Shown here: positions 1-64,000 of the stretch, one piece after another
Layout of the letters: the number at the start of each line of letters is the position of its first letter
Position numbering within the stretch: the first letter of the stretch is position 1
DNA from: Betaproteobacteria bacterium
GTDB taxonomy: Bacteria; Pseudomonadota; Gammaproteobacteria; Burkholderiales; SG8-41
Assembly (NCBI GenBank): GCA_028291945.1
Contig: JAQGNH010000247.1
Location: 392-64,391, forward strand
DNA length: 64,000 nt
Direction: 5' to 3'
Made by a program: the position numbers and the translations under genes
The notes under the pieces: model-generated
The model's database searches: none
Seen by the model: the letters and a program-made list of their open reading frames with translations, nothing else
Told to the model about the DNA's origin: nothing

Positions 1-549
1 CTTGCCGCCTGCATCGAGCACGCAATCCACCACGAATGTCTTGACGGCATCGATACCATCGGCAGGCACCGCCATCTTGAGCCACGAGTTGTTCTCCGAC
101 CCGGACCCTTTCGGAATCATTTCGATCGACAGGGTTTCACTATCCTCGACGAAATCCAGATTGATAACCGGCACCCGCCTGCCCGAGGACGTATGCTGAT
201 TCTTCCGTGTTACGGGGTGCACGACAGATGAGCGCAGCGGATGCTCCTTGGTCGCTCGCTCACACCCCTTGATGATCGCCTGCTTGAGCTTGTAGCCATC
301 CACCTCGACACCACTGCCGATGGTGACGTTATAAATGGGGATCCCCGTGTCCTGACACAGCAGGTTCTGGTTCTCCTCGGCCACTTTGATGTTGCGGATC
401 ATCGTGCCGAGGATCGCTTTGCCGGTCGCGTCAGTCTCGGTTGCATCCAGGCGCTTGAATCCGTCCTTGATGTCCGGCGGCAACAGCTTCAGCGCGCGGA
501 TATAGAGCTCCTTGCATGCTTCTTCCACTTCTTTAAGATCGACTTTCAT
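1..549 (-). CDS. Fe-S hydro-lyase alpha-type subunit (class I fumarate hydratase / L-tartrate dehydratase family); 5' part only, runs off the window edge
   Basis: Absent from the ORF track because there is no stop in the window. Manual translation from ATG at 549: MKVDLKEVEEACKELYIRALKLLPPDIKDGFKRLDATETDATGKAILGTMIRNIKVAEENQNLLCQDTGIPIYNV...MIPKGSGSENNS. The CQDTG and KGxGSEN motifs are typical of this family. Confidence 0.8.
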   Translation of the reverse strand, partial: MKVDLKEVEEACKELYIRALKLLPPDIKDGFKRLDATETDATGKAILGTMIRNIKVAEENQNLLCQDTGIPIYNVTIGSGVEVDGYKLKQAIIKGCERATKEHPLRSSVVHPVTRKNQHTSSGRRVPVINLDFVEDSETLSIEMIPKGSGSENNSWLKMAVPADGIDAVKTFVVDCVLDAGGK

Positions 550-613
550 GGACCTGTCCTTGATCGCTGCATCACTGCGCACTGCGTCACCACATTCACC
601 TCATTGTTCCTGA

Positions 614-1483
614 CTACGATTGCATCCCCCATCTCCTCACGGTACGTTTTTCCACCGTTTGAAAAACGAGGTTTTCCACGATGAGGCCGATGATGATCAC
701 GGAAAACAGTCCCGCGAATACGTTGGCGATTTCCAGCTGGTTCTTGTTCTCGTAAATAAACCAGCCCAGTCCCCCTGTGCCCGAGGAGACGCCGAAAACG
801 AGCTCGGCTGCAATCAGCGTGCGCCACGCGAACGCCCACCCGATTTTCATTCCGGTCAGTATCGACGGAAACGCTGCAGGCATCAGGATTTGCGCGACGT
901 AGCGCGGGCCGGAGAGGCCATAGTTGCGGCCTACCATGCGCATGGTTTGGGAGACCGACAGGAATCCCGAGTGCGTGTTGAGCGCGACAGCCCATAGGAC
1001 CGAGTGAACAAGCACGAAGACGAGACTTGCGTTGCCCAGCCCGAACCAGATCAGCGCGAGCGGAAGCAGCGCAATCGCCGGCAGAGGGTTGAACATCGAC
1101 GTGAGCGTCTCGAGCAGATCGTTGCCAATACGCGAGGTAATCGCCAGGGCCGTGAGCAGCGCGGCCAGTGCCAGGCCGATCACATAGCCCTGCAGCAGCA
1201 CTTTGATCGAGAATCCTGCGCGCGTCAGGAGCACACCGTCCACAATTCCGGCGTAGAACGCAGCAAACGTCTCGCTGAATTTCGGAAAAAGCAACGGATT
1301 GTTCAGCGCCGTCGCGTAAATCTGCCAAGCAGCGGCCAACAACGCGAGCAGCACCGCTTTGCGCAGCGCGCCGTTGTGATAGAGCTTTTCCCACCGCGTA
1401 AGCGGCTTCTCCACGACGCCGTACGCATCCGCTACCACTTCGCGCACGAATTCCGGACGTGAGAGGACGACGTTTTCAGCCAT
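614..1483 (-). CDS. ABC transporter permease, NitT/TauT (TauC/SsuC-like) family
   Basis: 300-aa ORF with multiple TM segments and a BPD-type permease core (…FNPLPAIALLPLALIWFGLG…GWAFAWRTLIAAELV…). The ATG at 1483 (MAENVV) overlaps the upstream ATPase stop by 8 nt; the longest ORF starts at 1516. Confidence 0.85.
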   Translation of the reverse strand: MAENVVLSRPEFVREVVADAYGVVEKPLTRWEKLYHNGALRKAVLLALLAAAWQIYATALNNPLLFPKFSETFAAFYAGIVDGVLLTRAGFSIKVLLQGYVIGLALAALLTALAITSRIGNDLLETLTSMFNPLPAIALLPLALIWFGLGNASLVFVLVHSVLWAVALNTHSGFLSVSQTMRMVGRNYGLSGPRYVAQILMPAAFPSILTGMKIGWAFAWRTLIAAELVFGVSSGTGGLGWFIYENKNQLEIANVFAGLFSVIIIGLIVENLVFQTVEKRTVRRWGMQS

Positions 1484-2267
1484 GGGCGACGGTCTCATGT
1501 TCGATCTCATCGGCAAAAAGCATGTGGTGTATGCGCTCTGAAAGCTTACGCCCGTCAGGCCCGGTTCTGTCCGTGCCGTCGCTGTTCATTTCGGCTTTGA
1601 CCTGGCCCGGATGAGGGCTCATCAGCAGAATGCGATTACCGACGAGCACCGCCTCCGGAATAGAATGGGTCACGAAGAGCACAGTGAAGCGCGTGTCCTC
1701 CCACAACTGCAGCAACTCTTCCTGCATCTTCTGGCGCGTCAGCGCATCGAGCGCCGCGAAGGGCTCGTCCATCAGCAGAATTGCAGGCTCCATCGCCATG
1801 CCGCGCGCGATGGCGACGCGCTGTTTCATGCCGCCCGAAAGCGTGTGAGGATAGCTGTCGGAGAACTTTGTCAGATTCACTTTGCCGATGTAGTGCATCG
1901 CGCGCTCTTCCGCCTCGCGGCCGTTCAACTTGCCGCTCGCCTTGAGTGCGAACATCACGTTCTGCTTCACCGTCTTCCAGGCTAGTAGTTGATCGAACTC
2001 CTGAAACACCATCACGCGGTCCGATCCCGGCTTGCGAATCTCGACACCGTTGAGCCGCATCGACCCCTCAACTGGAGGGAGGTAGCCGCCGACTGCTTTG
2101 AGCAGGGTCGACTTGCCACAGCCCGAAGGGCCGAGTATCACGAAGCGATCGGACCGGTAGACGTCGAAGTCCACGCGGTACGTCGCCGTCACGAGATGAT
2201 CCTTCGTTTTGTACTGCAGCGTAACGCGGCGCACCTCGAGGAGCGGCTGCGATGCAGTGATGTTCAT
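1476..2267 (-). CDS. ABC transporter ATP-binding protein, NitT/TauT (TauB/SsuB-like) family
   Basis: Walker A GPSGCGKST, signature LSGGMKQRVAIARG, Walker B LLMDEPFAALD, H-loop VTHS. Confidence 0.92.
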   Translation of the reverse strand: MNITASQPLLEVRRVTLQYKTKDHLVTATYRVDFDVYRSDRFVILGPSGCGKSTLLKAVGGYLPPVEGSMRLNGVEIRKPGSDRVMVFQEFDQLLAWKTVKQNVMFALKASGKLNGREAEERAMHYIGKVNLTKFSDSYPHTLSGGMKQRVAIARGMAMEPAILLMDEPFAALDALTRQKMQEELLQLWEDTRFTVLFVTHSIPEAVLVGNRILLMSPHPGQVKAEMNSDGTDRTGPDGRKLSERIHHMLFADEIEHETVAHG

Positions 2268-2287
2268 CGGTAGGCTGCGCGCCGGTT

Positions 2288-3250
2288 CTACTCGACTTGC
2301 AATTTGCGCTCACGCACGATCTTCGCCCAGCGCACCGACTCTTCCTTGATTGCACGCGCAAAAACATCGGGCTCATTGCCGACCGGGACCATCCCGATCT
2401 GCGCGAAACGCGTGCGGATGTCCGGCGCGTTCAGCGCCCTTGCAGTGTCCTGATAAAGCTTGCTGATGATGTTTTTCGGTGTACCCGCAGGCACCATGAA
2501 TCCGAACCAGCCGATGTTCTCGAACCCTGGCAGTGTTTCGGCAGCGGCCGGTACGTCCGGCAGTTGCTGAACGCGCTCTTTGCTCGTCACGGCGAGGGCC
2601 CGAAGTTTTCCCTGCTGCACGAAGCCGATCGCCGCAGCGAGGTTGGGCGTCACCATATTGATCTGACCGCCAACGAGATCGGTAAGCGCGGGGGCTTCAC
2701 CTTTATACGGTACATGCACGACTTCTATTCCGGCGGTGTAAAGAAAGTTTTCCGCGGCCAGGTGCGTTTGCGTTGCTACACCTGCGGATCCGTACGTGTA
2801 GCCTTTCGGCTTCGCTTTGGCGGCTGCTATGAAATCCTTCAGGGTCTTCGCCGGAAAGCTCGGATGCACGACGATCGCCTGCGGTCCGCTTGCAACGTTC
2901 GTCACCGCGACGAGATCTTTCTCGGGATTGAAAGGCATTGTCCTGAAGATGTACGGATTCGCAGCGACGATCGAGCCGGAGGTCATAAAAAGCGTGTATC
3001 CATCGGAGGTCGATTTGGCGGCGATATCGCCGCCGATGTTTCCGCCAGCCCCCGCCCGATTGTCTACGACCACGGTCTGGCCCCAGATTTCCGTGAGCTT
3101 CTGTGCGACGAGGCGCGTCACGATATCGGTCGCGCCGCCGGGCGAGAACGGAACGATCACGCGAACGGGATGCGCTGGGTACGCCTGCGCCGACGCAAAC
3201 TCAGCGCTAATCAACGCGCCGATCAGCAGTAGCCACTTCAACGATTTCAT
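2288..3250 (-). CDS. Bug-family (TctC-like, tripartite tricarboxylate transporter) periplasmic substrate-binding protein
   Basis: Start at MKSLKWLLLIGALISAEFASAQAYPAHPVRVIVPFSPGGATD, with GGAGG 5 nt upstream. Signal peptide plus the canonical Bug N-terminus. The track ORF runs on to 3472, which is a spurious 5' extension. Confidence 0.9.
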   Translation of the reverse strand: MKSLKWLLLIGALISAEFASAQAYPAHPVRVIVPFSPGGATDIVTRLVAQKLTEIWGQTVVVDNRAGAGGNIGGDIAAKSTSDGYTLFMTSGSIVAANPYIFRTMPFNPEKDLVAVTNVASGPQAIVVHPSFPAKTLKDFIAAAKAKPKGYTYGSAGVATQTHLAAENFLYTAGIEVVHVPYKGEAPALTDLVGGQINMVTPNLAAAIGFVQQGKLRALAVTSKERVQQLPDVPAAAETLPGFENIGWFGFMVPAGTPKNIISKLYQDTARALNAPDIRTRFAQIGMVPVGNEPDVFARAIKEESVRWAKIVRERKLQVE

Positions 3251-3341
3251 ACTTCCTCCGGTTTTTATGTATTTGATACCGCGCGGCGTGATCAACATAC
3301 AGCAATCACCCGGCACCATCAACGCGCCCGGGCGGCAACCC

Positions 3342-4718
3342 TTACAATCCGAGCGCGTCCGCAGTGAGCTTCCGCAGCTCGCGCTGCAATCGTGCCCGCA
3401 CTGCACGATACGCAGGCCGCTTGTTAACGTTGGTGATCTCGTATGGATCTTTGTCGAGATCGTAGAGCTCATCCAGCTCGCCGTTGCGACTGCGGTTGAC
3501 CCAATGTATGTACTTATGCCGCTCCGTGCGTACTGACTTGTACGTCATGCCCACGAGCCACGGATACGCGTTCTCGGCCCAGTATTCGAGAAGTATCGAC
3601 TTGCGCCAGCCGCCGCGCTTTCCCGAAAAGAGCGGCAGTAACGAGCGGCCCTGTACGTGTTGCCCGGGCTTGCCACCGGCGAGCTGGATCAGCGTCGGCG
3701 CAATATCCTGGCACAGCACCAGATTTTTCGAGCGCGACCCGGCCTTGATGCGTCTGGGATAGCGCACTGTAAACGGCGCGCGTATCCCTTCTTCATACGC
3801 AAACCGACGCTCGGGTCCCAATCCGTGCTCTCCGAAAAAATAGCCGTTGTCGCCAAGAAAGAAGATGATCGTGTTGTCCAACTCCCCTTTGGCTTCGAGC
3901 GCGTCGAACAACATGCCCACGCCTTCATCGACGGACGCCATCATGGCGGCGCGCAGTCTGATTTCCTCCTGCTCGCCAGCGTGAATCGCGTCCAGGAGTG
4001 CGCGAGACTCTTTGGACTTCTTGAGCTCGAGCGCTTCCGCCCACGCCGGTTTCTGCTTCACGATCTCGGCCTCCGGCAGCATGTTCGGCTTCTTCGGGAA
4101 CACACAGTTCCGGTAGAGGTCCTTATGGCGCTCCGCGACGACATACCCGTCCATCTTGAATGTGCCATCGGCCGCCTGCTCCGCGTCCGGATGAACCGCC
4201 TTGTGTGCAAAAAAGAGTGACCACGGCTTGGCGTGCTTGCGGTTCAAGAACTCGACCGCCATCTCGTTCATGATGTCCGTGATATAGCCCTGCCGCTGCA
4301 CGTAGGTACCGTTCTCGTTCAATCGTGGATCGTTGAGCCGGCCGTGCCCATCGTACGCGACCCAGTAGTCGTAGCCGGGTCGCGGCTTACCGTCATTGCC
4401 CATGTGCCACTTGCCGATGTGCGCCGTTTCATAGCCGAGACGCTGCAGCTCGAGGTGATAGTTGGGAAGCCTGTGACTCGCCTGATCGCGCGCGACGTTA
4501 TCGATGATCCCGTGGCGGCTCGCGTATTGCCCTGTCAGGATCGACGCGCGGTTAGGCGAGCATATCGGCGTCGTGTGAAACGCGCGCTCGAACAGCATGC
4601 CTTCGTTTGCAATGCGGTCGATGTTCGGCGTTTTCATATACGGATGACCGCCCGCGCCGAACTCGTCGTAGCGCAGATCGTCGATGAGAATGACCAGAAT
4701 GTTGGGCTTCGTTGCCAA
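3342..4718 (-). CDS. Sulfatase (S1 formylglycine type); no recognisable signal peptide
   Basis: MATKPNILVILIDDLRYD…TPICSPNRASILTG contains the C-x-P-x-R formylglycine motif. The family core GKWH… and …FLGDNGYFFGEHG are also present. Confidence 0.9.
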   Translation of the reverse strand: MATKPNILVILIDDLRYDEFGAGGHPYMKTPNIDRIANEGMLFERAFHTTPICSPNRASILTGQYASRHGIIDNVARDQASHRLPNYHLELQRLGYETAHIGKWHMGNDGKPRPGYDYWVAYDGHGRLNDPRLNENGTYVQRQGYITDIMNEMAVEFLNRKHAKPWSLFFAHKAVHPDAEQAADGTFKMDGYVVAERHKDLYRNCVFPKKPNMLPEAEIVKQKPAWAEALELKKSKESRALLDAIHAGEQEEIRLRAAMMASVDEGVGMLFDALEAKGELDNTIIFFLGDNGYFFGEHGLGPERRFAYEEGIRAPFTVRYPRRIKAGSRSKNLVLCQDIAPTLIQLAGGKPGQHVQGRSLLPLFSGKRGGWRKSILLEYWAENAYPWLVGMTYKSVRTERHKYIHWVNRSRNGELDELYDLDKDPYEITNVNKRPAYRAVRARLQRELRKLTADALGL

Positions 4719-4806
4719 AGCGTTGCTCCCTTTTGTTTTACATGCGGCGCACGCGCAGTTCGAGCTCGGGTCTCACCACGCTGAAGACTTTGGCCCTGAC
4801 AACGTG

Positions 4807-5166
4807 CTACAAAAGATTCAGGAGAAACGCGAGGCCAAACGCTAGACTCAACGCAGTGGCTACCGCGATCAGAGTCTTCTGCCACTCGCGCCAGGCAAGG
4901 AACTCCAGCATGAGGAGCCGCACGCCGCCGGCCATGTGGGCCGCGAGCAATACTACCAGGCCCACCTCCGCGATTTTGACCAGAGGCTGATCGGTCCAGC
5001 GCAAAAACGATTCGAGGCGCGCTTCACCTTGAAGCGCTTGCGCCAACGCCCAGAAGTGCAGAGGCAGGAAGACCGTGAGGAGTACGCCCGAAACGCGGTG
5101 AACGGCGAACGCCCAGTACGCAGGATGATTGCGGGCGCGAAAGTCGTTACGCACGCATCGCCTCAA
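4807..5166 (-). CDS. Succinate dehydrogenase/fumarate reductase membrane anchor, SdhC (cytochrome b)-like
   Basis: …AFAVHRVSGVLLTVFLPLHFW… (HRxSG motif), three TM helices. Start uncertain: TTG at 5166 overlaps the upstream TGA, and GTG at 5154 is the alternative. The 5' part of the track ORF up to 5259 overlaps the previous gene. Confidence 0.6.
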   Translation of the reverse strand: MRRCVRNDFRARNHPAYWAFAVHRVSGVLLTVFLPLHFWALAQALQGEARLESFLRWTDQPLVKIAEVGLVVLLAAHMAGGVRLLMLEFLAWREWQKTLIAVATALSLAFGLAFLLNLL

Positions 5167-5504
5167 GCTGCGGTGATCGCATACACCGCACGCCAGCCCC
5201 AGAGGGCCAGCGTCAAGGCGAGAATCAGCATCGCGAGATCGAGCCCGCGTCCGCGCCACTGAAACGTCTCGGCAAGCACATTACGCAAGCCGATGGGTGC
5301 GTGCACAGCAATCGCGACGACGAATACCGTATAGAACAGCGTCCACGCAACGCTGCCGCTTGTACGAGCCAGGATTTCCGCCGCGGTGAGCCCGTTGCGC
5401 ACGGCGTAGATGATGGTGACGAGGTGAACGAGGACGCAGAAGGCAAGGACCGCAGCCGAGGCGCGTTGCGCGCCCCACAACAGCACCTGAGTGCGCAAAT
5501 TCAT
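5163..5504 (-). CDS. Succinate dehydrogenase/fumarate reductase membrane anchor, SdhD-like
   Basis: 113 aa, three TM helices. QRASAAVLAFCVL… and …AIAVHAPIGLRNVL resemble the SdhD pattern (QRxTA … HxxxG). Confidence 0.6.
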   Translation of the reverse strand: MNLRTQVLLWGAQRASAAVLAFCVLVHLVTIIYAVRNGLTAAEILARTSGSVAWTLFYTVFVVAIAVHAPIGLRNVLAETFQWRGRGLDLAMLILALTLALWGWRAVYAITAA

Positions 5505-5568
5505 GCGCCCGCACCTGATGATGACCGCAAAATGCGCGACCGCAGGGCGGCTGACTCCTTGATCATTT

Positions 5569-6294
5569 CTAAATTTCGCCTTTCAGGGCGGCGCTTAGAA
5601 CCGCTCGCTTGAGGCCCGCGATGCCTGCAGTAGGCGAGAGTTTCTTGGGGCAGCGCTCGGTGCAGGTCATCTGTGTATGGCACGCATGACAACCCGCATC
5701 GCCAGCAACGGCCGTGAGACGCTCGCGCTGATCGACGTCTCTTACGTCGTTCACAAGCGTCCAGGCACGTGTCAGAGCGGCAGGGCCCAGATAATCCGGT
5801 TTCCAGGTGACGACGTCGCACGAGCTGTAGCAGACCCCGCAGCCGATGCATTCGATCGACTCATCGACGAGCCTGCGCTGGCGCGACTCCGGGGACACGC
5901 GCGCGAAATCGTCGTTACGGGTGGCGCTTCCGCGAAACTGCCCTTTGGCGGCCGCCCACTTGTCGAAGAACGGCGCCATGTCCGTGACAAGATCCTTGAT
6001 GACGGGCAGGTTGCGAAGCGGTCCGATCTCAAGTCGTTCTTCGTCAGAGACGCTCGCCACGTGCGTGCGGCAGGTCCAGCGCGCTTTGCCGTTGACGGTC
6101 ATTGCGCACGAGCCGCACATGCCGACGCGGCACGCAAAACGATATGAGAGCGTCGGATCGAGCTTGCGCTGAATGTGGGTGACCACATCGAGCACCGTCT
6201 GGCTTTCCAGCCGCGGAACCTGGAACTCTTGATATTCGCCGGACTCGGTGCCGCGCCAGACTCGGACGTGGAGCACGCTCAATGCCGTGCCCAT
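5569..6294 (-). CDS. Succinate dehydrogenase/fumarate reductase iron-sulfur subunit (SdhB/FrdB family)
   Basis: 2Fe-2S motif CRVGMCGSC plus two Cys clusters, CIGCGVCYSSC and CHACHTQMTCTERCP. 241 aa. Confidence 0.85.
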   Translation of the reverse strand: MGTALSVLHVRVWRGTESGEYQEFQVPRLESQTVLDVVTHIQRKLDPTLSYRFACRVGMCGSCAMTVNGKARWTCRTHVASVSDEERLEIGPLRNLPVIKDLVTDMAPFFDKWAAAKGQFRGSATRNDDFARVSPESRQRRLVDESIECIGCGVCYSSCDVVTWKPDYLGPAALTRAWTLVNDVRDVDQRERLTAVAGDAGCHACHTQMTCTERCPKKLSPTAGIAGLKRAVLSAALKGEI

Positions 6295-6305
6295 CGTGCT
6301 GAAAT

Positions 6306-6341
6306 GATGAATGCGGCATGCTGAATGCGGAATGAAAAGCG
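6306..6341 (-). repeat. GAATG-rich repeat element, copy A, 11 nt upstream of the frdB-like ATG
   Basis: Forward gatgaatgcggcatgctgaatgcggaatgaaaagcg. Matches 41273-41301 at 27/29 positions apart from a 7-nt indel. Confidence 0.6.
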
Positions 6342-6382
6342 AAAGGTTGGTTTGCCCCTCAATTCATCATTCATCATTGGGC

Positions 6383-6580
6383 GAGTCTCAGCGTTCGCTG
6401 GACACTTTTTTGACATCGACGTGACATGCAATCGCGGTTTGGAAACGGGAATCAGGCATGGTGACGCAGCCCTGTTTAGCAGGGAAAACGAACATGTATA
6501 GACATCTGTTCAGTTATTGCGGGTCACTCGTTCTGTCCGGCGAACGCTGATACACAGGTGTCCGGCGAACGCTGAGACTT
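6383..6580. mobile_element. MITE-like non-autonomous element (198 bp)
   Basis: Terminal inverted repeats: gagtctcagcgttcgctggacac (6383-6405) and gtgtccggcgaacgctgagactt (6558-6580), 21/23 complementary. Flanked by the perfect 15-bp direct repeat tcatcattcatcatt (6364-6378 and 6584-6598). An internal 17-bp subterminal direct repeat tgtccggcgaacgctga lies at 6534 and 6559. No ORF, and lower GC than its surroundings. Confidence 0.5.
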
Positions 6581-6609
6581 ACCTCATCATTCATCATTCC
6601 GCATTGCCG

Positions 6610-7788
6610 TTACGCCGACTCGTACAACCGCGTCAGCACGAACTCACGGTGCCCCAGGGCCTCGGCCGCGGTCAGACGCCCGTTGCACGTGCGCAGCATG
6701 ATTTGAATCAGCTCATCTCCAGTCTGCTCCAGATTCTTCTGACGCTGCAGAAGCCCGGAACAATCGTAGTCGACGTGCTCGGACATCGTGCGGACCGTGC
6801 GTGGGTTCGCGCACAGCTTGATGACCGGGAGTATCGGGTTGCCGATCACGTTGCCTTGTCCCGTCGGGAAGAAATGCACGACGTAACCCGACGCTGCACA
6901 GAGCGTGACCATCTCAGCGGCGGCGGACGAGGAATCCATGAACCACAACCCCGGACGCGTCGGCATTTCCGCTTTGTCGAGAACGCCGATCACCTTGCAC
7001 TTCTTGCCGATTTTCTGAATGTTGCCGAGCGCTTTCTCTTCGATGGTCGTCAGGCCGCCTGCAATATTGCCTTTAGTCGGCTGCGATTCGGACAGGTCGT
7101 TCGTCTTGTTGCGCTCGACGATTTCCTGATAGCGGTTGAACATTTTCATGAACTGCTCGCGCACTTCAGGGGTCGCGCACCGGTCGGCCACTATATTCTC
7201 GCCGCCGGTGATTTCGGTCGTCTCGCCGAAGCACATCGTCACGCCGAGTGGCTCGAGCTTGTCGAAGGCGCTGCCCACCGTTGGGTTCGAGCCGCAACCC
7301 GATGTCGTGTCCGATTCACCGCACTTGGTGGATACCCATAGATCGCTGATCGGACAATCTTCCGTGCGAAGCTCCGACGCCCACTGCAGGTACTCTTTCG
7401 CCACTTTGGACGCACGCATGATGGTGTCGTGATCGCCGTGGAGCTCGATCCCGAAACCCGTCACGGGCTTCCCTGTCTTTGCTATCGCGTCGACGATGCG
7501 CTTGGTCCAGCCTTCCTCGATGCCGATGACGATCACGGCAGCCACGTTGGGATTGGACCCAGCGCCGATCAGCGTGCGAAAGTGAAGATCGAGATCGGCT
7601 CCGAACTGCAGGCGTCCGTACGGGTGAGGAATCGCCATCGCGCCTTTGATGTTATGCGCGACCGCTTCGCACGCTGAGTTCGACAGATCATCGACCGGCA
7701 GAACAATCACGTGATTGCGTATACCCACCCGCCCGTTTTCTCGCCGGTAACCACGGAAAGTCGTATTGCTGTTGATCATGGGATTCAT
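6610..7788 (-). CDS. UxaA-family dehydratase large subunit (altronate dehydratase C-terminal type; SuyB-like)
   Basis: 392 aa, with …[23 protein letters not shown]…[21 protein letters not shown]…TEITGGE… typical of UxaA/GarD C-terminal domains. Encoded separately from the SAF domain. Confidence 0.85.
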
Positions 7789-7796
7789 CCTTTCGC

Positions 7797-8078
7797 TTAC
7801 CAGCGCTTGGTCTTGATGTTGTGGACGTGCGCGTGCTCGCCCGTCTTGATATCGGAAACGGCTTTGCCGATGTCAAAGCCGTATTTGATGATGGTGTCGC
7901 CCTTCTTGATTTCCCTGGTGGCAACTTTGTGTCCAATGGGCACATCGTTCATCGCTTTCACCTTGATCGTGGAGTCGTCCTCCATGACCCAGCCGATCAG
8001 TTCCTGACCGGCCTTGATGCCTTCGATCACGGCCACGCCGACCGTGTCTTTCTTGTCGTGCACGAGTATGTGAATCAT
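7797..8078 (-). CDS. UxaA-family small subunit (SAF domain; SuyA-like)
   Basis: 93 aa, …[15 protein letters not shown]…[22 protein letters not shown]… is a SAF-domain pattern. Lies 8 nt upstream of the large subunit. Confidence 0.8.
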
Positions 8079-8152
8079 CTTGCGTCTCCTTGGACGTACG
8101 CCGTTTGCGTACCGGGAAGATGGGACGGTGTTGTTCTTTTTGTGTGGGCGAC

Positions 8153-8181
8153 ATCGTATCGGCAGTTGGTAGTCAAGTCAA
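8153..8181 (-). promoter_or_regulatory. Putative sigma70 promoter of the SAF/UxaA operon, overlapping a repeat that may be the GntR operator
   Basis: Minus-sense TTGACT, 17 nt, TACGAT. The -35 lies in a TTGACTTGACT direct repeat and in the inverted repeat AGTTG…CAACT (8163-8184). Confidence 0.35.
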
Positions 8182-8252
8182 CTATATGACCTATATGAAT
8201 CGGTTGGGCGGTGCTACAATCGATCGTTGCATTTACGGAACGGCGCCGCCAG

Positions 8253-9011
8253 ATGGCTGACACGCTTGCCGCGGGGAGCCTCACTTTCAACCCGCTCTAT
8301 AAGGAAGTCAAGATACGCCTCACGCGCGGGCTCGCCGGCGGCGAGTGGAAGCCCGGCGACGCGATTCCCAGCGAAACGCGGCTGGCAGAGCGGTTCAATG
8401 TGTCGATCGGCACGATACGCAAAGCGATAGACGAGCTCGTCGCTGAACGCATTCTTCTGCGCCAGCAGGGTCGCGGGACGTTCGTAGCGACTCACACTGA
8501 AGACCGCACGCTCTTCTACTTCTTTCATATCGTCGGCAAGGACGGAAGCAGAGAGCTGCCCGTCACCGAACTGCTCTCCTTTCGGAAGGCGCGTGCGAGC
8601 GCCGTTGAAGAAGAACGTCTGCGACTCGCTCGGGGCGCACCGACTTTTCGCATCCAGAACGTGCTGAAGCTCGGAGGCAAGCCCGTGGTCTTCGACGAAA
8701 TCACGTTGCCAGCAGAGCTTTTCCCAGATCTCGATGAGCTGGTGTTCGGCGGCCGGGAAGGCACGATCTACGGCCTCTACCAAGCTCGCTACGCCATCAG
8801 CGTGCTGCGCATCAGCGAGCGCTTGTCTGCTGCGCATCCGTCAGCGCGCGCTGCTTCGTTGCTCGAGCTCGCGCCCGACACGTGCGCACTCGTGATCAAC
8901 CGTGTCGCATATACCTATGACGACACGCCCGTCGAATATCGGCTGAGTTGGGTGAACACCGAGCGCCACGAGTATTTGAGCGATCTCTGGAAGAACGATG
9001 GACCGAAATGA
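8253..9011 (+). CDS. GntR-family transcriptional regulator (HutC/UTRA subfamily)
   Basis: wHTH …LPSETRLAERFNVSIGTIRKAIDELVAERILLRQQGRGTFV, followed by a UTRA-like C-terminal domain. ATG at 8253; the track ORF starts at 8211. Confidence 0.85.
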   Translation: MADTLAAGSLTFNPLYKEVKIRLTRGLAGGEWKPGDAIPSETRLAERFNVSIGTIRKAIDELVAERILLRQQGRGTFVATHTEDRTLFYFFHIVGKDGSRELPVTELLSFRKARASAVEEERLRLARGAPTFRIQNVLKLGGKPVVFDEITLPAELFPDLDELVFGGREGTIYGLYQARYAISVLRISERLSAAHPSARAASLLELAPDTCALVINRVAYTYDDTPVEYRLSWVNTERHEYLSDLWKNDGPK

Positions 9012-9147
9012 TCGTGTCGAATGCGTGATACTCAAAGACTACACATGCCGCCAGTAATGGCACGATCAGTTGTTCGCTCGAACATTCCGGCGCAACCTTT
9101 CAAGCTGCAGTGACCTTCCGGCCTGAGTCGAAGCGCTGAGCCGCGGC

Positions 9148-10848
9148 TCATAAGCGACGCAACCCGCGGCGTGCAGCCTCGACGAGAGCGGGATCTTTCG
9201 CGTTTTTTAGGAGCCACTCGAATTGAGCGCGCGCGTCGTTTTTGAGGCCGGCGCGCGTCAGATTGACGCCCGCAAGCAGGCGCCCCTGCGATGCTAGCGG
9301 ATCGGAGGCGCCGCTTTGCGCGAGCAGCGCTGACCTGAGGTAGGAGTCCGCAGCCGCTAGCGAATCGCCTTTGAGCTCCTGCGTACGAGCAAGGCCAAAG
9401 AGCGCTTCACGCGCGCGGTTTTCGGGCGCAGTCGGAATCAGAAGCGCAAAAACCGTTTGCGCAGCGTCGAGCGCACGCAGATCGAGCATTTCCTGCGCAA
9501 CGTCCAGTATGCTTTGTGCAAGCTCCGCCGATGTAGCTGTGCGACCGGCGAGCAGCCGCTCGATCGTGCTTGCGCTGGCTTCGGCTTTTCCAGCTTGAAG
9601 GGCCGTCCGGGCAAGCGTCAGTTCCCACTCTGCAGCGTTTACCGTCGCAGGCGCCGCGAGCCCGTCCCACAGCTTCAGCGCCAATGCCGACTCATTGCGT
9701 TTCGCCGCCATCGTGCCCAGCACGTAGCGCGTTTGCGCGTCGAGCGCTTCAGCTTCGAATCCCGGACGTTGCACAAGCCGCAACGCGGTGTAATCCAGTC
9801 CCGTTGTCGACAGCGAAGCCGCGAGTTGCAGCTGGGCGTTGTGGCGGGTATCTGCATTTTGCGCACGTTGTGCGAGGAAGCCATAGAACGCGCGCGACAG
9901 AAAGGGATCCGACCCCAGCCGTCGCGCCGCGTAATCCGCCCAGGCACCGTCGTCGCCCATCAGCAACTGCTCGCGATTGCCGATCTCGCTTGCGGTGTCG
10001 AGGTACCCCTGCCACAAACGCTGGGCGCCAGCCGAGACCGCCGCTTCGTTTCGTGCATCCGCGCTTTGCAACAGGCGTTCGAGCGCTTCGACGTGCAGTG
10101 AGCCATTGCCGCTTCGAACTGCTGCTTCGTCTATTGCCCGCCAATAAGCGGGATCCGGATTGCGTGCCAGTGCCGCGCGCGCCTGCTTGATTACCGCTTC
10201 GGGCGATAACACTCCACCGCGCAGATTCAGTCTCAGCCGGGTTGCAGTGACCTCGTCAGTTCGCCCAAGCCAATTCACCGCGTCCCGCTCCTGGGCGAGG
10301 TCGAGCAGCGCATCGGCAAAACGGTCAGCCACAGCGCGATCAAGCGGCTGATAGTCCTGCTGATAGCGCAGCATGCTGCGAAAAGCATCTTCACCGCGGC
10401 GCTCAGCGATAAAGCTTTCGATGGCGATGACGCGCACCGCCTTCACTTCGGCGGGCGTAGCGCTCGTTTGCCACAGGACACGGGCCGCATGCTTACGTGC
10501 GATTTGGGGGCTGTTCTGAACGATGGCCGCCCGGGCCGCTTCGATGAAGCAGGCAGTAAGCGGGGCGGCCGTTGCCGGTAGCGCCTCCACGCGCTGCAGC
10601 AAGTCAGCCGGCCGCTTCAAATGCGCCAGCACTTCGCAGCGCAAACCTTCCCATTCTGCCCACGCGGCGGTAGCCCCATCGGAGGGCTGCAGCGCTTCGA
10701 TGCGGGTCAGCGCCAATTCGGGCGCACCGGCATCCATCAGCCGCCGCGCGGCAGCAGTATCCTCGAGCGCTGCGGCTCGTGCGTCTGCTGCTAAAGTAAA
10801 AACGGCCGCGAATATTAGAAGAAACACTACGTGACTCAATCTCGTCAT
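9148..10848 (-). CDS. Hypothetical secreted Ala/Leu-rich helical-repeat (TPR-like) protein
   Basis: MTRLSHVVFLLIFAAVFTLAADARAAA looks like a signal peptide. The ~565-aa ORF has an Ala/Leu/Arg-rich helical composition. I recognise no catalytic motif. Confidence 0.55.
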   Translation of the reverse strand: MTRLSHVVFLLIFAAVFTLAADARAAALEDTAAARRLMDAGAPELALTRIEALQPSDGATAAWAEWEGLRCEVLAHLKRPADLLQRVEALPATAAPLTACFIEAARAAIVQNSPQIARKHAARVLWQTSATPAEVKAVRVIAIESFIAERRGEDAFRSMLRYQQDYQPLDRAVADRFADALLDLAQERDAVNWLGRTDEVTATRLRLNLRGGVLSPEAVIKQARAALARNPDPAYWRAIDEAAVRSGNGSLHVEALERLLQSADARNEAAVSAGAQRLWQGYLDTASEIGNREQLLMGDDGAWADYAARRLGSDPFLSRAFYGFLAQRAQNADTRHNAQLQLAASLSTTGLDYTALRLVQRPGFEAEALDAQTRYVLGTMAAKRNESALALKLWDGLAAPATVNAAEWELTLARTALQAGKAEASASTIERLLAGRTATSAELAQSILDVAQEMLDLRALDAAQTVFALLIPTAPENRAREALFGLARTQELKGDSLAAADSYLRSALLAQSGASDPLASQGRLLAGVNLTRAGLKNDARAQFEWLLKNAKDPALVEAARRGLRRL

Positions 10849-10957
10849 GTTTTGCCGACTCCTTTGAGTTTTCACTTGCTGCACCACATCCCAGCTACGC
10901 GTTTACTTTGTGACGGCGTCACCGCATCAACTTCAACATTTCATCGCTCATCGTGTC

Positions 10958-10988
10958 AAAAAAAAAGCGGCGCTCGGCCGCTTTTTTT
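10958..10988. terminator. Bidirectional rho-independent terminator downstream of rplS
   Basis: A9-GCGGC-gctcg-GCCGC-T7. The stem is flanked by an A-run and a T-run. Confidence 0.7.
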
Positions 10989-11007
10989 GCGCTGTGCGGG
11001 GCGGTCC

Positions 11008-11397
11008 CTACTGCGGAGCGACCTCAGGCGAAGTGTCCACATGCACTTCGAGCTTTTCCTTGATGCGTGCCGCCTTGCCGGAGCGCTGGCGCAGGTAATA
11101 CAGCTTCGCACGCCCGACGTCGCCGCGGCGCTTCACCTCGACACTGGCGATCAGGGGAGAATACGTCTGGAAGGTACGCTCCACGCCTTCGCCCGACGAG
11201 ATCTTGCGCACGATGAACGAGGAGTTCAGGCCACGGTTGCGCTTGGCGATCACGACGCCTTCGTACGCCTGTACGCGTTTGCGATCGCCTTCGACAACGT
11301 TTACGTTAACCACGACGGTATCACCGGGCGCAAAGTCGGGGATGGTCTTTCCGAGGCGCTGTATTTCTTCCTGCTCGAGCTGTTTGATGATGTCCAT
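11008..11397 (-). CDS. rplS: 50S ribosomal protein L19
   Basis: [11 protein letters not shown]…[46 protein letters not shown]. Confidence 0.97.
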
Positions 11398-11402
11398 TTT
11401 CG

Positions 11403-12155
11403 TTACTCCGCTTCCCTCTTGAATTCTTCGAGCAGCGAGCTTTCAGCTGCGCTGAGATTACGTTTCGCCAGCAAGTCGGGGCGACGGCACCAGGTCCGTC
11501 CGAGCGACTGCTTCAAGCGCCACCTTGCCACGTCCGCGTGATTGCCGGAAAGCAACACCGACGGTACCGCTGCGCCGTCATACAACTCGGGGCGCGTGTA
11601 GTGCGGATGATCCAGCAGCCCATTCGCAAACGAATCCTGAACCGCCGATTCGGCATCACCGAGCGCACCGGGCAGCTGGCGCACCACGCAGTCGATCACG
11701 ACCATCGCCGCCAGCTCACCACCAGATAACACGTAGTCGCCGATCGAAACTTCGTCATCGACGACGCGACCGACGAGGCGCTCATCAATGCCTTCGTAGC
11801 GCCCGGCCAGCATGACCAACCCCTGTTCCCCCGCAAGCTCTCTCACGAGCTGGTTGTCGAGCAGGCGGCCCTGCGGCGTCAAATGCAGCACGCGTGGCTT
11901 GCTTACGCCGCTGCTCTTCTGTCGCTGACGCGCTGCACCGAGCGCCTTCTCCAGCGGCTCCGGCATCATCACCATGCCAGGTCCACCGCCGTAGGGACGA
12001 TCATCGATCGTCCGGTAACTGTTCGTCGCGAAATCGCGCGGATTCCACAACACCAACTCGTACAACCTGCGCTCTCTCGCCCGGCCGGTTACACCCGATC
12101 CGGTAACCGCATCGAACATCGCGGGGAACAGCGTCACGACGTCGAACTGCAACAT
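11403..12155 (-). CDS. trmD: tRNA (guanine37-N1)-methyltransferase
   Basis: [18 protein letters not shown]…[14 protein letters not shown]…[16 protein letters not shown]. Confidence 0.95.
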
Positions 12156-12712
12156 CAGTAATCACTGCCCCAGTCCACCCGGATCACACGACCAGCCACG
12201 TCGACCCGCTTTACGACCTGCTCGGTGAACGGAATCAGACGCTCGCGATCACCTTCAACGACCAACACATCGTTCGCGCCGGTTTCGACGACCTGGGACA
12301 CCACACCAAGGTCTTCGCCATCCATATTTACCACGTTAAGACCGATCAGATCGGCCCAGTAAAATTCATTTTCCGCGGGAGCGGGAAGCGCTTCGCGCGG
12401 CACTGCAACTTCACGTCCCCGAAACAAGGCTGCCGCATCGCGCTCTTCGCACCCGGCGAGCTTCGCGACCACCGAGCCGCTCTGCTCCTTGGCGAGCTCA
12501 ATACAATGTTCCTGCCAACCTACTGCATTTCCAACCCACCACCGCGGATACGCAAGCAGATTTCCGGGCTCGCCCGTAAAGGGCTGAATCTTTATCCAGC
12601 CGCGAATGCCAAACGCGCCGGTGATCCGCCCCATCACCACCAGATCTGCTGGTGGATTCGTGCTCTTACTGTCAGGCGGCTTGCTGCTTACCAAGCTCTT
12701 GCTGCTTACCAA
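12155..12712 (-). CDS. rimM: Ribosome maturation factor RimM
   Basis: …[19 protein letters not shown]…, PRC-barrel C-terminus. Start uncertain: TTG at 12712 or 12694 (both inside the rpsP repeat), or ATG at 12634. Confidence 0.88.
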
Positions 12713-12944
12713 GCTGTTTCACAAGACGAGCCGCGGTAGCGGAAAGTATTGCACCCTGACCCTGCCAGTGCGCGAGACGCTCGCGATTGATGCGCAACGA
12801 TTCGTTACCCGCAGGCGCTTTGGGATTATAAAAACCGAGGCGCTCGATGAAACGCCCGTCTCGCGCGCGGCGCGAATCCGCTACAACGAGATTGAAGAAT
12901 GGCCGCTTCTTGGCGCCACCGCGAGCTAGGCGAATTACAACCAT
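12672..12944 (-). CDS. rpsP: 30S ribosomal protein S16
   Basis: [41 protein letters not shown]. Confidence 0.96.
12680..12715. repeat. Perfect 18-bp tandem duplication (x2) in the rpsP 3' end and rimM 5' overlap
   Basis: cttgctgcttaccaagct occurs at 12680-12697 and again at 12698-12715. It encodes [12 protein letters not shown] in rpsP. Confidence 0.9.
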
Positions 12945-13124
12945 GGGGGATCTGCCGTTTGGAAATCGAAAGGCCGTGATTTTACGATGATTTTCGCCTG
13001 CCGCGCAATCTAAAAAGGGGGCGGGGTGAAGTTCAAACGGCTGGAACAGGGTCGCATTTCAACCCGGGTGCCCAGGCGCGAGGCCCGGGGGGCACAATCC
13101 GAGGTTTTCAGGAGTTGAGTTCGC

Positions 13125-13979
13125 ATGACTACGAGCGACGCAGACGTACCAGCAGAACGTGTCCGAGCCGCGGTTTCCGAACGGTTCGGCACGCAGTTAG
13201 CCTTTCCTGCCGAAACCCATGGACTCGAGAAGCTCGTCGAGATCGTCGAGCATCGTTCCCACCGCAGCTATACCAATGCGCCCATCGCTCCCGAACTGCT
13301 TCGTCTGCTGTTCGCATGTGCGTTGTCGGCGCCCTCGAAATCGGATCTCCAGCAAGCCGACATCGTGCACGTCGCCGACCGCGACAAAGTTGAGGCGATC
13401 ACGAAACTGATCCCGGATATGCCTTGGATAAGCAAGGCGCCGGTCCTGCTCATCTTCTGCGGAAATAACCGTCGCATCCGCCAGATTGGTGAATGGCGCG
13501 GAAAGCCTTTCGCGAATGACCACCTCGACCACTTCATGAACTCAGCGGTGGACGCCGGCATCGTGATGACGACGTTCATACGTGCGGCTGAAGCCGTGGG
13601 GCTCGGCGCGTGTCCGATCAGCGCCATACGCAACTGCCCTCATGAAGTGAGCCGTCTTCTGGAGCTGCCCGACTGGGTATTTCCTGTAGCCGCTTTGACT
13701 GTGGGCTTTCCGGATCACTCCGGGCATATTACGCTGCGGCTCCCGCTCGACGTCACGGTACACGAGAACCGCTACGACGAATCACGCGCCAAGGAAAACA
13801 TCGAGCGCTATGACCGCCGACGTCACGAAACACAACCCTATCGCAAGCAGCGCCATGTAAAGCGTTACGGCCAATCGGAGTTCTACGGTTGGTCCGAAGA
13901 CAAAGCGCGGCAGTATTCGGTACCGGAGCGCGCGGACTTTGGTGCGTTCATACAGGCGAAGGGGTTCAGGTTGGATTGA
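13125..13979 (+). CDS. Nitroreductase-family NAD(P)H oxidoreductase (NfsA-like)
   Basis: …HRSHRSYTNAPI…LSAPSKSDLQQADIVHV… and the later …GLGACPISAIRN. Confidence 0.8.
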   Translation: MTTSDADVPAERVRAAVSERFGTQLAFPAETHGLEKLVEIVEHRSHRSYTNAPIAPELLRLLFACALSAPSKSDLQQADIVHVADRDKVEAITKLIPDMPWISKAPVLLIFCGNNRRIRQIGEWRGKPFANDHLDHFMNSAVDAGIVMTTFIRAAEAVGLGACPISAIRNCPHEVSRLLELPDWVFPVAALTVGFPDHSGHITLRLPLDVTVHENRYDESRAKENIERYDRRRHETQPYRKQRHVKRYGQSEFYGWSEDKARQYSVPERADFGAFIQAKGFRLD

Positions 13980-14119
13980 ATCAGTCAGCCGTGCTCATGC
14001 CGTGAGCGATGGGAAGCCCGGTGCATGCGTGGTGCGTGGAGTCCCACAGAAGCTTGAAATAACGCGACCGCTTTTTGCGCTGACACGGCTGAGCGGTGCC
14101 GACTGAGGCTGATGTATCT

Positions 14120-15472
14120 TCAGCGCATCCCCGGAAACATGCCTTTCATGGACCGCATCATCTTCTGCAGGCCGCCTTTGGCAACCATTTTCATCATCTT
14201 CTGTGTCTGCTCGAACTGATTGAGCAGGCGATTGACTTCCTGCACGGACACGCCCGCGCCCGTCGCAATTCGCCGTTTGCGCGAGGCCTTGATCAGCTCC
14301 GGCTTCGCGCGCTCTTTGCGCGTCATCGAATTGATGATGCCTTCGATGCGGCGTATCGACTTATCGTCGACCTGTTGCGCGCCTTGTGCCATTTGTGCAA
14401 GATTTCCCGGCAGCTTGTCCATGAGCGCAGACACTCCGCCCATTTTTTTCATCTGCACGATCTGCTGCTTGAAATCCTCCAGATCGAAGCCTTTGCCCGT
14501 TTTGACTTTGTGCGCGAGCTTTTCCGCTTCCTTGCGATCGACGTTTTTTTGCACATCCTCGATCAGCGTCAGCACATCCCCCATCCCGAGGATGCGTGAG
14601 GCCATGCGGTCGGGGTGAAACGCTTCGAGACCGCTCAACTTCTCTCCAACGCCAGCGAACTTAATCGGTTTGCCGGTGACGTGGCGGACCGAGAGCGCCG
14701 CACCGCCTCGTGCATCTCCATCAAGCTTCGTCAGCACTACGCCGGTGAGCGGCAGTGCCTCAGAGAAAGCGCGTGCGACGTTTACCGCATCCTGACCCTG
14801 CATCGCGTCGACCACGAAGAGCGTTTCAATCGGCTTCAACGCGTCGTGCAGATCGCGGATTTCCCGCATCATCACTTCATCGATTGCGAGGCGGCCCGCA
14901 GTATCGACAATGAGCACGTCGTTGTAGTGACGACGCGCGTGATCGAGCGCGCGCGTGGCGATGTCCACAGGCTTTTCCCCCGCCGACGAAGGAAAGAAAT
15001 CGACCTGCACCTGGGCTGCGAGCGTCTCCAATTGCTTGATGGCAGCCGGACGATAGACGTCGGCACTGACCAGCAGCACCTTTTTCTTATGTTGCTCCTT
15101 GAGCCATTTGGCAAGCTTGCCGCTGGTAGTGGTTTTTCCGCTGCCTTGCAGTCCCGCCATGAGGACGACGGCCGGGGGGGTGGTCGCGAGATTCAGCGCA
15201 TCGTTGTGCTCACCCATCAGCGCAGCGAGCTCACGATGCACGACGCCGACAACTGCCTGACCCGGCGTGAGGCTGCCTATTACGTCGGCTCCCAGCGCTT
15301 TCTCGCGTACGGCTGCGATAAAGTCGCGCACGACCGGAAGAGCGACGTCGGCTTCGAGCAACGCCATGCGCACTTCGCGCAGCGCATCTTTGATATTGTC
15401 TTCGGTGATTCGGGCTTCGCCGCGCAGCGTTTTTAGCACGTGCGTGAGGCGGGTCGTGAGACTGTCGAACAT
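14120..15472 (-). CDS. ffh: Signal recognition particle protein Ffh
   Basis: True start MFDSLTTRLTHVLKTLRG at 15472. GTPase motifs GLQGSGKTTT, DTAGR, TKLDGD. M-domain near the C-terminus. The track ORF carries an 80-aa spurious extension. Confidence 0.97.
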   Translation of the reverse strand: MFDSLTTRLTHVLKTLRGEARITEDNIKDALREVRMALLEADVALPVVRDFIAAVREKALGADVIGSLTPGQAVVGVVHRELAALMGEHNDALNLATTPPAVVLMAGLQGSGKTTTSGKLAKWLKEQHKKKVLLVSADVYRPAAIKQLETLAAQVQVDFFPSSAGEKPVDIATRALDHARRHYNDVLIVDTAGRLAIDEVMMREIRDLHDALKPIETLFVVDAMQGQDAVNVARAFSEALPLTGVVLTKLDGDARGGAALSVRHVTGKPIKFAGVGEKLSGLEAFHPDRMASRILGMGDVLTLIEDVQKNVDRKEAEKLAHKVKTGKGFDLEDFKQQIVQMKKMGGVSALMDKLPGNLAQMAQGAQQVDDKSIRRIEGIINSMTRKERAKPELIKASRKRRIATGAGVSVQEVNRLLNQFEQTQKMMKMVAKGGLQKMMRSMKGMFPGMR

Positions 15473-15495
15473 GGGGGAATGGTATGCTTTGAAGG

Positions 15496-16320
15496 ATGGA
15501 AATTGTAGCGTATCTGGTGAACGCGCTCCTGTATGCCGCGCTCGCGGTCTACTTCTGGCGGACACGCTGGATCGCCGCCTCACCGAATACAATTCAGACC
15601 GCGATCTCACCTGCGGCCGAGCACTATGCCGTCCTTGTGCCGCTTGCACTGCACGCGCTGTTGCTCGGGCGCTCGCTTTTTGCGCCGGACGGCTTGCATC
15701 TCGGCCTTGCAAACGCGCTGTCAGCTATTCTGTGGCTCACCGTGCTCATTTACTGGGTGGGTAACTTCTTTCACCGGCTCGACGGACTGCAGGCGCTCGT
15801 CCTGCCGCTTGCAGCAGCGGCCGTACTCCTGCCGGCTGTCATGCCGTCCCCACGTGCACTGCCGAACACTGACCTGACGGCCTTCAAAGTACACCTGCTC
15901 ATTGCGCTGCTGGCATACAGCCTGTTCACCATTGCTTCGTTGCACGTGCTCCTGATGGCGCTGCTCGAAAGGCGCTTGCACGACGGGGCGCTCACGAAAA
16001 TTCTGCAGAAGCTTCCGCCGCTCCTTACGATGGAAGCACTGCTGTTCCGAATCATCTGGGCCGGTTTCATACTGCTTACGTTGACGCTCGGCAGCGGTGT
16101 GATTTTTTCGGAGGAGCTATTCGGGAAAGCCGCCGCGTTCAGTCACAAAACCGTATTTGGCGTCACTTCGTGGTTCATATTTGCGGCGCTGCTGATGGGA
16201 CGACACGTTTACGGCTGGCGGGGACGCATTGCAGTGCGTTGGACCCTCGCCGGTTTCCTGACGCTCGTATTGGCCTACATCGGGACGCGGTTCGTCGTGG
16301 AAGTGATACTCGGGCGGTAG
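15496..16320 (+). CDS. Cytochrome c assembly (CcsA-like) family inner membrane protein, YpjD-like
   Basis: Polytopic membrane ORF divergent from ffh, as ypjD is in E. coli. Confidence 0.75.
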   Translation: MEIVAYLVNALLYAALAVYFWRTRWIAASPNTIQTAISPAAEHYAVLVPLALHALLLGRSLFAPDGLHLGLANALSAILWLTVLIYWVGNFFHRLDGLQALVLPLAAAAVLLPAVMPSPRALPNTDLTAFKVHLLIALLAYSLFTIASLHVLLMALLERRLHDGALTKILQKLPPLLTMEALLFRIIWAGFILLTLTLGSGVIFSEELFGKAAAFSHKTVFGVTSWFIFAALLMGRHVYGWRGRIAVRWTLAGFLTLVLAYIGTRFVVEVILGR

Positions 16321-16626
16321 GCAGCACTCGGCTCATTTCGTGCGCTACATCTCTCCTGCTTACGCCCCGGCCGGTGATTTTGGCCGTTTGCGAAACGAGC
16401 ACGTGCGTTCGACCTGTCGCTGAATCTCGCGACCAAAGCCCGAATCGTGGTGGCCTAGCAGTCGCAACACACGCAGTGCGCATTTTTCCCGGTTCTCCCA
16501 CCCCCACGCATGCATGCTGATGCGTACTTAGCCAAACCTTAACTTTACAAAGGCTTCTCTCACGTGCATGATTCGTTTAAGTTCATGAGCTAAGCTCTTG
16601 GTTAGTAAGACTTAAGGGGGATTTCA

Positions 16627-17856
16627 ATGGCGACCGCGGTGGCTGCAGCCGGCAAGACCGGCGTAAAGGAGTTCAATTTCAACTGGGTCGGCCAGGACCG
16701 GGCCGGTAAAACCGTGCGCGGCGAAGTGCGTGCCGCCGGCCAAGCTCAGGTGAACGCGATGTTGCGCCGCCAAGGCATCAAAGTCGTAGAGATCAAAAAA
16801 CAAAAAAGGCTCCGCGGTGGCAGAGTCACCGAAAAAGACGTCACGCTGTTCACGCGGCAACTCGCCACGATGCTCAAGTCAGGGGTGCCCCTCCTGCAGG
16901 CATTCGACATCGTAGCAAAGGGTCACGGCAATCCGGCGATGGCTAAGCTGATTTACGCGGTGCGCACGGACGTTGAGACAGGTTCGAGCCTCAAGCAGTC
17001 GTTTGAAAAACATCCACTCTATTTCGAAGCGCTCTTTACGAATTTGATCGGCGCAGGCGAGGCGGCCGGGATACTCGATACCGTGCTGGACCGTCTCGCT
17101 CAGTACAAAGAAAAGATTCTCGCGATCAAGAGCAAGATCAAGGCGGCGTTGTTCTACCCAATCGCAATTCTCGTGGTGGCGTTCGCGATCACGGCGGTCA
17201 TCATGATTTTCGTAATACCGGCTTTCAAACAGGTATTCGCAAACTTCGGGGGCGAGTTGCCCGCGCTCACGCTCGTCGTGATTGCTGTTTCCGATTTCTT
17301 CGTCGAATATTGGTGGGCTATTTTTGGCATTACCGGCGGCAGCGTTTACGCGTTCTTCTATTTCTGGAAGCGGTCGAAGCCGATGCAGATCGTGATGGAC
17401 CGAGTGATGTTGCGAGTGCCGATATTCGGCGACCTGCTCCGGAAATCCGCGATCGCGCGGTGGACGCGCACGCTTTCAACGACCTTTGCTGCGGGTGTTC
17501 CGCTCGTCGAGGCGCTCGATTCCGTTGCGGGTGCCGCTGGCAATTACGTGTACTTCATTGCAACCAAGAAAATCCAGAGTGAAGTGGCCACCGGCGCGAG
17601 CCTCAACTCGTCGATGCAAGGGACCGACGTTTTTCCGAACATGGTCATTCAGATGGTCTCCATCGGCGAAGAGTCCGGTTCGCTCGACACAATGCTCTCT
17701 AAAGTAGCCGACTATTTCGAGCAGGAAGTCGACGACGCAGTGGAGGCACTCTCGAGCCTTATGGAACCGATGATCATGGTTGTGCTCGGCACGCTTATCG
17801 GCGGTCTTGTGATAGCCATGTACCTGCCCATCTTCAAGCTCGGTGGCGTCGTCTGA
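16627..17856 (+). CDS. pilC: Type IV pilus assembly platform protein PilC (GspF family)
   Basis: Two GspF repeats (…FTRQLATMLKSGVPLLQAFDI… and …WTRTLSTTFAAGVPLVEALD…). C-terminus …PIFKLGGVV. Confidence 0.93.
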   Translation: MATAVAAAGKTGVKEFNFNWVGQDRAGKTVRGEVRAAGQAQVNAMLRRQGIKVVEIKKQKRLRGGRVTEKDVTLFTRQLATMLKSGVPLLQAFDIVAKGHGNPAMAKLIYAVRTDVETGSSLKQSFEKHPLYFEALFTNLIGAGEAAGILDTVLDRLAQYKEKILAIKSKIKAALFYPIAILVVAFAITAVIMIFVIPAFKQVFANFGGELPALTLVVIAVSDFFVEYWWAIFGITGGSVYAFFYFWKRSKPMQIVMDRVMLRVPIFGDLLRKSAIARWTRTLSTTFAAGVPLVEALDSVAGAAGNYVYFIATKKIQSEVATGASLNSSMQGTDVFPNMVIQMVSIGEESGSLDTMLSKVADYFEQEVDDAVEALSSLMEPMIMVVLGTLIGGLVIAMYLPIFKLGGVV

Positions 17857-17905
17857 TGCAAAGGCACGAAAGAGGGCCGCACTTCCAAGCGCGGCCTGAA
17901 GTCTG

Positions 17906-18769
17906 ATGTCCGTGGCAGCAATGCTCCAAAGTTCTCCTGGGCTATTCATTGCGACGTGCGTGCTGCTTGGGCTTTGCACGGGCAGCTTTCTGAATGTCGT
18001 CATCCACCGCATTCCGCGCATCATGGAAAGCCGTTGGCGCGCGGAATGCGCCGAGTTGAACGCTCAGGAGCCAGCACCAGCGGGCGAGCGCTACAACCTT
18101 ATGGTGCCGCGCTCAAGTTGCCCATCTTGTGGCCACCGCATAGGCGCATTGCAAAATATCCCGATCCTGAGCTATCTCGCCCTGCGCGGGAAATGCTCGG
18201 CTTGCCGCACTTGGATTTCCCCGCGATATCCTCTCGTCGAGGCACTTACCGGGCTTCTGTCGGGCTACGCCGCCTGGCAGATGGGTTTCAGCATAGCGGC
18301 TGCCGGCGCGCTCGTCTTTACATGGGCCATGATCGCCCTTGCATTCATCGACTTCGATACATTCTATCTCCCCGATGACATTACGTTACCCTTGCTGTGG
18401 GCAGGGCTGCTTTTCAACCTGGTCGGTGGATACACGGATCTCGCTTCCGCGGTGATCGGCGCGGCAGCGGGCTATCTCGCCCTATGGCTCGTGTTCTGGC
18501 TCTTTAAACTCGCGACCGGTAAGGAAGGCATGGGCTACGGCGACTTCAAACTGCTCGCCGCGATCGGTGCCTGGCTCGGGTGGAAAATGCTTCCACTTGT
18601 AATTCTGCTGTCTTCATTCGTGGGTGCGTCGGTGGGGATACTCCTCATCGTTATCGCGCGGCGGGGCCGCAACGTTCCGATACCGTTCGGACCCTATCTT
18701 GCAATCGCAGGTATCATCGCCCTTTTTCACGGCGAGACGCTGACACGTCACTATCTCGATCTGTTCTAA
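17906..18769 (+). CDS. pilD: Prepilin peptidase / N-methyltransferase (A24 family)
   Basis: CPSCGHRI…CSAC zinc motif and the catalytic GxGDFK motif (GMGYGDFKLLAAIG). Confidence 0.93.
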   Translation: MSVAAMLQSSPGLFIATCVLLGLCTGSFLNVVIHRIPRIMESRWRAECAELNAQEPAPAGERYNLMVPRSSCPSCGHRIGALQNIPILSYLALRGKCSACRTWISPRYPLVEALTGLLSGYAAWQMGFSIAAAGALVFTWAMIALAFIDFDTFYLPDDITLPLLWAGLLFNLVGGYTDLASAVIGAAAGYLALWLVFWLFKLATGKEGMGYGDFKLLAAIGAWLGWKMLPLVILLSSFVGASVGILLIVIARRGRNVPIPFGPYLAIAGIIALFHGETLTRHYLDLF

Positions 18770-18859
18770 GCTGCCCGCTATTGGCGGCTTGTGTAATCGG
18801 GCAGTGACAGCGCCGAACTCCAGCTACAAACAACCGGTACTTGTTCTCGGGACTACGAT

Positions 18860-19468
18860 ATGCCGTTCTGCGTCGGCCTCACAGGGGGCATCGGATGCGG
18901 AAAATCCAAAGCGACCGACATTTTCGCTGAGCTTGGCGCGGGCGTGGTGGATACCGACGTGATTTCACGCGAGTTGACGGGGCCAGGAGGGGGCGCCATG
19001 CGAGCGATCTCTGCCGAATTCGGACAATCCTACGTCCTTTCCGATGGCAGCCTCGACAGGCCACGCATGCGCGCGCTTGTGTTCAGCGACCCTGGGGCTA
19101 AGCAGAGGCTTGAGCAAATTCTGCATCCGCAAATTCGGGCAGCTTCACGGGAACACATTGCCGCCGCTCCGGAAACTTACGTGATAGTCGTGGTGCCTTT
19201 GCTGCTGGAGACGGGCGCGTACCGCGATTTACTGGATCGAGTACTTGTCATCGATTGCGATGAGGCGCAACAGGTCGCGCGAACGATGGCGCGTAGCGGT
19301 CTCAAGGAGGACGAAGTGCGCAGGATCATGCGAGCGCAAGTGCCGCGTGCCACCAGATTAAAGGGGGCCGACGACGTGCTCCGCAATGACGCTGACATAC
19401 CCGACCTGCGTGCGCAGATCGAAGCATTGCACGCGAAATATTCAGCCGCAGCCCGCAACGCCGTCTGA
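18860..19468 (+). CDS. coaE: Dephospho-CoA kinase
   Basis: VGLTGGIGCGKS P-loop, ~200 aa, in the conserved pilD-coaE-zapD context. Confidence 0.92.
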   Translation: MPFCVGLTGGIGCGKSKATDIFAELGAGVVDTDVISRELTGPGGGAMRAISAEFGQSYVLSDGSLDRPRMRALVFSDPGAKQRLEQILHPQIRAASREHIAAAPETYVIVVVPLLLETGAYRDLLDRVLVIDCDEAQQVARTMARSGLKEDEVRRIMRAQVPRATRLKGADDVLRNDADIPDLRAQIEALHAKYSAAARNAV

Positions 19469-19495
19469 GCGGCTTCTCGAACAAAACCTTTATTT

Positions 19496-20302
19496 TTGCC
19501 CACTTTTGGTGAATACTTGCCGCAATCTTTACCGGCCGGACAGAGCGTGATCAGTTATGAGTACCCGCTGAGCGAGCGCATCCGCACGCTGCTGCGACTT
19601 GAAGACCTGTACGAGCGGCTTGATTACTTTCTTGCCAAGCGCGAAGCGCCTGAGCATCACGTCGCCCTGCTCCTGATTTTCGAGATATACGAAGTCGCGA
19701 GCCGCGCCGACCTCAAATCAGATTTAATGCAGGAGCTGGAGCGGCAGAAACAGTCGCTCGAGGCGCTGCGCGGCAACCCTGAGATTTCTGAGGACGCGCT
19801 CGCCGGGGTGCTGCGGCAGATCGACCACTCCGCGTCCCGGCTTTACCAGGCATCCGGAAAGATCGGCCAGGAGCTGCGGGATAATGAATGGCTAATGAGC
19901 ATCAAGCAGCGCACGAACATTCCCGGCGGAATTTGCGAGTTCGATCTGCCTGCATATCATTATTGGCTGCACCAGCCGCCCGAGCAGCAGCGGCACGATC
20001 TCGACGCCTGGCTCGCGCCGTTCATGCCGATCCGAGACGGAGTGGATATCGTGATGAAGCTCTTGCGGGCCAGCGGGAAAAGCAGCCAGCAGGTCGCCCA
20101 GCAGGGCATGTATCAACAGATGATGACCGGGCGCGTCGCTCAGATGATACGGGTGCGACTCGCCCGCAGCTATCCATGCGTGCCCGAGATCAGTGCAAAC
20201 AAGTATGCGTTGAACATCCGGTTTACGACGCAGGAAAGCGGGCAGCGGCCCAAGGTCGCTGAGACTGATGTCGAATTCGAGCTCACGTTCTGCAACCTCT
20301 AA
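19496..20302 (+). CDS. zapD: Cell division protein ZapD
   Basis: …[24 protein letters not shown]… is typical of ZapD. The true start may be GTG at 19547; the track start is TTG. Confidence 0.88.
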
Positions 20303-20513
20303 CTCCGGGCCGGCGAAAAAGGTCGTCAACTGCCCCCAATGCGGTAAAGGTGTGGTGTGGGATACAAGCAACCGCTTCAGGCCGTTCTGCTCGGAACGCT
20401 GCAAGATGATCGACCTGGGTGCTTGGGCAACCGAGTCCTACCGTATTCCAGTCGAGGAAGACAACGATAACCTCGACGAGGACGAAAGCGGTGATCGCCC
20501 ACCGCAAAACTGA
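20268..20513 (+). CDS. yacG: DNA gyrase inhibitor YacG (zinc finger)
   Basis: CPQCGK…[17 protein letters not shown]. Overlaps the zapD end by 35 nt if ATG 20268 is used. Confidence 0.85.
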
Positions 20514-20530
20514 GATACGGCCGCAACCCT

Positions 20531-21481
20531 TTAAAGTTCCGACCACGCTCCCCGGATCGCAGCGACGCCGTGTGCGCCGGCTTGCCAAGCTGCCTGTAGA
20601 TCTCCTTTCGTCAGCCCCCCGATTGCGTATACCGGCAACGGGTAATCGGCGACCAGCGCTTCGAAGTGATTCCATCCGAGTGTGCCACCGCCTGGATGAG
20701 TTGGCGTTTCCTGTAGCGGCCCCAACAATACGAAATCGAGGCCGAGTTCTGCAGCACGGGTAAGCTCCCGTGCGTCGTGGCATGAGGCACCGACGAAGCT
20801 AACATTAGGGCGACTATCAAGGCGCATGAGACGCGCGGCACTGAGGTGCACGCCATCCATCCCGAAAGTCGCCGCGACTGATTCGTCTCCATTGAGGAGA
20901 ACCGACGCCCCGTAAGGCCGCGCAAGCGCAAGTGCTTCGGTAATCAGCTGTGCGAGCTCACCGGGTGCTAATGTCTTCTCGCGTAGTTGCACGAGCCGCA
21001 ATCCAGCCTGAAGCGCAAGCTTGAAGTTGCGCAGAAAGGTATGCGTCCCGACTTGACCGGCGTTGCTGATCCCATAAAACGTGGGCAGCGCGATCGCCCG
21101 CAATATCGGCCCGTTCGCGGGCAACACTGGCGAGACCGTCAGTGCATTCGTACGCTGCCACGCGAACCGTTGGCCTTCGCGCCCATGGAGAGCGCCGGAC
21201 CAACCTGTCACTCGGTAGAACCGGAGTCTGACTGCTGCGTGCTCGTAGTCGTAATCGCGAGTAATCCACGGGTAGTAGCGTGTGACTTGGACACCGAGTT
21301 CTTCGTGCAGCTCGCGCGCGAGAGCATCCGGAGCGGTTTCGCCGTGCTCGATCTTCCCGCCAGGAAATTCCCAATACCCGGCATACACTTTGTCTGCAGG
21401 CCGCTGTGCCAGTAAAAAACTACCGTCCTCGCGCTGCAGGACAGCCGCAGCGACTTCGATGCGCCGCCTGGACTCAGGCAT
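20531..21481 (-). CDS. Nudix (MutT-like) hydrolase fused to a ThiE-like thiamine-phosphate synthase domain
   Basis: Nudix box GGKIEHGETAPDALARELHEELGV at the N-terminus. TIM-barrel ThiE-like C-terminal half (…VYAIGGLT…). Confidence 0.85.
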   Translation of the reverse strand: MPESRRRIEVAAAVLQREDGSFLLAQRPADKVYAGYWEFPGGKIEHGETAPDALARELHEELGVQVTRYYPWITRDYDYEHAAVRLRFYRVTGWSGALHGREGQRFAWQRTNALTVSPVLPANGPILRAIALPTFYGISNAGQVGTHTFLRNFKLALQAGLRLVQLREKTLAPGELAQLITEALALARPYGASVLLNGDESVAATFGMDGVHLSAARLMRLDSRPNVSFVGASCHDARELTRAAELGLDFVLLGPLQETPTHPGGGTLGWNHFEALVADYPLPVYAIGGLTKGDLQAAWQAGAHGVAAIRGAWSEL

Positions 21482-21544
21482 AAGGGATGAGAGAAGATTT
21501 AATAGCGGCGCGCACTGTGTTGAGCGTGAGCAAAACCCGGAGAG

Positions 21545-22453
21545 CTATGCTTTTTGCTTCTTACCCTGTGCTTTCAACTCTCGGTTTTGCATTCCCTGTT
21601 TGCCGGCCCAGTCCCGCGCGAATTGCCAGGCGACGCGACCGCTGCGCGAGCCTCGAGCGAGCGACCATTGCAGAGCCGCCTTGTGAGCGGCTTCGGTGCC
21701 AGCACCATCGACCTTGAAGTGTTGGATCCAGACGTCCACGATCTTCAGATATTCGTCCTGATCGAACGGATAAAAGGACGCCCAAACACCGAAACGCTCC
21801 GACAGCGAAATCTTTTCCTCTGAGGTTTCCCCGGGGTGAATTTCCTCGCCCACGTGCCGGTATTCGAGGTTCTCGTTCATGTACTCCGGCATCAGATGCC
21901 GCCGGTTGGACGTCGCGTAGATGAGGCAATTATCCGAGGCGGCGGCGATCGAGCCATCGAGCACGACCTTGAGCGCTTTGTAGCCCGGATCGTCTGCTTC
22001 GAACGAAAGATCGTCACAGTAGATCAGAAAGCGTTCGGGCCGTTTCGCGATGATGTCAACGATGTCGGTGAGGTCTACCAGATCCTGCTTTTCGACTTCG
22101 ATCAGTCTCAGACCGCGCGGCGCATACTTGTTCAGCAGCGCCTTGATCAATGAAGACTTGCCTGTGCCTCTCGCGCCGGTCAGCAACACGTTGTTCGCTG
22201 GGTACCCTTCCACGAATTGAACTGTGTTCTGCTCGACCAGACGCTTCTGATCGTCGATGCCTTGAAGCTCCCGCAGATCGATGCGGTGCACGTGTGCGAC
22301 AGGCTCGATGGCGGTGCGGCCGCCTTTCCTTCGCCAGCGGAAGCCGACCGAAGCTTTCCAGTCGATCGGCGCGGGCTCTGCAGGCAGCACTTTCTCCAGG
22401 CGCTCGAGCAGTGCATCTGCGCGCGCTATCAGTTTGATCGCATCCTGTTTCAT
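21545..22453 (-). CDS. DUF815-type AAA ATPase
   Basis: Walker A GARGTGKSS, Walker B …FLIYCDDLSF. Confidence 0.75.
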   Translation of the reverse strand: MKQDAIKLIARADALLERLEKVLPAEPAPIDWKASVGFRWRRKGGRTAIEPVAHVHRIDLRELQGIDDQKRLVEQNTVQFVEGYPANNVLLTGARGTGKSSLIKALLNKYAPRGLRLIEVEKQDLVDLTDIVDIIAKRPERFLIYCDDLSFEADDPGYKALKVVLDGSIAAASDNCLIYATSNRRHLMPEYMNENLEYRHVGEEIHPGETSEEKISLSERFGVWASFYPFDQDEYLKIVDVWIQHFKVDGAGTEAAHKAALQWSLARGSRSGRVAWQFARDWAGKQGMQNRELKAQGKKQKA

Positions 22454-22501
22454 TGTGTGGTCTGCGCGATGACCCCCGCGCCCGCCTACGTGTGCTGCTT
22501 T

Positions 22502-23740
22502 TCAGCTGCGGTAATCGGCGTTGATGCTGACGTAATCATGCGAGAGGTCGCAAGTCCACACTCGCGCTGCAGACAGACCGCGACCCAAGTTAACGCGCAC
22601 AGTGATTTCGCTTTGTTTCATCACGCGCTGGCCGTCAGCTTCTTGATACTCGAGGTAACGGCCCCCGTTCTTGGCGACGAGCACATCGTCGAGGTAGAGA
22701 TCCACTGTGCCGACATCGAGATCAGCTATCCCCGCGTTGCCGACCGCGGCAAGTATACGGCCGAGGTTGGGATCGGACGCGAAAAAGGCTGTCTTGACCA
22801 GAGGCGAGTGCGCGATGGCATAAGCGACTTTTCGGCACTCGGGCTCATCGCGACCGGCCTCGACGCGCACGGTGATGAACTTGGTCGCGCCTTCACCGTC
22901 TCGGACGATCGCTTGCGCAAGCCGCGCCGAAATATCGGTAACGGCATCGCGGAACGCATAGTATTCGTCGCTGTTCGCGTCGCGGAGCTCAGGCATGTCT
23001 GTGCGGCCGGTCGCAATCAGTACAAAAGAATCGTTGGTGGAAGTATCGCCGTCGACAGTAATGCAATTGAAAGAGCGCTCGGCAGCGTAACGCACCGCTT
23101 CTTGAAGCACAGCAGCGCTCACACGCGCGTCGGTCGCGACGTAGCCGAGCATCGTCGCCATATTGGGCTCGATCATGCCCGCGCCTTTAGCGATGCCAGT
23201 GACCGTGATTTGCTTTTCCCCTACCTTGTACTTCCGAGATGCGGCTTTGGGCACGGTGTCCGTCGTCATGATCGTCCGTGCCGCGCTCGCCCACGCAGAC
23301 GCATCGAGAGTGTCGATACAGCGCGGCAAAGCTGCAACAATGCGCTCGACAGGCAGGGGTTCCATGATAACGCCAGTCGAAAAGGGCAGCACCTGAGCAG
23401 GTGCACACTTGAGCAGCCTCGCAACCGCCTCACACGTCGCGCGTGCGTCAGAAAGTCCCCTGCTGCCGGTGCCGGCGTTTGCGTTGCCGGTATTCACCAC
23501 GAGCGCCCTTATGGAGCCAGACACATGAACTTGTGCAAGATGCTCCCGCGCGACGGTGACCGGCGCCGCACAGAATCGATTCTGCGTGAAAACCGCCGCG
23601 ACCTGCGCGCACTCGTCGAGCCGCATCAGCAGCAGATCCTTGCGATTAGCCTTACGTATAGCGGCTTCGGCAACGCCGAGTTCAAGGCCAGGAACGGCGA
23701 GCAGGTCGCGTGGATTCGGCGCGCTCAGGTTAACCGGCAT
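22502..23740 (-). CDS. argJ: Bifunctional glutamate N-acetyltransferase / amino-acid acetyltransferase
   Basis: …NTGNANAGTG… and the autoproteolytic site …[14 protein letters not shown]…. Confidence 0.95.
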
Positions 23741-23752
23741 CGTGCGGACGGA

Positions 23753-26590
23753 TTACGTCAGTTTGCCGTGGCAATGCTTGTATTTCTTGCCGGAACCGCA
23801 CGGACAGGGATCATTCCGGCCCACTTTCTGACCACCACGCACGAAAGGCTGCGGCCTTTCCTCCATGACGGCCACGTCACCGTCTTCCTCCATGTCCGCG
23901 TCCGGAACGCCAGCGCCGCCGTCGCCGTATTCAGGATGCTGATACTGCATGTTGGTCGGCAGTTCGGGCTCTTCCACCTGCTGCAGCTCCTCGGCGCTGC
24001 GGATCTGGACCATCATAAGGAGCTTGGTGACGTCCGTCTTGATCGCCTCGAGCAGTAGCGAGAACAGCTCGAAAGCCTCACGCTTGTATTCCTGCGTGGG
24101 ATTCTTTTGCGCATACCCGCGTAAATGGATGCCTTGCCGCAAATGATCGAGCGCTGCCAGGTGTTCGCGCCAGTGGGTGTCCAGGCTTTGCAGCATGATG
24201 GCGCGCTCGTAACCGCGCATCGCTTTTGCGTCTACCGCCGCGATCTTGTCGGTGTAGTGTTTGTGCGCCGCTTCAATGATGCGTGAGCGCAGCTCGCTTT
24301 CCTCGAGATCGGATTCCGCCTCCAGCCATGCCTTGACCGGGAGCTTGACAGAAAGCTCGACCTCCAGCGTACGTTCGAGCCCGTCTATATCCCACTGCTC
24401 GTCCAGACTGCCGGGGGGCATGTGCTGATCGATATAACCAGTGACGACGTCCGTTCTCATTGCGGTGATCGTCGCAGAAATGTCTTCGACCTGCAGAAGC
24501 TCGTTGCGCTGTTGGTAGATGACCTTGCGTTGATCGTTCGCAACATCGTCGTATTCGAGCAGGTGCTTGCGCATATCAAAATTGCGCGCTTCCACTTTGC
24601 GCTGGGCGTTCTCGATGGAGCGCGTCACCCACGGATGCTCGATCGCTTCGCCATCAGGCATCTTGAGCCGCTCCATGATCGCGGCCACGCGATCGGACGC
24701 GAAAATGCGCAGCAGCTGATCCTCGAGCGAGAGATAGAAGCGGCTCGACCCCGGATCACCCTGGCGACCCGAACGTCCGCGCAATTGATTATCGATGCGG
24801 CGTGATTCGTGACGTTCGGTTCCGACGATGTGCAGCCCCCCCGCCGCAACGACATCGTTGTGCAGTTTCTGCCAGTCGCGCCGTATTTCTTCGACGCGCT
24901 TTGCCTTGTCGGCATCGCTGAGACTCTCGTCCGCCATCACCGCATTGATCTCAGGCTGCGGATTGCCGCCGAGCACGATATCGGTTCCTCGACCCGCCAT
25001 GTTCGTCGCGATGGTGACCATTTTCGGACGACCCGCTTGCACGACTATCTCTGCCTCGCGCGCGTGCTGCTTTGCATTCAGCACGTTGTGCGGCAGGTCC
25101 TCTTTATTAAGCATTCCCGAGATCAACTCGGAATTCTCGATTGAAGTTGTACCGACGAGTGCCGGTTGGCCCCGCTGGTAGCAGTCGCGGATGTCATTGA
25201 TGATCGCCTGGTATTTTTCGCGCCCAGTGCGGAAGACTTGATCCATGCGGTCTGCGCGAACCATGTTCTGGTGCGTTGGAATGACGACGGTTTCCAGTCC
25301 ATAAATCTGCTGAAACTCGTACGCCTCCGTGTCGGCGGTGCCGGTCATGCCGGCGAGCTTCTTGTACATCCGGAAGTAGTTCTGAAACGTGATCGTCGCG
25401 AGCGTCTGATTTTCCTTCTGAATATCGACGCCCTCTTTCGCTTCGACCGCCTGATGCAGGCCTTCGGACCAGCGGCGGCCCGGCATCAGCCTTCCGGTGA
25501 ACTCATCGACAATGATGATCTCGCCGTTCTGCACCACGTACTGCTGATCGCGCAGGAACAGCGTATGAGCGCGCAAGGCTGCGTTCAGGTGATGCATGAG
25601 GTTGATGTTGGCCGCGTCGTAAAGGCTGCTGTTTTCGGGCAGCAAACCCGCCTGTTCCATCAACTGCTCGGCGTGCTCATGTCCCTGTTCCGAGAGTATG
25701 ACCTGGTGCGCTTTCTCGTCGACCCAGTAATCACCCGGGGCTTTCTCGTCCTTCTGGCGCTGCAGCTTGGGCGCGATCACGTTGATGCGGATGTAAAGAT
25801 CAGTCGTATCCTCTGCCTGCCCGGAAATGATGAGCGGGGTGCGCGCCTCATCGATCAGAATTGAATCCACTTCGTCGACAATCGCGTAATAAAGCGGCCG
25901 CTGCACTTTCTCCGAGGTGTGATACACCATGTTGTCGCGCAGATAATCAAAGCCAAATTCGTTGTTCGTGCCGTACGTGATGTCGGCGGCGTAGGCCTGC
26001 TGTTTGAGATCGTGCTCCATTTGGGAGAGGTTCACGCCGACACTCATGCCGAGAAAACGATATAGCTGTCCCATCCAGTCGGCGTCGCGCTGGGCGAGAT
26101 AATCGTTGACGGTCACGATGTGCACGCCGAGGCCCGCCAGAGCATTCAGATACGCCGGCAACGTCGCGACCAGCGTCTTGCCCTCGCCGGTGCGCATTTC
26201 GCCAATCTTTCCGTTGTGAAGCGCAATACCGCCAATCAGCTGGACGTCGAAATGACGCATGCTCAACACGCGTTTCCCGGCTTCCCTGACCACCGCGAAC
26301 GCTTCGGGAAGAATCTCTTCGAGGGCCTCGCGGCGAACGCGGTCAACAGCGACGTCGTGGGTTTCGTCCGCAGGTTTCGCTTCGTCTTGCTGCACGGGCG
26401 GTGGAGCGACCTTGTCGACGCGTTCCTGGATACGCTTGCGAAACTCATCGGTTTTCGCGCGAAGCTCGGCGTCGGTCAAGCGCGCGGTCTGCGGCTCCAG
26501 CGCATTGATTTCGCGCACAGCGCGGCCGTACTGCTTCAACAACCGCTCGTTGCGGCTGCCGAAGATTTTTTTGAGCACTCCTTGGATCAT
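23753..26590 (-). CDS. secA: Preprotein translocase ATPase SecA
   Basis: …[12 protein letters not shown]…MRTGEGKTL…[19 protein letters not shown]…, C-terminal zinc motif [14 protein letters not shown]. Confidence 0.98.
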
Positions 26591-26631
26591 GAGCGTGGGC
26601 TTGGACCCCCGCTGCCGGGGGCCAAGTTCAT

Positions 26632-26659
26632 AAAAAAAGGGTGGGGAACCGCCCCACCC
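26632..26659 (-). terminator. Rho-independent terminator after the M23 peptidase gene
   Basis: Minus-sense GGGTGGGG-cggtt-CCCCACCC followed by T7. Confidence 0.7.
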
Positions 26660-26683
26660 TGTGTTCCTTGAGATCTCCGGACT

Positions 26684-27595
26684 TTAGCCGGGCTGTCGCA
26701 GAAACTGAGTCGGATTCTGCGGCACGCCCTGCTGCCGGACCTCGAAATGCAGATGTGTTCCCGTTGCGCGCCCGGTTCTGCCGACTTCGGCAATTTTGGC
26801 GCCACTCAACACCACGTCCCCTGCCCTGACCAGCCGCTTCGAAGCATGCGCATAGCGGGTGACGAGACCGTTGCCGTGGTCTATCTCAACCATATTACCA
26901 TATTGGGGGTGCAAGTCCGAGTACACAACTACCCCGCCTGCGGCAGCGTGAATCGGAGTACCGGACTCGGCCATGAAATCGATGCCTTCGTGAAACGCGC
27001 GCTGTCCCGTGAAAGGGTCGATCCGCCAGCCGTAGCTCGACGAGTGCCATGCCGCCTGAACGGGGGGCATCGATGGGACCAGTTTCTTGCGCGCGCTCTC
27101 GAGCGTCAGCAGGGACTCCAGCACGCCAAGCGTGTCGCCGCGGTCTTCGACCCTGCGGGTGAGCGCGTCAAGCTGCTGATTGATGTCGCCGAGGGAGAGA
27201 TCCTGGCTCGCAACGGAGGACTCGGCGCCGCCCCGCCCGGGTGTCTGCCCAAACATCAGTTCCTGCGGTTTGAACCCGGCAAGTTTGGCAAGCCGCTCGC
27301 CCAGGGTATCGAGCCGCAGCAACTCGGCCTGCATTTGGCCCAACCGCACCGCCATCGCGTTCAGGTTCTCACGCATGTACGATTCGGCTCTCTGGGTATC
27401 GTCCCGACGGGCCGAGCCCAGCATGCTTTGCATGTAGGGCAGATCAGCGGCATAGCGCAGCACTGCGTAGTTGAGCGCGGTCGTGAATGCGATGACCGAC
27501 CCAATACCCGCAAAGGCGAGCACTGCGAGTTGAGACAGACTGACCGTTATCGTTCTGGCTTTTGCGAGTCTGTCAGAGACTAGGATAATATCCAT
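26684..27595 (-). CDS. M23-family metallopeptidase (membrane-anchored)
   Basis: Start MDIILVSDRLAKARTITVSL at 27595, N-terminal TM segment. M23 motifs HEGIDF… and …THLHFEV. The track ORF has a 47-aa extension that would overlap the divergent gene. Confidence 0.88.
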   Translation of the reverse strand: MDIILVSDRLAKARTITVSLSQLAVLAFAGIGSVIAFTTALNYAVLRYAADLPYMQSMLGSARRDDTQRAESYMRENLNAMAVRLGQMQAELLRLDTLGERLAKLAGFKPQELMFGQTPGRGGAESSVASQDLSLGDINQQLDALTRRVEDRGDTLGVLESLLTLESARKKLVPSMPPVQAAWHSSSYGWRIDPFTGQRAFHEGIDFMAESGTPIHAAAGGVVVYSDLHPQYGNMVEIDHGNGLVTRYAHASKRLVRAGDVVLSGAKIAEVGRTGRATGTHLHFEVRQQGVPQNPTQFLRQPG

Positions 27596-27646
27596 CGGCT
27601 CGCTCCCTTGGATTACAGAGCCTATACCACGAGGCTCTAGATTCCC

Positions 27647-28087
27647 ATGCCGCTTCACACGATCGGCAAGTTGCTGAGTGCTACCGACGAGCTTAAAGCT
27701 CTGCAGGCGCGCACTCGCCAGCTTCTGGAACTGCAAACGCTATATCTTGGATCCGCCCCCCGGGAACTCGCTAGCTCGAGCCGGGTGAAAGGCTATCGGG
27801 CGGGAACGCTTTTTGTCTCTGCTGACAATGCAGCGATAGCTGCGAAGTTGAAGCAACTGGCGCCGCGTTTATTGGCGTCCGTTCAAAAATTCGAAATGCA
27901 GGTTACTTCAATACGTATAGAGGTGCAAGTGACGGGGTCGCAGCGCACTTGCAAGTCCATTAAAACCTCATTAACCCCTGAAGCAGTTGAGGAATTTGAC
28001 GCACTTTCCAAGCGCGTTACCAACCTGGATCTGAAGTCGGCGCTTTCCAATCTGGTCAACCGCCACGGCAAACCTGGGCCACGCTAG
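27647..28087 (+). CDS. DUF721 (DciA-like) protein
   Basis: 146 aa, …YRAGTLFVSADNAAIAAKLKQLAPRLL…, in the conserved position between lpxC and secA in betaproteobacteria. Confidence 0.6.
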   Translation: MPLHTIGKLLSATDELKALQARTRQLLELQTLYLGSAPRELASSSRVKGYRAGTLFVSADNAAIAAKLKQLAPRLLASVQKFEMQVTSIRIEVQVTGSQRTCKSIKTSLTPEAVEEFDALSKRVTNLDLKSALSNLVNRHGKPGPR

Positions 28088-28269
28088 ATGACGAGCACGA
28101 GGCGTTCGAGCACGTACAGCACCATGACTGCGATGACGAATACCAGCGCGAACTGCAGAATGCGCCACGTCCATGTGAGATACCGCCGGTTCCTGGTGTA
28201 AAGGAAGAGCCCGAAGGCAATCGCGATCGCGAGCAACGCCAGCACCGCGACGAGCCGTAGGACGAACAC
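28084..28269 (-). CDS. Possible small two-TM membrane protein downstream of lpxC
   Basis: GTG 28269: VFVLRLVAVLALLAIAIAFGLFLYTRNRRYLTWTWRILQFALVFVIAVMVLYVLERLVLVI. Start not certain. The longer track ORF overlaps lpxC. Confidence 0.35.
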   Translation of the reverse strand: MFVLRLVAVLALLAIAIAFGLFLYTRNRRYLTWTWRILQFALVFVIAVMVLYVLERLVLVI

Positions 28270-28303
28270 CGTTAATCCGAGAGGACCGCCGGCAGCTGCA
28301 AAC

Positions 28304-29215
28304 TCAAGCCGGTTGAGGTTGCCAGGCGAGGAAAGCGGGAGCGTCCTCGATGCGCTCGAAGCGCACATACTCCCACGCGGACAGCTGTTCGAGCAGACGT
28401 CGCAACAGCAGGTTATTGAGAGCATGGCCCGACTTGTAGCCACTGAACGCGCCGATCAGCGGATGTCCCAAAAGGTAGAGATCACCGATCGCGTCCAGCA
28501 CTTTGTGCTTCACGAACTCGTCTTCGTAACGCAGGCCGTCCATGTTCAGGACGCGATACTCATCCATCACGATCGCGTTATCGAGACTCCCGCCGAGGGC
28601 GAGCCCCTGTTCCCGCATCGCTTCCACATCCTGCATAAAACCGAACGTGCGGGCGCGGCTCACTTCCCTAATATAGGAAGTCGACGAGAAATCGACGCGG
28701 ACCGATTGGCTTGATCGCTCCATGACCGGATGATCGAAATCAATCGAAAGGTCGAGCTTGAAGCCGTTATGGGGATCGAAACGTACCCACTTGCCGCCGT
28801 CGTGCACTTCCACGGTCTCGAGCACGCGAATGAACGTCTTGGCTTTTTTCTGCTCTTTGAGTCCCGCCGATTGCAGTAAAAATACGAACGGGCCCGCACT
28901 TCCGTCCATGATCGGCACTTCGCCCGCAGTGAGGTCGACGTATGCGTTGTCGACACCGAGGCCCGCAAAAGCAGACATCAGATGCTCTACAGTGGATACC
29001 CGCACGCCGTCCTTCTCGAGGCACGAGGACAGGCGCGTATCGCCGACGGCATAGGGGCTTGCCCTGATCTCGACAGGCTGCGGCAAATCGACACGGCGGA
29101 ACACGATTCCGGTATCGGGCGGGGCCGGACGCAAGGTGAGGTACACCTTTTCTCCGGTGTGCAGCCCGACGCCTGTGGCACGGATCATGTTCTTCAGCGT
29201 GCGCTGATGGATCAC
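28304..29215 (-). CDS. lpxC: UDP-3-O-acyl-N-acetylglucosamine deacetylase
   Basis: MIHQRTLKN…[10 protein letters not shown]…TVEHLMSA… GTG start. Confidence 0.97.
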
Positions 29216-29428
29216 CTAGTCTCTCTAATACCTTATAAATCAGCGCTGCAGTCTATCATGCAGCCTCGATGTTGCACAGTAAAAAGCCATTGCCACTCAT
29301 AGGGATATGTCGCTGTCGTGCGACAATCTCGGCTACTCCATCAGCACAAGCCATGCGAGCGGCATACCGACGCCGCCCGCGTGTGAGAGGCAACTGCCCT
29401 TGTCGCTGGACGCCAGGACCATGGCGAC

Positions 29429-30595
29429 TCAGTCCGCCTGTTTGCGCAGAAAAGCCGGGATATCCAGCATTTCGACGCCAGACTGCCGCATTGCTTCGAC
29501 TGTCGCATCACGGTTCCGCCGGCGAATGACGGCCGGCTGCTCAAGCGCCGTGTAATCGACAGCGAGCGAATGGTTGTCGGTCCCAGTCTTCTGGGAGACC
29601 ACAGTCAAAGGTTGCGATTTCGCTTGCTGACGTGCTGCCGGCTTGCCAAGCCCGGTCGCCACGATCGTCACGCGCAACTGATCTTCCAGCGTTTCGTCGT
29701 ACACGGTGCCGACGATGACCGTGGCGGAGTCGGCCGCGAACGCCTTGATGGTTTCCATGACATCGTACATCTCCTGGAGTTGAAAGCTCCCGCGGTTCGC
29801 AGAAATATTGACCAGGACGCCGCGGGCGTCGGAAATGTTGATGTCTTCGAGAAGTGGGCACGCAACCGCTTGTTCGGCAGCAACGCGCGCACGATCCGGC
29901 CCGGCCGCTTTCGCTGAGCCCATCATCGCCATGCCCATCTCGGCCATCACCGTACGCACGTCCGCGAAGTCCACGTTGATCATGCCTGGGCAGCTGATGA
30001 TCTCGGCAATTCCTGCGACGGCGCCGTGCAGCACGTCGTTCGCAGCTTTGAAGGCTTCGTCTAGCGTAACCTGCGTACCGAGCACGTGCATGAGTTTGTC
30101 ATTGGGAATGACGATCAGCGAATCGACGTGCTGCGAGAGTGCGTCCAACCCTTCCTGCGCGATGCGCTGCCGCTTGCCTTCGAACGCGAAAGGTTTCGTC
30201 ACGACCGCTACGGTGAGGATCCCAAGTTCCTTTGCCACTTCCGCAACGACCGGAGCAGCGCCCGTTCCCGTACCCCCGCCCATACCTGCGGTAAGGAACA
30301 GCATGTCCGCACCCGTGATCACTTCCGCGATGCGCTCCCGATCTTCGATCGCCGCTTGTCGGCCGACTTCGGGATTGGCGCCTGCGCCCAGCCCTTTGGT
30401 GACGTTGCCTCCAAGCTGAATTTGCGTCTTTGCCTGATTGCGCTTCAACGCCTGCGCATCAGTGTTGGCGACCACGAACTCGACGCCCTGTACACCCTGC
30501 GAAATCATGTGGTCGACTGCGTTGCCGCCGCATCCGCCTACTCCGACGACTTTGATGACGGCTTCCTGCGACTGTGCATCAATAAGCTCGATCAT
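29429..30595 (-). CDS. ftsZ: Cell division protein FtsZ
   Basis: GVGGCGGNAV…, GGGTGTGAAPV (tubulin signature), C-terminal DIPAFLRKQAD. Confidence 0.98.
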   Translation of the reverse strand: MIELIDAQSQEAVIKVVGVGGCGGNAVDHMISQGVQGVEFVVANTDAQALKRNQAKTQIQLGGNVTKGLGAGANPEVGRQAAIEDRERIAEVITGADMLFLTAGMGGGTGTGAAPVVAEVAKELGILTVAVVTKPFAFEGKRQRIAQEGLDALSQHVDSLIVIPNDKLMHVLGTQVTLDEAFKAANDVLHGAVAGIAEIISCPGMINVDFADVRTVMAEMGMAMMGSAKAAGPDRARVAAEQAVACPLLEDINISDARGVLVNISANRGSFQLQEMYDVMETIKAFAADSATVIVGTVYDETLEDQLRVTIVATGLGKPAARQQAKSQPLTVVSQKTGTDNHSLAVDYTALEQPAVIRRRNRDATVEAMRQSGVEMLDIPAFLRKQAD

Positions 30596-30687
30596 TTACT
30601 TCTCCTTTACTTTCTTAATGGACTTTCTTAAACGGCTGCTGCTTTTCTGGCTGCTTCTACGACGAATTCGAACCGCGCTCTCCTTAT

Positions 30688-31926
30688 TCAGAAGTTGCCG
30701 GTAAACCAGGACTTCATCCTATCCATCAGCTGCTGAAACGAGCTAATGTGCAAGTGGGCGAGCTCGCGCTGGCGGTGCTGCTGCATGCCGGCGATGAGCA
30801 GGCCTACCGCGGTCGAATAGCGCGGATGCTTGACGACCTCCGCAAGAGCGCCGTTGTAATGAGGGACGCCTACCCGCACCGGCATGTGGAAAATCTCTTC
30901 TCCGAGCTCCACCATGCCTTGCATCAGACTGGACCCGCCGGTGATGACGATTCCCGATGACAACAACTCTTCGTAACCGCTGCGGCGAAGCTCCGCCTGC
31001 ACCAGTGAATACAATTCTTCAACCCGAGGCTCAATCACCTCGGCCAACGTTTTGCGCGAGAGTTCCCGCGGCCCGCGCTCTCCAATCCCGGGTACTTCGA
31101 TCATCTGCTGAGGATCCGCGAGCTGGGATAGCGCGCACCCATAACGCTGCTTCAGATCCTCGGCATCCTTGGTCGGCGTGCGCAGCGCCATGGCGATATC
31201 GTTGGTAATCTGGTCGCCCGCGATTGGAATAACCGCGGTGTGGCGAATTGCGCCGTGAGTGAAAATCGCGAGATCGGTCGTGCCTCCACCGATGTCGACG
31301 AGGGCCACGCCGAGATCCTTCTCATCGTCAGACACGACCGCCATCGCCGAGGCGAGCGGCTGCAGTATGAGATCGCTCACTTCGAGTCCGCAGCGGCGAA
31401 CGCATTTGATGATGTTCTGGGCCGCTGATACAGCGCCGGTCACGATGTGCACTTTGACTTCGAGACGTACGCCGGACATACCGAGCGGCTCGCGCACGTC
31501 CTCCTGGCCGTCGATGATGAATTCCTGATTGAGGATGTGCAGGATCTGCTGGTCGTTAGGGATCTGCACCGCTTTGGCCGTCTCGATCACGCGATCGATA
31601 TCCATCTGCCCGACTTCCTTGTCCTTGATAGCGACCATGCCCTGCGAGTTGAAGCTCTTGATGTGGCTACCCGCGATGCCGGTGTACACGTCGCGGATCT
31701 TGCAGTCGGCCATGAGCTCCGCTTCTTCGAGCGCGCGCTGAATGGCGGTCACCGTCGTCTCGATATTCACGACGACGCCTTTTTTCAGACCGCGTGCAGG
31801 GCAGTTGCCCATGCCGATGATCTCGAAACCACCTTCAGGTTTGATGTCCGCCACGATGGCTGCGATTTTCGAAGTCCCTATATCCAGGCCCACGACCAGT
31901 TTCTTATTATCCCGGCTCTTGCTCAT
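30688..31926 (-). CDS. ftsA: Cell division protein FtsA
   Basis: …VGLDIGTSKIAAIV…DIGGGTTDLAIF…, actin-fold motifs. Confidence 0.98.
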   Translation of the reverse strand: MSKSRDNKKLVVGLDIGTSKIAAIVADIKPEGGFEIIGMGNCPARGLKKGVVVNIETTVTAIQRALEEAELMADCKIRDVYTGIAGSHIKSFNSQGMVAIKDKEVGQMDIDRVIETAKAVQIPNDQQILHILNQEFIIDGQEDVREPLGMSGVRLEVKVHIVTGAVSAAQNIIKCVRRCGLEVSDLILQPLASAMAVVSDDEKDLGVALVDIGGGTTDLAIFTHGAIRHTAVIPIAGDQITNDIAMALRTPTKDAEDLKQRYGCALSQLADPQQMIEVPGIGERGPRELSRKTLAEVIEPRVEELYSLVQAELRRSGYEELLSSGIVITGGSSLMQGMVELGEEIFHMPVRVGVPHYNGALAEVVKHPRYSTAVGLLIAGMQQHRQRELAHLHISSFQQLMDRMKSWFTGNF

Positions 31927-32681
31927 ATCCCCTTAGCCCTGCGCTTCGCGCCTGCGGCATCGTGGACGCGCCCGCTGTGCTCTTCCTTGAGCTCCGCTAT
32001 GCGCACGGCGAATCCGTTCGCATAGCGCAGATCAACGTAATCGATGCGTCGCTTCAACGCGACGACCGTACGTTCGTGCACCTGGATGTATCGGCCGAGG
32101 CGCCCTTCTATATCTTCACGTCCGAGCTCGAGCGTAGGACCACCCTCCAGTCTGACCTGCCATGCGCGTCTCGGCGTGAGTTGCACAAGCACCGGTGTCC
32201 CGAGTGTGCTGAGATTCCGGCGAAAGAATTCGTACTGAATTGCGATCTCTTTTGCCGTCCCTGCAGGTCCCGCAAACGTCGGCAGTTTGCCGTCAAAAGC
32301 AGCCTGGAACACTTCCCCATGCGTGTTGACGAGCGCCTGGTTGCCCCATCGCGCGAGCGGCACGTGTTCGCTTACGCTGACTTCCAGCCGTGCGGGCCAG
32401 CGCCGGCGCAGGTTCACTTCACGCACCCACGGCAGTTTTTCGAAGGCGCGCCGCAGCTGCGGCAAGTTGAGCGTGAAAAAAGTGCCTTTCAATTCGTTGT
32501 TCACAATCGCCTGAACCTGATCGCGCGTCACGTGGTGCGCTTCCCCAGTAATGTGCACTTCGCGCAGCGCAAACATGGGAAGCCTCACGATCCACCATAC
32601 CGAGCCATAGGCCAACAGCAAGGCGGTGAGGGCCAAGAGCACATTGGCGAAGCGGTTGAGAATGTCAGGCCTATCCCACAT
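31923..32681 (-). CDS. ftsQ: Cell division protein FtsQ
   Basis: N-terminal TM segment plus POTRA (…[12 protein letters not shown]…). ATGA overlap with ftsA. Confidence 0.92.
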
Positions 32682-33660
32682 GCGCCGATTCCAGTACTCG
32701 AACGCACAGGTCGTCGAATTCGATACCGCGCGCCCGTGCCGCCATGGGAACCAGGCTGTGGTCCGTCATGCCCGGGATGGTATTCACTTCGAGCAGATAC
32801 GGCTCACCTGCGCGATCGACCATCACGTCCACGCGTCCCCATCCACTGCAGCCGATCAGCTTGAAAGCGCGTAACGCCTGCTCCTGAATGCGGCGTTCCT
32901 GGTCCGCCGGCAGTCCCGATGGACAGATATAGCGGGTATCGTCGGAAAAATATTTAGCCTGGTAGTCGTAAAACGTTCGTGGCGTTTCGAGGCGAATCAG
33001 CGGCAGTGGCTCGTCGTCCACGATCGCCGCGGTGACTTCGACTCCTTCGATGAAACGCTCAGCAATGATCACATCGTCGTACTCTGTGGCGAGCTCATAC
33101 GCTGCCTCGATCTTCTCCAGCGACGTGACCTTGCTCATACCGATGCTGGAGCCTTCGCGCGCAGGTTTCACCATGAGAGGCACCCCGAGGCGTTCCCCAA
33201 CGCTCAGAAAATCCGTCTCCTTGTTCAGCACTTCATAAGGCGGCGTTGGCACGCCCGCGGCCTGCCAGAGCAACTTCGTACGCCATTTGTCCATGGCAAT
33301 GGCGCTCGCCATGACACCGCTTCCTGTATATGGAAGGCCGAGATACTCGAGAGCGCCCTGCACCGTGCCGTCTTCGCCGAAACGCCCGTGGAGCGCAATG
33401 AACACGCGGTCGAAATGCTGCGCAATCAGCTGTTCGAGCCCCTGGTCCTGGGGATCGAAGGCGTGCGCATCAATGCCTTTACGCTTCAGAGCGCCCAGCA
33501 CCATGTTCCCGCTTCTGAGCGATATCTCGCGCTCTGCGCTGCGTCCACCGAAGAGGACGGCGACTTTTCCGAATCCACCAGGGGAGGCCCGAGAGGCGGC
33601 CGGCTTTGCAAGCGGCTCCTTCGCGCCTTTGGATTTTTTTGCGCCGATCTTCTGTTTCAT
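32671..33660 (-). CDS. ddl: D-alanine--D-alanine ligase
   Basis: …[16 protein letters not shown]…, ATP-grasp core …EVNTIPGMT… ATG overlaps the murB stop (ATGA). Confidence 0.95.
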
Positions 33661-34646
33661 TGCCGCTCTCCGACTATCCTGACCTCGCGCTCGAGCTCGA
33701 CGCCGAATTTGTGTTTTACTGATGCTTGGGCCATCTCGATCAGCGCTTCAATCTCCGCCGCGCGTGCCGTCCCCGTGTTCACGATGAAATTCGCGTGTTT
33801 CTGCGAAATGACGGCGCCACCGATCGTTCGTCCTTTGAGTCCGCAGTCTTCAATGAGCTTCGCCGCGTATGTGCCAGGGGGGTTCCTGAAAACAGAGCCG
33901 GCGTTGGGCTCACCGAGCGGCTGGCTTGCTATCCGCCGCGACAAAAGCGCTTTCACCTTGCCGCGCGATTGCACGCCATCGCCTCGCGGCAACGCCAGCA
34001 CGGCAGATACGAACCATTCCTCGAGACCCGCGCGTGGGTTGAGTGCGGCAGCAGGAGGAATGCTCGCGATCTGATGACACCGCTTCGCGACGCTTCGATA
34101 TTCGATGCGATAGTGTGCCGGCGTGCGCTCGCGCAATTCGCCTGCATGGTCGAGGGTCACCACCTTGCGCACGATGTTCCACATCTCTCCGCCATAGCAG
34201 CCCGCATTCATTGCGAGCGCGCCGCCGATCGTCCCGGGGATACCCGCGAGGAATTCGGCGTTCACCAGATCCTGCAATGCGGCGAAGCGGGCGACTTTGG
34301 GGCTCGCAACGCCAGCGTCGACGTAAATCTCGCCTTCCGCGTCCCTCACCGCACCGAGCGCGATGTTGCGTAGTGCCCAGTGAGTGAAAACGACCGTGCC
34401 GCGCAATCCGCCGTCGCGCACCAGCAGATTGCTGCCGAGCCCCACGAAATGCACCGGCTCTTCAGGATCGGTTGAGCGCAGGAACACACAAAGATCGTCG
34501 AGATCGGCCGGCAGGTAGGCGCGTTCAGCAACGCCGCCCGCGCGCCAGCTGACGTGGCGAGACATGGGCTCCGCGAGCCTCAATTCCCCGCGCAGACCAC
34601 CTGAACCTGCACGCCGATCAATCATCGCTACGACACTCGCACTCAC
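33657..34646 (-). CDS. murB: UDP-N-acetylenolpyruvoylglucosamine reductase
   Basis: …[12 protein letters not shown]…, …AGSVFRNP… GTG start at 34646 (ATG at 34625 is the alternative). Confidence 0.94.
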
Positions 34647-34652
34647 AGTTTC

Positions 34653-34687
34653 TCGTCACCCGTCACTCATCACTCATCACTCTTCAG
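34653..34687. repeat. Heptanucleotide tandem repeat (5 units) across the murC stop and the murC-murB spacer
   Basis: Forward tcgtcac ccgtcac tcatcac tcatcac tcttcag. In mRNA sense the GTGATGA units put a TGA in all three frames. Confidence 0.8.
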
Positions 34688-36067
34688 TAATGCCGGCACG
34701 CTTCCTATGGAGCCTGCTCCCATCGTCAGCACCACATCGCCATCACGCGCTGCAGCGCGTATCGCTTCAGGCATTTCAGCTACGGTGTCGACAAAAATAG
34801 GCTCGACTTTGCCGTGCACACGGATCGCCCGCGCGAGCGCGCGACCGTCAGCTGCGACGATCGGCTGCTCGCCCGCCGGATAAACTTCGGTGAGCACGAG
34901 TACGTCCGTAGTCGAAAGCACTTTGACGAAGTCCTCGAAGCAATCGCGGGTGCGCGTATAGCGGTGAGGCTGGAAAGCGAGCACCAGACGCCGCCCGGGG
35001 AAAGCGCCACGCGCTGCCGCGAGGGTCGCGGCCATCTCCGCCGGGTGGTGGCCGTAATCGTCGACCAGCAGTAACCGACCGCCGTCTGCAAGCCGGATTT
35101 CCCCACACTGCTGAAACCGCCGACCGACACCTTTAAAGCTCGCGAGCGCTGAGACTATTTTTTCCGGCGCGACGCCGACTTCGAGACCTGCAGCGATCGC
35201 GGCGAGCGCGTTCTGCACGTTGTGCACTCCGGGGAGGTTCAGCGTGACGTCGAACTCGATCGCAGGCGAACCATTTGCCGCACAAACTGCACGGAACGCC
35301 ATCTTTCCGCCTTGCGCTTCGATGTTCACCGCTCGCACTTGCGCTTCGGGCGCGAGACCGTACGTGACGAGCGTCTTGGGCACGCGGGGCGCGATCTCGC
35401 GCACCCCCGCATCATCGATACAGATGATTGCCACGCCATAGAACGGCAGTCGCTGCAGGAAATAGATGAATGACTGTCTCAGTTTGTCGATGGAGTGGTC
35501 GTACGTCGCCATGTGATCGGCGTCGATATTGGTAACGATCGCGAGACACGGCTGCAGATACAGAAACGATGCGTCGGATTCGTCGGCTTCGACGACGATG
35601 AACTCGCCTTTACCGAGCCGCGCGTTCGAGCCGACAGCTTCGACGCGTCCGCCGATGACGAATGTCGGATCGAGCCCCCCTTCCGCGAGCACACTGGCGG
35701 TCAGGCTCGTCGTCGTGGTCTTACCGTGAGTGCCGGCCACCGCAATGCCCTGCTTCAGCCGCATCAACTCAGCGAGCATCAGTGCCCGCGGCACGACGGG
35801 AATCTTCTTTGCGCGAGCCGCCTGTACCTCGGGGTTGTCCTCAGCCACCGCGCTTGAGATTACGACCGCATTCGCACCGGCGATGTTGTCTTCGGAGTGG
35901 CCCTTCGAAATTCTTGCACCAAGCCGCTGAAGATGGCGGGTCACGGGGCTTTCAGAGAGATCGGATCCGCTCACGCGATATTCGAGATTCAGCAGTACTT
36001 CGGCGATGCCGCTCATGCCGACGCCGCCTATGCCAACGAAATGGATGTGCTTGACTTTGTGTCTCAT
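34670..36067 (-). CDS. murC: UDP-N-acetylmuramate--L-alanine ligase
   Basis: [25 protein letters not shown] from ATG 36067. The track ORF starts 16 codons earlier, at 36115. Confidence 0.95.
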
Positions 36068-36167
36068 CGCATCCGCCTGGATCGAGATGAGCGCAAACGG
36101 GAGGCCAGCGTCCAACGCGCGGGCAACGCTGCTGTTGATCCGTTCTCCGCTTTCATCGCCAGGATCT

Positions 36168-37280
36168 TCATGCGGCGAGTCTCATGCAGACTTCCGCGAC
36201 CGTACGCGTTGCGTCCGGCTTGCCCGCAGCTCTCGCCTGTTTCGCCATCGCGAGCAACTTGTCACGCGTGAATTCAGCGAGCAGATCTGCAAGACGCTGC
36301 GGCGTAAGCTCGCTTTGCGGTATGAGCAGCGCGGCGCCGCGCTCTGCGAGGAAGCGCGCGTTTTGCGTCTGATGATCGTCGACTGCTTGCGGAAACGGTA
36401 TCAGGACAGCAGGCACACCCGCGGCTGCCAGCTCGGCAATGGTTGAAGCGCCAGCGCGGCAGATCATCAGGTCGGCCGCAGCGTAGCTTGCCGCCATATC
36501 TTCGATGAACCCAATAATGCTCGCCTCAACGGCTGCCGAAGCGTAGTTCGCGCGCACCGCATCGAGATGAGCGGCGCCCGCCTGGTGTATCACTTCAGGA
36601 CGGACACTCTGTGACAATCGTGCGATCGCTTGCGGAACGACATCGTTCAGCGCTTTCGCACCCTGACTTCCGCCGAGTACGAGCACGCGCAATCGCCCGT
36701 GACGTCCCGCAAAGCGCTGTTCCGGCGGCGCGATCGCTGCGATGTCTGCCCGAACCGGGTTGCCGCTCCACTCGGCCTTGGCCCGCTTGCCGAAAGCCCC
36801 TGGAAAACCGAGGAGCACCTTGTCTGCAACATGACCGAGCACCCGGTTCGTGAGCCCTGCGACTGAATTCTGCTCGTGAATGACCAGCGGCCGATTGAAG
36901 AGACTCGCCATCATGCCGCCGGGGAAAGCAACGTAACCGCCCATACCGAGCACGACGTCCGGACGATGCGCGAAGAGCGCACGCGCGCTCTGCACGAACG
37001 CAATGAGCAGATTGAGCGGCAGCAGCGCAGCACGGACCAGACCTTTGCCGCGCAGGCCGGACATTCGGATCCACGCCATCGTGTAACCCTTAGCCGGCAC
37101 GATGCGGGCCTCCATGCCCGCACGCGAGCCGAGCCATACGACGTTCCAGCCCGCGGCGCGCACGTGCTCTGCTACGGAAAGTGCCGGAAAAATATGGCCA
37201 CCGGTGCCGCCGGCCATGACCATCAGAGTTCGCCGCCCCTGGGCGCTCGGCGTTGGGTCGCGTTGAACAGTATTGATCAT
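36168..37280 (-). CDS. murG: UDP-N-acetylglucosamine--N-acetylmuramyl-(pentapeptide) pyrophosphoryl-undecaprenol GlcNAc transferase
   Basis: …[16 protein letters not shown]…, glycosyltransferase 28 family. Confidence 0.95.
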
Positions 37281-37315
37281 ACTGTCAGGCCCTTCGCGAG
37301 CCTGCCGTTTTGGCT
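37277..37315 (-). other. Orphan duplicate of the ftsW 3' tail, whose TGA overlaps the murG ATG
   Basis: Reads [15 protein letters not shown] against the in-use [14 protein letters not shown] at 37372. 30/35 ungapped nt identity, offset 95 bp. Confidence 0.8.
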
Positions 37316-37371
37316 ACGCCGAAACAGGCAGCCATCAGTTCCAAATTCGCCATGTGCCAACGCTCGCCTAG

Positions 37372-38532
37372 TCATACTGTCAGGCCTTTCGCGAGCTGCC
37401 TGTTTTCCCAATCGACACGCAGAAGTATTGCGAGGGCGGCACACGTTGCCGCGAGGGCGCTGCCGCCGAACGACAGCAGCGGCAGCGTCAGGCCCTTTGT
37501 GGGCAATACGCCCATGTTCACGCCCATATTGATGATCGCCTGCACGCCGATCCACAGGCCGACGCCTTGCGCGACAAGCGATGCGAAATAGCGCTCGAGC
37601 ATGGCCGCGCGGCGCCCTATTGCAAATGCCCGCGCCACGACCCACCCAAACATGAGCACGATCAAAGCGACGCCCACGAAGCCAAGCTCTTCGGCGATGA
37701 CAGCGAGGAGGAAATCCGTGTGCGCCTCCGGAAGGTAAAACAGTTTCTCGACGCTTCCGCCCAGGCCGACACCGAACCATTCTCCACGGCCGAATGCGAT
37801 CAATGCATGCGAGAGCTGATAGCCTTTCCCATACGGATCGGCCCAGGGGTCCATGAAACCGACCACCCGCTGCATGCGATAAGGCGAGATCCAGATCAGC
37901 AGCAGGAAGCCGATGATCAGCATGACGATCAAGCCAGCGAACAGACGCCAGTTCATGCCGCCGAGGAAGAGGATGCCCATCGCAATGACCGTGATGACGG
38001 CGAACGCGCCGAAATCCGGCTCACGCAACAACAGGCCGCCGGTGAGCAGCATCACGAAAAACATCGGCATGAAGCCGCGACGCAGGCTGTGCATGAACGC
38101 GGCCTTGCGTACGGTGTAGTCGGCGGCGTAAAGAACGCAGCACACCTTCATGAGCTCGGAAGGCTGGAAGTTCGCGACATACAGCGAGATCCAGCGCCGA
38201 CTGCCGTTCACTTCGCGTCCGATGCCGGGCACGAGCACGAGCATGAGGAACGCGAGCGCAACGACGAAAAGGTAAGGCGCAGCTTGTTGCCACAGCCGGG
38301 TCGGCACCTGGAACGCGACGACCGCGAACACGAGGGCGATAGCAACAAAAAACGTGTGACGCACGAGATAGTACGTCGGCTGATAGCCCGTGCTGCGCCC
38401 GGCTTCGGCAATAGCGATCGACGAGGAATAGACCATCACCACACCCAGCGCGAGCAGCAGGATCGTGCACCACACGAGAGGGACGTCGTACTCGGCGACC
38501 GACGCGCGCTTCTTGCTCTCGCGGTAATACAT
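37372..38532 (-). CDS. ftsW: Cell division protein FtsW (SEDS family)
   Basis: Start [21 protein letters not shown] at 38532. Polytopic, …[21 protein letters not shown]… The track ORF adds 37 spurious aa overlapping murD. Confidence 0.93.
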
Positions 38533-38540
38533 GGCCTGGC

Positions 38541-39941
38541 TCACGGCAGGCGTCCTTCCTCTGTCGCTGCGAGAGCCTTCACGGCGGCAACAAAGACCTG
38601 AGCGCGGTGCACGTAACTCGTGAACATGTCGTAGCTCGCACACGCGGGAGACAACAGCACGGCATCTCCCGTACGGCTCTCGCTGTAGGCGGCTTGCACC
38701 GCCTCTTCCAACGTCGAAGCGTGCAGCACGCGAACGCCTGAACCGGTCAGCACGTGCTCGATCTGCGGTGCATCGCGCCCGATCAACACCACTGCGCGCG
38801 CATGAGTAGATATTGCTCGGGTGAGAGGCGAAAAGTTCTGCCCTTTGCCGTCTCCCCCGGCGATGAGCACGACGGGTACGGTCATGCCGTTCAGCGCGGC
38901 AACCGTCGCACCGACATTGGTGCCCTTGGAATCATCGTAGAACGTGATGCCGCGCACCTCTGCAACTTTTTCGAGCCGGTGCGGTAAGCCCCGAAAGCGC
39001 CGCAGGCCTTCGAGCATAGTGCTCTCAGGCATTCCGATCGCATCGCAGAGCGCCAGTGCCGCGAGCGCGTTTGCAGCGTTGTGCAAGCCGGCGACCGGCA
39101 GCTCGTCGATGGGCATCAACGTGTCGCCACCGCGGAGGAGCATCGAATGGCCCGAGACGCCCCAGTCGTGATCGTTTGCCGGCGCGTCAAGACCAAAGGT
39201 GGTGGCGTGCTTCCCGGGACGGGCCATGCGCATGCTCCACGCATCCTGTCGGTTCAACACCTGCACACCGGCGCCTGCGAACACGCGTGCTTTCGCATCG
39301 GCGTATTCGTCCATGCCGTCGTATCGATCGAGGTGATCTTCAGTCACGTTGAGCACGGTGGCTGCGTCTGCGCGCAGGCTGGACGTGCTTTCAAGCTGAA
39401 AGCTAGAGAGCTCCAGCACGAATACATCCGGCATCGCTTTGCCGTTTTCGATTTCGGTCAGGGCATCCAGTACCGGCAATCCGATGTTTCCGGCCACAAT
39501 CGTCGCTCGTCCGCTAACGCGCGAAACTTCACCTGCCATTGCGGTCACGGTGCTCTTACCGTTCGAGCCCGTGATCGCAACGACCTGCGGCCTTGCCCTC
39601 GATTGTCGGGCGGCAACATCGTCGAGGGTGCCCGCGAACATCTCGACATCGCCCACGACAGGGACACCGCGTCGAGTCGCTCCCGCTATTGATGCTTCGC
39701 GACGATCGACTCCAGGACTGATTGCGATGACATCAGCGCGCGCGAAATCACGCTCGCTGAAGGGGCCGGTCGAAATCGGCACGTCCGGCGACTCCGTTTC
39801 GAGCGTGCGTTTGTGTGGTGGATGCGCGCGGCTGTCAGCGACCCTAACTCGCGCACCGTGACGCACGAGCCACCGGGTCATCGACAGACCTGTGTCACCG
39901 AGTCCGAGCACCAGCACGTTCCTGTCTTTCCAATCCAGCAT
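38541..39941 (-). CDS. murD: UDP-N-acetylmuramoylalanine--D-glutamate ligase
   Basis: …[12 protein letters not shown]…, …[10 protein letters not shown]… (Mur ligase P-loop). Confidence 0.95.
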
Positions 39942-40002
39942 CCTTAAACCACGTCATAAGCGGTAAGCCGTTTCATGCGTCCGACGGCTCATGGTTCACG
40001 AC

Positions 40003-40083
40003 TCACCGCAGCTTCAGCGTCGACAAGCCGATTAGCACCAACATCATCGAAATGATCCAGAAGCGCACGGGCTGGTTTTGGCT
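40003..40083 (-). other. Orphan duplicate of the mraY 3' tail in the mraY-murD spacer
   Basis: Translates to [25 protein letters not shown]. The last 21 aa are identical to those of MraY, which ends at 40163. 11 codons differ and all are synonymous. Offset 160 bp. Confidence 0.85.
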
Positions 40084-40162
40084 CCGGCCGGCCGACACAC
40101 CACGCTCGACCTTAACTTGCTTCGCAAGTTAGCCTTCACCGAAACCAAGTTGTCGTGCACTA

Positions 40163-41248
40163 TCATCTGAGCTTCAGTGTAGAAAGACCTATCAGCACTA
40201 ACATCATTGAGATGATCCAGAAGCGCACGACAACTTGGTTTTCCTTCCATCCTTTGAGCTCATAGTGGTGATGCAGCGGCGCCATTCGGAAAATGCGTTT
40301 GCCCGTGAGCTTGAAGGACGCGACCTGCAGCATCACCGACAAAGTCTCCACGACAAACACGCCACCCATCACCAGCAGCACGATTTCCTGCCTCACGATC
40401 ACGGCCATGGTCCCAAGCGCTGCGCCAAGCGCGAGCGCACCGACGTCACCCATGAAGACTTCCGCTGGATAGGCGTTGAACCATAGGAACGCGAGACCCG
40501 CGCCTGCCAATGCACCGCAGATCACTGCAAGCTCGCTCGCGCCAGGGATATAGGGGAAATTGAGATATTTCGAGAAGACGGCGTGACCGGCGACGTACGC
40601 AAATACGCCGAGCGCGCTGCCGATCATGACGGTCGGCATGATCGCAAGGCCATCGAGCCCATCCGTGAGGTTGACGGCATTGCTCGTGCCGACTATGACG
40701 AAATAGGTCATCACGATGAAACCTATCCAGCCGAGCGGATACGCCACCTGTTTGAAGAAGGGGACGATGAATGCCGTCTGAGCGGGCAGGTTCGTGGAAA
40801 ACGCGATATACCACGCCGCAGTGACGCCGAATACCGACTGCCAGAAGAACTTGGTGCGCGCGGAAAGTCCTTTGGGATTGCGGTGTACGACTTTTCGGTA
40901 ATCGTCGATCCAGCCGATCGCGCCGAAAGCCACTGTCACCCACAGAACGACCCATACGAATCGGTTACTCAGGTCCGCCCACAGTAGCGTGGTCACCACC
41001 ACGGAAACGAGGATCAGTGCGCCACCCATCGTCGGCGTACCGGCTTTCGTGAGGTGGCTCTGGGGACCATCGCTGCGCACGGCCTGCCCTATTTTGTATG
41101 CCGTGAGCTTGCGGATCATCGCCGGGCCGACGACGAATGAAAGCACGAGCGCAGTCAGGCACGCGAGCACTGCGCGCAACGTGATGTAGTTGAACACGTT
41201 GAAAGCGCGGATATCCTTCCCCAACAGCTGCGCGAGCTCTAAGAGCAT
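40163..41248 (-). CDS. mraY: Phospho-N-acetylmuramoyl-pentapeptide transferase
   Basis: …NVFNYITLR…, …[10 protein letters not shown]…, …[12 protein letters not shown]…. Confidence 0.97.
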
Positions 41249-41272
41249 CGTGAACTCCCGACGGGAATACGG

Positions 41273-41301
41273 GATGAATGCGGAATACGGAATGAAAACC
41301 G
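41273..41301 (-). repeat. GAATG-rich repeat element, copy B, 24 nt upstream of the mraY ATG
   Basis: Forward gatgaatgcggaatacggaatgaaaaccg. See copy A at 6306-6341. Confidence 0.6.
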
Positions 41302-41333
41302 CATGGCACGTGTCACGTGAGTGGTTTTACTCA

Positions 41334-42716
41334 TCATTCGCCGTTTGTCATTTCCAACGCGTTTACCACGCGTTCCATCTTCATGAAGCGTGAACCTTTC
41401 ACGAGCACTGTCACGTCAGGCGCGAGCGCATCCTGAAGATCTTCAAGCAGATCTTCGATGCGCGTGAAATGCTTGGCGTCAGCGCCAAACGCCTTGGTGG
41501 CCTCGGCCGAGTTCGCACCCAGCGCCAGCATGCGGTCGAGACGCGCTTCTTTAGCGACGGCACCCACTTCTGCGTGCAGGCGCGGCGCGTCAGGACCGAG
41601 CTCGCCCATATCACCGAACACGAGAATTTTGCGCCCGGGCGCCTGCGCCAGTACCGAGATCGCTGCACGTACGGACTCGGGGTTGGCGTTATACGTGTCG
41701 TCGATCAGTACAGCCCCCTTGCGGCCACGCTTTCTCTGAAGGCGGCCTTTGATTCCTGAAAACCGCCCGAGCCCTGCTGCAATCACGTTCAGCGGGATAT
41801 CGAGCGCCGTTGCAGCTGCAGCGGCAGCTAGCGCATTGCGAACGTTGTGTACCCCGGGCGCACCGAGCTGCACGTTTGCTTCACCGCTGGAATGTCGCAA
41901 TACGATATCGCTGTCGAGCTCACGTAGCCTGAAGCTGCCTGTTACGGCAGCAGCGTGCTCTAGGCCAAAGTCAACGCACGGCCGCGATTTCGTGAGCTCG
42001 CGCCACAGCGGAGCGTAACGATCGTCGGCGTTGAAGACGGCGGTCGCTTCGGGCCGTAGAGATTCAAAAATTTCGCCTTTGGCGCGTGCGATCGCTTCCT
42101 CCGATCCGAGGAATTCAATGTGGGCACGCCCGGCGTTCGTCACGAGTGCTACGTCCGGATCGGCGAGATCGGCAAGGTAACGAATCTCGCCCGCGTGATT
42201 CATCCCCATCTCGATAACGGCATAACGGTGCACCGGGGTGAGCTCGAGCAGCATCAACGGCAGGCCGATGTCATTGTTGAGATTTCCGCGCGTCGCAAGC
42301 ACCGGGTCTTCAGCCGCTCCCCCTGCATCGCGCGACGCGTGACGAAGAATCGCAGCAAGCATCTCCTTGACCGTCGTTTTGCCGCTGCTGCCCGTAAGCG
42401 CGACGAGCGGCATTCTGAAACGGCTGCGCCAGTGTGCCGCAAGGCGGCCCAGCCCAAGGCGAGTATCGTCGACGACGATCAGCGGCAGGCGCTCTGCGGC
42501 CTGCAGCGAAAAGGCGGTGTCGACCATCGCGGCCGCCGCGCCTGCACCTGCTGCGGCCCGGAGAAAGCCGTGGCCGTCATAGCGCTCGCCGCGCAGCGCC
42601 ACGAAAAGATTTCCTCGTTTGAGGGTGCGCGTATCCGTGCTCACCCCGGAAAAATCGACGTCGCCGCCAACGAGTCTGGCGTCTACGGCGTTCGCGGCCT
42701 CACTGAGCCGCATCAT
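41334..42716 (-). CDS. murF: UDP-N-acetylmuramoyl-tripeptide--D-alanyl-D-alanine ligase
   Basis: …LTGSSGKTTVKEM…, Mur ligase family. Overlaps the murE stop. Confidence 0.95.
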   Translation of the reverse strand: MMRLSEAANAVDARLVGGDVDFSGVSTDTRTLKRGNLFVALRGERYDGHGFLRAAAGAGAAAAMVDTAFSLQAAERLPLIVVDDTRLGLGRLAAHWRSRFRMPLVALTGSSGKTTVKEMLAAILRHASRDAGGAAEDPVLATRGNLNNDIGLPLMLLELTPVHRYAVIEMGMNHAGEIRYLADLADPDVALVTNAGRAHIEFLGSEEAIARAKGEIFESLRPEATAVFNADDRYAPLWRELTKSRPCVDFGLEHAAAVTGSFRLRELDSDIVLRHSSGEANVQLGAPGVHNVRNALAAAAAATALDIPLNVIAAGLGRFSGIKGRLQRKRGRKGAVLIDDTYNANPESVRAAISVLAQAPGRKILVFGDMGELGPDAPRLHAEVGAVAKEARLDRMLALGANSAEATKAFGADAKHFTRIEDLLEDLQDALAPDVTVLVKGSRFMKMERVVNALEMTNGE

Positions 42717-44272
42717 CGTGCACGCTCCTTGAGCATCGCCCGAACCACCGCTGCGTCGCTGTACGGATGCTTGATGCCGGCTATCTCCTGATACGGCTCG
42801 TGTCCTTTGCCTGCTATGAGCACGACGTCGCCTGCGCCAGCATGCGCTAATGCATCACGGATGGCGTTCGTACGGTCTTCGACGACCTTGGCGCCCCCTG
42901 AAATGCCTGCGAGGACGTCATCGATGATGCTGCAAGGATCTTCGCTGCGCGGATTGTCACTCGTCACGATCACTTCGTCGGCCAGCGTGCTCGCGATGCG
43001 TCCCATGAGAGGGCGCTTTCCGCGGTCGCGATCTCCTCCACACCCAAACACGCACACGAGCTTCCCGCCGCGTAAGCCGACGCTCATCAACTCGCGCAGC
43101 GCACGCAGCACGTTCTCCAGTGCGTCCGGTGTATGCGCGTAGTCGACCACCACCAGCGGCCGGCGACCACCTCCAAAGCCCTCTGTGCGGCCGGGAACCG
43201 GCGTCACCTTCTGCAACGCCTCGACTGCATCATCAAGACCGCTGTCACTCGCAAGCAGCACGGCCAGAGTGCCCAGCAGATTGGCCGCATTGAATCGCCC
43301 GATCAGCCGGCTTTCGATCGCACTGCGACCCCACGGTGTGGTCACCTCGAAAGCAATGCCCTTCGAGCTCATGCGCAGGTTACGACCCACGAGACGCGAC
43401 ATCCGCCGACCGCGAAGCGTCGATGGCAAGGCACGCCCAAACCCGTAACCCAGCACCTGTATTCCGCGCTGCTGTGTCGGTCTTACGAGCTGCGCACCAA
43501 ACCGGTCGTCGAGATTGAGCACCGCGCTCTTCAGTGTAGGGAACCGGAACAGACGCGCTTTCGCGCTTCCGTAATTGCGCATCGTGCGGTGATAGTCCAG
43601 ATGATCGCGCGTGAGATTCGTGAAGAGCGCAACGTCGAACTCGACGCCTGACACCCGGTCCTGGGCGAGGCCATGTGATGACACTTCCATGCTGACGGCG
43701 CGCGCTCGCTGGCGCACGAAGTCGCGCAGCCGCGCTTGCAGCCAGAGGGCGTCAGGCGTGGTGTTGACGAGCGGCTCCAGTTTACCGGGCCATCCACTGC
43801 CAAGCGTGCCCACGACCCCGCACTTCCTGTGCATGCGCGTGAGCGCCTGTGCCACCCAATGGCTGCAGGAGGTCTTCCCGTTGGTGCCAGTCACGCCGAC
43901 CGTCCACAAGTGCGAGCTCGGGCGCCCATAGGCTTCGCTTGCGATTTCGCCCGCGCGCCGCCGCAAGTTTTCGATCGGAGCGTTTTTGACCCGCCATGTC
44001 CGGCGCCAGGTGAAATCATCGCGCTCCCATAACACTGACGCCGCACCGCGCTCGATCGCGCGCGGAATGAAATCCCGGCCATCGAGTGCTTCCCCGGGAT
44101 AAGCGACGAACGTGTCACCCGCGACAACCTGTCTGCTGTCGCTGACCAGGCGAGTGAGACCCAGCTCGTCGATCGCGCGCCAGTCTATCCCCGGTGCGGG
44201 GACACGAACGAGCGAGCGTCGTTGCTGAATTCCTCGCGTCGGCACCTCTGCCCTCCCGGCTCCGGCGCTCAC
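42713..44272 (-). CDS. murE: UDP-N-acetylmuramoyl-L-alanyl-D-glutamate--2,6-diaminopimelate ligase
   Basis: …VGVTGTNGKTS…, …DNPRSEDP… GTG start overlapping the ftsI TGA. Confidence 0.94.
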   Translation of the reverse strand: MSAGAGRAEVPTRGIQQRRSLVRVPAPGIDWRAIDELGLTRLVSDSRQVVAGDTFVAYPGEALDGRDFIPRAIERGAASVLWERDDFTWRRTWRVKNAPIENLRRRAGEIASEAYGRPSSHLWTVGVTGTNGKTSCSHWVAQALTRMHRKCGVVGTLGSGWPGKLEPLVNTTPDALWLQARLRDFVRQRARAVSMEVSSHGLAQDRVSGVEFDVALFTNLTRDHLDYHRTMRNYGSAKARLFRFPTLKSAVLNLDDRFGAQLVRPTQQRGIQVLGYGFGRALPSTLRGRRMSRLVGRNLRMSSKGIAFEVTTPWGRSAIESRLIGRFNAANLLGTLAVLLASDSGLDDAVEALQKVTPVPGRTEGFGGGRRPLVVVDYAHTPDALENVLRALRELMSVGLRGGKLVCVFGCGGDRDRGKRPLMGRIASTLADEVIVTSDNPRSEDPCSIIDDVLAGISGGAKVVEDRTNAIRDALAHAGAGDVVLIAGKGHEPYQEIAGIKHPYSDAAVVRAMLKERAR

Positions 44273-45999
44273 ACTTCTTCCTTCACTTCAGGCGCGCTCG
44301 GTGGCGGCAGGACAACGTTATTCGTCGGTGCATCGGGCGGAATGGCGAGCAGACGCAACGTGCCCGCCATAACCTGGCTGAATACGGGCGCCGCTACGGT
44401 GCCGCCGTAGTACTGACCTGCAGAAGGCTCGTCGATCATCACCGCGACGATCAGACGCGGGTTCGACGCAGGCGCGAGTCCGATGAATGACGACACATAT
44501 TTGTTGGCGTAAGTCCGCCCTTCGAGCTTGTGTGCTGTGCCTGTTTTTCCTCCGACGCGATACCCCGAAATCTGAGCCTTCGGCGCTGTCCCGCCCGGGA
44601 GCACTGCAAGCTCGAGCATCGCGCGTACGGCTTGCGCGGTTTGCGGCTTCAGTACGCGCACCCTCTCCACAGGCGCTTCGCGCTTGATGAGCGTGAGCGG
44701 CACAACCTCTCCGTCGTTCGCGAAAACGGTGTACGCACGGGCAAGCTGCAGCAGCGAGACCGAAATGCCATGGCCGTACGACATCGTGGCCTGCTCGATC
44801 GGTTTCCAGGTGGCGTAAGCGCGCAGCTTTCCCGCCACTTCGCCGGGGAAACCGGACGCGGGGACGGCACCGAAGCCGACCTGCCGGAACAACGTCCACA
44901 TGTTCTCCGCAGGCAATGACAAGGCCATCTTCGCTGCACCGACATTGGATGATTTCTGGATGACTTGTGAGACCGTCAGCGCACCCTGGGGATGCGCGTC
45001 ATGAATAGTGCGGTTGCCGATGGTGAGATACCCCGGCGCCGTTTGTATGACCGTTTCCGGTTTGAAAAGTCCAGCCTCGAGCGCCGCGGATGCAGTGAAC
45101 GGCTTCAAAGTGGAGCCCGGCTCGAAAAGATCCGTTACGGCGCGGTTGCGCGTGCGCTTCGGGTCGAGCTTGCCGCGATTGTTCGGGTTGTAGGAAGGCA
45201 GGTTCGCCATTGCGAGCACTTCGCCCGTGCGCGCATCCAGCACAACGATACCGCCCGCTTTCGCGCGATGTTCGAGGACTGCATTTCTCAACTCGCGAAA
45301 CGCGAGATACTGGATTCGTGCATCGATCGAGAGCGTGATTTTCGCGCCGTCCTGCGGCTTGCGAATGCTGTCGACGTCTTCGATGATGCGCCCGCGGCGG
45401 TCCTTGATCACGCGGCGGGTGCCTGCCTTCCCCGTCAAGTCGGGATCGAATGCAAGCTCAAGCGCCTCCTGCCCTTTGTCATCGACGTCAGTGAAGCCGA
45501 TCAGGTGCGCCATCACGTCGCCCGCGGGATAGTAGCGGCGATACTCGCGCTGCAGGAACACGCCGGGGACGCCAAGCTCGACGATCTTCTCCGCCTGATC
45601 GGGAGGCAGCTGGCGCTTGAGGTACACGAACTCGCGCTTCGAATCGGCGAGTCTCCGCCGCACCTCGGCAGTGTCCATTTCAAGTAAATGGGCAAGCTTC
45701 GCCAACTGAGAAGGCGTGGTCTCCATGTCCGCAGGGCTGGCTGCAACAGACTCGACCGGCGTGGAGATCGCAAGAGGCTCATTATTGCGATCCACGATCA
45801 TGCCCCGCGTTGCACCGAGCGACAGCACTCTCGAATATCGCGACTCGCCTTTCGCCTGCAGGAAATCGTTGTGCAATCCCTGGAGGTAGACAGCGCGAAT
45901 AACAAGCGCGATGAACCACCCGACGATCCCGACCAGCAGCAAGCGTGAGCGCCACGGTGAAAATTTGAGCGCCAGAGCAGGCGACGCGCTGATGTTCAT
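44269..45999 (-). CDS. ftsI: Peptidoglycan D,D-transpeptidase FtsI (PBP3)
   Basis: Start [13 protein letters not shown] at 45999, overlapping the ftsL stop (ATGA). Motifs STLKP, SSN, KTGT. The 727-aa track ORF is a 5' over-extension. Confidence 0.95.
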   Translation of the reverse strand: MNISASPALALKFSPWRSRLLLVGIVGWFIALVIRAVYLQGLHNDFLQAKGESRYSRVLSLGATRGMIVDRNNEPLAISTPVESVAASPADMETTPSQLAKLAHLLEMDTAEVRRRLADSKREFVYLKRQLPPDQAEKIVELGVPGVFLQREYRRYYPAGDVMAHLIGFTDVDDKGQEALELAFDPDLTGKAGTRRVIKDRRGRIIEDVDSIRKPQDGAKITLSIDARIQYLAFRELRNAVLEHRAKAGGIVVLDARTGEVLAMANLPSYNPNNRGKLDPKRTRNRAVTDLFEPGSTLKPFTASAALEAGLFKPETVIQTAPGYLTIGNRTIHDAHPQGALTVSQVIQKSSNVGAAKMALSLPAENMWTLFRQVGFGAVPASGFPGEVAGKLRAYATWKPIEQATMSYGHGISVSLLQLARAYTVFANDGEVVPLTLIKREAPVERVRVLKPQTAQAVRAMLELAVLPGGTAPKAQISGYRVGGKTGTAHKLEGRTYANKYVSSFIGLAPASNPRLIVAVMIDEPSAGQYYGGTVAAPVFSQVMAGTLRLLAIPPDAPTNNVVLPPPSAPEVKEEV

Positions 46000-46277
46000 C
46001 GCGCATCCTCTGCGGCCAGGGGCGGGACGACCTGAATTCGGGACGCGGGCGGCACACGCATGCCCAGGTTGCGCGCCGCGATTTTTTCGATGCGTGAGTG
46101 CATCGCCCAGGTGCTTTGCTCGAGCTGTAGCTGCCCCCATTCGATCTCGAGCCGCTTTGCGAGCTCCTGCTCTTTCTGCAGCTCGACGTAGAGCTTGCGC
46201 GCCTGATGCTGCGAGGTCACCAGCATGAGCCCGCACGCGATGAGAATGCCAAGCAGCACGAGATTGAGGCGCGTCAT
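45996..46277 (-). CDS. ftsL: Cell division protein FtsL
   Basis: 93 aa, single TM ([15 protein letters not shown]) followed by a coiled coil, in the conserved position. Confidence 0.9.
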
Positions 46278-47317
46278 ACCTGAAGCGACGCCTCGAAGCG
46301 GCCCTTCGAAGTTCCACCCGGATTGCGCGGGCGTCTCCCAGCGAGTCCTTTGGACGAATCGCTCCAGGCACCCGCCGGCCTTGCATCCCGGCTTGCACTG
46401 GTTCGTTCAGCCGCGCGCATGATCGCGCTTCTTGCGCGCGGATTGATCGCAATCTCGGAATCGGAGGGACGGCGAGCTTTGCCGATGAGACGCAGCCGTG
46501 GCTGAGGCAGATCGCGTGCGCGCACCGCGAGTCGCGCCGGGAGCGTATCGGCCCGCGATTGCTCGCGCAGAAAACGCTTGACGATACGGTCCTCGAGCGA
46601 ATGAAAACTGATAACGACGAGCCTGCCGCCGGCCTCCAGCAGCTCGACGCACTGCGGCAGCACTAGCGAGAGTTCTTCAAGCTCCTGATTGACATGAATC
46701 CGTAGAGCTTGAAACGTGCGCGTCGCCGGGTCCTGATGTGACTCGCGCGTGGGAACGGCTTCTGCCACGAGCGCGGCCAGCTGTCGTGTGGTGCCCAGAG
46801 ATCCCCTCGCTCGAGCCGCAACAATCGCTGCTGCAATCGATTTAGCAAACCGTTCTTCACCATAGTTTTTTATAACCTCCCGGATCTCTGATTCAGTGGC
46901 GAAAGCGAGCCACTCCGCTGCCGTGGTGCCGCGCGTCGTATCCATGCGCATGTCGAGCGGCGCCTCGCGTCTGAAGCTGAAGCCGCGCTCGTCCGCCTCG
47001 AGCTGCGGCGAAGACATACCCAGGTCGAGCAAAATGCCGTGCACGCGTGTCACACCTGCGCCTTCGAGTAACTGCGCGAGCCGGCCGAAGGCCCCGTGCA
47101 GGATGGTGAACCGCGGATCGGTTATTCCCGCGGCGGCTTCCACCGCCGCAGGGTCTCGGTCAAGCGCGATCAGGCGACCGTCGGCGCCGAGCCGCGACAG
47201 TACGAGACGACTATGCCCTCCGCGCCCGAACGTGCAGTCGACATACACGCCGGCTTCGTTGACGTTGAGGCCGTCGACGGCTTCATGCAGCAGGACCGGG
47301 GTATGCGAGCCGCTCAC
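46274..47317 (-). CDS. rsmH: 16S rRNA (cytosine1402-N4)-methyltransferase
   Basis: …[10 protein letters not shown]…[10 protein letters not shown]…DLGMSSPQL… Carries an additional ~39-aa basic C-terminal extension. Confidence 0.94.
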
Positions 47318-47760
47318 AGCGAAAATCCCTCGAGCTCAGGGGGCAGGCCGCCTGCGCCGAAACTGCCCGCCTTGGAAACCATCTGCTCCCAGTTGTCCTT
47401 GTTCCAGAGCTCGAATTTCTTGCCCTGTCCCACCAGCACCACGGCTTTGTCGAGTTGCGCGTACTCACGCAAGGCCGGCGAAATGAGCACGCGGCCAGCG
47501 CCGTCCATGTCCACGTCGACTGCGAACCCGATCAGTCGGCGCTGCAATTCGCGCACACGAGGGTCAAGATTGGAGAGCCCTTCGAGCTTCTGCTGGATCA
47601 ATTCCCAGTCCGGAAGGGGATAGACGAGCAAGCATCGGTCAGCATCGGCGGTGATCACCAGGTGCCCTGCGCAACGCTCGAGAAGCGCGTCCCGATGCCG
47701 CGCCGGCACGGCAAGTCGCCCTTTAACGTCCAGATTTAATTGTGAAATACCGCGGAACAC
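47314..47760 (-). CDS. mraZ: Transcriptional regulator MraZ
   Basis: [24 protein letters not shown]… GTG 47760 lies 6 nt downstream of AGGGAG. The track start GTG 47772 is 4 codons upstream. Confidence 0.93.
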
Positions 47761-47807
47761 GAGCTCCCTCACTCATGGGGCTCCGGCGGCGCCTCCCCCA
47801 CCGGTTT

Positions 47808-47844
47808 GTGGCACTTTCTCCCACTTTCTACCACTTCGTCCCAC
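47808..47844 (-). promoter_or_regulatory. MraZ operator: four direct repeats with an exact 10-bp period
   Basis: Minus-sense AGTGGGA cga AGTGGTA gaa AGTGGGA gaa AGTGCCA. This matches the TGGGN, 5-nt-spacer architecture known for E. coli MraZ sites. Confidence 0.7.
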
Positions 47845-47871
47845 TATATTGAAACCGGAGAGAGGGGTCAA
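47843..47871 (-). promoter_or_regulatory. Pmra sigma70 promoter
   Basis: Minus-sense TTGACC, 17 nt, TATAGT, immediately upstream of and overlapping the MraZ boxes. Confidence 0.65.
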
Positions 47872-48033
47872 GCGTTACGGTGGGTTTTTTTGTTGTTCCG
47901 ACAAAGACTTACCCAAAACTGTTCAGCACGTTTTTATGTTTGCGCAGATGCAGCAGCGCGCTAAAGACCGTACTTAAAGTGGAACCTTAAGTACAGGGCG
48001 GTGGGAAATTCTTGTAGAAGGGGTCGTGCGGGG

Positions 48034-48428
48034 AAAACGAAGCTGGCCGGTAAGCCGGGTTCTGTCGTGGACAGCCATTCCTCTGGGCCCTGGATTACTC
48101 CAAGGCTCAAGCCACCTACCCGCGAGCTCGGCGGGTCGCGTCATCGCTCGCCTATTTGGTGTTGCTCCGGGTGGAGGTTGCCGCGTTTCACCCCTGAAAA
48201 GCCAGCGTTAGTAAGCCGCTAACAATTCAGGACTCGTCTCTGTGGCCCTATTCCTCGCCTTCGTCACACGGTTAATTGCCCGTGATGGCGCAAGCTCGTA
48301 CGACTTATAGCGGACGGGTATTACCCGCCACCCTACCCTGCGGAGCCCGGACTTTCCTCTACACACGGCTTCGACGAAAAACTACACGTCGCTTCGATCC
48401 CGCATGCAGCGGCTGTCTGGCCAGCTTC
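48034..48428 (-). ncRNA. rnpB: RNase P RNA (bacterial type A)
   Basis: Minus-sense GAAGCTGGCCAGACAGCCGC…GAGGAAAGTCCGGGCTCC…ACCTCCACCCGGAGCAACACCAAATAGG…GGCTGTCCACGACAGAACCCGGCTTACCGGCCAGCTTC is collinear with E. coli M1 RNA conserved regions. P1 pairing occurs between the two ends. Confidence 0.93.
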
Positions 48429-48596
48429 GCCTTCTATTTTACAGTGCAAACAGCGAATCGTTCCCCGCATGCTCGCGGCTACAAACCCGGAGGCACGCTC
48501 CATCCTTTCCCGCGGCCGATTCCTGTTTCCGCCCGCAAGGAGAAGGACTACAGTGTTACTCGAGGCCGCATCCAGTCCGGCCTGAAGGAGGGTTCC

Positions 48597-49115
48597 ATGC
48601 TCATGCGGCGTCGGCTCTACTTCGTTCTGCCTGATATCCAATGTGCGCGCGCCATGCTCGATGACATTCTGCTCGCGCGCATCGAGTGTCGGCATATCCA
48701 CTTCTTGTCACGACGCGATACGTTGCCCGCTGATCTGCCCGAGGCCAACGTACTGCAGAAAACCGACATCGTGCACGGAGCACAGGTCGGGATTGCGATA
48801 GGAGGTGTCGTCGGTGCAATCGCCGGCGGCTTGCTCGTCTTTTTTCCACCCGAAGGCGTCACGCTCAAACTCATCACGGTACTCATCGTCGCGATCGGTG
48901 GCGCTTTGTTCGGCGCGTGGGCGTCGAGCATGGTGGCTAGCTCGGTGCCGAATTCACGGCTCAAGGCATTTCAGACTGAAATGGACGCGGGGAAAGTACT
49001 CATGATGGTCGACGTGCCGATGGGTCGCGTGGTGGAAATCGGTGAGCTCGTCGCGCGCCGTCATCCAGAGGCGCTGTCGGGCGGCGTGGAGCCGATGATC
49101 CCGGCTTTCCCATAA
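48597..49115 (+). CDS. DUF1269-like small membrane protein
   Basis: ATG 48597 is preceded by AAGGAGG. MLMRRRLYFVLPD…, Gly-rich TM pair (GIAIGGVVGAIAGGLLVF…IVAIGGALFGAWAS). The upstream part of the track ORF overlaps rnpB. Confidence 0.7.
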   Translation: MLMRRRLYFVLPDIQCARAMLDDILLARIECRHIHFLSRRDTLPADLPEANVLQKTDIVHGAQVGIAIGGVVGAIAGGLLVFFPPEGVTLKLITVLIVAIGGALFGAWASSMVASSVPNSRLKAFQTEMDAGKVLMMVDVPMGRVVEIGELVARRHPEALSGGVEPMIPAFP

Positions 49116-49145
49116 ACAAACTTACGGGATTCCGTAAGTTTGTTT
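49114..49145. terminator. Perfect 14-bp stem / 4-nt loop hairpin at the stop codon of the DUF1269-like gene
   Basis: aaacaaacttacgg-gatt-ccgtaagtttgttt. Confidence 0.6.
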
Positions 49146-49160
49146 ACCGGCCGCCGGGCG

Positions 49161-49264
49161 CGGTGAACGAACAGAGGGAAACGCAGGTTTCCCTCCGTAA
49201 CCTCGCTCCGCGAGGCGGGCCGGTGAACGAACAGAGGGAAACCCAGGTTTCCCTCCGTAACCTC
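49161..49264. repeat. Two copies of a 44-bp hairpin-containing (REP-like) unit, 60-bp period
   Basis: cggtgaacgaacagagggaaac[g/c]caggtttccctccgtaacctc at 49161-49204 and 49221-49264 (43/44 identical). Each copy has a 9-bp stem, gagggaaac/gtttccctc. Confidence 0.85.
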
Positions 49265-49356
49265 CCATCCTTATAGTGAGTGCCGCACGCCGCCTTTGTC
49301 CGCGGATCGTTACGCCCGAAGCGCCGCGGCAATCGCAGCGCCTAGAGGCGTAGGTT

Positions 49357-49950
49357 TTAACGCCGCGGCCGCTGCAGGTGCTGCACCGCGTAGCGTACTT
49401 CCTCGAGGCGGCGCTCTCGTATGCCGAGCACCTCGAGATGGCGCAGCGTGTTGAACAAATAGTCGGCGTTGGCGCCGCGAGCCCCACTGCAATCGGTTAC
49501 GGTTCGCGCAATCGTCTTGAGCTCAAGTCGGCTTGCATAACTTTCGTGCTCGCGATTCGCCACGAACGTCAGGGCGTTGACTTTCTCGGTGTCGATGTCG
49601 ATTGGCACCAGTCGAGGGCGATACACAAGGGCGCGTCATTTCCCGCGCTTACAGATTTTCGAGGACCCCCTCGACGTGCGCATCTCCGAGGAACGCGATG
49701 CCCTGCCGCATCCGCCGCGATCAAGGCCGAGCACGAGACCCGGGCGCTCGGGCGTTCCGCGATAGCGGTGCGAGTACACGCAGAAAGAGCGATGATAGCC
49801 GCGCAGCATGGCAGGACCGCAGCGCAGATATTCGAAACCGGGGTCCCACATGAGAGAACCGTAAGCGAAGACCCACAAGTCGCCGGCGGGCAAAGGGGGG
49901 CAACAGGGATGCTGTATATCGCGTAACTGCTGATCGAAAGAGCTGTCCAT
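49357..49950 (-). pseudogene. chaC: ChaC-family gamma-glutamylcyclotransferase, disrupted
   Basis: N-terminal ORF (…[15 protein letters not shown]…[30 protein letters not shown]) and C-terminal ORF (…VNALTFVANREHESYA…DYLFNTLRHL) are in the same frame. The ~25 central codons make family sense only in another frame ([26 protein letters not shown]). In-frame TGA at 49636 and TAA at 49649. Confidence 0.7.
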
Positions 49951-49982
49951 GAGTTCGATAACGCGCAGTGCGGTGTCGACGC

Positions 49983-51014
49983 TTACACGAGCCGCCAGGC
50001 AAGCGCCTCCCCGGCTCTGAATGGCACGAGCGTGTCACCCCCGAACGGCAATTCTTCCGGTACGGCGACGTCCGTTCTTTCCAGGGTGATGCGCGCGTCG
50101 TTGTACGGCAAGCCGTAGAAGTCGGCGCCGTAACGGCTGGCGAAGCTCTCGAGGCGCTCCAATGCGCCGGCCTTTTCAAACGCCTCCGCATAAAGCTCGA
50201 TGCCCGCATGTGCCGTATATACGCCGGCGCACCCGCAAGCTGTTTCCTTCGTGTGCTTCGCGTGCGGTGCGCTGTCTGTTCCCAGAAAAAACTTCGGGCT
50301 GCCGCTCACTGCGGCCTCGACGAGCGCCTCACGGTGCATTTCTCGTTTGATCACCGGTAAACAGTAATGATGCGGCCGGATACCACCAGCAAAAAGTGCG
50401 TTGCGATTGAGCAGCAGATGATGCGCCGTGATGGTGGCCGCGATGTTGGCCGAGGCCTGCCGGACGAACTGTGCCGCCTCGCGCGTGGTGATGTGCTCGA
50501 CCACGATCTTAAGCTGTGGGAAACGGAGCGTGAGCGGAGACAGAACACGCTCGAGAAACACCTGCTCGCGATCGAATATGTCCACCGTCGGATCCGTTAC
50601 CTCGCCGTGCACGAGCAACGGCATACCATGCGCGGACATGGCCTCCAATACGGCGTAACAGCCCGCAAGATCGCTGACACCGGAGTCCGAGTTGGTCGTC
50701 GCACCCGCGGGGTAATACTTGACCGCGTGCACGCTGCCGCTTGCTTTTGCCCGCGCGATTTCTTCGAGTCGCGTGTTGTCGGTCAGGTACAGCGTCATCA
50801 GCGGTTCGAATTTTGCGCCCGCGGGCAGCGCTGCCAGGATGCGATCCTTGTAGGCGATGGCGGCTGCTGTGGTCGTAACCGGTGGCCGCAGATTGGGCAT
50901 AACGATCGCGCGCCCAAATCGCCGCGCGGTGTCGCGCAACACCGCCCGCATCTGGTCGCCATCGCGCAGGTGCAGGTGCCAGTCGTCCGGCCGGATCAGC
51001 GTGATCTGTTTCAT
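49983..51014 (-). CDS. pyrC: Dihydroorotase (homodimeric type)
   Basis: [19 protein letters not shown]… from ATG 51014. Confidence 0.93.
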
Positions 51015-51129
51015 ATAGCGGAGCCGTAAACGCTCGCAGAACAAGGGGTGCGAAAGGACGTCATAAATAGTAATCGGTATGCGCTCATGAGTGGAGAAAA
51101 CGGCACTGCTATCGGCGTATGGCCTCGGC

Positions 51130-52011
51130 TTATGCGTCGCGCTTCAACTGAAGCGCCCGAGCGTAGAGCTCATTCTTCCGGGCGCCGGTAATGCGCGCCG
51201 CCAAGGCCGCAGCTTGCTTCACGGGCAAGTCCTCGAGCAGTAACGTCAACACGCGCTCAGCGTCAACCCGCTGAGCGTCGTCGCCGCGCGATGCACCTTC
51301 GATGATCAAGACGAACTCGCCTTTCTGGCGATTCGCATCTGCTTTGAGCCACCCCTCCGCCTCGTCGAGGCGGCAGGTGTGTATCGTTTCGAAAAGCTTG
51401 GTCAACTCGCGCGCGATCACGATCTGGCGAGCGCCGCCCAGTCCGACATTCAGGTCGGAGATCGTTTCGAGCACGCGATGAGGCGCTTCGTAAAAGAGCA
51501 GTTGGTATGGAAGCAGCGCGATCTCCTGGATCGTGCTGCGCCTTTCACCGGATTTCGCCGGAAGGAAGCCATAGAACAGAAACTGCGGACCCGCGAGCCC
51601 GCTTGCCGACAGTGCAGCGGCCGCTGCATTCGGCCCGGGAATCGGCACGACCGGGTAACCCGCCTCGCGCACTGCAGCCACCAGCCGCGCACCAGGATCC
51701 GAGAACGCCGGCGTGCCTGCGTCGCTTGCAAGCGCCACGGACCGCCGCGCCGCGAGATGTCCGATCACGTGAGGCGCAGCGCGCTGTTCGTTGTGCTGGT
51801 GGAGCGATACGAGCTTTTTGGATGTTATTCCGTAGTGGTTGAGAAGCTTCGCGGTCACACGCGTATCTTCCGCTGCGATGACATCGACAGCCTTCAACAC
51901 TTCGATCGCGCGGTAAGTAATGTCCTTCAGATTTCCAATGGGTGTGGCCACTACATATAATGCTGCCTTCCCTTTTTGCCCGCTTTCCTCATGTCCCGCC
52001 GCGCACTCCAT
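51130..52011 (-). CDS. rsmI: 16S rRNA (cytidine1402-2'-O)-methyltransferase
   Basis: …[23 protein letters not shown]…, tetrapyrrole-methylase fold. Confidence 0.92.
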
Positions 52012-53087
52012 CTTTGGTCACTGCTGCTGTCGATCACTTGTCTACTATACGGGGGCATACCGGCAGGCGCCAGCGAGTCACTTCCAACCGGCGCGGATCA
52101 GACGAGCGCTGAACCCACCGTTCCGCCGCATATCGCGCTGCTGCTTCCCACGGGTTCGGAAGCTTTTGCAAAACCCGCTGACGCGGTGCGCACGGGCTTC
52201 CTCGATGCGTCCAAAAAGCAGGGCGGTACCGTCTTGCCTATCCGTTTGTATCCGGTCTCCGACGATCCACAAAGCGTCATCACAGCCTATCGGCAGGCGG
52301 TCGCTGCTGGGGCCCGCATGGTTGTCGGTCCTCTCACTCGCAACGGCGTCACAGCGCTTGCCACCCAGGGGGATCCGCTTTCAGTGCCGACACTTGCGCT
52401 CAACGTTCCGGAAGGTGTTAGCGCCTATGGTCCGAATTTTTATACGCTGAGTCTGCAGGTGGAAGCGGAAGCCCGTCAGGCGGCACAGCTCGCGCTGCGG
52501 GAAGGCCGCCGCAACGCGCTGACGATTACCGAGCAGACTCCACTCGGCAGACGCATGCGCGATGCATTCGTAGAAGAATTCCAGAACGGCGGCGGTACGC
52601 ATGTGGGAGATCATGCGTACGAAACTGACAGCGCTGCGCTCGAGCGAATAAGGCAGTCGGCGGCCGCGGCTGAAATCGTCTTTCTAGCGGTCGATGCGCC
52701 GCGCGCACGTATCATCCGGCCCCACGTTTCATCGCTGCAGGCGTATGGCACGTCACAGCTCAATCCCGGGTTCAAGGCAACAGCCGGCCTGATCGACCTG
52801 AATGAAGTCCGCTTCGTCGACATGCCATGGATGCTGCAGCCGGACCATCCGGCCGTGATGACATACCTGCATGACACGCCGCGGGAATCCGAAGATCTGG
52901 AACGGCTGTACGCGTTGGGAATCGACGCCTTCCGGGTCGCGCAGGAACTGCTCGGCGGCAAGCGGGATTTCGAGATCGACGGCGTCACCGGACGTCTGAC
53001 GCTCGGGGCAGAGGGTCAGGTCAAGCGCGGACTGCTGGTGGCGCTAATTGCGGACGGAAAGCTCACCATCGTCGGTGAAACGCGTCC

Positions 53088-53091
<4 letters not shown>
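51991..53091 (+). CDS. Penicillin-binding protein activator LpoA/LppC-like
   Basis: [19 protein letters not shown]…IALLLPTGSEAFAKPADAVRTGF… resembles a type-I PBP fold. Divergent from rsmI as in other proteobacteria. The start overlaps the rsmI 5' end. Confidence 0.75.
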
Positions 53092-54046
<955 letters not shown>

Positions 54047-54616
54047 ATGCGCTATGTCCTGACGTTGGTTATCCTCGCACTGCTCCCCCTCGTGCACGGC
54101 TGTGCGCTAGTAGCCGTAGGCGGAGCTGCCGCCGCGGGCGGATACCTCGTCGGTGAAGACCGGCGGCCCGTCAACATCATGACGGAAGACCAGGCGGTCG
54201 AGCTGCGAGTTGCCAACCGTATCGAAGAGAAGTACCGCGAAGTGCACATCAATGCCACGGCGTATAACAAGCTGCTGCTGCTCACTGGCGAGGCGCCCAC
54301 TGAAGCTGCGAAAAGCGACATGGAAACGATCGCGCGCGGCGTCCCGAACGTGCGCTCTATAGTGAATGAGCTGCAAGTGGGCAACATCACGTCCTTCTCC
54401 GCGCGCGCGAATGACTCGTACATCACCTCGAAAGTAAAAGCACGTTTCCTGGATGCGCGTCAGTTCAATCCAATCCATGTGAAGGTCGTAACTGAAGCGG
54501 GCACCGTCTATTTAATGGGCATCGTAACGCGCAAGGAAGCCGATGACGCCACGGAGATCGCTCGCACGACCAGTGGTGTGCAGAAAGTAGTACGTGTTTT
54601 CGAGTATCAGAACTGA
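54047..54616 (+). CDS. BON-domain outer-membrane lipoprotein (DolP/YraP-like)
   Basis: Lipobox LVHGC, two BON domains. Confidence 0.82.
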   Translation: MRYVLTLVILALLPLVHGCALVAVGGAAAAGGYLVGEDRRPVNIMTEDQAVELRVANRIEEKYREVHINATAYNKLLLLTGEAPTEAAKSDMETIARGVPNVRSIVNELQVGNITSFSARANDSYITSKVKARFLDARQFNPIHVKVVTEAGTVYLMGIVTRKEADDATEIARTTSGVQKVVRVFEYQN

Positions 54617-54622
54617 CTATCC

Positions 54623-55126
54623 GTGACGCGCGACCGCGTTACCCTGGGCGCGCCCGGTTTCGAGCTCAAGATCTGCGCGCCTGCCGAGCTGGGAGCGCAA
54701 GTCAGCGCACTCGCCCGACCGCTCGTCTTTACGAATGGCGTCTTCGACATTCTGCATCGCGGACACGTAACTTATCTGGCGCAGGCGCGCGCGCTCGGTG
54801 CGAGCCTGCTCATCGGTCTCAATACTGACGAATCGGTGCAGCGCCTGGGCAAAGGCGATGATCGTCCACTCAACCCGCTGCCGGATCGTGCGGCGGTGAT
54901 CGCAGCACTCGAAGCTTCGAGCCTCGTGACGTGGTTCGACGAGGACACGCCGCTCGAGCTCATCCTGAAGGTGCGCCCGGACGTGCTCGTAAAGGGCGGC
55001 GACTGGCGCCTGCAAGACATCGTCGGCGCAACGCAAGTCCAGAGCTGGGGCGGCGCGGTTCACTCGATCCCGTTCGTGCATGAGCAGTCGACGACTTCCC
55101 TGCTCGCAAAGATCCGTAAGCGCTAG
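54623..55126 (+). CDS. D-glycero-beta-D-manno-heptose 1-phosphate adenylyltransferase (RfaE domain II)
   Basis: …FTNGVFDILHRGHVTYL… (cytidylyltransferase HxGH motif). Confidence 0.88.
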   Translation: MTRDRVTLGAPGFELKICAPAELGAQVSALARPLVFTNGVFDILHRGHVTYLAQARALGASLLIGLNTDESVQRLGKGDDRPLNPLPDRAAVIAALEASSLVTWFDEDTPLELILKVRPDVLVKGGDWRLQDIVGATQVQSWGGAVHSIPFVHEQSTTSLLAKIRKR

Positions 55127-55153
55127 ACGCTCAGCGCTGAGGCGCTGACGGGC

Positions 55154-55594
55154 TCAGCTTGGGCACGGGCCCGCCTTGATCGACGTCTCCGGAAAGCTGC
55201 GCTGGAGATCCGCGATGCGCGCTACGAGTGCCGGATCCGGCTCCCGGACAAAGTACGCCACGCGTTTCATGCCGCCTGCTTCGCCCACCGTGCGCTGTAG
55301 CGGCGGCTGCTTCATGCCCAGACCCGCCAGCGTGGCATCGACGTTAGGGATGTCCCTCGCCGCGAACGGGCCCCACTCCAGACACGCGGCTTTCGGCGTC
55401 TGCCCGCCAGGACCGCGGCTCGCCGTGCCCATCAGCTTGATTCTTCCCGGATTGATCTGCAGTTCCTGAATGCGCGACGCCGCAGCAGCGCGGCTGTCGG
55501 GGTTGAAGCGTCCGTAGATGAAGAATGCGCAGTTCACGATCAACAGCACCAGAAAGACCAGTCTTAAATTTCCGTTCTTGCGTTCAAACATCAC
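55154..55594 (-). CDS. Hypothetical membrane-anchored protein downstream of coaX
   Basis: N-terminal TM (LRLVFLVLLIVNCAFFIYG). 146 aa. No motif I can name with confidence. Confidence 0.55.
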   Translation of the reverse strand: MMFERKNGNLRLVFLVLLIVNCAFFIYGRFNPDSRAAAASRIQELQINPGRIKLMGTASRGPGGQTPKAACLEWGPFAARDIPNVDATLAGLGMKQPPLQRTVGEAGGMKRVAYFVREPDPALVARIADLQRSFPETSIKAGPCPS

Positions 55595-56312
55595 TCGCCC
55601 CGATGCGCGCTAATCCTTCGAGGACGAGATTATCCACGAGTTGCGGCGTGACCAGCAGCGGCTCGAGCAGCGGCGCATCACCGCCCGAGAGCAGAACGAT
55701 CGCGTCTTCCTGTCCCGTCTCACTCAGATAGCGCAGCATGCGATCGACTGCACCGGACAGCGCGTTGAGCGCTCCGCTGCTAATCCCATTGGCGGTATTG
55801 TCCGGAAAGTAACTGAATTGACCGTCCTGCACCTTGAGGCGTGCCGTGTTGCGCGCGAGCGCGGCGCGCATCAGCGCGTAGCCCGGGACGATGAAACCGC
55901 CGACGAAAATCCCTTGCGCGGTCAACGCGTCGACGGTCATTGTGGTGCCGACGTTCACGACCACACACGCGCGTTCATGCAGATGCCGGGCCCCGATGAG
56001 CGCTGCCCAGCGATCAGGCCCCAGCAGAGCGGGATCGGCGTAACTGCTGCGAACACCGCATTGTTCAGCGCGGCTCACGATCCAGTTCGCGCGCACGCCA
56101 AAGTGGGCCACGGCGTCTTCGATGCGTTGCTCGGCCAGCGCGCCCGCGACGTTCGCTGCAACGATCCGTTCGGGACTGGCAAGCCGCGAAAAAACCTCCT
56201 GCAATTGTTCCACTTCCGCAGTCAGCACCGCGCCGCGCTCGAGCCATTGCCCATGGGCGTGCAAGCCCCATTTGACGCGGCTGTTTCCGGCATCGATCAC
56301 AAGGAGTTTCAT
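55584..56312 (-). CDS. coaX: Type III pantothenate kinase
   Basis: MKLLVIDAGNSRVKWG…, …NVGTTMTVD…. Confidence 0.92.
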   Translation of the reverse strand: MKLLVIDAGNSRVKWGLHAHGQWLERGAVLTAEVEQLQEVFSRLASPERIVAANVAGALAEQRIEDAVAHFGVRANWIVSRAEQCGVRSSYADPALLGPDRWAALIGARHLHERACVVVNVGTTMTVDALTAQGIFVGGFIVPGYALMRAALARNTARLKVQDGQFSYFPDNTANGISSGALNALSGAVDRMLRYLSETGQEDAIVLLSGGDAPLLEPLLVTPQLVDNLVLEGLARIGASDV

Positions 56313-57337
56313 GCGCGGCTCCGCACGCGGCGGGCTTTTTGCGCGCGCGGAGTTTTGGCCGGGTCCGATCCGCGTAAGCTGATTTCCCCACTATGCAGGC
56401 GCCGAACGGCCTCGCCGGTCTGAAAGAGCAGCGCACCGTCGTCGCCCACACCGAGCGCGAGTCCGCGTTCGACGCGGCCAGTCGGAAGCTTCACAGCGAC
56501 GCTCCGCCCCTGATGGACGTGATAGCGTTGCCACTCCTCACGCATCGGAGCAAATCCGTCTTCGGCAAAGCGGTCAAGCACGATTGCCAGTTGGGCAAGC
56601 ACTGTTCCGAGCACTGCGCTTCGATCGAGCGTTCGCCCGCACGCTGCTTCGAGATCGGCGGCTGGCTGATCGATGCGGCTTTTCACTGCGTTCGACAAGC
56701 GTACGTTGACTCCGATTCCAATGACGACCGTGCTCGGGCCCAAGGCGTCGCCCTGCATTTCTATAAGCATTCCGGCGAGCTTCTGACCACGCCACACCAC
56801 ATCATTCGGCCATTTCAGACGCGCTTCATCGGTACCGAGCTTCTTTAGCGCGCGGATGAGCGCGACGCCAGCGGCGAGGCTCAACCCGCCCAGCGCACCG
56901 GCCCCGAGATCGAACCGCCACAGGGCGGAAAACGTCAACGCCCCGCCCACCCCTGCGTGCCACGGTCGGCCCATGCGCCCCCTGCCGTCGCGCTGACACT
57001 CGGCCGCGATCACCGTGCCACTCGGAGCCCCATGTGCAGCACGCTGCATGAGCAGCGTATTGGTCGAATCCACCGCATCGAGGAGCTCGATCGCCCAGCG
57101 TTGTGAGTAGGCCCCGGCGTGAGCCGCGACGGTTGCGTGATCGAGCAACGAGATCGGCTCGGCCAGTCGGTACCCGCGGCCCCTCACTTTGTAGACGCTG
57201 AGGCCGGCAGCATCGATCGCACGTACTGCGTTCCAGACCGTGCCGCGAGAAACGCCGAGCGTGCGCGCAAGCGTTGCGCCCGAGTGGAACTCGCCATCAG
57301 CCAGGCGCCGCAAAACGTCGAAAGAGAGATCCGTCAT
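56309..57337 (-). CDS. birA: Bifunctional biotin--[acetyl-CoA-carboxylase] ligase / repressor BirA
   Basis: Start MTDLSFDVLRRLADGEFHSG (wHTH) at 57337. …GRGRMGRPW… ligase motif. The track ORF has a 57-aa spurious extension. Confidence 0.92.
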   Translation of the reverse strand: MTDLSFDVLRRLADGEFHSGATLARTLGVSRGTVWNAVRAIDAAGLSVYKVRGRGYRLAEPISLLDHATVAAHAGAYSQRWAIELLDAVDSTNTLLMQRAAHGAPSGTVIAAECQRDGRGRMGRPWHAGVGGALTFSALWRFDLGAGALGGLSLAAGVALIRALKKLGTDEARLKWPNDVVWRGQKLAGMLIEMQGDALGPSTVVIGIGVNVRLSNAVKSRIDQPAADLEAACGRTLDRSAVLGTVLAQLAIVLDRFAEDGFAPMREEWQRYHVHQGRSVAVKLPTGRVERGLALGVGDDGALLFQTGEAVRRLHSGEISLRGSDPAKTPRAQKARRVRSRA

Positions 57338-57387
57338 CGGGATATAGAATAGCCGATAGCGCATACGCACAGCACGGAGGACAACCG

Positions 57388-58362
57388 ATGAGCAGGCATG
57401 CCCTGTTCGCGCTCGCTTTGGGCGCAACATTGGCGACGACATCATTCGGAGTCGCCGCGCAGGCGAAGTATCCGTCGAGGCCTCTTCGAGTGATCGTCCC
57501 GTACACACCCGGTGGAATCACCGACGTCGCGACGCGCATGGTCACACAGGAGCTTACGAAGAGCCTGAGGCAGAACGTGATCGTCGACAACCGGCCCGGC
57601 GCCAACAGCATCGTAGGCGTGGAAACGGTAGCGAAAGCAACGCCGGATGGGTATACAGTCGCTTCCGTTATCGCGGCGCATGCCGCCAATCAGACGCTGT
57701 ACGCGAAGCTGCCTTACGACTCGATCAAAAGTTTCGCGCCCGTGTCGCTGCTGGTTACGGCGCCACTCATCGTCTGCGTGACCAATTCGCTGCCCGTCAA
57801 ATCCGCAAAAGAGCTCGTCGAGCTTGCCAGAGCGAAACCCGGCCAGCTCACTTTCGCATCGAGCGGCGTGGGCGCAGCCGCTCATCTCACCACCGAGCTT
57901 CTGATGCTCACGACGGGAATAAAAATGGTTCATGTCCCGTACAAAGGCACGGCACCCGCATTGCTCGACCTCACGGGCGGCCAGGTCTCGGTAATGATGG
58001 ACACGCCTGGATCCATGCTGCCTCACTCCAGGGCCGGCAAGATCAGGGCACTCGCTATGGCATCGGAAAAGCGGGTCGCGGTCGCGCCGGAGCTTCCGAC
58101 ACTCGTCGAGTCCGGCTTACCGGTCGTCGGCGGCACCTGGGTGGGCATACTTGCACCCGCCGGAACGCCAAGAGAAATCGTGAATTTCCTGAGCGCGCAG
58201 ATGCAGGCCGCAGTACGCAAACAGGATCTGCGCGAGCGCTTCCTGCAGCTCGGCATCGACCCGGCGGGGACCAGCGCTGACGAATTCGCTAAATTCCTGA
58301 AGCAAGAAGTCGACAAGTGGGGGAAAGTGATACGGGCGGCGAATGTGAAAGTCGAGGGGTGA
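57388..58362 (+). CDS. Bug-family (TctC-like) periplasmic substrate-binding protein
   Basis: MSRHALFALALGATLATTSFGVAAQAKYPSRPLRVIVPYTPGG. GGAGGA lies 6 nt upstream. Confidence 0.9.
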   Translation: MSRHALFALALGATLATTSFGVAAQAKYPSRPLRVIVPYTPGGITDVATRMVTQELTKSLRQNVIVDNRPGANSIVGVETVAKATPDGYTVASVIAAHAANQTLYAKLPYDSIKSFAPVSLLVTAPLIVCVTNSLPVKSAKELVELARAKPGQLTFASSGVGAAAHLTTELLMLTTGIKMVHVPYKGTAPALLDLTGGQVSVMMDTPGSMLPHSRAGKIRALAMASEKRVAVAPELPTLVESGLPVVGGTWVGILAPAGTPREIVNFLSAQMQAAVRKQDLRERFLQLGIDPAGTSADEFAKFLKQEVDKWGKVIRAANVKVEG

Positions 58363-58491
58363 ACTTCTCGTATGCGGTAAGCCGAAAGCCAAGTCTTCTG
58401 AAAACCTCATCCATCTGCGCGTTCGGGCCCTAAGCATGTATGTGCGCTCCACGGGTCCAATCCTCATAGCAACCGATGCAACGATCAATAT

Positions 58492-59232
58492 GTGCAGTCA
58501 CAGCGGCTTACATTGAAAAGACAAATTATCGCGATCGGCGGCATGGCGCTGCCGCCGGAGCTCGACAACCTGTTGCTGGTCAAGTATTTCCTCGAGCAGA
58601 CACAGCGCCGCAAGCCGAAAGTGGCGTTTATCGGCACTGCAGGCGGCGATGCCGAGACCGCGCGGCTGCGCTTCTACGCGGGCTTCAGCCAGTTCGAGTG
58701 CAAGCCGACCCATCTGCCATTCTTCGCCCGTACGCCGCACGACCTGGAGTCGTTCGTGCTGGAGCAGGACGCGATCTTCGTGGGCGGCGGCAATACTCGG
58801 AGCATGCTCGCGGTCTGGCGCGATTGGGGCCTTGACGGCTACTTACGCACAGCATGGGAGAAAGGCGTCGTACTGGGCGGTGGCAGCGCAGGGTCCATCT
58901 GCTGGTTCGAGCATGGCGTAACAGATTCGATCGCCGGCCCGCTGACAGCGCTGCCTTGCCTCGGGTTTCTTGCAGGCAGCAACTGCCCGCATTACGACAG
59001 CGAACCGATGCGTCGGCCAACCTTTCGAAGACTGGTCGCAAGCGGCCGCATACCCGATGGCATAGCGGCGGACGATGGCGTCGCGTTGCACTACATCGAC
59101 AATCGCCTGGCGCATGCGGTGTCGAGCCGCCCACGCGCGAAAGCCTATCGCATTGCGCGCTCCGGCAGGCGCGCGGTCGAGCGCGCGCTTCCGACACGTT
59201 ATCTCGCCCATGGATTGAAACCGGCAAAGTAA
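58492..59232 (+). CDS. Peptidase S51 (dipeptidase E-like) family protein
   Basis: …VAFIGTAGGD…IFVGGGNTRSML…LGGGSAGSICWFE… (Ser nucleophile context). Confidence 0.75.
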   Translation: MQSQRLTLKRQIIAIGGMALPPELDNLLLVKYFLEQTQRRKPKVAFIGTAGGDAETARLRFYAGFSQFECKPTHLPFFARTPHDLESFVLEQDAIFVGGGNTRSMLAVWRDWGLDGYLRTAWEKGVVLGGGSAGSICWFEHGVTDSIAGPLTALPCLGFLAGSNCPHYDSEPMRRPTFRRLVASGRIPDGIAADDGVALHYIDNRLAHAVSSRPRAKAYRIARSGRRAVERALPTRYLAHGLKPAK

Positions 59233-59309
59233 CGCCTGCGTGTAACGTAACTCAGATCTCGTGCGATGCCAGCGACAAGGCAGCGTAATGTGAGCGCCAA
59301 TCCGATCGG

Positions 59310-60002
59310 TTATATTGGCTCGAGGCCTTTGCGCCTGATGACCGGAGCAGTGTCCGGGGCGGTAAAGAACTTGATGAGCGCCCGCGCTGCATCAGGCGCC
59401 TTCGATGCGACAGGCACACCCGCCGAAAAAACGGTGATCTCCTGAACGTCCGGCGGTAGCGGTCCGACCAGATCGATCCCGGGGACCGGAAGCAGCTCAC
59501 TGATTTGCTGGAAGCCGATTTCGGCTTCGCCGCGCGCCACGACTGCCCCCGCCGGCTCACCCTGAACCTGCTTCACCTTGGTCTTGATCTCCTCGGCAAT
59601 GCCCATCCGGCTGAACAGTCCCGCGAGATAAATACCGCTGGGTCCGGTGGAGTACACGATGGACTTCGCGGCAACCACTGCACGCCTCAGGGCTTCCCCT
59701 GAGCTCAAGTCCGGCTTGGGCGCGCCGGTCCGAACGGCAGCGCCAATCCCCGATCTCGCGAGGTCGTAGCGCCCCTTCTTCGCGACGAGCCCGAGCCTGA
59801 TCAGCTCATCGAGCGACGCTGCAGACAGGATCACGATATCGACGGTCTCGCCGTCCTGGAGCCGGTTCATGATCTTGACGCTGGGCACCCATAGCGATGT
59901 CACCTTGTTGCCAGTGGTGCGTTCGAATTCGGGCACGAGCTCCAGATAAGCCTCTTTGAAGGCCGCGGACAACATCACTTTGATTTCAGTCGGATCTAAC
60001 AT
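59310..60002 (-). CDS. ModA-like type-II periplasmic-binding-fold protein lacking a signal peptide
   Basis: MLDPTEIKVMLSAAFKEAYLELVPEFERTTGNKV… An in-frame TAG 14 codons upstream of the ATG excludes a longer N-terminus. Confidence 0.7.
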   Translation of the reverse strand: MLDPTEIKVMLSAAFKEAYLELVPEFERTTGNKVTSLWVPSVKIMNRLQDGETVDIVILSAASLDELIRLGLVAKKGRYDLARSGIGAAVRTGAPKPDLSSGEALRRAVVAAKSIVYSTGPSGIYLAGLFSRMGIAEEIKTKVKQVQGEPAGAVVARGEAEIGFQQISELLPVPGIDLVGPLPPDVQEITVFSAGVPVASKAPDAARALIKFFTAPDTAPVIRRKGLEPI

Positions 60003-60056
60003 TTGTTTGTCCGTCAGGGTGAGCCTCCGGTAGCAGCACTGCTACTCCGCAAAGCC

Positions 60057-61040
60057 TCACTCCGCGCTCATGCCGGTCGCGGCGACGACCTTCGCCCATT
60101 TCTCGACTTCGCTTTTGACGAACGGCGCGAATGCGTCCGTAGCGAGCGGCGAGGGTTCAGCGCCCTGAGCTTGGAAACGTGCGGCCACGTCCGGCTGACG
60201 TACGATGCGCAACGATTCGCTGTTCAGCTTCTCCACTATCGCGCGCGGTGTACCGGCCGGTGCAAAAAGCCCCAGCCAATTCAACATTTCGTATCCAGGC
60301 AATCCGCTTTCCGCAATCGTCGGGAGGTTCGGCAGCACCGCGGAGCGCTTCCCGGCCGTGACAGCCAACGCCCTCAGCTTGCCCGCTTTCGTCTGTGGCG
60401 AAACGGAAGCCGCCGTGCCGAACGTGACGGGAACCTCTCCTGCAAGTAACGCGACGATTGCCGGACCGCCGCCTTTGAAAGGCACGTGCACCAGCTTCAC
60501 ACGCGCGAGGTGCTCGAAGAGTACCGCAGCCAGATGTGTCGACGTTCCGGATCCTGCAGATGCGTAATTGATCTGGCCGGGCCTGGCGCGGGCGAGCGCG
60601 ATCAGCTCCTTCACCGAACGCACCGGAAGGGACGGATGCACGGCAAGTATGCTCGGCGCATCCGCAAGCCGCGCTATCGGCTGGAAATCCCGCAGGACGT
60701 TGTAGGGCAGCTTTGGATAGAGGCTCTGATTGACACCGTGCGTGCCTGCGCTGCCGACGGTAAGTGTGTACCCGTCGGGCGCCGCACGTGCCACGATTTC
60801 AGTGCCGACGATGCCACCCGCGCCGCCACGGTTTTCCACGACCACCTGCTGGCCGATCGCGGTGCTGAGCGGCGCCGATACGACGCGAGCGGTGAAGTCG
60901 ACGAATCCCCCGGGGGGAAATCCCACGACCATGCGTATCGGCTTCGCCGGATAGCTTTCGGCCGCACTGATATGGCCGCACATTGCGCATCCGGCGAGAA
61001 CCGCAACCAACCTCCACACACGACCGACCGTCTCCTGCAT
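60057..61040 (-). CDS. Bug-family (TctC-like) periplasmic substrate-binding protein
   Basis: MQETVGRVWRLVAVLAGCAMCGHISAAESYPAKPIRMVVGFPPGG. Confidence 0.9.
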   Translation of the reverse strand: MQETVGRVWRLVAVLAGCAMCGHISAAESYPAKPIRMVVGFPPGGFVDFTARVVSAPLSTAIGQQVVVENRGGAGGIVGTEIVARAAPDGYTLTVGSAGTHGVNQSLYPKLPYNVLRDFQPIARLADAPSILAVHPSLPVRSVKELIALARARPGQINYASAGSGTSTHLAAVLFEHLARVKLVHVPFKGGGPAIVALLAGEVPVTFGTAASVSPQTKAGKLRALAVTAGKRSAVLPNLPTIAESGLPGYEMLNWLGLFAPAGTPRAIVEKLNSESLRIVRQPDVAARFQAQGAEPSPLATDAFAPFVKSEVEKWAKVVAATGMSAE

Positions 61041-61221
61041 TTTGATCTCCGAGTCCTTTTCCTGCGTAATCACCGAACGCGGAATTCAAACCTAACACGG
61101 CAGTTCGCTGACTTGCAATCGACACCACACGCGCGCAATCATCAGGGCCGATGACACGCAGAATGCACTACACTTGCTCTGAGCAAGGGCACCTGCGCAG
61201 TCCCGGTTATCAGGAGGTCGA

Positions 61222-62202
61222 GTGAGCAAGACGCATGTGGCGTTCGAAAGGCTCGCAGTGACGCTACTCGCGTTCGTGCCAGTCTTCGCGTCGGACGTTT
61301 CAGCTCAGAACTATCCGAGCAGAGCCGGCCGTATCATCGTACCGTTTCAGCCGGGCGGTGGCGCCGATATCCAGGCGCGCATATTGGGCAAAAAGTTTTA
61401 CGAAAGCATGGGACAGACTTTCGTCGTGGATAATCGTAGCGGCGCCGGCGGAACAATAGGTGCGGAGATCGTGGCGAAAGCACAGCCGGATGGCTACACC
61501 TTACTGTTCTCGACCGCCTCTCTCGCTGTCAACGCAACGCTGCAGAAGAAACCGGGCTTCGATCCTCTGAAGGATCTCGCGCCGGTGAGCTGGTTTAGTT
61601 CGGCCCCTCTGGTTCTCGTCGTGCATCCGAGCGTGCCGGCGAGAACCGTCAAGGACCTTGTCGCCCTCGCCCGTCAGAACCGCGGCAAGCTGAACGCGGG
61701 CTCCAACGGCAGCGGCACGACGAGCCATCTCGCGATAGAAATGTTCAAGCAGTACGCAGGCGTATCGGTCACGCACGTGCCCTACAAGGGCGGGGGTCCG
61801 GCGGCTCAGGCGATCATGGCCGGAGAAGTCGACATGCGATTCACAGGACAGCTTGCAGTTCTGCCGCACCTCAAAGCGGGTCGCGTGAGACCGCTTGCGA
61901 TCGCATCGACGCGCAAGTCATCGATCATGCCTGAGCTGCCGACGCTGGATTCGATGTATCCGGGTTTCGACGCCGACAACTGGTACGCGATGTTCATTAC
62001 GGCCGGGACGCCGAAGGATGTGATTGCGAAACTGAGCACCGAGATCGTGAAGGTACTTCAGGTACCGGACATGCGCGAGGCCATCACCAAGGATGGCGCG
62101 GAGCCTGTCGGCAGCACACCCGCAGAGCTTGGCGCCTATTTCAGACGCGAAGTCGAAAAGTACGCGAAAGTCATACGCGCCGCCAACGTGCAAGTCGAGT
62201 AG
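61222..62202 (+). CDS. Bug-family (TctC-like) periplasmic substrate-binding protein
   Basis: GTG start downstream of AGGAGG. …SAQNYPSRAGRIIVPFQPGGGAD…. Confidence 0.9.
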   Translation: MSKTHVAFERLAVTLLAFVPVFASDVSAQNYPSRAGRIIVPFQPGGGADIQARILGKKFYESMGQTFVVDNRSGAGGTIGAEIVAKAQPDGYTLLFSTASLAVNATLQKKPGFDPLKDLAPVSWFSSAPLVLVVHPSVPARTVKDLVALARQNRGKLNAGSNGSGTTSHLAIEMFKQYAGVSVTHVPYKGGGPAAQAIMAGEVDMRFTGQLAVLPHLKAGRVRPLAIASTRKSSIMPELPTLDSMYPGFDADNWYAMFITAGTPKDVIAKLSTEIVKVLQVPDMREAITKDGAEPVGSTPAELGAYFRREVEKYAKVIRAANVQVE

Positions 62203-62266
62203 GCGCACGCTCGGCGAGGCCGGCCTCACTGCTGGTTTAGAATATGCTTTTGCTACGCCCCCTACG

Positions 62267-64000
<1,734 letters not shown>

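Follow-up and report, generated by a model that had tools for sequence, protein, structure and literature searches.

A TctC-type receptor gene in the NMT1 slot beside a NitT/TauT-type ABC pair: comparative evidence suggests co-resident genes of a catabolic operon, with a hybrid transporter unproven

Whether a receptor from the family of tripartite tricarboxylate transporters (TTT) can serve an ABC importer is the question raised by a catabolic locus in a 64-kb stretch of Burkholderiales DNA (analysed at its full length and referred to below as the window). To our knowledge, Bug/TctC receptors that are orphans, i.e. without a known membrane partner, number in the hundreds in a single genome, a question that has been open since 2003. 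On the minus strand of the locus, a sulfatase gene is followed by the gene for a periplasmic solute-binding protein (SBP) of the Bug/TctC family (2288..3250; in the following Bug), by genes for an ATPase (1476..2267) and a permease (614..1483) of the NitT/TauT type, and then by a fumarase-like gene. From stop to start, 20 nt separate Bug from the ATPase gene, and the ATPase and permease genes overlap by 8 nt (ATGGCTGA); the order, coordinates and junctions given in the initial annotation (3250-2288, 20-nt gap, 2267-1476, 8-nt overlap, 1483-614) are thus exact. From this arrangement it had been concluded that Bug may deliver substrate to the ABC importer. The Bug gene is probably co-transcribed with the ATPase-permease pair; a scan for promoters and terminators gave counts equal to the shuffle expectation.

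The assignment of the binding protein to the Bug/TctC family, and not to the NMT1 type, is borne out by a nearly full-length match to the TctC profile (PF03401, E=4e-76, 273 of 274 profile positions; Pfam). The ATG is preceded by the Shine-Dalgarno sequence GGAGGA, the product starts with the signal peptide MKSLKWLLLIGALISAEFASA and, at 320 aa, has the length of its homologues, more than 100 of which share 72–94 % identity with it. The closest solved structures are those of BugE (best, E=9e-75), Bug27, TBP, TphC, and AdpC (PDB). In family, signal peptide, and size, Bug thus resembles orphan receptors of its family such as BugE, Bug27, AdpC, and TphC (TTT, TC 2.A.80; ca. 320 aa) from Bordetella, Cupriavidus, and further Betaproteobacteria and, like AdpC or TphC, it is encoded in a catabolic cluster with no tctAB nearby. 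One of the defining TTT parts, a TctC-type periplasmic binding protein with a signal peptide, is therefore present, whereas the 12-TM TctA and 4-TM TctB are not encoded with it at the locus. Unlike other orphan Bugs, however, this one lies immediately upstream of an ABC ATPase-permease pair that lacks an SBP gene of its own, in the place that an NMT1 gene takes in sister clusters. Three further Bug paralogues are encoded in the window.

The ATPase (PF00005, E=8e-30) carries a Walker A motif (GPSGCGKS), the LSGG signature, and a Walker B motif (ILLMDE), and the permease (PF00528, BPD_transp_1; six TM helices predicted) is related to TauC, SsuC, NrtB, and CmpB, with CmpB and NrtB as the closest solved chains (PDB, E ∼4e-19). 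Both thus have the hallmarks of NitT/TauT importers (TC 3.A.1.17; TauABC, SsuABC, NrtABCD, CmpABCD), with which the pair also shares the single permease gene of the homodimeric type, the overlap of the two genes, and the order SBP-ATPase-permease. It differs from them in that no NMT1-type SBP gene is present in the operon or elsewhere in the window, and in its equivalog scores: the best NCBIfam match of the ATPase is TauB (206 bits, cut-off 357), and the best matches of the permease (SaoP, NtrB, TauC, SsuC) are every one under cut-off (TauC: 86 bits, cut-off 342). Since the matches of the TauB/TauC/SsuC/NtrB type all fall short, the pair is classed as a member of the NitT/TauT family and not as a TauABC equivalog, so that the earlier description "TauABC-like" stands at the family level only. 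As all TauB/TauC, SsuB/SsuC, and NtrB equivalog scores are under their cut-offs, the predicted substrate is, by annotation standards, not taurine, alkanesulfonate, or nitrate. The dN/dS of ATPase and permease is 0.107 at a dS of ∼1, as compared to 0.110 for the fumarase gene and 0.150 for Bug, and we saw no frameshifts; all catalytic motifs are intact. Judged by their sequences, the ABC genes are intact, under purifying selection, and presumably functional.

Recurrence of the triplet in other genomes had been proposed as a check, and the adjacency is indeed not unique to this genome. Bug-ATPase-permease triplets occur in ca. 12 species-level Burkholderiales genomes or metagenome contigs, always on one strand and with Bug-ATPase gaps of 20–38 nt; with Bug identity falling as low as 64 % and dS exceeding 1, chance does not account for this arrangement. 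Sister clusters that are flanked in the same way (from cytochrome subunit to fumarase) have an NMT1_2-type SBP in the slot, so that the expression "TauA slot" is literally true. Altogether, three states of the slot were found, namely NMT1 adjacent to the ATPase gene (23 loci), NMT1 followed by a gene for a PLP enzyme and then the ATPase gene (20 loci), and Bug adjacent (12 loci); cargo genes between the NMT1 and ATPase genes are common. Close relatives of the ABC pair with NMT1_2 SBPs occur, for example, in Ralstonia (CP023017.1) and on plasmid pTAV3 of Paracoccus versutus; Bordetella petrii and Pelomicrobium are further cultured hosts of the NMT1 state. A neighbor-joining tree unites all Bug-state ABC pairs, but with a bootstrap of only 12 % for this union, and a single switch from NMT1 to Bug is hence not established. 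In four Methylobacterium species, an ABC pair of the same subfamily has no NMT1 and no Bug gene in the surrounding ±10 kb.

A rival explanation is a cross-family transporter, in which the TctC-type Bug docks on the NitT/TauT permease dimer as the SBP of the importer, possibly also serving TctAB, and functionally replaces the NMT1 SBP. Such a reading would be in line with a non-orthologous in-situ displacement in a conserved operon slot, with the tight and co-directional spacing throughout the triplets, with subclade A (nine genomes, 90 % bootstrap), all members of which have Bug plus the ABC pair, and with locus L045, where a different Bug paralogue (43 % identical) occupies the same position. 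It would also fit the strong purifying selection on an ABC pair that at least four lineages keep without an NMT1 gene in cis, and the resemblance of the NMT1 genes near some Bug-state loci to unrelated paralogues (see below). Nevertheless, we found no documented TctC-ABC pairing in the literature searched, which leaves the idea without precedent there, and on balance we regard it as rather unlikely in view of the evidence on both proteins described in the following.

The ABC pair is absent from about 14 of the 16 orthologous loci that were found via Bug itself. These clusters share a chromosomal site beside rpsP-rimM-trmD-rplS, and in most of them Bug is directly followed by the fumarase gene. 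Loci L047 and L115 are collinear at 87–91 % DNA identity and differ by a clean indel of 1,722 nt that corresponds to ATPase plus permease and is absent in L115. Since most orthologous clusters, including that with the L115 indel, have Bug without the pair, Bug does not appear to need it. Bug remains intact in most of these ABC-less relatives and bears no state-specific residues: a comparison of 10 sequences with and 10 without the ABC pair, interleaved on the tree, gave no column that discriminates between them. On the side of the permease, the Bug-state clade has only two clade-specific residues as compared to three in a control clade, and the periplasmic loop P3 is invariant, its motif being identical to that of NMT1-partnered relatives. 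The divergence of the periplasmic loops is 0.28–0.33 between Bug- and NMT1-state permeases and 0.30 in the NMT1-versus-NMT1 control, a comparison based on general knowledge of type-I importers, as the SBP-docked state of this importer family is unsolved (it was not captured in the CmpBCD paper). The loops are thus, by comparison of sequences, unchanged and constrained as in the NMT1-partnered relatives, that is, the periplasmic face was not remodelled despite a putative partner from a different SBP family. A search for an interface signature in the form of state-specific residues in permease and Bug detected essentially none. With the ABC pair missing from most loci, no Bug residue tracking its presence, and permease loops unchanged, the implied delivery of substrate from Bug to the ABC importer is not supported.

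No TctA, TctB, or other SBP gene adjoins the triplet, as had been noted, and TctA, TctB, and NMT1-type SBP genes are absent from the whole window: a profile HMM derived from a set of 60 partner SBPs found zero NMT1 matches in it, and its multi-TM ORFs are all FtsW, MraY, PilC, or PilD. A cognate NMT1/NMT1_2 SBP gene, as characteristic of NitT/TauT importers, is accordingly missing from the operon. The same profile gave no match in L032 (±10 kb), L034, L036, L037, and L114, the last being a relative (93–97 % identical) in which no NMT1 gene was found across the next 10 kb beyond the end of the window, either. Likewise, the Pfam tables that cover ±10 kb around L001, L003, L114, L115, L123, and L124 list neither TctA nor TctB. 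At three loci (L033, L045, and L047), NMT1 genes do lie 3–6 kb away, in L033 and L045 even within the same co-directional array, which speaks against a cross-family transporter. However, these genes resemble unrelated paralogues, with 46–51 % identity to each other and to the canonical partners, which share 60–75 % among themselves, and the L047-type NMT1 is kept in relatives without the ABC pair. Given this low identity and the persistence without the pair, they are poor partner candidates. As NMT1 genes are, in addition, lacking at other Bug-state loci, the idea that they represent the displaced cognate SBP was rejected as a general explanation.

We favour, at about even confidence, an explanation in which Bug is the resident orphan TTT receptor of the cluster and the ABC pair an accessory module that has had its own SBP gene displaced; the findings suggest that the two are adjacent members of the same catabolic operon, and a hybrid transporter is not proven. 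According to this proposal, Bug would be the conserved periplasmic receptor for a catabolic operon located on the chromosome, and the ATPase-permease pair a variably present accessory module of the same cluster family that elsewhere has its own NMT1_2-type SBP, the NMT1 gene being shown to have been displaced in situ in the Bug-state lineage. By analogy with what is supposed for other orphan Bugs, Bug would pass its substrate on to a TctAB membrane unit whose genes lie elsewhere, whereas the ABC pair would be a working importer that, with its docking face unchanged, still uses an NMT1-type SBP from elsewhere in the genome. The Bug route and the ABC route would then represent co-expressed, parallel uptake systems for the pathway and not one hybrid transporter. 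Distant and shared membrane partners are also the default assumption for orphan Bugs in the literature, and TTT uptake of sulfolactate is documented (SlcHFG). Several observations count against this explanation. The remote NMT1 partner was never observed at the loci examined, and the TctAB partner of Bug is equally unobserved; moreover, close spacing on the same strand and the exact replacement in the slot are traits of a cognate SBP gene, and the NMT1-less ABC pair has long been retained under purifying selection.

The last point also bears on a transitional state, in which the cluster is moving from ABC- to TTT-dependent uptake and the SBP-less ABC pair, no longer importing the pathway substrate, is heading for deletion. 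A series from NMT1+ABC via Bug+ABC to Bug only is plausible, and on the Bug tree the ABC pair was lost repeatedly and independently, with the indel in L115 as a recent clean deletion relative to L047. However, selection on ATPase and permease equals that on the fumarase gene and is stronger than that on Bug, none of the catalytic motifs is damaged, and constraint persists on the periplasmic loops. As a useless pair is not expected to last so long, we consider such decay distinctly improbable. Very improbable indeed appears a role of Bug mainly outside transport, as periplasmic sensor or co-regulator (cf. BctC and the sensor kinase BctE) or as chaperone for a periplasmic step, with transport carried out by the ABC pair, either by itself or together with a different SBP. 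A TctC-family protein is known to participate in signal transduction (Antoine et al. 2005), and a signalling role for orphan Bugs was raised by the 2024 paper on Bug27 and Bug69. At this locus, however, the regulator is a cytoplasmic protein of the GntR/UTRA family with no sensor kinase nearby. Furthermore, Bug is the only uptake-related gene in the clusters of most relatives, and hence some Bug-dependent route of uptake appears to be needed.

Should it nonetheless turn out that, in a clade of soil Burkholderiales, Bug has taken over the function of the NMT1-type receptor in a NitT/TauT importer, a single periplasmic receptor would supply an importer driven by ATP and perhaps TctAB as well, which would be the first cross-class pairing of an SBP with a transporter and a partial answer to the question of the docking partners of orphan Bugs. 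One catabolic operon offers a natural series of NMT1+ABC, Bug+ABC, and Bug only, and because this contains near-isogenic pairs set apart by the ABC module alone, the question whether a TTT receptor can serve an ABC importer is directly testable. Even if it is answered in the negative, the series documents how transporter classes are swapped in catabolic operons via in-situ displacement of an SBP gene. Two SBP-dependent transporter classes also coexist in a catabolic cluster of Rhodopseudomonas palustris, for which a review describes the TRAP system TarPQM together with an ABC system; the substrates of the two are presumably identical or related. Unlike there, both systems are incomplete in cis here, that is, the TTT receptor lacks membrane units and the ABC units lack a receptor.

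Independent of the fate of the hybrid, an uncharacterised and widespread cluster is flagged, which probably serves organosulfonate or sulfate-ester catabolism, with SuyAB-like, SDH-like, and fumarase-like enzymes alongside a sulfatase and genes of the TauE and ComA-like types; the probable substrate of the operon is an anionic C3–C4 acid that is sulfonated or sulfated. Divergent from it, and conserved in position in relatives, is the gene of the GntR/UTRA-family regulator (8211..9011, plus strand; Pfam GntR and UTRA). On the minus strand, a split enzyme of the UxaA/GarD superfamily is encoded as a small SAF-domain subunit (7797..8078, 93 aa; Pfam SAF) and a large dehydratase or lyase subunit (6610..7788, 392 aa; Pfam GD_AH_second and GD_AH_C). 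Such separate SAF and GD_AH genes correspond to the heteromeric architecture of SuyAB, which alone within the superfamily is heteromeric (PMC6336799). The likeness is an architectural one, as the sole NCBIfam match is galactarate dehydratase (a weak hit to its N-terminus in the small subunit), far under cut-off.

Next to this enzyme lie the genes of a four-subunit SDH-like complex, with an Fe-S subunit similar to those of succinate dehydrogenase/fumarate reductase (5569..6294, minus strand; Pfam Fer2_3 and Fer4 families; NCBIfam TIGR00384, 200 bits, cut-off 88) and two membrane anchors of the Sdh_cyt type (5163..5504, an ORF, and 4807..5154, both minus strand), the orthologues of which are PF01127 proteins in L111 and L114; the start of the second anchor was inferred from 115-aa orthologue calls. 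The sulfatase-family hydrolase (3342..4718, minus strand; PF00884 Sulfatase, E=4e-50, and SGSH_C; all NCBIfam equivalogs under cut-off) has the motif C-S-P-N-R (CSPNR) in its translation, which conforms to the C-x-P-x-R formylglycine motif of type I (Cys-type) sulfatases, and it is predicted to be cytoplasmic because it lacks a signal peptide. A TctC-type receptor linked to the split UxaA-family enzyme, to an Ldh_2 dehydrogenase that belongs to the operon and is similar to sulfolactate dehydrogenase, to TauE, and, in relatives, to a ComA-like gene recalls the SlcHFG/SuyAB sulfolactate pathway of Roseovarius nubinhibens and Chromohalobacter salexigens. Unlike that pathway, the cluster lacks SlcFG (TctBA) and has the SDH-like complex, the fumarase-like hydro-lyase, and the sulfatase in addition. 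The Ldh_2, ComA-like, TauE, and split UxaA families point to a sulfolactate-related substrate, the co-occurrence of TauE with the cluster being only suggestive of SuyAB-type chemistry. Conversely, a C4 acid is a possible substrate because the PLP enzyme of the sister clusters is similar to β-hydroxyaspartate dehydratase, and the tartrate-dehydratase-like hydro-lyase points in the same direction; with these indications in conflict, a firm assignment is not possible. The gene for this two-subunit Fe-S hydro-lyase (class I fumarase/L-tartrate dehydratase type) is represented by the 5′ part of its α subunit (1..549, minus strand), as the edge of the window falls just past its start and the gene runs off; the full orthologue in L114 passes the NCBIfam model NF004885 "fumarate hydratase" with 307.7 bits (cut-off 276).

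The Bug gene (3250–2288, minus strand) carries a GGAGGA motif 6 nt 5′ of its ATG and encodes a signal peptide that ends between ASA and QA. Its stop is followed after 20 nt by the ATPase gene (2267–1476, minus strand), which overlaps the start of the permease gene (1483–614, minus strand) by 8 nt (ATGGCTGA); ORFs and junctions thus agree with the gene order, coordinates, gap and overlap reported in the initial annotation. No convincing terminator was found inside this array, and the 20-nt spacer (tagAACCGGCGCGCAGCCTACCGatg, window 2268–2287) contains no recognisable Shine–Dalgarno sequence, nor do the same junctions in the related loci L114 and L004. The contrast with Bug, whose own motif is strong, suggests that translation of the ATPase may be coupled to that of Bug. 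By Pfam, the three products are TctC (E=4e-76), ABC_tran and BPD_transp_1, respectively, and the closest solved structures for Bug are BugE, Bug27, TphC and AdpC, while those for the permease are CmpB and NrtB. The nearest NCBIfam models of the ABC pair (TauB, NtrCD and SaoA; SaoP, NtrB, TauC and SsuC) all score below their equivalog cut-offs, so the earlier label "TauABC-like" holds at the level of the NitT/TauT family but not for TauABC itself. A profile HMM search of the 64-kb window returned zero NMT1 solute-binding proteins (SBPs), and its multi-TM ORFs comprise only FtsW, MraY, PilC and PilD, with no TctA or TctB, in line with the claim that neither these nor another SBP gene is adjacent.

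The triplet was compared with loci from 80 species-level genomes with close permease homologues (65–86 %), 27 metagenome loci retrieved via Bug, and several exact-protein look-ups. The position directly upstream of the ATPase is taken by an NMT1_2-type SBP gene in 23 loci and by TctC/Bug in 12. In 20 more, a PLP enzyme gene (β-hydroxyaspartate-dehydratase-like) stands between NMT1_2 and the ATPase, and in seven others NMT1 is located 3′ of the permease. The Bug–ATPase–permease array is therefore conserved beyond this genome. Between identical flanks (cytochrome subunit to fumarase), the slot holds NMT1 in L044, L046, L068, L081 and L101, and Bug in the window, L114, L032–34, L036–37, L041–42 and L047. 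Bug hence occupies the SBP slot, as had been proposed for the TauA position, and has displaced the NMT1 gene in situ. Among cultured bacteria, the canonical NMT1 state is seen on the Ralstonia solanacearum megaplasmid and on Paracoccus versutus pTAV3. In a third state, the ABC pair is missing and the fumarase gene directly follows Bug at the same chromosomal site; this is the commonest arrangement among orthologues found through Bug (~14 of 16 loci), and in most relatives Bug is independent of the ABC pair. The locus combines known parts into a new operon variant, and no Bug–ABC pairing is described in the literature searched. Other Bug paralogues occur at other positions, namely directly after NMT1–ATPase–permease in Bordetella genomosp. 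2 (L098) and B. petrii (L100; ~8037–11900, 36 % identical) and 3′ of a SuyB-like gene in L044, L046 and L068 (30 %), which indicates several independent recruitments to this cluster family.

The triplet belongs to a long minus-strand operon, divergent from a GntR/UTRA regulator, that starts with a SAF small subunit and a UxaA/GarD-type large subunit, followed by an SDH/FRD-like Fe-S subunit, two Sdh_cyt anchors, a Cys-type sulfatase (CSPNR motif, without signal peptide), and then Bug, ATPase and permease. That Bug acts as a sensor is highly improbable, given that the regulator is GntR and that Bug-only clusters exist. A two-subunit Fe-S hydro-lyase (fumarase/L-tartrate-dehydratase type) lies 3′ of the permease and runs past the window edge. 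In L114 (93–97 % protein identity to the window), the region beyond encodes the hydro-lyase β subunit, a flavoprotein resembling SdhA and an Ldh_2 dehydrogenase whose best match, L-sulfolactate dehydrogenase, scores below cut-off; these are followed by genes for a cupin, another TctC and a 2-hydroxyacid dehydrogenase. Outside this operon, the window consists of core chromosomal DNA (rplS-trmD-rimM, pil genes, secA, dcw cluster). The catabolic cluster adjoins rpsP-rimM-trmD-rplS both here (9000–12800) and in the distant relatives L001, L003, L123 and L124; this fixed site marks it as vertically inherited, core-adjacent DNA and not an island, within which the ABC pair, TauE, sulfatase and ComA-like genes vary. 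Three more Bug paralogues, each 39–40 % identical to the focal one, lie at 57274–62202 (~57.4–58.4 kb, plus; 60.06–61.07 kb, minus; 61.2–62.2 kb, plus) and flank a peptidase S51 gene and an SBP_bac_11 (ModA-like) gene (59310–60002, minus; 230 aa, apparently without signal peptide).

In a neighbour-joining tree of ATPase plus permease, every Bug-state pair falls into one group. Bootstrap support reaches 90 % for subclade A (nine genomes) but drops to 12 % for the union, which does not establish a single NMT1-to-Bug switch. The Bug tree recovers the same two subclades and nests the window group among Bug-only sequences, implying that the ABC pair was lost repeatedly or, less parsimoniously, re-gained. 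At 87–91 % DNA identity, L047 (Bug plus ABC) is collinear with L115 (Bug only) apart from clean indels, one covering TauE (785 nt) and another precisely ATPase plus permease (1,722 nt). The ABC pair is under functional constraint: dN/dS in the Bug-state clade is 0.107 for both ATPase and permease, while the fumarase gene has 0.110 and Bug 0.150. These values were obtained at dS ~1, and the catalytic motifs are intact. We read the ABC pair as a working gene pair; a decaying relic is disfavoured by a dN/dS of ~0.1.

Long retention under selection of an ABC pair lacking NMT1, together with the fact that no remote NMT1 partner was observed, would fit the initial proposal that Bug delivers substrate to the ABC importer. 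A switch to an SBP of another family should, however, re-tool the periplasmic face of the permease (topology predicted by hydropathy, with the cytoplasmic EAA-type loop as anchor). Only two residues are Bug-state-specific, T68K (also present in some NMT1-state permeases) and the cytoplasmic L212M, as compared to three in a control clade; loop P3 (SSG[ST]GGLGWFIYENKNQLEI) is invariant and the same as in NMT1-partnered relatives. Periplasmic loop divergence between Bug and NMT1 states (0.28–0.33) equals that of the NMT1-versus-NMT1 control (0.30), in an importer family whose SBP-docked state has no solved structure. Likewise, among ten ABC-plus and ten ABC-minus Bug sequences, which interleave on the tree, no alignment column separates the two sets. 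With Bug mostly occurring without the pair, such delivery appears unlikely.

To the best explanation we would give an even chance: Bug may be the cluster's own resident orphan TTT receptor, served by TctAB encoded far away, and the ABC pair a second, accessory uptake route still relying on an NMT1-type SBP encoded elsewhere. Orphan Bugs have been described as sharing distant partners, and the locus carries a well-defined, testable hypothesis. NMT1 genes do occur near some triplets, in co-directional NMT1–enzymes–Bug–ATPase–permease arrays (L033, L045) or 4.4 kb downstream (L047). As displaced partners they are weak candidates, being only 46–51 % identical mutually and to canonical partners, and the L047 type is retained where the ABC pair is absent. 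In four Methylobacterium species (L051, L055, L062, L074; permease 70–71 % identical), neither NMT1 nor Bug lies within ±10 kb of the pair. Next after it come the genes for a sulfite-oxidase-type molybdoenzyme, for a small secreted protein and for a membrane protein of the PF03601 (YeiH) family (~9178–14164); this looks like a sulfonate-to-sulfate module whose SBP is not encoded in cis.

Recurrent companions, taken together, make an organosulfonate or sulfate-ester acid the probable substrate: TauE (L003, L015, L032, L044, L046, L047, L081, L124), a ComA-like gene (L047, L115, L123), Ldh_2, the split UxaA-family enzyme, the cytoplasmic sulfatase or, in its place, a DUF3604/CehA-type metallohydrolase, and sulfite-oxidase-like genes in Methylobacterium. 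The ComA-family (phosphosulfolactate-synthase-like) gene is flanked by the SDH-like anchor genes and the sulfatase gene (L047, 5845–6708; L115, 2370–3179; L123, 7785–8618); this family is known from coenzyme M biosynthesis, and its bacterial context here is unusual. In subclade A (L032, 5705–8161; L034; L037), an 818-aa DUF3604/CehA-McbA-type metallohydrolase fills the sulfatase slot (window 3342–4718) directly upstream of Bug, a second non-orthologous swap hinting that de-esterifying hydrolysis is needed while the enzyme is interchangeable. The split (small plus large) UxaA-family enzyme shares the heteromeric make-up of SuyAB, the only heteromeric member of this superfamily (PMC6336799), and sulfolactate uptake by the TTT system SlcHFG is known. 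The tartrate-dehydratase-like hydro-lyase, SDH-like complex and β-hydroxyaspartate-dehydratase-like enzyme instead suggest a possible C4 backbone. A tractable model for identifying the substrate is the cultured P. versutus, whose pTAV3 (L127; NZ_CP035286.1, 646525–661370) encodes an SDH-like Fe-S subunit, anchor and flavoprotein, a two-subunit fumarase-like enzyme and YeiH, divergent from an ATPase–permease–SBP set of the same subfamily.

Follow-up and report, generated by a model that had tools for sequence, protein, structure and literature searches.

A duplicated ftsW gene end as the probable mark of a hairpin-forming insert family in the dcw cluster of uncultured soil Burkholderiales

We studied the dcw cluster in a 64,000-nucleotide stretch of Burkholderiales DNA, called the window below. 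The repeated ftsW tail found there is most likely the mark of a family of hairpin-forming inserts, which many uncultured soil Burkholderiales carry in this gene cluster. The insert architecture was present in about 20 related loci and once more in the window itself, at the mraY-murD junction. The two ftsW tails are probably direct repeats on either side of a small, palindromic insertion unit that has decayed, a reading that we prefer to the alternatives (see below). The family does not appear to have been described so far: the full-text literature searched held no description of it and returned reviews of MIRU and MITE elements only, which is weak evidence, as most subscription journals lie outside that literature.

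Two duplicated gene ends in the window

All the genes of the region, and all the features located below, are on the minus strand. The ftsW gene (37372..38532) encodes 386 aa and murG (36168..37280) encodes 370 aa; the open frame of ftsW reaches further, to 38643, and the 386 aa were taken from the gene call on an identical contig (L161), where Pfam FTSW_RODA_SPOVE was found at 3680-4840. A repeat search gave two copies of the ftsW tail, 35 nt long and 86% identical (30/35), with a period of 95. Copy A, the in-use tail AAAACAGGCAGCTCGCGAAAGGCCTGACAGTATGA (37372..37406), contains the stop codon and an ATG overlapping it (ATGA), whereas in copy B, the orphan tail (37277..37311), stop and start overlap in the native ATGA and an AAGGG motif lies 9 nt ahead of the murG ATG. 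The 24-nt core CTCGCGAARGGCCTGACAGTATGA occurred exactly twice in the 64 kb and had no match in 100 shuffles. An earlier note on this DNA had reported the duplication 95 bp apart, the overlap of the orphan TGA (37279-37277) with the murG ATG (37280-37278), and two kinds of difference between the copies, namely a synonymous AAA/AAG change and a frame-preserving AGGCAG/GGCAGG shift, and our results agree with it on each of these points. The assembly error that it had considered was checked as well: four other JGI metagenome contigs with identical MurG, each from another assembly, carry the identical junction sequence.

The 60 nt between the two tails occur only once in the window. Next to the ftsW stop lies a variable 39-nt spacer (37333..37371), homologous to the spacer of locus L081 and probably an orphan copy, now degenerate, of the murG 5' end, as judged from L105, in which the equivalent part is clearly homologous to the head of murG. 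It is followed by the anti-tail GCTGCCTGTTT (37322..37332), a perfect reverse complement of T1, AAACAGGCAGC (37395..37405), which is the 5' arm of the helix and is located inside the in-use tail; the anti-tail covaries with T1 across loci. The remnant TTTCGGCGTAGCCAAAAC (TTTCGGCG/TAGCCAAAAC; 37307..37324) belongs to a conserved hairpin whose 33-nt core is deleted in the window, as seen in a 33-column gap relative to L081, L115, L098 and L003. The minimum-free-energy fold of the window region includes the T1/anti-tail helix, with a z-score of -2.1. The repeated segment starts, in this and all the other ftsW-site instances, at a GGAAAAY-like motif, here TGGGAAAAC (37402..37410), formed by Trp-Glu-Asn codons.

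Since the period of 95 is 2 mod 3 and no stop codon intervenes, a 32-codon ORF (37277..37375) runs from the ATG at the ftsW stop to the TGA at the murG start, with an ATGA overlap at both ends. The chance probability of such an open in-frame ORF in the window alone is about 0.13, as estimated from base composition. Relatives do not conserve the ORF at this site: only those of the window and L115 end at the copy B stop and those of L081, L110 and L004 do not, and no homologue turned up when the L115 ORF was used as a protein query. A scan of the ftsW-murG spacer for promoters and terminators detected no site resembling either, and thus gave no support to a murG driven from the spacer. The earlier note had concluded that the insertion uncoupled ftsW from murG. 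The sequence does not establish this: the 32-codon ORF could relay ribosomes, copy B keeps its AAGGG motif 9 nt before the ATG, and coupling may be relayed through the ORF instead of lost. Read-through or ribosome hopping into copy B was rejected because the distance from copy A to copy B is 0, 1 or 2 mod 3 across loci.

The second case in the window, at mraY-murD (40003-40229), is larger and intact. Copy A, the in-use mraY tail (40163..40229), has AT-rich, atypical codons (GC3 0.58 versus 0.89). The T1 arm AAACCAAGTTGTCGTGCGCT inside mraY (40222..40241) and the anti-tail AGTGCACGACAACTTGGTTT placed directly after the mraY stop (40142..40161) constitute a 20-nt inverted repeat that is 95% complementary. 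Then come the intact hairpin in a long, two-branched form (40075..40144; covariance model score 30.7 bits, E 1.8e-5) and copy B, the orphan mraY tail (40003..40069), which encodes the same 21 residues as copy A. Of 19 codons compared between the two copies 11 differ, all 11 synonymously.

The insert family among related loci

Duplication of the tail after ftsW, with local alignment scores of 26-53, was found in the window and in L003, L004, L081, L084, L091, L097, L098, L105 and L110, against a background of at most 22 in about 70 other loci; three further sources (L115, L132 and L152) raise the count to at least 13 including the window. Where relatives lack the duplication (L001, L002, L005-L012 and most of L082-L160), ftsW and murG overlap directly or nearly so, which supports the insertion with tail duplication proposed earlier. 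Comparison of orthologous junctions also showed relatives with a spacer lacking tail homology, which the earlier note had named as a refuting case, but these correspond to other inserts. What the data support of the earlier interpretation is an insertion that duplicated the ftsW tail. It is no lone insert: its spacer comes from a hairpin unit, now decayed, that recurs at three kinds of dcw site.

The order of elements in a unit is the gene end, a 10-20 nt inverted copy of its first bases, a conserved hairpin of about 51 nt and a second copy of the gene end; intact units also hold a degenerate copy of the next gene's start between copy A and the anti-tail. The consensus of the hairpin is TTTCGG-YGNAG-GCTAAC-(variable stem-loop)-GTTATGCC-GNAG-CC-AAAA. 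In an alignment of 13 sequences, 94% of the cells were paired and 10 of the 19 pairs showed compensatory changes, a degree of pairing reached by none of 500 shuffles and far from the 27-45% of slid controls. A covariance model built for the hairpin gave 33 matches in 21 of 94 sources, and Rfam searches with the window region and eight loci with intact hairpins returned no relevant match. The hairpin occurs in both orientations and also in tandem arrays (L091, L097, L133 and L152). Nearly all instances lie between direct repeats of coding sequence, 27-100 nt in length and starting at the GGAAAAY-like motif, and this is so at the ftsW tail, at the mraY tail and at the murG head, where the hairpin is reversed; a small number of instances score low, and these belong to loci that are decayed or hold several units (L098, L132 and L084). 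Such repeats far exceed any ordinary transposon target duplication, which speaks against an insertion unit of the usual sort.

Five loci have the hairpin reversed relative to transcription, with the same conserved motifs and the same own-strand preference: the hairpin's own plus strand folds better whichever its orientation. Its sequence is moreover read in different frames at the ftsW and mraY sites. Both observations indicate that its conservation is neither at the protein level nor tied to the mRNA strand. The distribution of the unit is patchy, many close relatives being entirely devoid of it, and hairpin similarity did not correlate significantly with host similarity (Spearman 0.13). In the 64-kb window and in four loci of 12-20 kb, no hairpin was found beyond the mraY-murD and ftsW-murG junctions. 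Neither transposase, recombinase nor integrase was found in the DNA examined, and dispersal was not seen there either; these absences count against an insertion unit, and we do not claim a genome-wide mobile family.

We then compared the copies with each other and with native tails. The anti-tail matches copy A and not copy B. It tracks six T1 haplotypes, with a mean cognate match of 12/16 versus 9.7/16 for non-cognate ones, and between the orthologous inserts of L094 (GTCCG:CGGAC) and L117 (GTTCG:CGAAC) its helix shows a compensatory change. At mraY sites only the inserted unit had significant complementarity (mean z -3.5). The orphan unit and 40 empty junctions gave a z of about 0, and a helix around either of these was rejected. 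Hosts whose FtsW proteins are only 74-95% identical have one and the same T1 in copy A (GGGAAAACAGGCAGC). On the other side, the stop codon of mraY copy B and the sequence downstream match empty relatives, its distance to native tails is 5-7/57 versus 8-10/57 for copy A, and empty relatives show the ATGA ftsW-murG junction directly. The orphan ftsW tail is most likely the displaced original end, plausibly so because copy B keeps the exact native ftsW-murG junction. The two copies also share features of their own genome. Those of ftsW covary at synonymous sites (GCG and GGC in both copies of the window, GCA and GGG in both copies of L081), indicating local origin or gene conversion, and those of mraY share lineage-specific residues (Cys in L117 only; Ser and Ile in the window).

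The two orphan tails evolve differently. A hand count across loci for the ftsW orphan gave about 24 synonymous versus 8 non-synonymous differences, which fits a constrained copy A and a drifting copy B, so that no special constraint is needed at this site and purifying selection on this orphan was rejected. Between the orphan and in-use mraY tails there were 62 synonymous and 0 non-synonymous codon differences across loci, and in the orthologous inserts of L094/L117 and L108/L110 copy B still changes only synonymously after insertion. This suggests purifying selection on the mraY orphan tail. The equivalent of the bridging ORF at this site is a widespread predicted protein of about 50 aa, present in at least 258 protein clusters, and in relatives it abuts both neighbours with 0-1 nt spacing. 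Together with the anti-tail change between L094 and L117, selection on the mraY orphan suggests that parts of the unit are functional, beyond mere tolerance. Both points count against the explanation favoured below.

Proposed origin of the insert and other explanations

Where relatives have an intact unit, it sits within the last codons of a gene, at the GGAAAAY-like motif, with copy A remaining attached and in use, and the outcome is target segment, hairpin, target segment. As the target segment reaches from the last part of one gene into the first part of its neighbour, both essential genes stay whole. In the explanation that we favour, the insert would act at the DNA level and may have arisen by an illegitimate event where the hairpin ends (...CCAAAAY and TTTCGG...) share short homologies with the target (GGAAAAY and ...TTTCCGG/CTCGGTG), possibly through template switching or staggered cuts. 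At the ftsW site of the window the hairpin core has since been lost by a 33-nt in-frame deletion that left the 11-bp T1/anti-tail helix and an 18-nt stub. The murG gene could still start from the Shine-Dalgarno-like motif and ATGA of copy B, the 32-codon ORF could pass ribosomes on between the stop of ftsW and the start of murG, and the insert would persist because it is nearly harmless. No pair of filled and empty alleles was closer than about 93% over 75 nt, and we therefore infer the exact inserted content and whether it came in one step or several.

A more far-reaching proposal, which we put forward only as a tentative possibility, is that of a new kind of insertion unit that would enter essential genes by duplicating 30-100 bp across a gene end and start, build an inverted copy of the target beside its conserved hairpin and leave an ORF chaining stop to start. 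The mraY-murD ORF would then be a widespread tail-anchored microprotein of about 50 residues, whose transmembrane segment would be a second copy of the last helix of MraY, under strict purifying selection and covarying with the MraY copy of its own genome.

Among the other explanations, the one that survives best, though we hold it unlikely, sees in the unit a cis-regulatory RNA that selection maintains in the dcw operon. Within the polycistronic mRNA, the hairpin and the helix of T1 with the anti-tail would fold and control its processing, its stability or the hand-over of ribosomes to the next gene, and the gene-end copies would be kept as part of the RNA or of the relay ORF. The strong covariation of the hairpin, that of the anti-tail with T1 (including the L094/L117 change) and the presence of their helix in the fold of the window are all as expected of an RNA, as are the close spacing and wide occurrence of the mraY relay ORF and the restriction of the hairpin to dcw in the DNA searched. 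However, the five reversed hairpins keep the same motifs and the same own-strand preference, the window lost the ftsW-murG hairpin core and retained the genes, its region folds with a z-score of just -2.1, many close relatives lack the unit, and at the ftsW site relatives do not conserve the relay ORF.

We consider improbable that the unit is a miniature integrative element bringing its own replacement gene end, like prophages 21 and e14 in icd. When free, the element would be a single long palindrome (anti-tail, hairpin and the T1 of copy A) joined to the remainder of copy A; it would integrate by recombination within the gene end, displace the resident end as copy B and spread horizontally between related genomes. 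This would account for an anti-tail fitting copy A and not copy B, for a native-like copy B beside a copy A more diverged from all native tails and with atypical codons in the window, for synonymous differences such as two functional alleles would have, for the patchy distribution and for a T1 identical in rather different hosts. But a travelling copy should not share lineage-specific residues with the resident one. The two copies also covary at synonymous sites within each genome, as occurs in ftsW, and copy B goes on changing only synonymously after insertion (L094/L117 and L108/L110); besides, the DNA examined yielded no integrase, and a circular double-stranded intermediate of 100-170 bp would be very small. 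Finally, we find hardly credible an origin without any element, in which replication slipped or the ftsW-murG junction was plainly duplicated in tandem and then drifted, although direct repeats 95 nt apart are the expected product of a slip; the same goes for an assembly artefact. The spacer is no copy of neighbouring sequence and ends in a hairpin stub that recurs at the mraY site of the window and in at least 20 further loci, and the junction is identical in the four other assemblies.

Comparison with known systems and meaning

Mycobacterial interspersed repetitive units (MIRUs) are 40-100 bp repeats of Mycobacterium, with about 40-50 copies per genome, located inside operons and often in tandem, with imperfect internal inverted repeats and tetranucleotide direct repeats at filled sites; their ORF overlaps the flanking stop and start (-4 nt spacing), and the insert is thought to be translationally 'transparent' (Supply et al. 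1997, as presented in PMC12548453 and PMC3184786). The unit described here likewise lies between genes of one operon with an ORF meeting both neighbours (ATGA at both ends in the window, 0-1 nt at mraY). It differs in its 27-100 nt direct repeats of coding sequence, instead of 4 nt, in the inverted target copy, in its occurrence in Burkholderiales MAGs and, within the DNA examined, in the dcw cluster only, and in a relay ORF conserved at the mraY site and not at the ftsW site. Bacterial MITEs (Correia/NEMIS, ERIC/IRU, RUP and RPE) are A+T-rich elements of less than 200 bp derived from known IS families, without a transposase gene, with a long stem-loop, many dispersed copies in either orientation and 2-10 bp target duplications (often TA), and they are co-transcribed with their neighbours and sometimes in frame with host ORFs (PMC2229807, PMC3184786). 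As in MITEs, the terminal inverted repeats of the unit (TTTCGG...CCAAAA) pair and the whole forms one stem-loop; its flanking repeats are much longer than 2-10 bp, the only copies in the 64 kb and the four 12-20-kb loci were at dcw junctions, with no IS seen there, and neither A+T-richness nor derivation from a known IS was found for it. REP/BIME sequences are extragenic palindromes of 21-65 nt with a GTAG head, more than 100 copies and no target duplication, associated with RAYT transposases (PMC2817692). The unit resembles them as an imperfect G+C-rich palindrome at gene ends within operons, with a strand-specific hairpin consistent with recognition of single-stranded DNA, but its copy number appears very low (two in 64 kb, both in dcw), its flanks are long duplications, and its GNAG varies and reads GTAG in some copies only.

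Phage 21 and e14 (in icd) and SXT (in prfC) supply a second gene end that keeps the target intact and leaves the displaced end as an orphan, the two ends differing mainly at synonymous sites; these elements measure tens of kb and carry an integrase. The unit shares the gene kept intact by a second end, the remaining orphan and the mainly synonymous differences, whereas it has 60-130 nt, no gene, and copies sharing lineage-specific residues. Two other candidates were discarded. An integron attC site does not fit, as GGCTAAC or GACTNAC departs from RYYYAAC at position 2 and GTTATGC from GTTRRRY at position 5, the attC core GTTAAGC being present only in long hairpin forms; in a diversity-generating retroelement the differences would lie at template adenines and create amino-acid diversity, whereas here they involve all four bases and at the mraY site are all synonymous.

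Few bacterial operons are as conserved and as tightly coupled as the dcw cluster, and yet an insert is tolerated in its essential genes mraY and ftsW/murG across a broad clade. It shows one route by which overlapping, translationally coupled genes can be separated without loss, by duplicated ends and a relay ORF between them. Orphan gene ends and 50-residue 'MraY' fragments in the metagenome annotations of this clade are products of the unit and not assembly noise. The long target duplication and the inverted target copy match no standard transposition product and may point to a template-switch or staggered-cut mechanism. The mraY orphan tail evolves as if it were translated and needed and, if this is confirmed, would be a natural microprotein born of a gene-end duplication.

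The duplicated ftsW tail and its relatives

The four genes mraY (40163-41248), murD (38541-39941), ftsW (37372-38532, with its stop at 37372) and murG (36168-37280) are coded on the negative strand of the window, mraY lying at the highest coordinates. The last 35 nt of ftsW presented a second copy at 37277-37311, 95 nt downstream and 30/35 identical. This orphan end (copy B; the in-use end is copy A) translates into an ftsW-like terminus in its own frame; the TGA that closes it shares bases with the murG ATG, giving ATGA. The duplication itself is real, and its description in an earlier note was accurate. The 24-nt core of the tail occurred twice in the window, compared with 0/100 shuffles. 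The assembly error that the note had raised was ruled out, because an identical junction was found in four other metagenome contigs encoding an identical MurG.

The 60-nt spacer carries GCTGCCTGTTT (37322-37332), an exact inverted copy of AAACAGGCAGC, which lies at 37395-37405 within the in-use tail; at its 3' end the spacer has TTTCGGCGTAGCCAAAAC (37307-37324). The helix formed by GCTGCCTGTTT and AAACAGGCAGC was present in the predicted fold, whose z-score was only -2.1. A scan of the spacer revealed no promoter-like or terminator-like sites, and an Rfam search of the ftsW-murG region of the window gave no match. The murG start codon is enclosed by a 7-bp inverted repeat, ACAGTAT/ATACTGT (37267-37285, negative strand), also present in the predicted fold; no such repeat follows copy A at the matching position.

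Scanning genomes with MurG and metagenomes with an FtsW alignment gave a combined set of 160 loci (relatives' contig loci, numbered L001 onward). In most of them, including the close L001 and L002 (FtsW 88-89% identity), ftsW and murG overlap or lie a few bases apart. The duplicated tail was found in 13 sources: the window, L003, L004, L081 (FtsW 95% identical to that of the window), L084, L091, L097, L098, L105, L110, L115, L132 and L152. All 13 share a common plan: tail A, ~40 variable nt, an anti-tail that is the complement of the opening bases (T1) of tail A, a conserved hairpin, tail B and murG. When aligned with L081, L115, L098 and L003, the window lacked exactly 33 columns, a multiple of three corresponding to the hairpin core; its ftsW-murG copy is therefore decayed. 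Long ftsW-murG spacers (120-340 nt) without ftsW-tail homology occurred in L104, L112, L122, L131, L133, L145-L148, L150 and L151, those of L112 and L133 containing reversed hairpin units.

A recurrent hairpin unit in the dcw cluster

Thirteen hairpin copies were aligned over 52 columns. In the proposed structure 94% of the cells were paired, with compensatory changes in 10 of 19 pairs; none of 500 shuffles did as well and slid controls were 27-45% paired. The covariance model built from this alignment and run on the 93 closest loci gave 33 matches in 21 of 94 sources, and the intact copies matched no Rfam family. The hairpin was not found outside dcw junctions in the 64-kb window (filters off) or in four 12-20-kb loci, and neither dispersal nor a high copy number was observed in this DNA.

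The model also matched the window at 40075-40144, between mraY and murD. This intact hairpin lies between two 67-nt copies of the mraY tail (40163-40229 and 40003-40069, negative strand; 160 nt apart, 81% identity), next to a 20-nt anti-tail (40142-40161, negative strand) that is 95% complementary to mraY codons at 40222-40241. Both tails encode the same 21 residues, all 11 differing codons being synonymous. The same arrangement was present in L094, L117, L126/L127 and L149 and, with a variant hairpin, in L108, L110, L121 and L160. In L084, L088, L112, L133 and L152 the hairpin was reversed and located just inside murG, with one copy of the murG head on each side, the downstream copy having its own start. 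Tandem arrays of the unit occurred in L091, L097, L133, L152 and L165.

Each repeated segment opens with a GGAAAAY-like motif, which is TGG-GAA-AAC for ftsW, AAG-GAA-AAC for mraY and, at murG, the reverse strand of CAT-ATT-TTC-CC. The segment continues beyond the stop and reaches into the following gene. Where a copy borders the CCAAAA end of the hairpin, it starts exactly at that end. The "variable" part of the spacer is probably a degenerate orphan copy of the next gene's start, a reading that is clear in L105 and L117. The ftsW tail duplication is explained as a relic of this recurrent hairpin insert with gene-end duplication.

Other repeats were observed. L152 contains two forward hairpin units and one reversed unit within murG, and its ftsW tail makes a perfect 17-bp palindrome with the murG head (CAGATTGCTCATGCGGG/CCCGCATGAGCAATCTG; c.2950-3260 and 3380-3436). 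Unrelated palindromic inserts, e.g., GGATCGAGGATCGAGG…CCTCGATCCTCGATCC, were present in the mraY-murD spacer (c.190-450) of L106, L092 and L101; the junction is an apparent hotspot for inserts of this kind. Upstream of the dcw cluster, the window has two 44-nt copies at 49161-49264 (60-nt period, 98% identical), each holding the hairpin GGGAAAC[G/C]CAGGTTTCCC. A weak 34-nt direct repeat was detected at 53579-53695 (83 nt apart, 71% identity).

Nature and origin of the insert

Taken together, several observations make an element acting at the DNA level, with a polarity of its own, more likely than an mRNA element. T1 occurs in six synonymous haplotypes of the N-R-Q codons, and the anti-tail changes along with it. 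Complementarity at mraY sites reached significance in the inserted unit alone (mean z -3.5) and was close to zero (z about 0) in the orphan unit and in 40 empty junctions, i.e., those without the insert, so the anti-tail belongs to what was added and is not native. The hairpin's own plus strand folded better than its complement, whether co-oriented with or opposed to transcription, reversed hairpins gave strong model matches on the strand opposite to transcription, and the hairpin reading frame differs between the ftsW and mraY sites. Co-oriented copies may have an RNA role.

The earlier proposal that the orphan is the old ftsW tail is reasonable, since copy B retains the junction found in empty relatives, the stop codon and downstream sequence of mraY copy B agree with those relatives, and copy B is nearer to the native tails of other lineages (5-7/57 differences, versus 8-10/57 for copy A). 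The mraY copy A of the window has AT-rich codons (GC3 0.58 vs 0.89).

The anatomy of the unit, its recurrence, covariation and polarity and its decay in the window were observed; its birth would have been an illegitimate event at short homologies. The 3' end of the hairpin (…CCAAAAY) is similar to the target GGAAAAY, and its 5' end (TTTCGGYG) to TTTCCGGCG in murG and CTCGGTGA(A) in murD. A segment-hairpin-segment order would result either from a template switch in which the target was copied a second time, or from fill-in after staggered cutting at two inverted motifs. Unequal exchange between repeats would explain the arrays. Repeat recombination would recreate the empty site exactly, in keeping with the patchy distribution of the unit. 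No enzyme behind the insertion was found, and the history of the unit could be either vertical descent with losses or horizontal spread.

Prophage integration into icd follows the same replaced-gene-end logic as the present unit. Conceptually nearest is the mycobacterial MIRU, a repeat that sits between cistrons and carries an ORF overlapping the stop and start of its neighbours (PMC12548453, PMC3184786). The hairpin form is also common to MITEs and REPs, which are unlike the unit in composition, in copy number and in how long their target duplications are (PMC2229807, PMC2817692). The unit lacked at least one tested defining feature of each of these classes. The family was undescribed in Rfam 15 and in the full-text literature searched, which is weak evidence of absence.

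Reading frames across the inserts

The earlier note held that the insertion had uncoupled ftsW from murG. This is not established, since the 95-nt period between copies lets a 32-codon ORF bridge both ATGA overlaps, opening at the ATG of the first (37375-37373) and stopping at the second, and copy B retains an AAGGG located 9 nt ahead of the murG ATG (in copy A, AAAGG stands at equal distance). A ribosome relay from ftsW through the small ORF to murG is possible, as is independent murG initiation. The bridging ORF is not conserved at the ftsW site: L115 has one of 42 codons, with no homologue among 5.8 billion proteins; that of L081 is off frame by 1 nt; and an ORF opening at the first ATGA in L110 and a TTG-started spacer ORF in L004 run in frame into murG. 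A hand count of ftsW tails A versus B gave ~24 synonymous to 8 non-synonymous codon differences, as would be expected if copy A is constrained while copy B drifts.

At the mraY site, copies A and B from nine loci differed at 62 codons, 62/62 synonymously. Copies B of orthologous inserts (L094/L117, with the same rearranged junction; L108/L110, with the same variant hairpin) also differed from each other only synonymously, and rare residues were common to A and B within a genome: Cys in L117 only, Ser and Ile in the window. In six of the nine loci an ORF runs from at or beside the mraY stop (the orphan murD start), through the hairpin, to the native stop of copy B. This mraY-murD ORF (~46-58 codons), abutting murD, was recorded in L094, L110, L117, L121, L149, L160 and L165-L169 and in the small proteins P0001-P0120. 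A protein search with the L094 ORF retrieved at least 258 protein clusters from public MAGs and metagenomes. The best 120 of these were all 37-79 residues long (nearly all 46-58) and came from Burkholderiales or Betaproteobacteria MAGs and metagenomes; their JGI label, often MraY, is a mislabelling. Their alignment showed a variable head, a hairpin-encoded SAKANL…GRSQN and a nearly invariant 21-residue transmembrane tail. In long contigs the ORF adjoins mraY and murD at 0-1 nt spacing, sometimes as two in tandem. In the window it is broken (period 160; in-frame TAA), yet the tails differ only synonymously.

As causes of the 62:0 pattern, a recent insertion, gene conversion, a horizontally imported copy A and survivorship among diverged repeats each conflict with at least one observation. 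The simplest reading of these sequences is that the mraY-site ORF encodes a putative translated, functional microprotein, and this conserved ORF is a more surprising lead than the ftsW tail duplication.

Follow-up and report, generated by a model that had tools for sequence, protein, structure and literature searches.

A short hairpin-forming element, apparently mobile and widespread, at the duplicated gene tails of mraY and ftsW

The window analyzed here, the whole stretch of 64 kb, carries on its reverse strand (where all of its features described below also lie) an intact mraY (40163..41248; 361 aa; Pfam Glycos_transf_4), murD (38541..39941), an intact ftsW (37372..38532; 386 aa) and, downstream, murG (36168..37280). 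An initial annotation had reported that the tails of mraY and ftsW are each duplicated. Both duplications are real, and the 64 kb contain no other duplicated tail. The mraY repeat pairs positions 40003-40069 with 40163-40229 (67 nt, 81% identical; self-blastn E-value 5e-11) and the ftsW repeat pairs 37277-37311 with 37372-37406 (35 nt, 86% identical; E-value 0.002). The inserts comprise 174 nt (mraY) and 95 nt (ftsW), with no gene inside either. An assembly artefact was rejected because the same junctions recur, at 99.6-99.9% identity, in contigs of nine metagenomes and in one NCBI MAG contig (at least 10 same-species contigs). In both genes the in-use tail is the upstream copy, which completes the gene; with the downstream copy, or orphan tail, the junction with the next gene is preserved in its native form. 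murD lies between the two insertions, is part of neither and is not foreign.

At the mraY scar, the target site GGAAAACC (40238..40245) spans the codons K-E-N-Q, and the duplication starts at its AAAA (40243..40240). Copy A, the in-use tail from AAAA through the stop TGA (40163..40243), is contiguous with the mraY body and provides its last 27 codons. It is followed by two features of the general anatomy described below, a filler n (TAGT, 40159..40162) and an inverted copy a' (GCACGACAACTTGG, 40145..40158). The latter inverts the first 14 nt after the AAAA of copy A, forms part of 20-nt arms (95% complementary, 60-nt loop) and extends the terminal stem of the adjoining sequence, which we denote E. 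This full-length E core of 69 nt (TTTCGGTGAAGGCTAAC-TTGCGAAGCAA-GTTAAGG-...-GGCCGGAGCCAAAA, 40076..40144) scores 69.5 bits against a covariance model whose training alignment included this copy. Copy B, the orphan tail (40003..40079), encodes 26 residues and is followed by the native mraY-murD spacer. The 13 differences between the two tail copies are of mixed types and all synonymous, and the 30 C-terminal residues of MraY are identical in relatives without the insert.

Such relatives, namely the sister species (L007), L094 and L091-L093, have a single mraY tail. Over 66 nt, the single tail of L007 differs from the orphan tail at 4 positions and from the in-use tail at 11, while the in-use and orphan tails differ at 13. 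No de novo insertion was seen; judged from these sequences, the polymorphism looks like loss of the insert, and the mraY copy was probably lost from the sister species by recombination between the tail copies. The insert opens a small ORF (40044..40166) whose ATG overlaps the mraY stop (ATGA). In the window this ORF has a frameshift in GGCCGGCCGG and encodes 40 aa. Of the 10 same-species contigs, 9 also have it frameshifted, and in L012 it is interrupted. In L003, one extra base yields an intact ORF of 54 aa that ends with the orphan tail. The mraY copy is predicted to fold with -98 kcal/mol over 271 nt (z = -2.6).

The ftsW scar has the target GGGAAAAC (37402-37409). Copy A (AAAA CAGGCAGC...GTATGA, 37372..37406), one half of the direct repeat, comprises the last 11 codons of ftsW. 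The filler (37333..37371) encodes the N-terminal part of a bridging ORF and, by eye, weakly resembles the head of MurG. Next to it, a' (GCTGCCTG, 37325..37332) inverts CAGGCAGC within 11-nt arms that are 100% complementary around a 62-nt loop. E is represented by a 17-nt remnant, TTTCGGCGTAGCCAAAA (37308..37324), which has both E termini; 46 internal model positions are deleted between CGNAG repeats. This remnant scores 20.1 bits (E-value 5e-4) against the covariance model, built from unrelated copies, and the fold of the ftsW copy in the window is not significant (z = -0.6). In copy B, the orphan tail (37277..37311), the TGA overlaps with the ATG of murG, this overlap being the native junction; because copy B precedes murG, the native start context of murG is kept. 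The bridging ORF (37277..37375; 32 aa), with ATGA overlaps with both the ftsW stop and the murG start, is conserved and open in L007. Comparison of the window with L007 revealed two species-specific substitutions common to both ftsW copies and one paralogue-specific site that was retained; the copies thus appear to evolve in concert. Full-length E was identified at the identical ftsW site in six other loci (L014, L016, L028, L048, L059, and L060), and in L041 E is reversed at the ftsW|murG segment and the murG head is duplicated.

The E core has the form TTTCGG-YGNAGGCTAAC-hairpin-GTTAAGC-hairpin-GGCCGNAGCC-AAAA and comprises 45-76 nt that make up a three-way-junction palindrome. Its complementary ends (TTTCGGC...GCCAAAA) are inverted repeats that enclose two internal hairpins. 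RNAalifold predicted a three-way junction from the E alignment, with compensatory changes in 12 of 25 pairs, and the flank columns of the terminal stem covary in 38-42 of 91 sequences. The motif CGNAG occurs four times in E, where N varies among A, C, G, and T in the alignment. Unpaired bases of the core are conserved as well, across about 90 sites among the matches listed.

Screening of metagenomes yielded at least 141 E instances with enough flanking sequence, in at least about 90 flank clusters; the search pattern demanded TTT and AAAA ends, and copies with other termini were therefore undetectable. Of 85 related dcw loci, 12 carry the E core at the mraY tail and the ftsW|murG junction. Further contexts among the matches listed include an AccB-like tail and, with E reversed, the head of nuoD, and one copy lies in frame after residue 8 of a Cas9-like protein of 1100 aa. 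Most copies are found within ORF termini, abutting them, or in frame. Many sites, including those at ftsW, mraY, and nuoD, look orthologous across lineages, so there are fewer independent E events than copies. E had no match in Rfam, Pfam, plasmid and phage collections, or the literature searched. Rfam covariance models returned nothing relevant at an E-value of 1 or below for positions 36000-42000 of the window, and nothing at 0.1 or below for five E-bearing loci. Neither a transposase, reverse transcriptase, or recombinase partner nor a long autonomous version with E ends was found in 1.8 Mb of loci. A second core, F, which is unrelated to E, was seen at duplicated murC heads.

The anatomy of the insertions is constant and can be written as G[AAAA a b] n a' E [AAAA a b]; whole-unit tandem arrays also occur. 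Among the matches listed, an upstream direct copy of the right flank was present in 72 of 143 E instances. In these 72, from which a target consensus of G-AAAA was derived, A occupies positions -4 to -1 ahead of the native copy in 59-64 cases, and G occupies -5 in 40. Spacing between copies is 89-167 nt for most, and longer periods (178-290 nt) stem mainly from tandem arrays. The host stretch duplicated after AAAA ranges from about 5 nt (in L135) to 100 nt. The inverted copy a' repeats the start of this stretch over 6-20 nt and adjoins the 5' end of E, and the filler before it comprises 4-30 nt of unrelated sequence for which no local template was found. Given this constant anatomy, the orphan tails are the downstream target copies. 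The duplication usually ends at the host stop codon or, for reverse insertions, at the start codon, and in clean cases its boundary and the ORF end are the same. Such a boundary would not be expected of a blind staggered cut; gene conversion restricted to the coding part is the only explanation that we can offer.

The shared motifs pointed out in the initial annotation can now be placed within this anatomy. The in-use tails indeed start at GGAAAAC (gttttcc at 37402-37408 and 40239-40245), ccgaaac lies at 37319 and 40139, and the inverted junction copies are those described above. The motif GTTTTGGCT, said to precede both orphan tails, is present at 40075-40083, but its other copy lies at 37307-37315, one base from the position first given; the motif matched twice where 0.35 matches were expected, and 7 of 100 shuffles had two or more. 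The motif AGG(T)CGAGCGT is likewise present in both spacers but is attributable to chance, as 28% of shuffles align equally well; its two occurrences fall in non-homologous parts of the proposed anatomy. The apparent bracketing of murD-ftsW by the scars is incidental, given that GAAAAC occurs close to the end of each gene, in the codons for KENQ (MraY) and WENR (FtsW). Nor are the genes really uncoupled, since the 32-aa ORF bridges ftsW|murG with ATGA overlaps at both ends.

E is kept translatable. Core lengths are 3-periodic, with a ratio of 72 : 38 : 16 for lengths of 1, 2, and 0 mod 3, and the tail frame of E contains no stop in 36 of 45 insertions as compared to 25 of 90 for the other two frames. 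Because E duplicates the gene tail, essential cell-wall genes stay intact; because no stop interrupts the tail frame of the insert, ribosomes can be relayed via the small ORF to the native stop/start overlap.

Collectively, these observations argue strongly that both scars are insertions of E, a short, non-autonomous, hairpin-forming mobile element, and we regard this as very probable. The suggestion in the initial annotation that a small insertion element targets GAAAAC near gene 3' ends and brings or regenerates a replacement tail is in essence supported by the core in at least about 90 flank contexts, the G-AAAA target, and the flanking duplication. E is apparently a small, widespread mobile DNA element that has not been described. 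As to its mode of movement, which we infer from sequence, a single-stranded copy of E may be the moving form. Its 3'-terminal AAAA would pair with a nicked TTTT of the target, which would then prime E copying. The self-complementary ends of E could snap back, with synthesis running on into the flank to give a', and a second staggered break followed by fill-in would leave the tail duplicated. Recombination between tail copies can remove the insert precisely. More tentatively, E and core F might represent an undescribed class of bacterial mobile elements defined by target-primed snap-back copying at a short A-run and by long, variable duplications that rebuild the gene end; we consider this broader reading possible but somewhat doubtful. 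If true, a selfish element could colonize the termini of essential, translationally coupled genes, and recombination between copies would allow its scarless removal.

Two of the alternatives do without such an element, and both had been offered in the initial annotation. Replacement of the native genes by a foreign or allelic mraY'-murD-ftsW segment, whose imprecise ends left a duplicated tail on each side, might account for the in-use mraY tail, which has 11 lineage-specific synonymous changes in 66 nt where about 4 are expected (gene-wide divergence of 6.4%) and which ranks in the bottom 2.8% of 21-codon windows for codon adaptation. However, the GC3 of this tail (0.62) is average for the cluster, GC3 is 0.67-0.79 across the murF-murG genes with no discontinuity, and murD and ftsW have not diverged further from the sister species than their neighbours (identities: murF 0.868, mraY 0.936, murD 0.866, ftsW 0.922, and murG 0.883). 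The scars are also independent, as L007 and L094 have the ftsW scar without the mraY scar, and structures with an identical core occur at dozens of unrelated genes, which makes a foreign patch extremely improbable. We consider it only marginally less improbable that purely local template switching or fold-back at GAAAAC/GTTTTCC quasi-palindromes generated tandem duplications with no mobile element involved. That a' inverts the adjacent target is consistent with local errors, as are the natural partners GGGAAAAC (ftsW) and TTTTTCCGG (murG HIFP), which lie about 130 nt apart, and the weak likeness, by eye, of the ftsW-scar filler to the MurG head. Yet the filler has no local template, and local templating cannot produce a 45-76 nt core common to about 90 sites in both orientations. 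Template switching on its own cannot account for a 60-nt core conserved across about 90 unrelated sites, but it may have a part in the insertion step, where fold-back synthesis is plausible since the inverted copy of the flank would result from it.

The remaining alternatives concern function. The small ORFs could be genes of functional microproteins, for example ones that mimic transmembrane helix 10 of MraY or the tail of FtsW, that are inherited vertically and evolve in concert with the host tail. They are open in most lineages, their ATG starts lie beside the host stop, E lengths are 3-periodic, and gene callers annotate them as hypothetical proteins of 37-76 aa. On the other hand, at least two reading frames of E are used, as is its reverse orientation, and the resulting peptides are unrelated; the C-terminal part of the ORFs changes with every host gene and none matches a Pfam family; the mraY-site ORF is broken in the window, in 9 of 10 same-species contigs, and in L012; and the covarying stems suggest that what is conserved is nucleic-acid structure. 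We therefore view microproteins as unlikely. Slightly less unlikely, and compatible with a mobile origin, is a domesticated cis-acting RNA, in which the three-way junction within polycistronic dcw transcripts would act in processing, stability, or attenuation and so set the expression ratios mraY:murD and ftsW:murG. The strong fold of the mraY copy (z = -2.6), the covarying stems, and the persistence of E copies at the same dcw junctions in distant lineages are consistent with such a role, whereas the 17-nt ftsW remnant (z = -0.6), the existence of reverse-orientation copies, the lack of an Rfam match, and a sister species that does without the mraY copy argue against it.

Insertion of a mobile element E being the preferred reading, it can be compared with known systems. 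REP/REPIN elements (moved by RAYT, Y1 HUH) and MITEs resemble E as abundant, non-autonomous palindromes of tens of nt that sometimes form tandem arrays and are presumably moved in trans. REPs are extragenic and are marked by an invariant GTAG or CGTC tetranucleotide (PMC3733652). E was not assigned to the REP/REPIN-RAYT system, as it has CGNAG with a variable N rather than GTAG/CGTC at the foot of a 20-40 nt palindrome and mostly lies in or abuts ORF ends; neither a RAYT gene nor a parent insertion sequence was seen in the loci. The ends of E (TTTCGGC/GCCAAAA) are inverted repeats, and no long element with such ends was found in 1.8 Mb of loci. A MITE was rejected since E produces variable duplications, from about 5 nt in L135 to about 90 nt with copy-to-copy periods of 89-167 nt, plus a' instead of short target duplications of fixed length (2-10 bp). 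Integron attC sites (R'' RYYYAAC ... R' GTTRRRY, 57-141 nt, located in cassette arrays or beside intI) were also rejected, as GGCTAAC...GTTAAGC in E, compared by eye, fits the boxes no more than roughly and is about 25-35 nt long; cassette ORFs and intI were absent from the E loci. A diversity-generating retroelement does not fit the differences between the mraY copies, which are mixed in type, all synonymous, and not confined to template adenines, and no reverse transcriptase was found in the dcw cluster.

Integrative elements such as e14 in icd, or islands in tRNA and tmRNA genes, leave the gene ending in one tail copy with an orphan copy at the far end of the insert, and recombination between the copies excises the insert precisely. 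Unlike E, where the insert is 95-174 nt and the tail derives from the target itself, these elements span kilobases, encode an integrase, and bring their own tail copy; an integrase-mediated element was rejected for the 95- and 174-nt inserts, which contain no gene. CRISPR spacer integration and the long direct repeats of the IS1549 type involve short inserted DNA, staggered cuts, and duplication of tens of bp of target. E differs in that it has no CRISPR context or Cas1, the duplicated length is variable, and the inserted DNA is a conserved element. In non-LTR retrotransposons and SINEs, an A-rich 3' end merges with an A-rich target, duplications are variable, and untemplated bases at the 5' junction as well as inverted 5' segments (twin priming) occur; to our knowledge, target-primed elements of this type have not been described in bacteria. 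E is like SINEs in anatomy only (AAAA end, variable duplication, filler, and inverted 5' flank) and ends in exactly AAAA rather than in a poly(A) tail.

Rickettsia palindromic elements (RPE) and coding palindromes share with E their short length, their in-frame location in coding regions where they are tolerated or translated, and a spread independent of host gene function. The 3-periodic lengths of E, its open tail frame, and its copy in the Cas9-like ORF are those of an in-frame palindrome compatible with translation. Compared by features, E differs from RPE in its G-AAAA target, its three-way junction rather than a simple hairpin, its long direct duplication with an inverted flank copy, its location mostly at ORF termini, where it creates separate, coupled mini-ORFs, and its host taxa, which are Betaproteobacteria/Burkholderiales-type MAGs.

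The window comes from an uncultured Burkholderiales-type betaproteobacterium. Ten contigs, nine from JGI metagenomes and one from an NCBI MAG (GCA_034668005.1), match it at 99.6-99.9% identity, and the closest MurD in the GTDB species representatives reaches just 69%. The dcw cluster on the minus strand comprises ftsI, murE, murF, mraY (40163-41248), murD (38541-39941), ftsW (37372-38532), murG (36168-37280), murC, and ddl. The tail duplications that the initial annotation described at mraY and ftsW were borne out, with no others within the 64 kb. The mraY tail copies (67 nt) are 81% identical and all 13 of their 13 differences are synonymous. The ftsW tail copies (35 nt) are 86% identical, and the downstream copy adjoins murG with the native ATGA overlap retained. 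Since the junctions are identical across all same-species contigs, these scars are not assembly artefacts. The motifs GTTTTGGCT and ccgaaac and the GGAAAAC start of the in-use tails were recovered where they had been reported (one coordinate was off by one), and the inverted copy of the tail start is real at both scars, but a fourth supposedly shared motif, AGG(T)CGAGCGT, occurs at chance level.

Self-comparison of 80 dcw loci retrieved with MurD revealed that many uncultured Betaproteobacteria carry local direct repeats at these junctions, and the mraY-murD and ftsW-murG inserts of those relatives have a conserved core, here termed E, in common with the window. Its consensus is TTTCGG-YGNAGGCTAAC-hairpin-GTTAAGC-(second hairpin)-GGCCGNAGCC-AAAA, the two ends of which are the GTTTCGG and AGCCAAAAC motifs of the initial annotation. 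At the mraY site (minus strand), the in-use tail (copy A, 40243..40163) is followed by a filler, n (40162..40159), an inverted copy of the tail start, a' (40158..40145), a complete 69-nt E (40144..40076), and the orphan tail (copy B, 40079..40003). At the ftsW site (minus strand), copy A (37406..37372), n (37371..37333), and a' (37332..37325) precede an E reduced to its fused termini, TTTCGGCGTAGCCAAAA (37324..37308), and copy B (37311..37277). Full-length E occupies the ftsW site in six related loci (L014, L016, L028, L048, L059, L060).

A covariance model of E built from 91 copies scored the ftsW remnant at 20.1 bits (E-value = 5e-4) and aligned it as E with the interior deleted. Scanning the window with this model returned no further credible match beyond the two scars; a candidate at 17348-17458 (E-value = 0.016) was taken as chance, since it is contained in a 409-aa ORF and lacks a duplication. 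RNAalifold predicted a three-way junction with compensatory changes in 12 of 25 pairs, and covariation in the flank columns arises from a' mirroring each target. Four CGNAG motifs were noted in the E alignment, with hairpin loops of the GCGNAGC type. The GCGNAGC sequence forms unusually stable DNA mini-hairpins, and these loops hint at single-stranded DNA as the active form of E.

Among 85 related dcw loci, the covariance model yielded 15 matches spread over 12 loci, each located either at the mraY tail or at the ftsW|murG junction. Metagenome contigs were scanned with a 26-base-specified pattern and the instances pooled with the other loci examined, giving at least 141 instances of E with sufficient flank in at least about 90 different flank contexts. 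These include ftsW and mraY tails, the nuoD head (with E reversed), an AccB-like tail, and many other gene ends. In one metagenome locus (L135 22-3320), E is inserted in frame after residue 8 of a 1100-aa Cas9-like protein, identified as such from its RuvC-I motif only (MGDKTPQN|EVSVQANVSAANVKARSAGRSQ|NLTFGFDIGIASVGWC...), with AAAAC alone duplicated, which indicates that E can persist also as an internal peptide insertion. In a Methyloversatilis-like MAG (L085 2400-2560), E was observed immediately 5' of the MurG core, sharing its frame; no ATG stands ahead of E and there is no tail duplication. No copy of E was found in plasmid, phage, and viral-contig collections, no Rfam family matched E in the window scar region or in five E-bearing loci, and a search of 1.8 Mb of loci for orphan left or right halves found no autonomous version. 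No published description emerged from literature searches using sequence words and concepts, although their coverage was incomplete and ‘undescribed’ is therefore provisional. E represents a widespread, apparently undescribed element family with an unusual insertion anatomy.

That anatomy follows the layout G[AAAA-a-b] n a' [E] [AAAA-a-b] c. Of 143 instances among the matches listed, 72 repeat the right flank in direct orientation upstream; copy-to-copy spacing is mostly 89-167 nt, and longer periods are chiefly tandem arrays. Immediately 5' of this native copy, again among the matches listed, A fills positions -4 through -1 in 59-64 of 72 cases and G occupies position -5 in 40 of 72. The inverted copy a' (6-20 nt) lengthens the terminal stem of E; n measures 4-30 nt, and no local template for it was found. 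The whole unit recurs in tandem in six loci (L104, L113, L134, L148, L169, L202). Arrays of E with two to three or more units, short regular spacers, and periods of 69-170 nt (L110 1-300, L113 4284-4554, L181 1171-1429, L206 5137-5350, L154, L141) superficially resemble CRISPR arrays and probably arose by unequal crossing-over between duplicated flanks.

Three explanations had been proposed for the scars. A foreign mraY'-murD-ftsW patch is rejected by comparison with the sister species: identity to L007 shows no break (murF 0.868, mraY 0.936, murD 0.866, ftsW 0.922, murG 0.883), nor do GC and GC3 along murF-murG. That sister species, represented by L007 and L094 (nucleotide identity about 87-94% per gene), has one mraY tail, separates mraY from murD by 47 nt, and yet retains the ftsW scar, and three more distant relatives (L091-L093) likewise have no mraY insert. 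The scars are therefore independent events. The apparent bracketing of murD-ftsW is a coincidence, as both gene tails happen to contain GAAAAC. A small insertion element, in contrast, is supported by the conserved, structured, and dispersed nature of E, its G-AAAA target, and its target duplication, the length of which varies, and we consider it highly probable that the scars reflect a mobile element with target duplication. Fold-back replication errors do not suffice as a whole explanation and are retained solely as a possible sub-step of insertion.

How such an element inserts can be proposed only tentatively, and target-primed, snap-back copying is one possible, rather doubtful, route. The AAAA of the G-AAAA target merges with the 3' AAAA of E. 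The 3' AAAA of a single-stranded E copy could pair with nicked TTTT, whereupon the target would prime copying of E; the complementary ends of E would then snap back, with synthesis running a few bases into the flank to produce a'. Fill-in after another break some tens of nucleotides away would yield the duplicated tail, and the joint would carry untemplated bases corresponding to n. No enzyme partner for E was identified. In one related locus (L041), E lies in the opposite orientation at the ftsW|murG segment and the murG head is duplicated instead, which implies that the feature acts at the DNA level, independent of gene orientation.

In clean single insertions, the right end of the duplication falls 0-3 nt past the host stop codon (L097, L106, L147, L176, L195, L213, and both window sites), and in reverse insertions its boundary is the start codon (L191, L041). 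Such boundaries are not expected from a blind staggered cut, and neither mRNA ends nor R-loops fit both tail-type and head-type insertions. Some support exists for one account only, in which gene conversion holds the copies together solely where it does no harm in either direction, namely in the coding part, with divergence outside it. Within each of the two species (that of the window and L007), two species-specific substitutions (GCG/GCC and GGC/GGG) are common to both ftsW copies, against ~0.07 such sites expected by chance according to our own estimate, which indicates that gene conversion operates between the copies; a paralogue-specific site (AAA/AAG) is retained in both species.

The mraY copies have a different record. 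Over 66 nt, the orphan tail differs from L007 at 4 positions, the in-use tail from L007 at 11, and the in-use from the orphan tail at 13. These distances fit the tree (in-use,(orphan,L007)), suggesting that the duplication is older than the species split. Most likely, L007 would have lost the insert via recombination between copies, restoring a perfect gene. Alternatively, the in-use copy may have evolved unusually fast. Within 63-66 nt of the in-use tail (40166-40228, minus strand), 11 synonymous changes are lineage-specific, versus about 4 expected. These changes favour rarer codons, with a CAI in the lowest 2.8% of windows and an average GC3, too weak a basis for regarding the tail as recoded or synthetic. 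The excess could stem from the age of the duplication or from selection that disfavours recombination, or pairing, with the orphan copy. A comparable contrast between in-use and orphan tails was seen by eye in L025 and L030.

The inserts are kept translatable. Among the matches listed, the 126 distinct E cores comprise 72 with lengths of 1 mod 3, 38 of 2 mod 3, and 16 of 0 mod 3; the last of these lengths puts GGC-TAA-C into the tail frame. Also among the matches listed, E lacks stops in the frame entering the duplicated tail in 36 of 45 tail-type insertions, versus 25 of 90 for the other two frames. At the ftsW|murG junction, a 32-aa ORF (37277-37375), also open and conserved in L007, has an ATG overlapping the ftsW stop and a TGA overlapping the murG ATG, from which we infer relayed translational coupling. 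The mraY-site ORF is intact (54 aa) and terminates with the orphan tail in the same-species contig L003, and is frameshifted in the window and nine other same-species contigs; the polymorphism lies in a GGCCGGCCGG run (window 40084-40100 vs L003 5400-5415) in which L003 has one extra base. Coupling is not needed at murD, which has its own AAGGA Shine-Dalgarno. A dedicated protein function for E-derived ORFs is unlikely, since the reading of E varies between sites (two frames, and also reverse) and gives unrelated peptides, gene callers label its products ‘hypothetical protein’, and a Pfam search of the small ORFs returned no match.

Several other repeats and small ORFs were observed. At the murG-murC junction (36064-36171, minus strand), a third bridging mini-ORF of the cluster (35 aa) has an ATG overlapping the murG stop and a TGA overlapping the murC ATG; it shows no clear duplication and no core recognisable as E or as the second core F, and may be an old, decayed insertion. 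This core F (...GAGCAGGRAGCAGGGNCCCGNCGC...GCGNCGGGATGCGACCGGCCGC...), is unrelated to E and lies between two murC head copies, duplicated from the ATG to GGCGG, in related loci (L022 9629-9841, L026 9624-9838, L030 9642-9856, L031 9666-10104 with three units in tandem, L039 9713-9915, L048 9863-10075). Together with the first murC head copy, F forms a small ORF with an ATGA overlap at the real murC start; its architecture is like that of E, but its sequence and target differ. Within the 85-nt murF-mraY spacer (41249-41333, minus strand), GGTTTTC precedes a short direct repeat (CATTCCGTATTCCG / CATCCCGTATTCCCG), which is not a copy of E because the spacer of relatives is also ~85 nt. An intergenic REP-like repeat distinct from E (49161-49264) consists of two tandem 44-nt hairpin copies, 98% identical with a 60-nt period (CGGTGAACGAACAGAGGGAAAC.CAGGTTTCCCTCCGTAACCTC), and a direct repeat at 53579/53662, within a coding region (a SIS-domain isomerase by eye), was dismissed as chance.

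If the proposed reading is true, E enlarges the repertoire of bacterial mobile DNA by a new style of insertion, in which an element of ~60 nt is tolerated inside essential operons (dcw, nuo, accB) and even cas9; the host survives insertion in essential operons because the gene end is duplicated and the insert stays translatable. In Burkholderiales-type MAGs (Gallionella, Thiobacillaceae, Propionivibrio, and others), E accounts for a class of puzzling duplicated gene ends and of ‘hypothetical proteins’ 30-80 aa long, and its insertions can yield false pseudogene or fusion calls in annotation. Its sites would offer natural cases of relayed translational coupling, and handles for finding the enzyme are provided by the boundary at ORF ends, the G-AAAA target, and the flank copy attributed to snap-back.

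Among known systems, DGRs, integron attC sites, Xer/dif, Hin hix, and Tn3 inverted repeats each miss a defining feature; by eye, E does not have the attC architecture. Rickettsia palindromic elements are, like E, coding-compatible palindromes. REP/REPIN sequences and MITEs resemble E as abundant non-autonomous palindromes, but E has no GTAG/CGTC tag and is for the most part not extragenic, unlike the former, and has no fixed short target duplication, unlike the latter; a survey of REP sequences (PMC3733652) reported no duplications. Integrative elements of the e14/icd type likewise pair a regenerated tail with an orphan tail, but E carries no integrase. The insertion steps proposed for E would resemble the target-primed insertion of non-LTR elements.

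Follow-up and report, generated by a model that had tools for sequence, protein, structure and literature searches.

The end of mraY occurs twice in the window, the 64,000-nt stretch of betaproteobacterial DNA analysed here, and the question raised by this locus is how a housekeeping gene came to have two copies of its own tail and which of them is the original. On the minus strand, the last 21 codons of mraY plus the stop codon are present twice, 160 nt apart, and repeat alignment confirmed this observation of the first-pass annotation as a direct repeat (40003-40069 and 40163-40229) of 67 nt with 81% identity and a spacing of 160 nt. Codon-by-codon comparison of the tail in use with the orphan tail revealed 13 nucleotide substitutions in 11 codons, all of them synonymous as had been claimed; both copies encode the same 21 residues and end in TGA, and it is only 5′ of a GTG codon that their frames diverge (KENQVV in the used copy, RSQNQP in the orphan). 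The reported difference in codon style was matched by a GC3 of 0.62 in the used and 0.90 in the orphan tail (8 vs 2 A/T-ending sense codons), and the ORF coordinates of the mraY stop (40163) and the murD start (39941) gave the same 221-nt spacer. In addition, we found an inverted repeat of 20 nt, 95% complementary, between 40142-40161 and 40222-40241, which was absent from the earlier annotation. The same arrangement was observed in nine independent assemblies of the same species, one NCBI MAG (GCA_034668005.1) and eight JGI metagenome contigs, which are 99.6-99.9% identical to the window and carry natural SNPs between them, countering the worry of an assembly artefact. The parts of the unit, where X and X′ are the arms of the inverted repeat and E is a structured element, are as follows.

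40163..41248, minus strand: coding sequence of mraY (361 aa), with the in-use tail at its end; from the ORF list and translation, with an identical protein in 13 contigs (10 of the 13 listed)
40239..40243, minus strand: GAAAA target motif inside mraY (codons GAA AAC, Glu-Asn), start of the upstream repeat copy; from the sequence
40222..40241, minus strand: X, 5′ arm of a long hairpin (mraY codons for NQVVVR); inverted repeat, forming a stem in RNA and ssDNA folds
40163..40229, minus strand: in-use tail copy, the derived one, in the loop of the X/X′ hairpin; from alignment and distances to relatives
40145..40161, minus strand: X′, inverted copy of the mraY codons after GAAAA; abuts the 5′ end of E and begins 1 nt past the stop codon
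40076..40144, minus strand: E, structured element of 69 nt; from covariance model, consensus structure and covariation
40070..40075, minus strand: altered X remnant in the orphan copy, CCAGCC, originally CCAAGTTGT; from comparison with the in-use copy and the relative L005
40003..40069, minus strand: orphan tail, the original end of mraY, running on into the native mraY-murD spacer; 4/66 nt from L005, with a downstream flank homologous to L005
39942..40002, minus strand: native spacer before murD, longer than in L005 by about 14 nt
38541..39941, minus strand: murD, the gene downstream, which owes its preserved upstream context to the orphan copy; from the ORF list

As judged from these parts, the native order is GAAAAC-X-tail-stop-spacer-murD, and the present one GAAAAC-X-tail (in use)-stop, then X′-E (ending in GCCAAAA), then C-X (remnant)-tail (orphan)-stop-spacer-murD. 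Since X′ is an inverted copy of the codons that follow GAAAA, the translated tail is placed in the loop of a 20-bp stem. The ssDNA fold had a z-score of −4.5, and scans for promoters and terminators gave nothing on the gene strand.

Comparison of mraY-murD junctions in close genomes indicated that the orphan tail, together with the native spacer, represents the ancestral state. The orphan differs at 4/66 nt, the background level, from the close relative L005, which is E-free at this junction, and the used tail differs at 11; moreover, the orphan falls among E-free tails and is flanked by the native spacer. By these distances the orphan is the original mraY tail and the translated copy the derived one, in support of the earlier suggestion that the tail now translated is the newcomer. 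The annotation had also reasoned that the same arrangement in all close relatives would speak for an old conserved feature rather than a scar; homologous units are indeed present at the same site in L012 and L022, but the close relatives L005 and L011 lack the arrangement.

The divergence of the used tail was about threefold above background in the window lineage, and upstream of its diverged part 32 nt match L005 without a difference. A rare amino acid variant of the lineage (found in 2/96 tails) is present in both the used and the orphan tail, which makes an imported diverged allele unlikely, and none of the sampled tails was closer than 10 nt to the used copy. Pairs of tails from different genomes with 9-13 synonymous codon differences carry about two amino acid changes on average, and about 9% of them carry none. 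After duplication the translated copy would have been free to change only synonymously. Tests of possible causes of this excess were negative or of low power: local hypermutation was not significant (2 variant sites within 85 nt of the used tail vs 0.87% overall), there was no sign of relaxed constraint, E-free tails not being unusually conserved at synonymous sites, and across the family the used copies showed neither a shift towards A/T nor a loss of G (51 vs 40, with a symmetric substitution matrix). The rare-codon appearance of the used mraY tail in the window is therefore idiosyncratic.

The DNA between both tails belongs to a family of repeats. The consensus of E, TTTCGG-YG-N-AGGCTRAC-P2-GTYAAG-P3-GGCCGNAGCC-AAAA, folds as a three-way junction, and the window copy (40076-40144) matched the covariance model with 65.4 bits (E value of 6e-23). 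Family members measure 46-73 nt and have TTTCGG and GCCAAAA as their conserved ends, pairing is kept in 97% of cells of the consensus fold, and double-sided changes in the stems amounted to 170 cells, as compared with 53 in shuffles (0/500 shuffles reached 170) and at most 42 in slid controls. A pattern scan of metagenome contigs retrieved at least 135 copies in at least 120 contigs, and among 80 related genomes E was found in 10, located at mraY-murD (L012 and L022) or at ftsW-murG. The conserved ends of 17 nt and 14 nt were observed at about 18 unrelated gene families and also after 16S rRNA; most copies are co-oriented with the upstream gene, antisense copies occur at the head of nuoD, and a few copies are 5′-truncated. 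The units are often arranged in tandem, their number varies between close relatives (one unit in L056, two in L119), and E is scattered patchily among close relatives. When the region was compared with Rfam, only four weak irrelevant matches were obtained, with E values of at least 0.1, E corresponding to no Rfam family; searches of phages, plasmids and viral contigs with the insert or E patterns gave mraY matches only, or nothing, and literal searches of the literature with E sequences gave no match. Two candidates were discarded: the window match at 2804-2856, a chance match inside an ORF, and a duplication in L041, whose two copies are identical and flank a run of N, as in a scaffold or mask artefact.

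The flanks of E follow rules that hold across the family. The upstream repeat copy starts at [G/C]AAAA in 57/57 family sites, and all sense-orientation target sites (35/35) are in the codon phase GAA AAN. The downstream repeat copy begins at the AAAA of E, and a long ORF on the same strand ends 3-50 nt upstream. About 75% of E copies have a flanking direct repeat above the shuffled-pair control, and some of these repeats reach 100% identity across 72-79 nt. X′ is complementary to the bases that follow the upstream AAAA, with a median pairing of 7 nt vs 0.95 in the control. The window copy shows the conserved ends with their fold as well as the GAAAA-started repeat with a 20-nt X/X′. Codon differences between tail copies were 86 synonymous vs 19 non-synonymous across the family. 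The orphan X is often altered; in L124 and L185 a perfect 16-bp X:X′ stem is kept although X has diverged from the orphan X. X′ pairs better with the X of the used copy than with that of the orphan (28:0), which was not taken as selection on the stem, since coding constraint on the used X would lead to such a preference in any case. The orphan X in the window, L012, L022 and L134 shares features (it is 3 nt shorter), as might be seen if E had been inserted once, long ago, and not repeatedly.

Traced backwards from the orphan tail, the reading frame stays open as far as the stop codon in use in 20/22 units, and the unit period is 2 mod 3 in 16/22. Many E units keep a small relay reading frame that links two stop/start overlaps, by which translational coupling would be preserved. 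The period of the mraY unit, 160 nt, is 1 mod 3, and in this unit a relay frame reaching murD is absent, the ORF from ATGA stopping inside the orphan copy.

A second unit of the family, at the ftsW-murG junction of the window, has the following parts.

37277..37407, minus strand: E-family unit at ftsW-murG; from covariance model and ORF reading
37403-37407, minus strand: GAAAA; from the sequence
37372-37374, minus strand: stop of the in-use ftsW tail; from the sequence
37325-37332, minus strand: X′; from the sequence
37308-37324, minus strand: internally deleted E, TTTCGGCGTAGCCAAAA; from the sequence
37277-37279, minus strand: TGA of the orphan tail, overlapping the murG ATG (37278-37280); from the sequence
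37375 to 37277, minus strand: relay ORF of 32 aa; from ORF reading

The orthologous ftsW-murG unit is carried by L005, so this unit predates the split between the window lineage and L005, and two lineage-specific changes are common to both of its tail copies.

Altogether, we consider it probable that the doubled mraY tail is the direct-repeat pair that flanks one small structured repeat element, E, of a widespread betaproteobacterial family, whose architecture recurs, often in tandem, at the ends of many housekeeping genes in Betaproteobacteria. Flanked by a copy of the gene's tail, E leaves both neighbouring genes intact: the upstream gene retains a complete tail, and the downstream gene its original upstream context. 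E is presumably a present or past non-autonomous mobile element, a proposal drawn only from its distribution, its arrays and the identical repeats; no recurring transposase, reverse transcriptase or other protein was found beside E at the 120 loci, where the neighbours are host housekeeping genes only. Its insertion would be replicative, through a target-primed or copy-choice event in which a target strand ending in TTTT would pair with the AAAA end of E, which would then be copied. The hairpin-shaped product would snap back and copy a few target bases, giving X′, and synthesis would restart behind the switch point, generating a long target duplication of variable length.

A more specific version of this mechanism, which we regard as distinctly doubtful, would make E a bacterial SINE-like element whose hairpin RNA or ssDNA is copied by target priming into [G/C]AAAA sites, with a snap-back X′, and which persists in essential operons. 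The TTTT 3′ end of the nicked target would prime on the AAAA tail of E, and a staggered second cut or a template switch would produce target duplications of 30-100 nt; survival in essential operons would be due to the duplication, which rebuilds both gene ends and the relay reading frame. Target-primed insertion of LINEs and SINEs in eukaryotes is characterised by an A-run end, A/T microhomology at the target, a duplication of variable length that starts with the A run, and occasional 5′ truncation. E shows these four features too, a likeness of geometry only, as set against LINE-1; on the other hand, no reverse transcriptase or endonuclease partner was found near E at the 120 loci.

Among the other explanations, one that we consider possible, if unlikely, is an imported cassette: recoded tail, X′ and E together would be an insertion allele of long standing that persists in a recombining species complex and enters E-free genomes by homologous or site-specific recombination in the core CGTGCGCTTCTGGATCAT, much as some integrative elements supply the 3′ end of a gene in a copy of their own. 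The translated tail would then be a long-separated paralogous allele and the orphan a recently displaced, pristine native tail. Purely synonymous differences would require no acceleration of rate, and orphans at background distance with used tails on long branches would be expected, as would the abrupt change from an identical block of 18-32 nt to the diverged part. The symmetric substitution matrix of the family resembles that of ordinary allelic divergence, the E-free L005 could be a revertant through crossover in the core, and the tail copies do interact, as the changes in both copies of the ftsW unit indicate. However, X′ lies beyond the diverged segment and yet matches the local X at 19/20 positions, and the used X and core show no difference from L005 in 32 nt, although a diverged donor would be expected to differ there. 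Furthermore, rare lineage-specific amino acid variants are common to used and orphan tails in the window, L012, L171 and L022, used tails of different hosts do not group together, no donor-like tail occurs among the sampled tails, and neither an integrase nor a larger element was found at the mraY-murD site in the 80 related genomes, where the site is empty or holds the small unit only.

It is quite improbable that E is a non-mobile cis-acting RNA which, together with the X/X′ hairpin, regulates, processes or stabilises the mRNA, having arisen by local tandem duplication and being inherited vertically under selection for the relative expression of operon genes. The strong covariation does indicate a conserved fold, and the ssDNA z-score, the prevailing co-orientation with the upstream gene, the stems maintained in L124 and L185 and the preserved relay frames would all fit such a role. 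On the contrary, the same ends of E at unrelated gene families and after 16S rRNA, the antisense copies at nuoD, the patchy occurrence among close relatives, the tandem arrays with identical repeats and the few 5′-truncated copies argue against it. E may have a function after insertion, and this may go together with mobility.

The first-pass annotation had interpreted the locus as a junction of two diverged mraY alleles, whose tails had been brought together by insertion or illegitimate recombination. Taken as a one-off scar, it could have formed by recombination with foreign DNA, facilitated by homology. The synonymous differences, the atypical codons of the used tail and the absence of the arrangement from the closest relative speak for this reading, which is now largely refuted and in our view highly improbable: an insertion does separate the copies, but it is a member of a family of more than 130 copies with such duplications, X′ was copied from the local gene (19/20 positions), the rare local amino acid variant is in both copies, no donor was found among the sampled tails, and ftsW-murG in the same window has the same architecture. 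An assembly artefact or an engineered construct is scarcely conceivable: a designer would indeed recode a duplicated overlap synonymously and a GGCCGGCC site is present in the spacer, but nine independent environmental assemblies agree, with natural SNPs, and homologous units exist in other uncultured lineages.

Among known systems, the closest analogues of E are the mycobacterial MIRUs and the Bordetella BRE repeat. MIRUs are short, seemingly mobile repeats between operon genes, often in tandem (Supply et al. 1997, as summarised in PMC12548453). As far as that summary describes them, E resembles MIRUs in being intercistronic between co-oriented operon genes (mraY-murD, ftsW-murG), with relay ORFs in many units and variation in tandem copy number, and differs in host phylum and presumably in sequence; the covarying three-way junction, the fixed [G/C]AAAA target, X′ and the 30-100-nt duplication of the upstream coding tail have no counterpart in that description. 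A small ORF of MIRU type, overlapping the flanking stop and start, is present in the ftsW-murG unit of the window and in most E units; that of the mraY unit ends inside the orphan. BRE is betaproteobacterial, about 75-91 bp long, and intergenic or sometimes located over ORF ends or inside ORFs (Hot et al. 2011, PMC3110155), and forms tandem arrays whose number varies between strains, for which mobility is suspected (PMC3110155). E is likewise betaproteobacterial, tandem and of variable number, at intergenic regions and ORF ends, and both form G+C-rich hairpins between runs of T and A, with a 3′ end like GGCC..GCCAAAA. However, the E motifs GGCTRAC, GTYAAG and TTTCGG/CCGAAA are missing from both strands of the listed BRE sequences, and neither gene-tail duplication nor a GAAAA target is described in PMC3110155.

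Like the REP and REPIN sequences mobilised by RAYTs, E is short, abundant, hairpin-forming and non-autonomous, lies near gene 3′ ends and keeps its structure by compensatory change. REPs are simple palindromes with a conserved GTAG or CGTC tag, occurring as inverted pairs, whereas E is a three-way junction in which the place of GTAG is taken by GNAG with a variable second base, and inverted pairs were not seen, no locus having E on both strands; REPs are not known to carry long flanking duplications. Integrative elements at gene 3′ ends (islands at tRNA, tmRNA or protein genes and their integrase-less CIME derivatives) also leave the gene with its 3′ end in two direct repeats, of which the one next to the gene body is translated and the other is the original, displaced downstream. 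The E unit differs from these in being only 160 nt long and without an integrase, and since each of its roughly 18 target genes has a replacement end of its own, with the amino acid variants of the host, this end must have been copied locally, not carried. A diversity-generating retroelement was rejected, since the 13 differences are not confined to adenine, all four bases being affected in each of the copies, and no reverse transcriptase gene was found nearby. A relation to integron attC sites, whose GTTRRRY is fitted by GTTAAGC, was also rejected, the unit boundaries being at AAAA, not between G and TT, and an array context being absent; the likeness of TAACGTGAG to a Tn3 inverted repeat was judged coincidental.

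E constitutes a new covarying three-way-junction motif, not represented in Rfam, and gives annotators of betaproteobacterial genomes a rule that accounts for orphan gene tails and for spacers of unexpected length. The AAAA-anchored duplications of variable length, together with X′, may point to an insertion chemistry that we have not found described for bacterial miniature elements. The paired tails are also a natural experiment on synonymous-site evolution, one being translated in a hairpin loop and the other freshly released from coding. If the proposed behaviour is true, a tiny element could colonise the tightest junctions of essential operons (mraY-murD, ftsW-murG, nuoC-nuoD and housekeeping 3′ ends) and the host would survive, because each insertion would bring with it a duplicate of the gene end that it interrupts and, often, a relay frame.

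The doubled mraY tail of the window belongs to a widespread family of structured repeats; the 69-nt element located between the two tail copies (40076-40144) is called E. The arrangement is as follows:

40163-41248, minus strand: mraY, whose translation ends in the used tail (40163-40229)
40003-40069, minus strand: orphan copy of the last 21 mraY codons plus the stop, identified from sequence and translation

A repeat finder detected the tail as a direct repeat of 67 nt with 81% identity and 160-nt spacing, and a codon-by-codon count revealed 13 substitutions across 11 codons, every one synonymous, confirming the duplication and the synonymous-only differences described in the first-pass annotation. 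The mraY-murD spacer of 221 nt reported there was also borne out (murD start at 39941). GC3 values were 0.90 for the orphan vs 0.62 for the used copy. MAG GCA_034668005.1 and eight contigs of metagenomes from different samples share this arrangement, match the window at 99.6-99.9% identity and show ordinary SNPs; an assembly artefact was therefore rejected.

Analysis of the sequence directly past the used stop revealed that positions 40142-40161 are the reverse complement, at 19 of 20 positions, of mraY codons 40222-40241, just upstream of the tail. This inverted copy, overlooked in the first-pass annotation, makes the translated tail the loop of a long hairpin. The stem formed by the gene codons (X) and their inverted copy (X') was predicted to be dominant in both RNA and single-stranded DNA folds (z = -4.5). 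Downstream of X' follow TTTCGGTGAAGGCTAAC, a hairpin, GTTAAGG, a second hairpin and GGCCGGAGCCAAAA, and then the orphan copy.

The contig L005 encodes an identical MraY protein from mraY DNA about 6% diverged and has a single tail without duplication; this tail and its downstream spacer match the orphan copy and spacer of the window. It has to be noted that the native spacer of the window contains about 14 extra nt (~39985-39998, minus strand; GAACCATGAGCCGT) as compared with L005. Among 80 species-representative genomes holding relatives of the window MraY, L012 (93% identity) and L022 (86%) showed a homologous insert with a duplicated tail at the same site, and L085 a structured insert of different look with a shorter duplicated mraY tail. 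The latter (L085:2226-2366, a Casimicrobiaceae MAG) follows mraY in the order CGGCGTCCGCTGAC, hairpin, GT..GGAG, hairpin, and its tail copies differ only synonymously; this layout hints at a diverged subfamily missed by the covariance model of E (R1). A duplication in L041 (7100-7200) was discarded: a run of N lies between two identical copies of the mraY end plus downstream sequence, most likely a scaffolding or masking artefact rather than a biological duplication. In the orphans of four mraY units (the window, at 40070-40075, L012, L022 and L134), the stretch from the AAAA of E to TTCTGG/TTTTGG (F-W) measures 13 nt vs 16 in the native sequence, one Val codon of the VVV run being missing. 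Either a deletion inherited from a common ancestor or slippage that recurred in the GTN repeat could account for this.

Alignment of 79 E copies resulted in a consensus fold predicted to be a three-way junction:

Outer stem: GGY/GCC
Symmetric internal loop: GNA/GNA
Second stem: GGC/GCC
Hairpin P2: on a CURAC...GUYAAG base
Hairpin P3

In this alignment 97% of the cells were paired, and double-sided changes affected 170 cells, as compared with 53 ± 5 in shuffles (0 of 500 reached 170) and at most 42 with slid partners; these pair counts support the fold. The covariance model built from the alignment scored the mraY copy of the window at 65.4 bits and an ftsW remnant at 19.3 bits, with no other credible match in the 64 kb. 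Of the 80 related genomes, 10 gave E hits with this model, all of them on the sense strand at mraY-murD or ftsW-murG sites.

The conserved hairpin of E was also found at the ftsW-murG junction of L088, and a looser motif revealed E in L013, L056, L064 and window positions 37308-37324 (a remnant of 17 nt with an internal deletion); in each of these last four cases the ftsW tail is duplicated. When metagenome contigs were scanned for the two conserved ends of E together, at least 120 stretches matched, and at least 135 E copies were counted in their contigs. Host genes, assigned by eye from upstream ORF translations, included, among the matches listed, those for ornithine carbamoyltransferase, NrdB, TrpE, Acs, transketolase, AccB, FolE2, DapD, HisE, PhhB, SerRS, Dps, MraY and FtsW, the last at about 25 of 120 loci. 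Many of the loci listed carry tandem arrays of two to four units. Unit number varies between close relatives (two in L119, one in L056), and many seemingly single copies have a second, degenerate E behind them. In L106, L140, L157, L176, L190, L195 and L205, the nuo operon carries E in antisense orientation, within nuoD codons 9-10 (N-F, AATTTTGG), and the duplicated piece is the gene head. In L195, an ORF beginning at the orphan ATG reads through E on its complementary strand and terminates at a TGA next to the genuine nuoD ATG. Another copy directly follows a 16S rRNA gene at its 3' end (L163:336-396, ...GGATCACCTCCTTTCTAGAAAAC), and E is therefore not confined to protein-gene junctions. Database searches did not find E in viral contigs, phages or plasmids.

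About three quarters of the E copies are flanked by upstream and downstream direct repeats well above a shuffled-pair control, some with 100% identity over 72-79 nt, and a long same-strand ORF ends 3-50 nt 5' of E. The downstream repeat copy usually starts at the terminal AAAA of E. At every one of 57 non-redundant sites the upstream copy starts at [G/C]AAAA, and the 4-20 nt after that AAAA recur as their reverse complement directly 5' of E. The target was read in phase, as GAA followed by AAN, in 35 of 35 sense-gene sites from about 18 gene families, against a phase background of 53-66%. In L124 and L185, where E lies within a long ORF, the unit length is divisible by 3 (102 nt and 96 nt), and in both cases a perfect 16-bp X:X' stem is kept despite the divergence between X and the downstream copy.

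The geometry comprises an element ending in AAAA, a [G/C]AAAA target, a variable duplication of 30-100 nt from the A run onward and, at the 5' end of E, the first target bases in inverted form; two hypothetical models fit it. In target-primed/copy-choice insertion, a TTTT 3' end would pair with the A tail of E and E would be copied, the hairpin product would snap back on the primer strand to generate X', and synthesis would restart behind the switch point. Alternatively, a single-strand (HUH-type) nuclease might cut after AAAA, mobilising whole units. A few E copies are 5'-truncated, and no candidate enzyme recurs near E among the 120 loci listed.

Regarding the origin of the used tail, the polarity proposed earlier, with the used tail as newcomer and the orphan as original, was right: of 66 nt, 4 are different between the orphan and L005 (3.9 predicted from the gene-body rate), as against 11 for the used tail. 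This asymmetry was likewise observed in L012, L022 and L085 (for L085, over the aligned 51 nt). In a distance matrix, orphans group with tails lacking E (4-12 differences), whereas used tails form separate long branches, 14-19 differences from one another and 9-11 from the closest sampled tail. Used and orphan copies both carry the amino-acid variant of their lineage, found in only 2 of 96 tails, and no difference from L005 occurs in the 32 nt that precede the diverged part. Together with the match of X' to local codons, these data favour a local duplication, after which the translated copy would have changed unusually fast at synonymous positions. The main alternative, an old cassette recombining with its own tail into E-free genomes, accounts for the distances and the synonymous pattern and is considered the less probable of the two; the shared variant, the upstream identity and the local X' all argue against an imported diverged allele, as does the finding that between-genome tail pairs with 9-13 synonymous codon differences show on average about two amino-acid differences, only about 9% having none. 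The suggestion that two diverged mraY alleles had been joined by insertion or illegitimate recombination was unsupported. Across the family, the codon differences between used and orphan copies number 86 synonymous and 19 non-synonymous, a balance much more strongly synonymous than orphans drifting freely for as long as the used copies would give. None of the candidate causes of such fast change was borne out: population SNPs are not significantly in excess in the used tail, E-free tails are under no special constraint whose relaxation might explain it, and no family-wide base bias separates used from orphan copies.

In the 22 units in which both stop codons could be placed, the orphan frame can be followed back without interruption as far as the used stop in 20, and the period is 2 mod 3 in 16, as needed for an ORF from the ATG of one ATGA overlap to the next ATGA. 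Such coupling would explain how the host can tolerate the units. The window contains such a relay:

37277-37407, minus strand: ftsW-murG unit with duplicated ftsW tail, 8-nt X' and internally deleted E (TTTCGGCGTAGCCAAAA)
37375 to 37277, minus strand: relay ORF of 32 aa, its ATG overlapping the ftsW stop and its TGA the murG ATG

The mraY unit is an exception: the ORF from the ATGA at the used stop, which arises through CGG->AGA, terminates within the orphan. The ftsW unit is common to the window and L005, which share its linker and its deleted form of E, and two lineage-specific substitutions are present in both tail copies of each genome, suggesting gene conversion between them; the two tail copies interact. 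The lengths of 126 distinct E copies peak at 58, 61, 64 and 67 nt, with a 3-nt periodicity (73, 39 and 14 copies per residue class). Lengths divisible by 3, in which the conserved TRA of GGCTRAC becomes an in-frame stop, are depleted, and this periodicity suggests selection for translatability of the element.

As far as the available description of mycobacterial MIRUs goes (Supply et al. 1997, as summarised in PMC12548453), E shares with them the operon-junction niche and tandem arrays and, in the ftsW-murG unit of the window and most family units but not in the mraY unit, coupled small ORFs with the logic of a relay; it probably differs in sequence, and its fold, target and tail duplication were not found described for MIRUs. 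BREs (Bordetella/Betaproteobacteria repeats; Hot et al. 2011, PMC3110155) resemble E in that they occur in the same host class, are of similar size, form tandem arrays of variable number and overlap ORF ends; the signature motifs of E are absent from the published BRE sequences. E lacks the GTAG tag and inverted pairs of REP/REPIN, and integrase-type gene-end replacement was not seen at the E site in the 80 related genomes. No Rfam family matches E and no description was found in the searched literature; E represents a widespread structured repeat family with a duplicated gene end as its hallmark.
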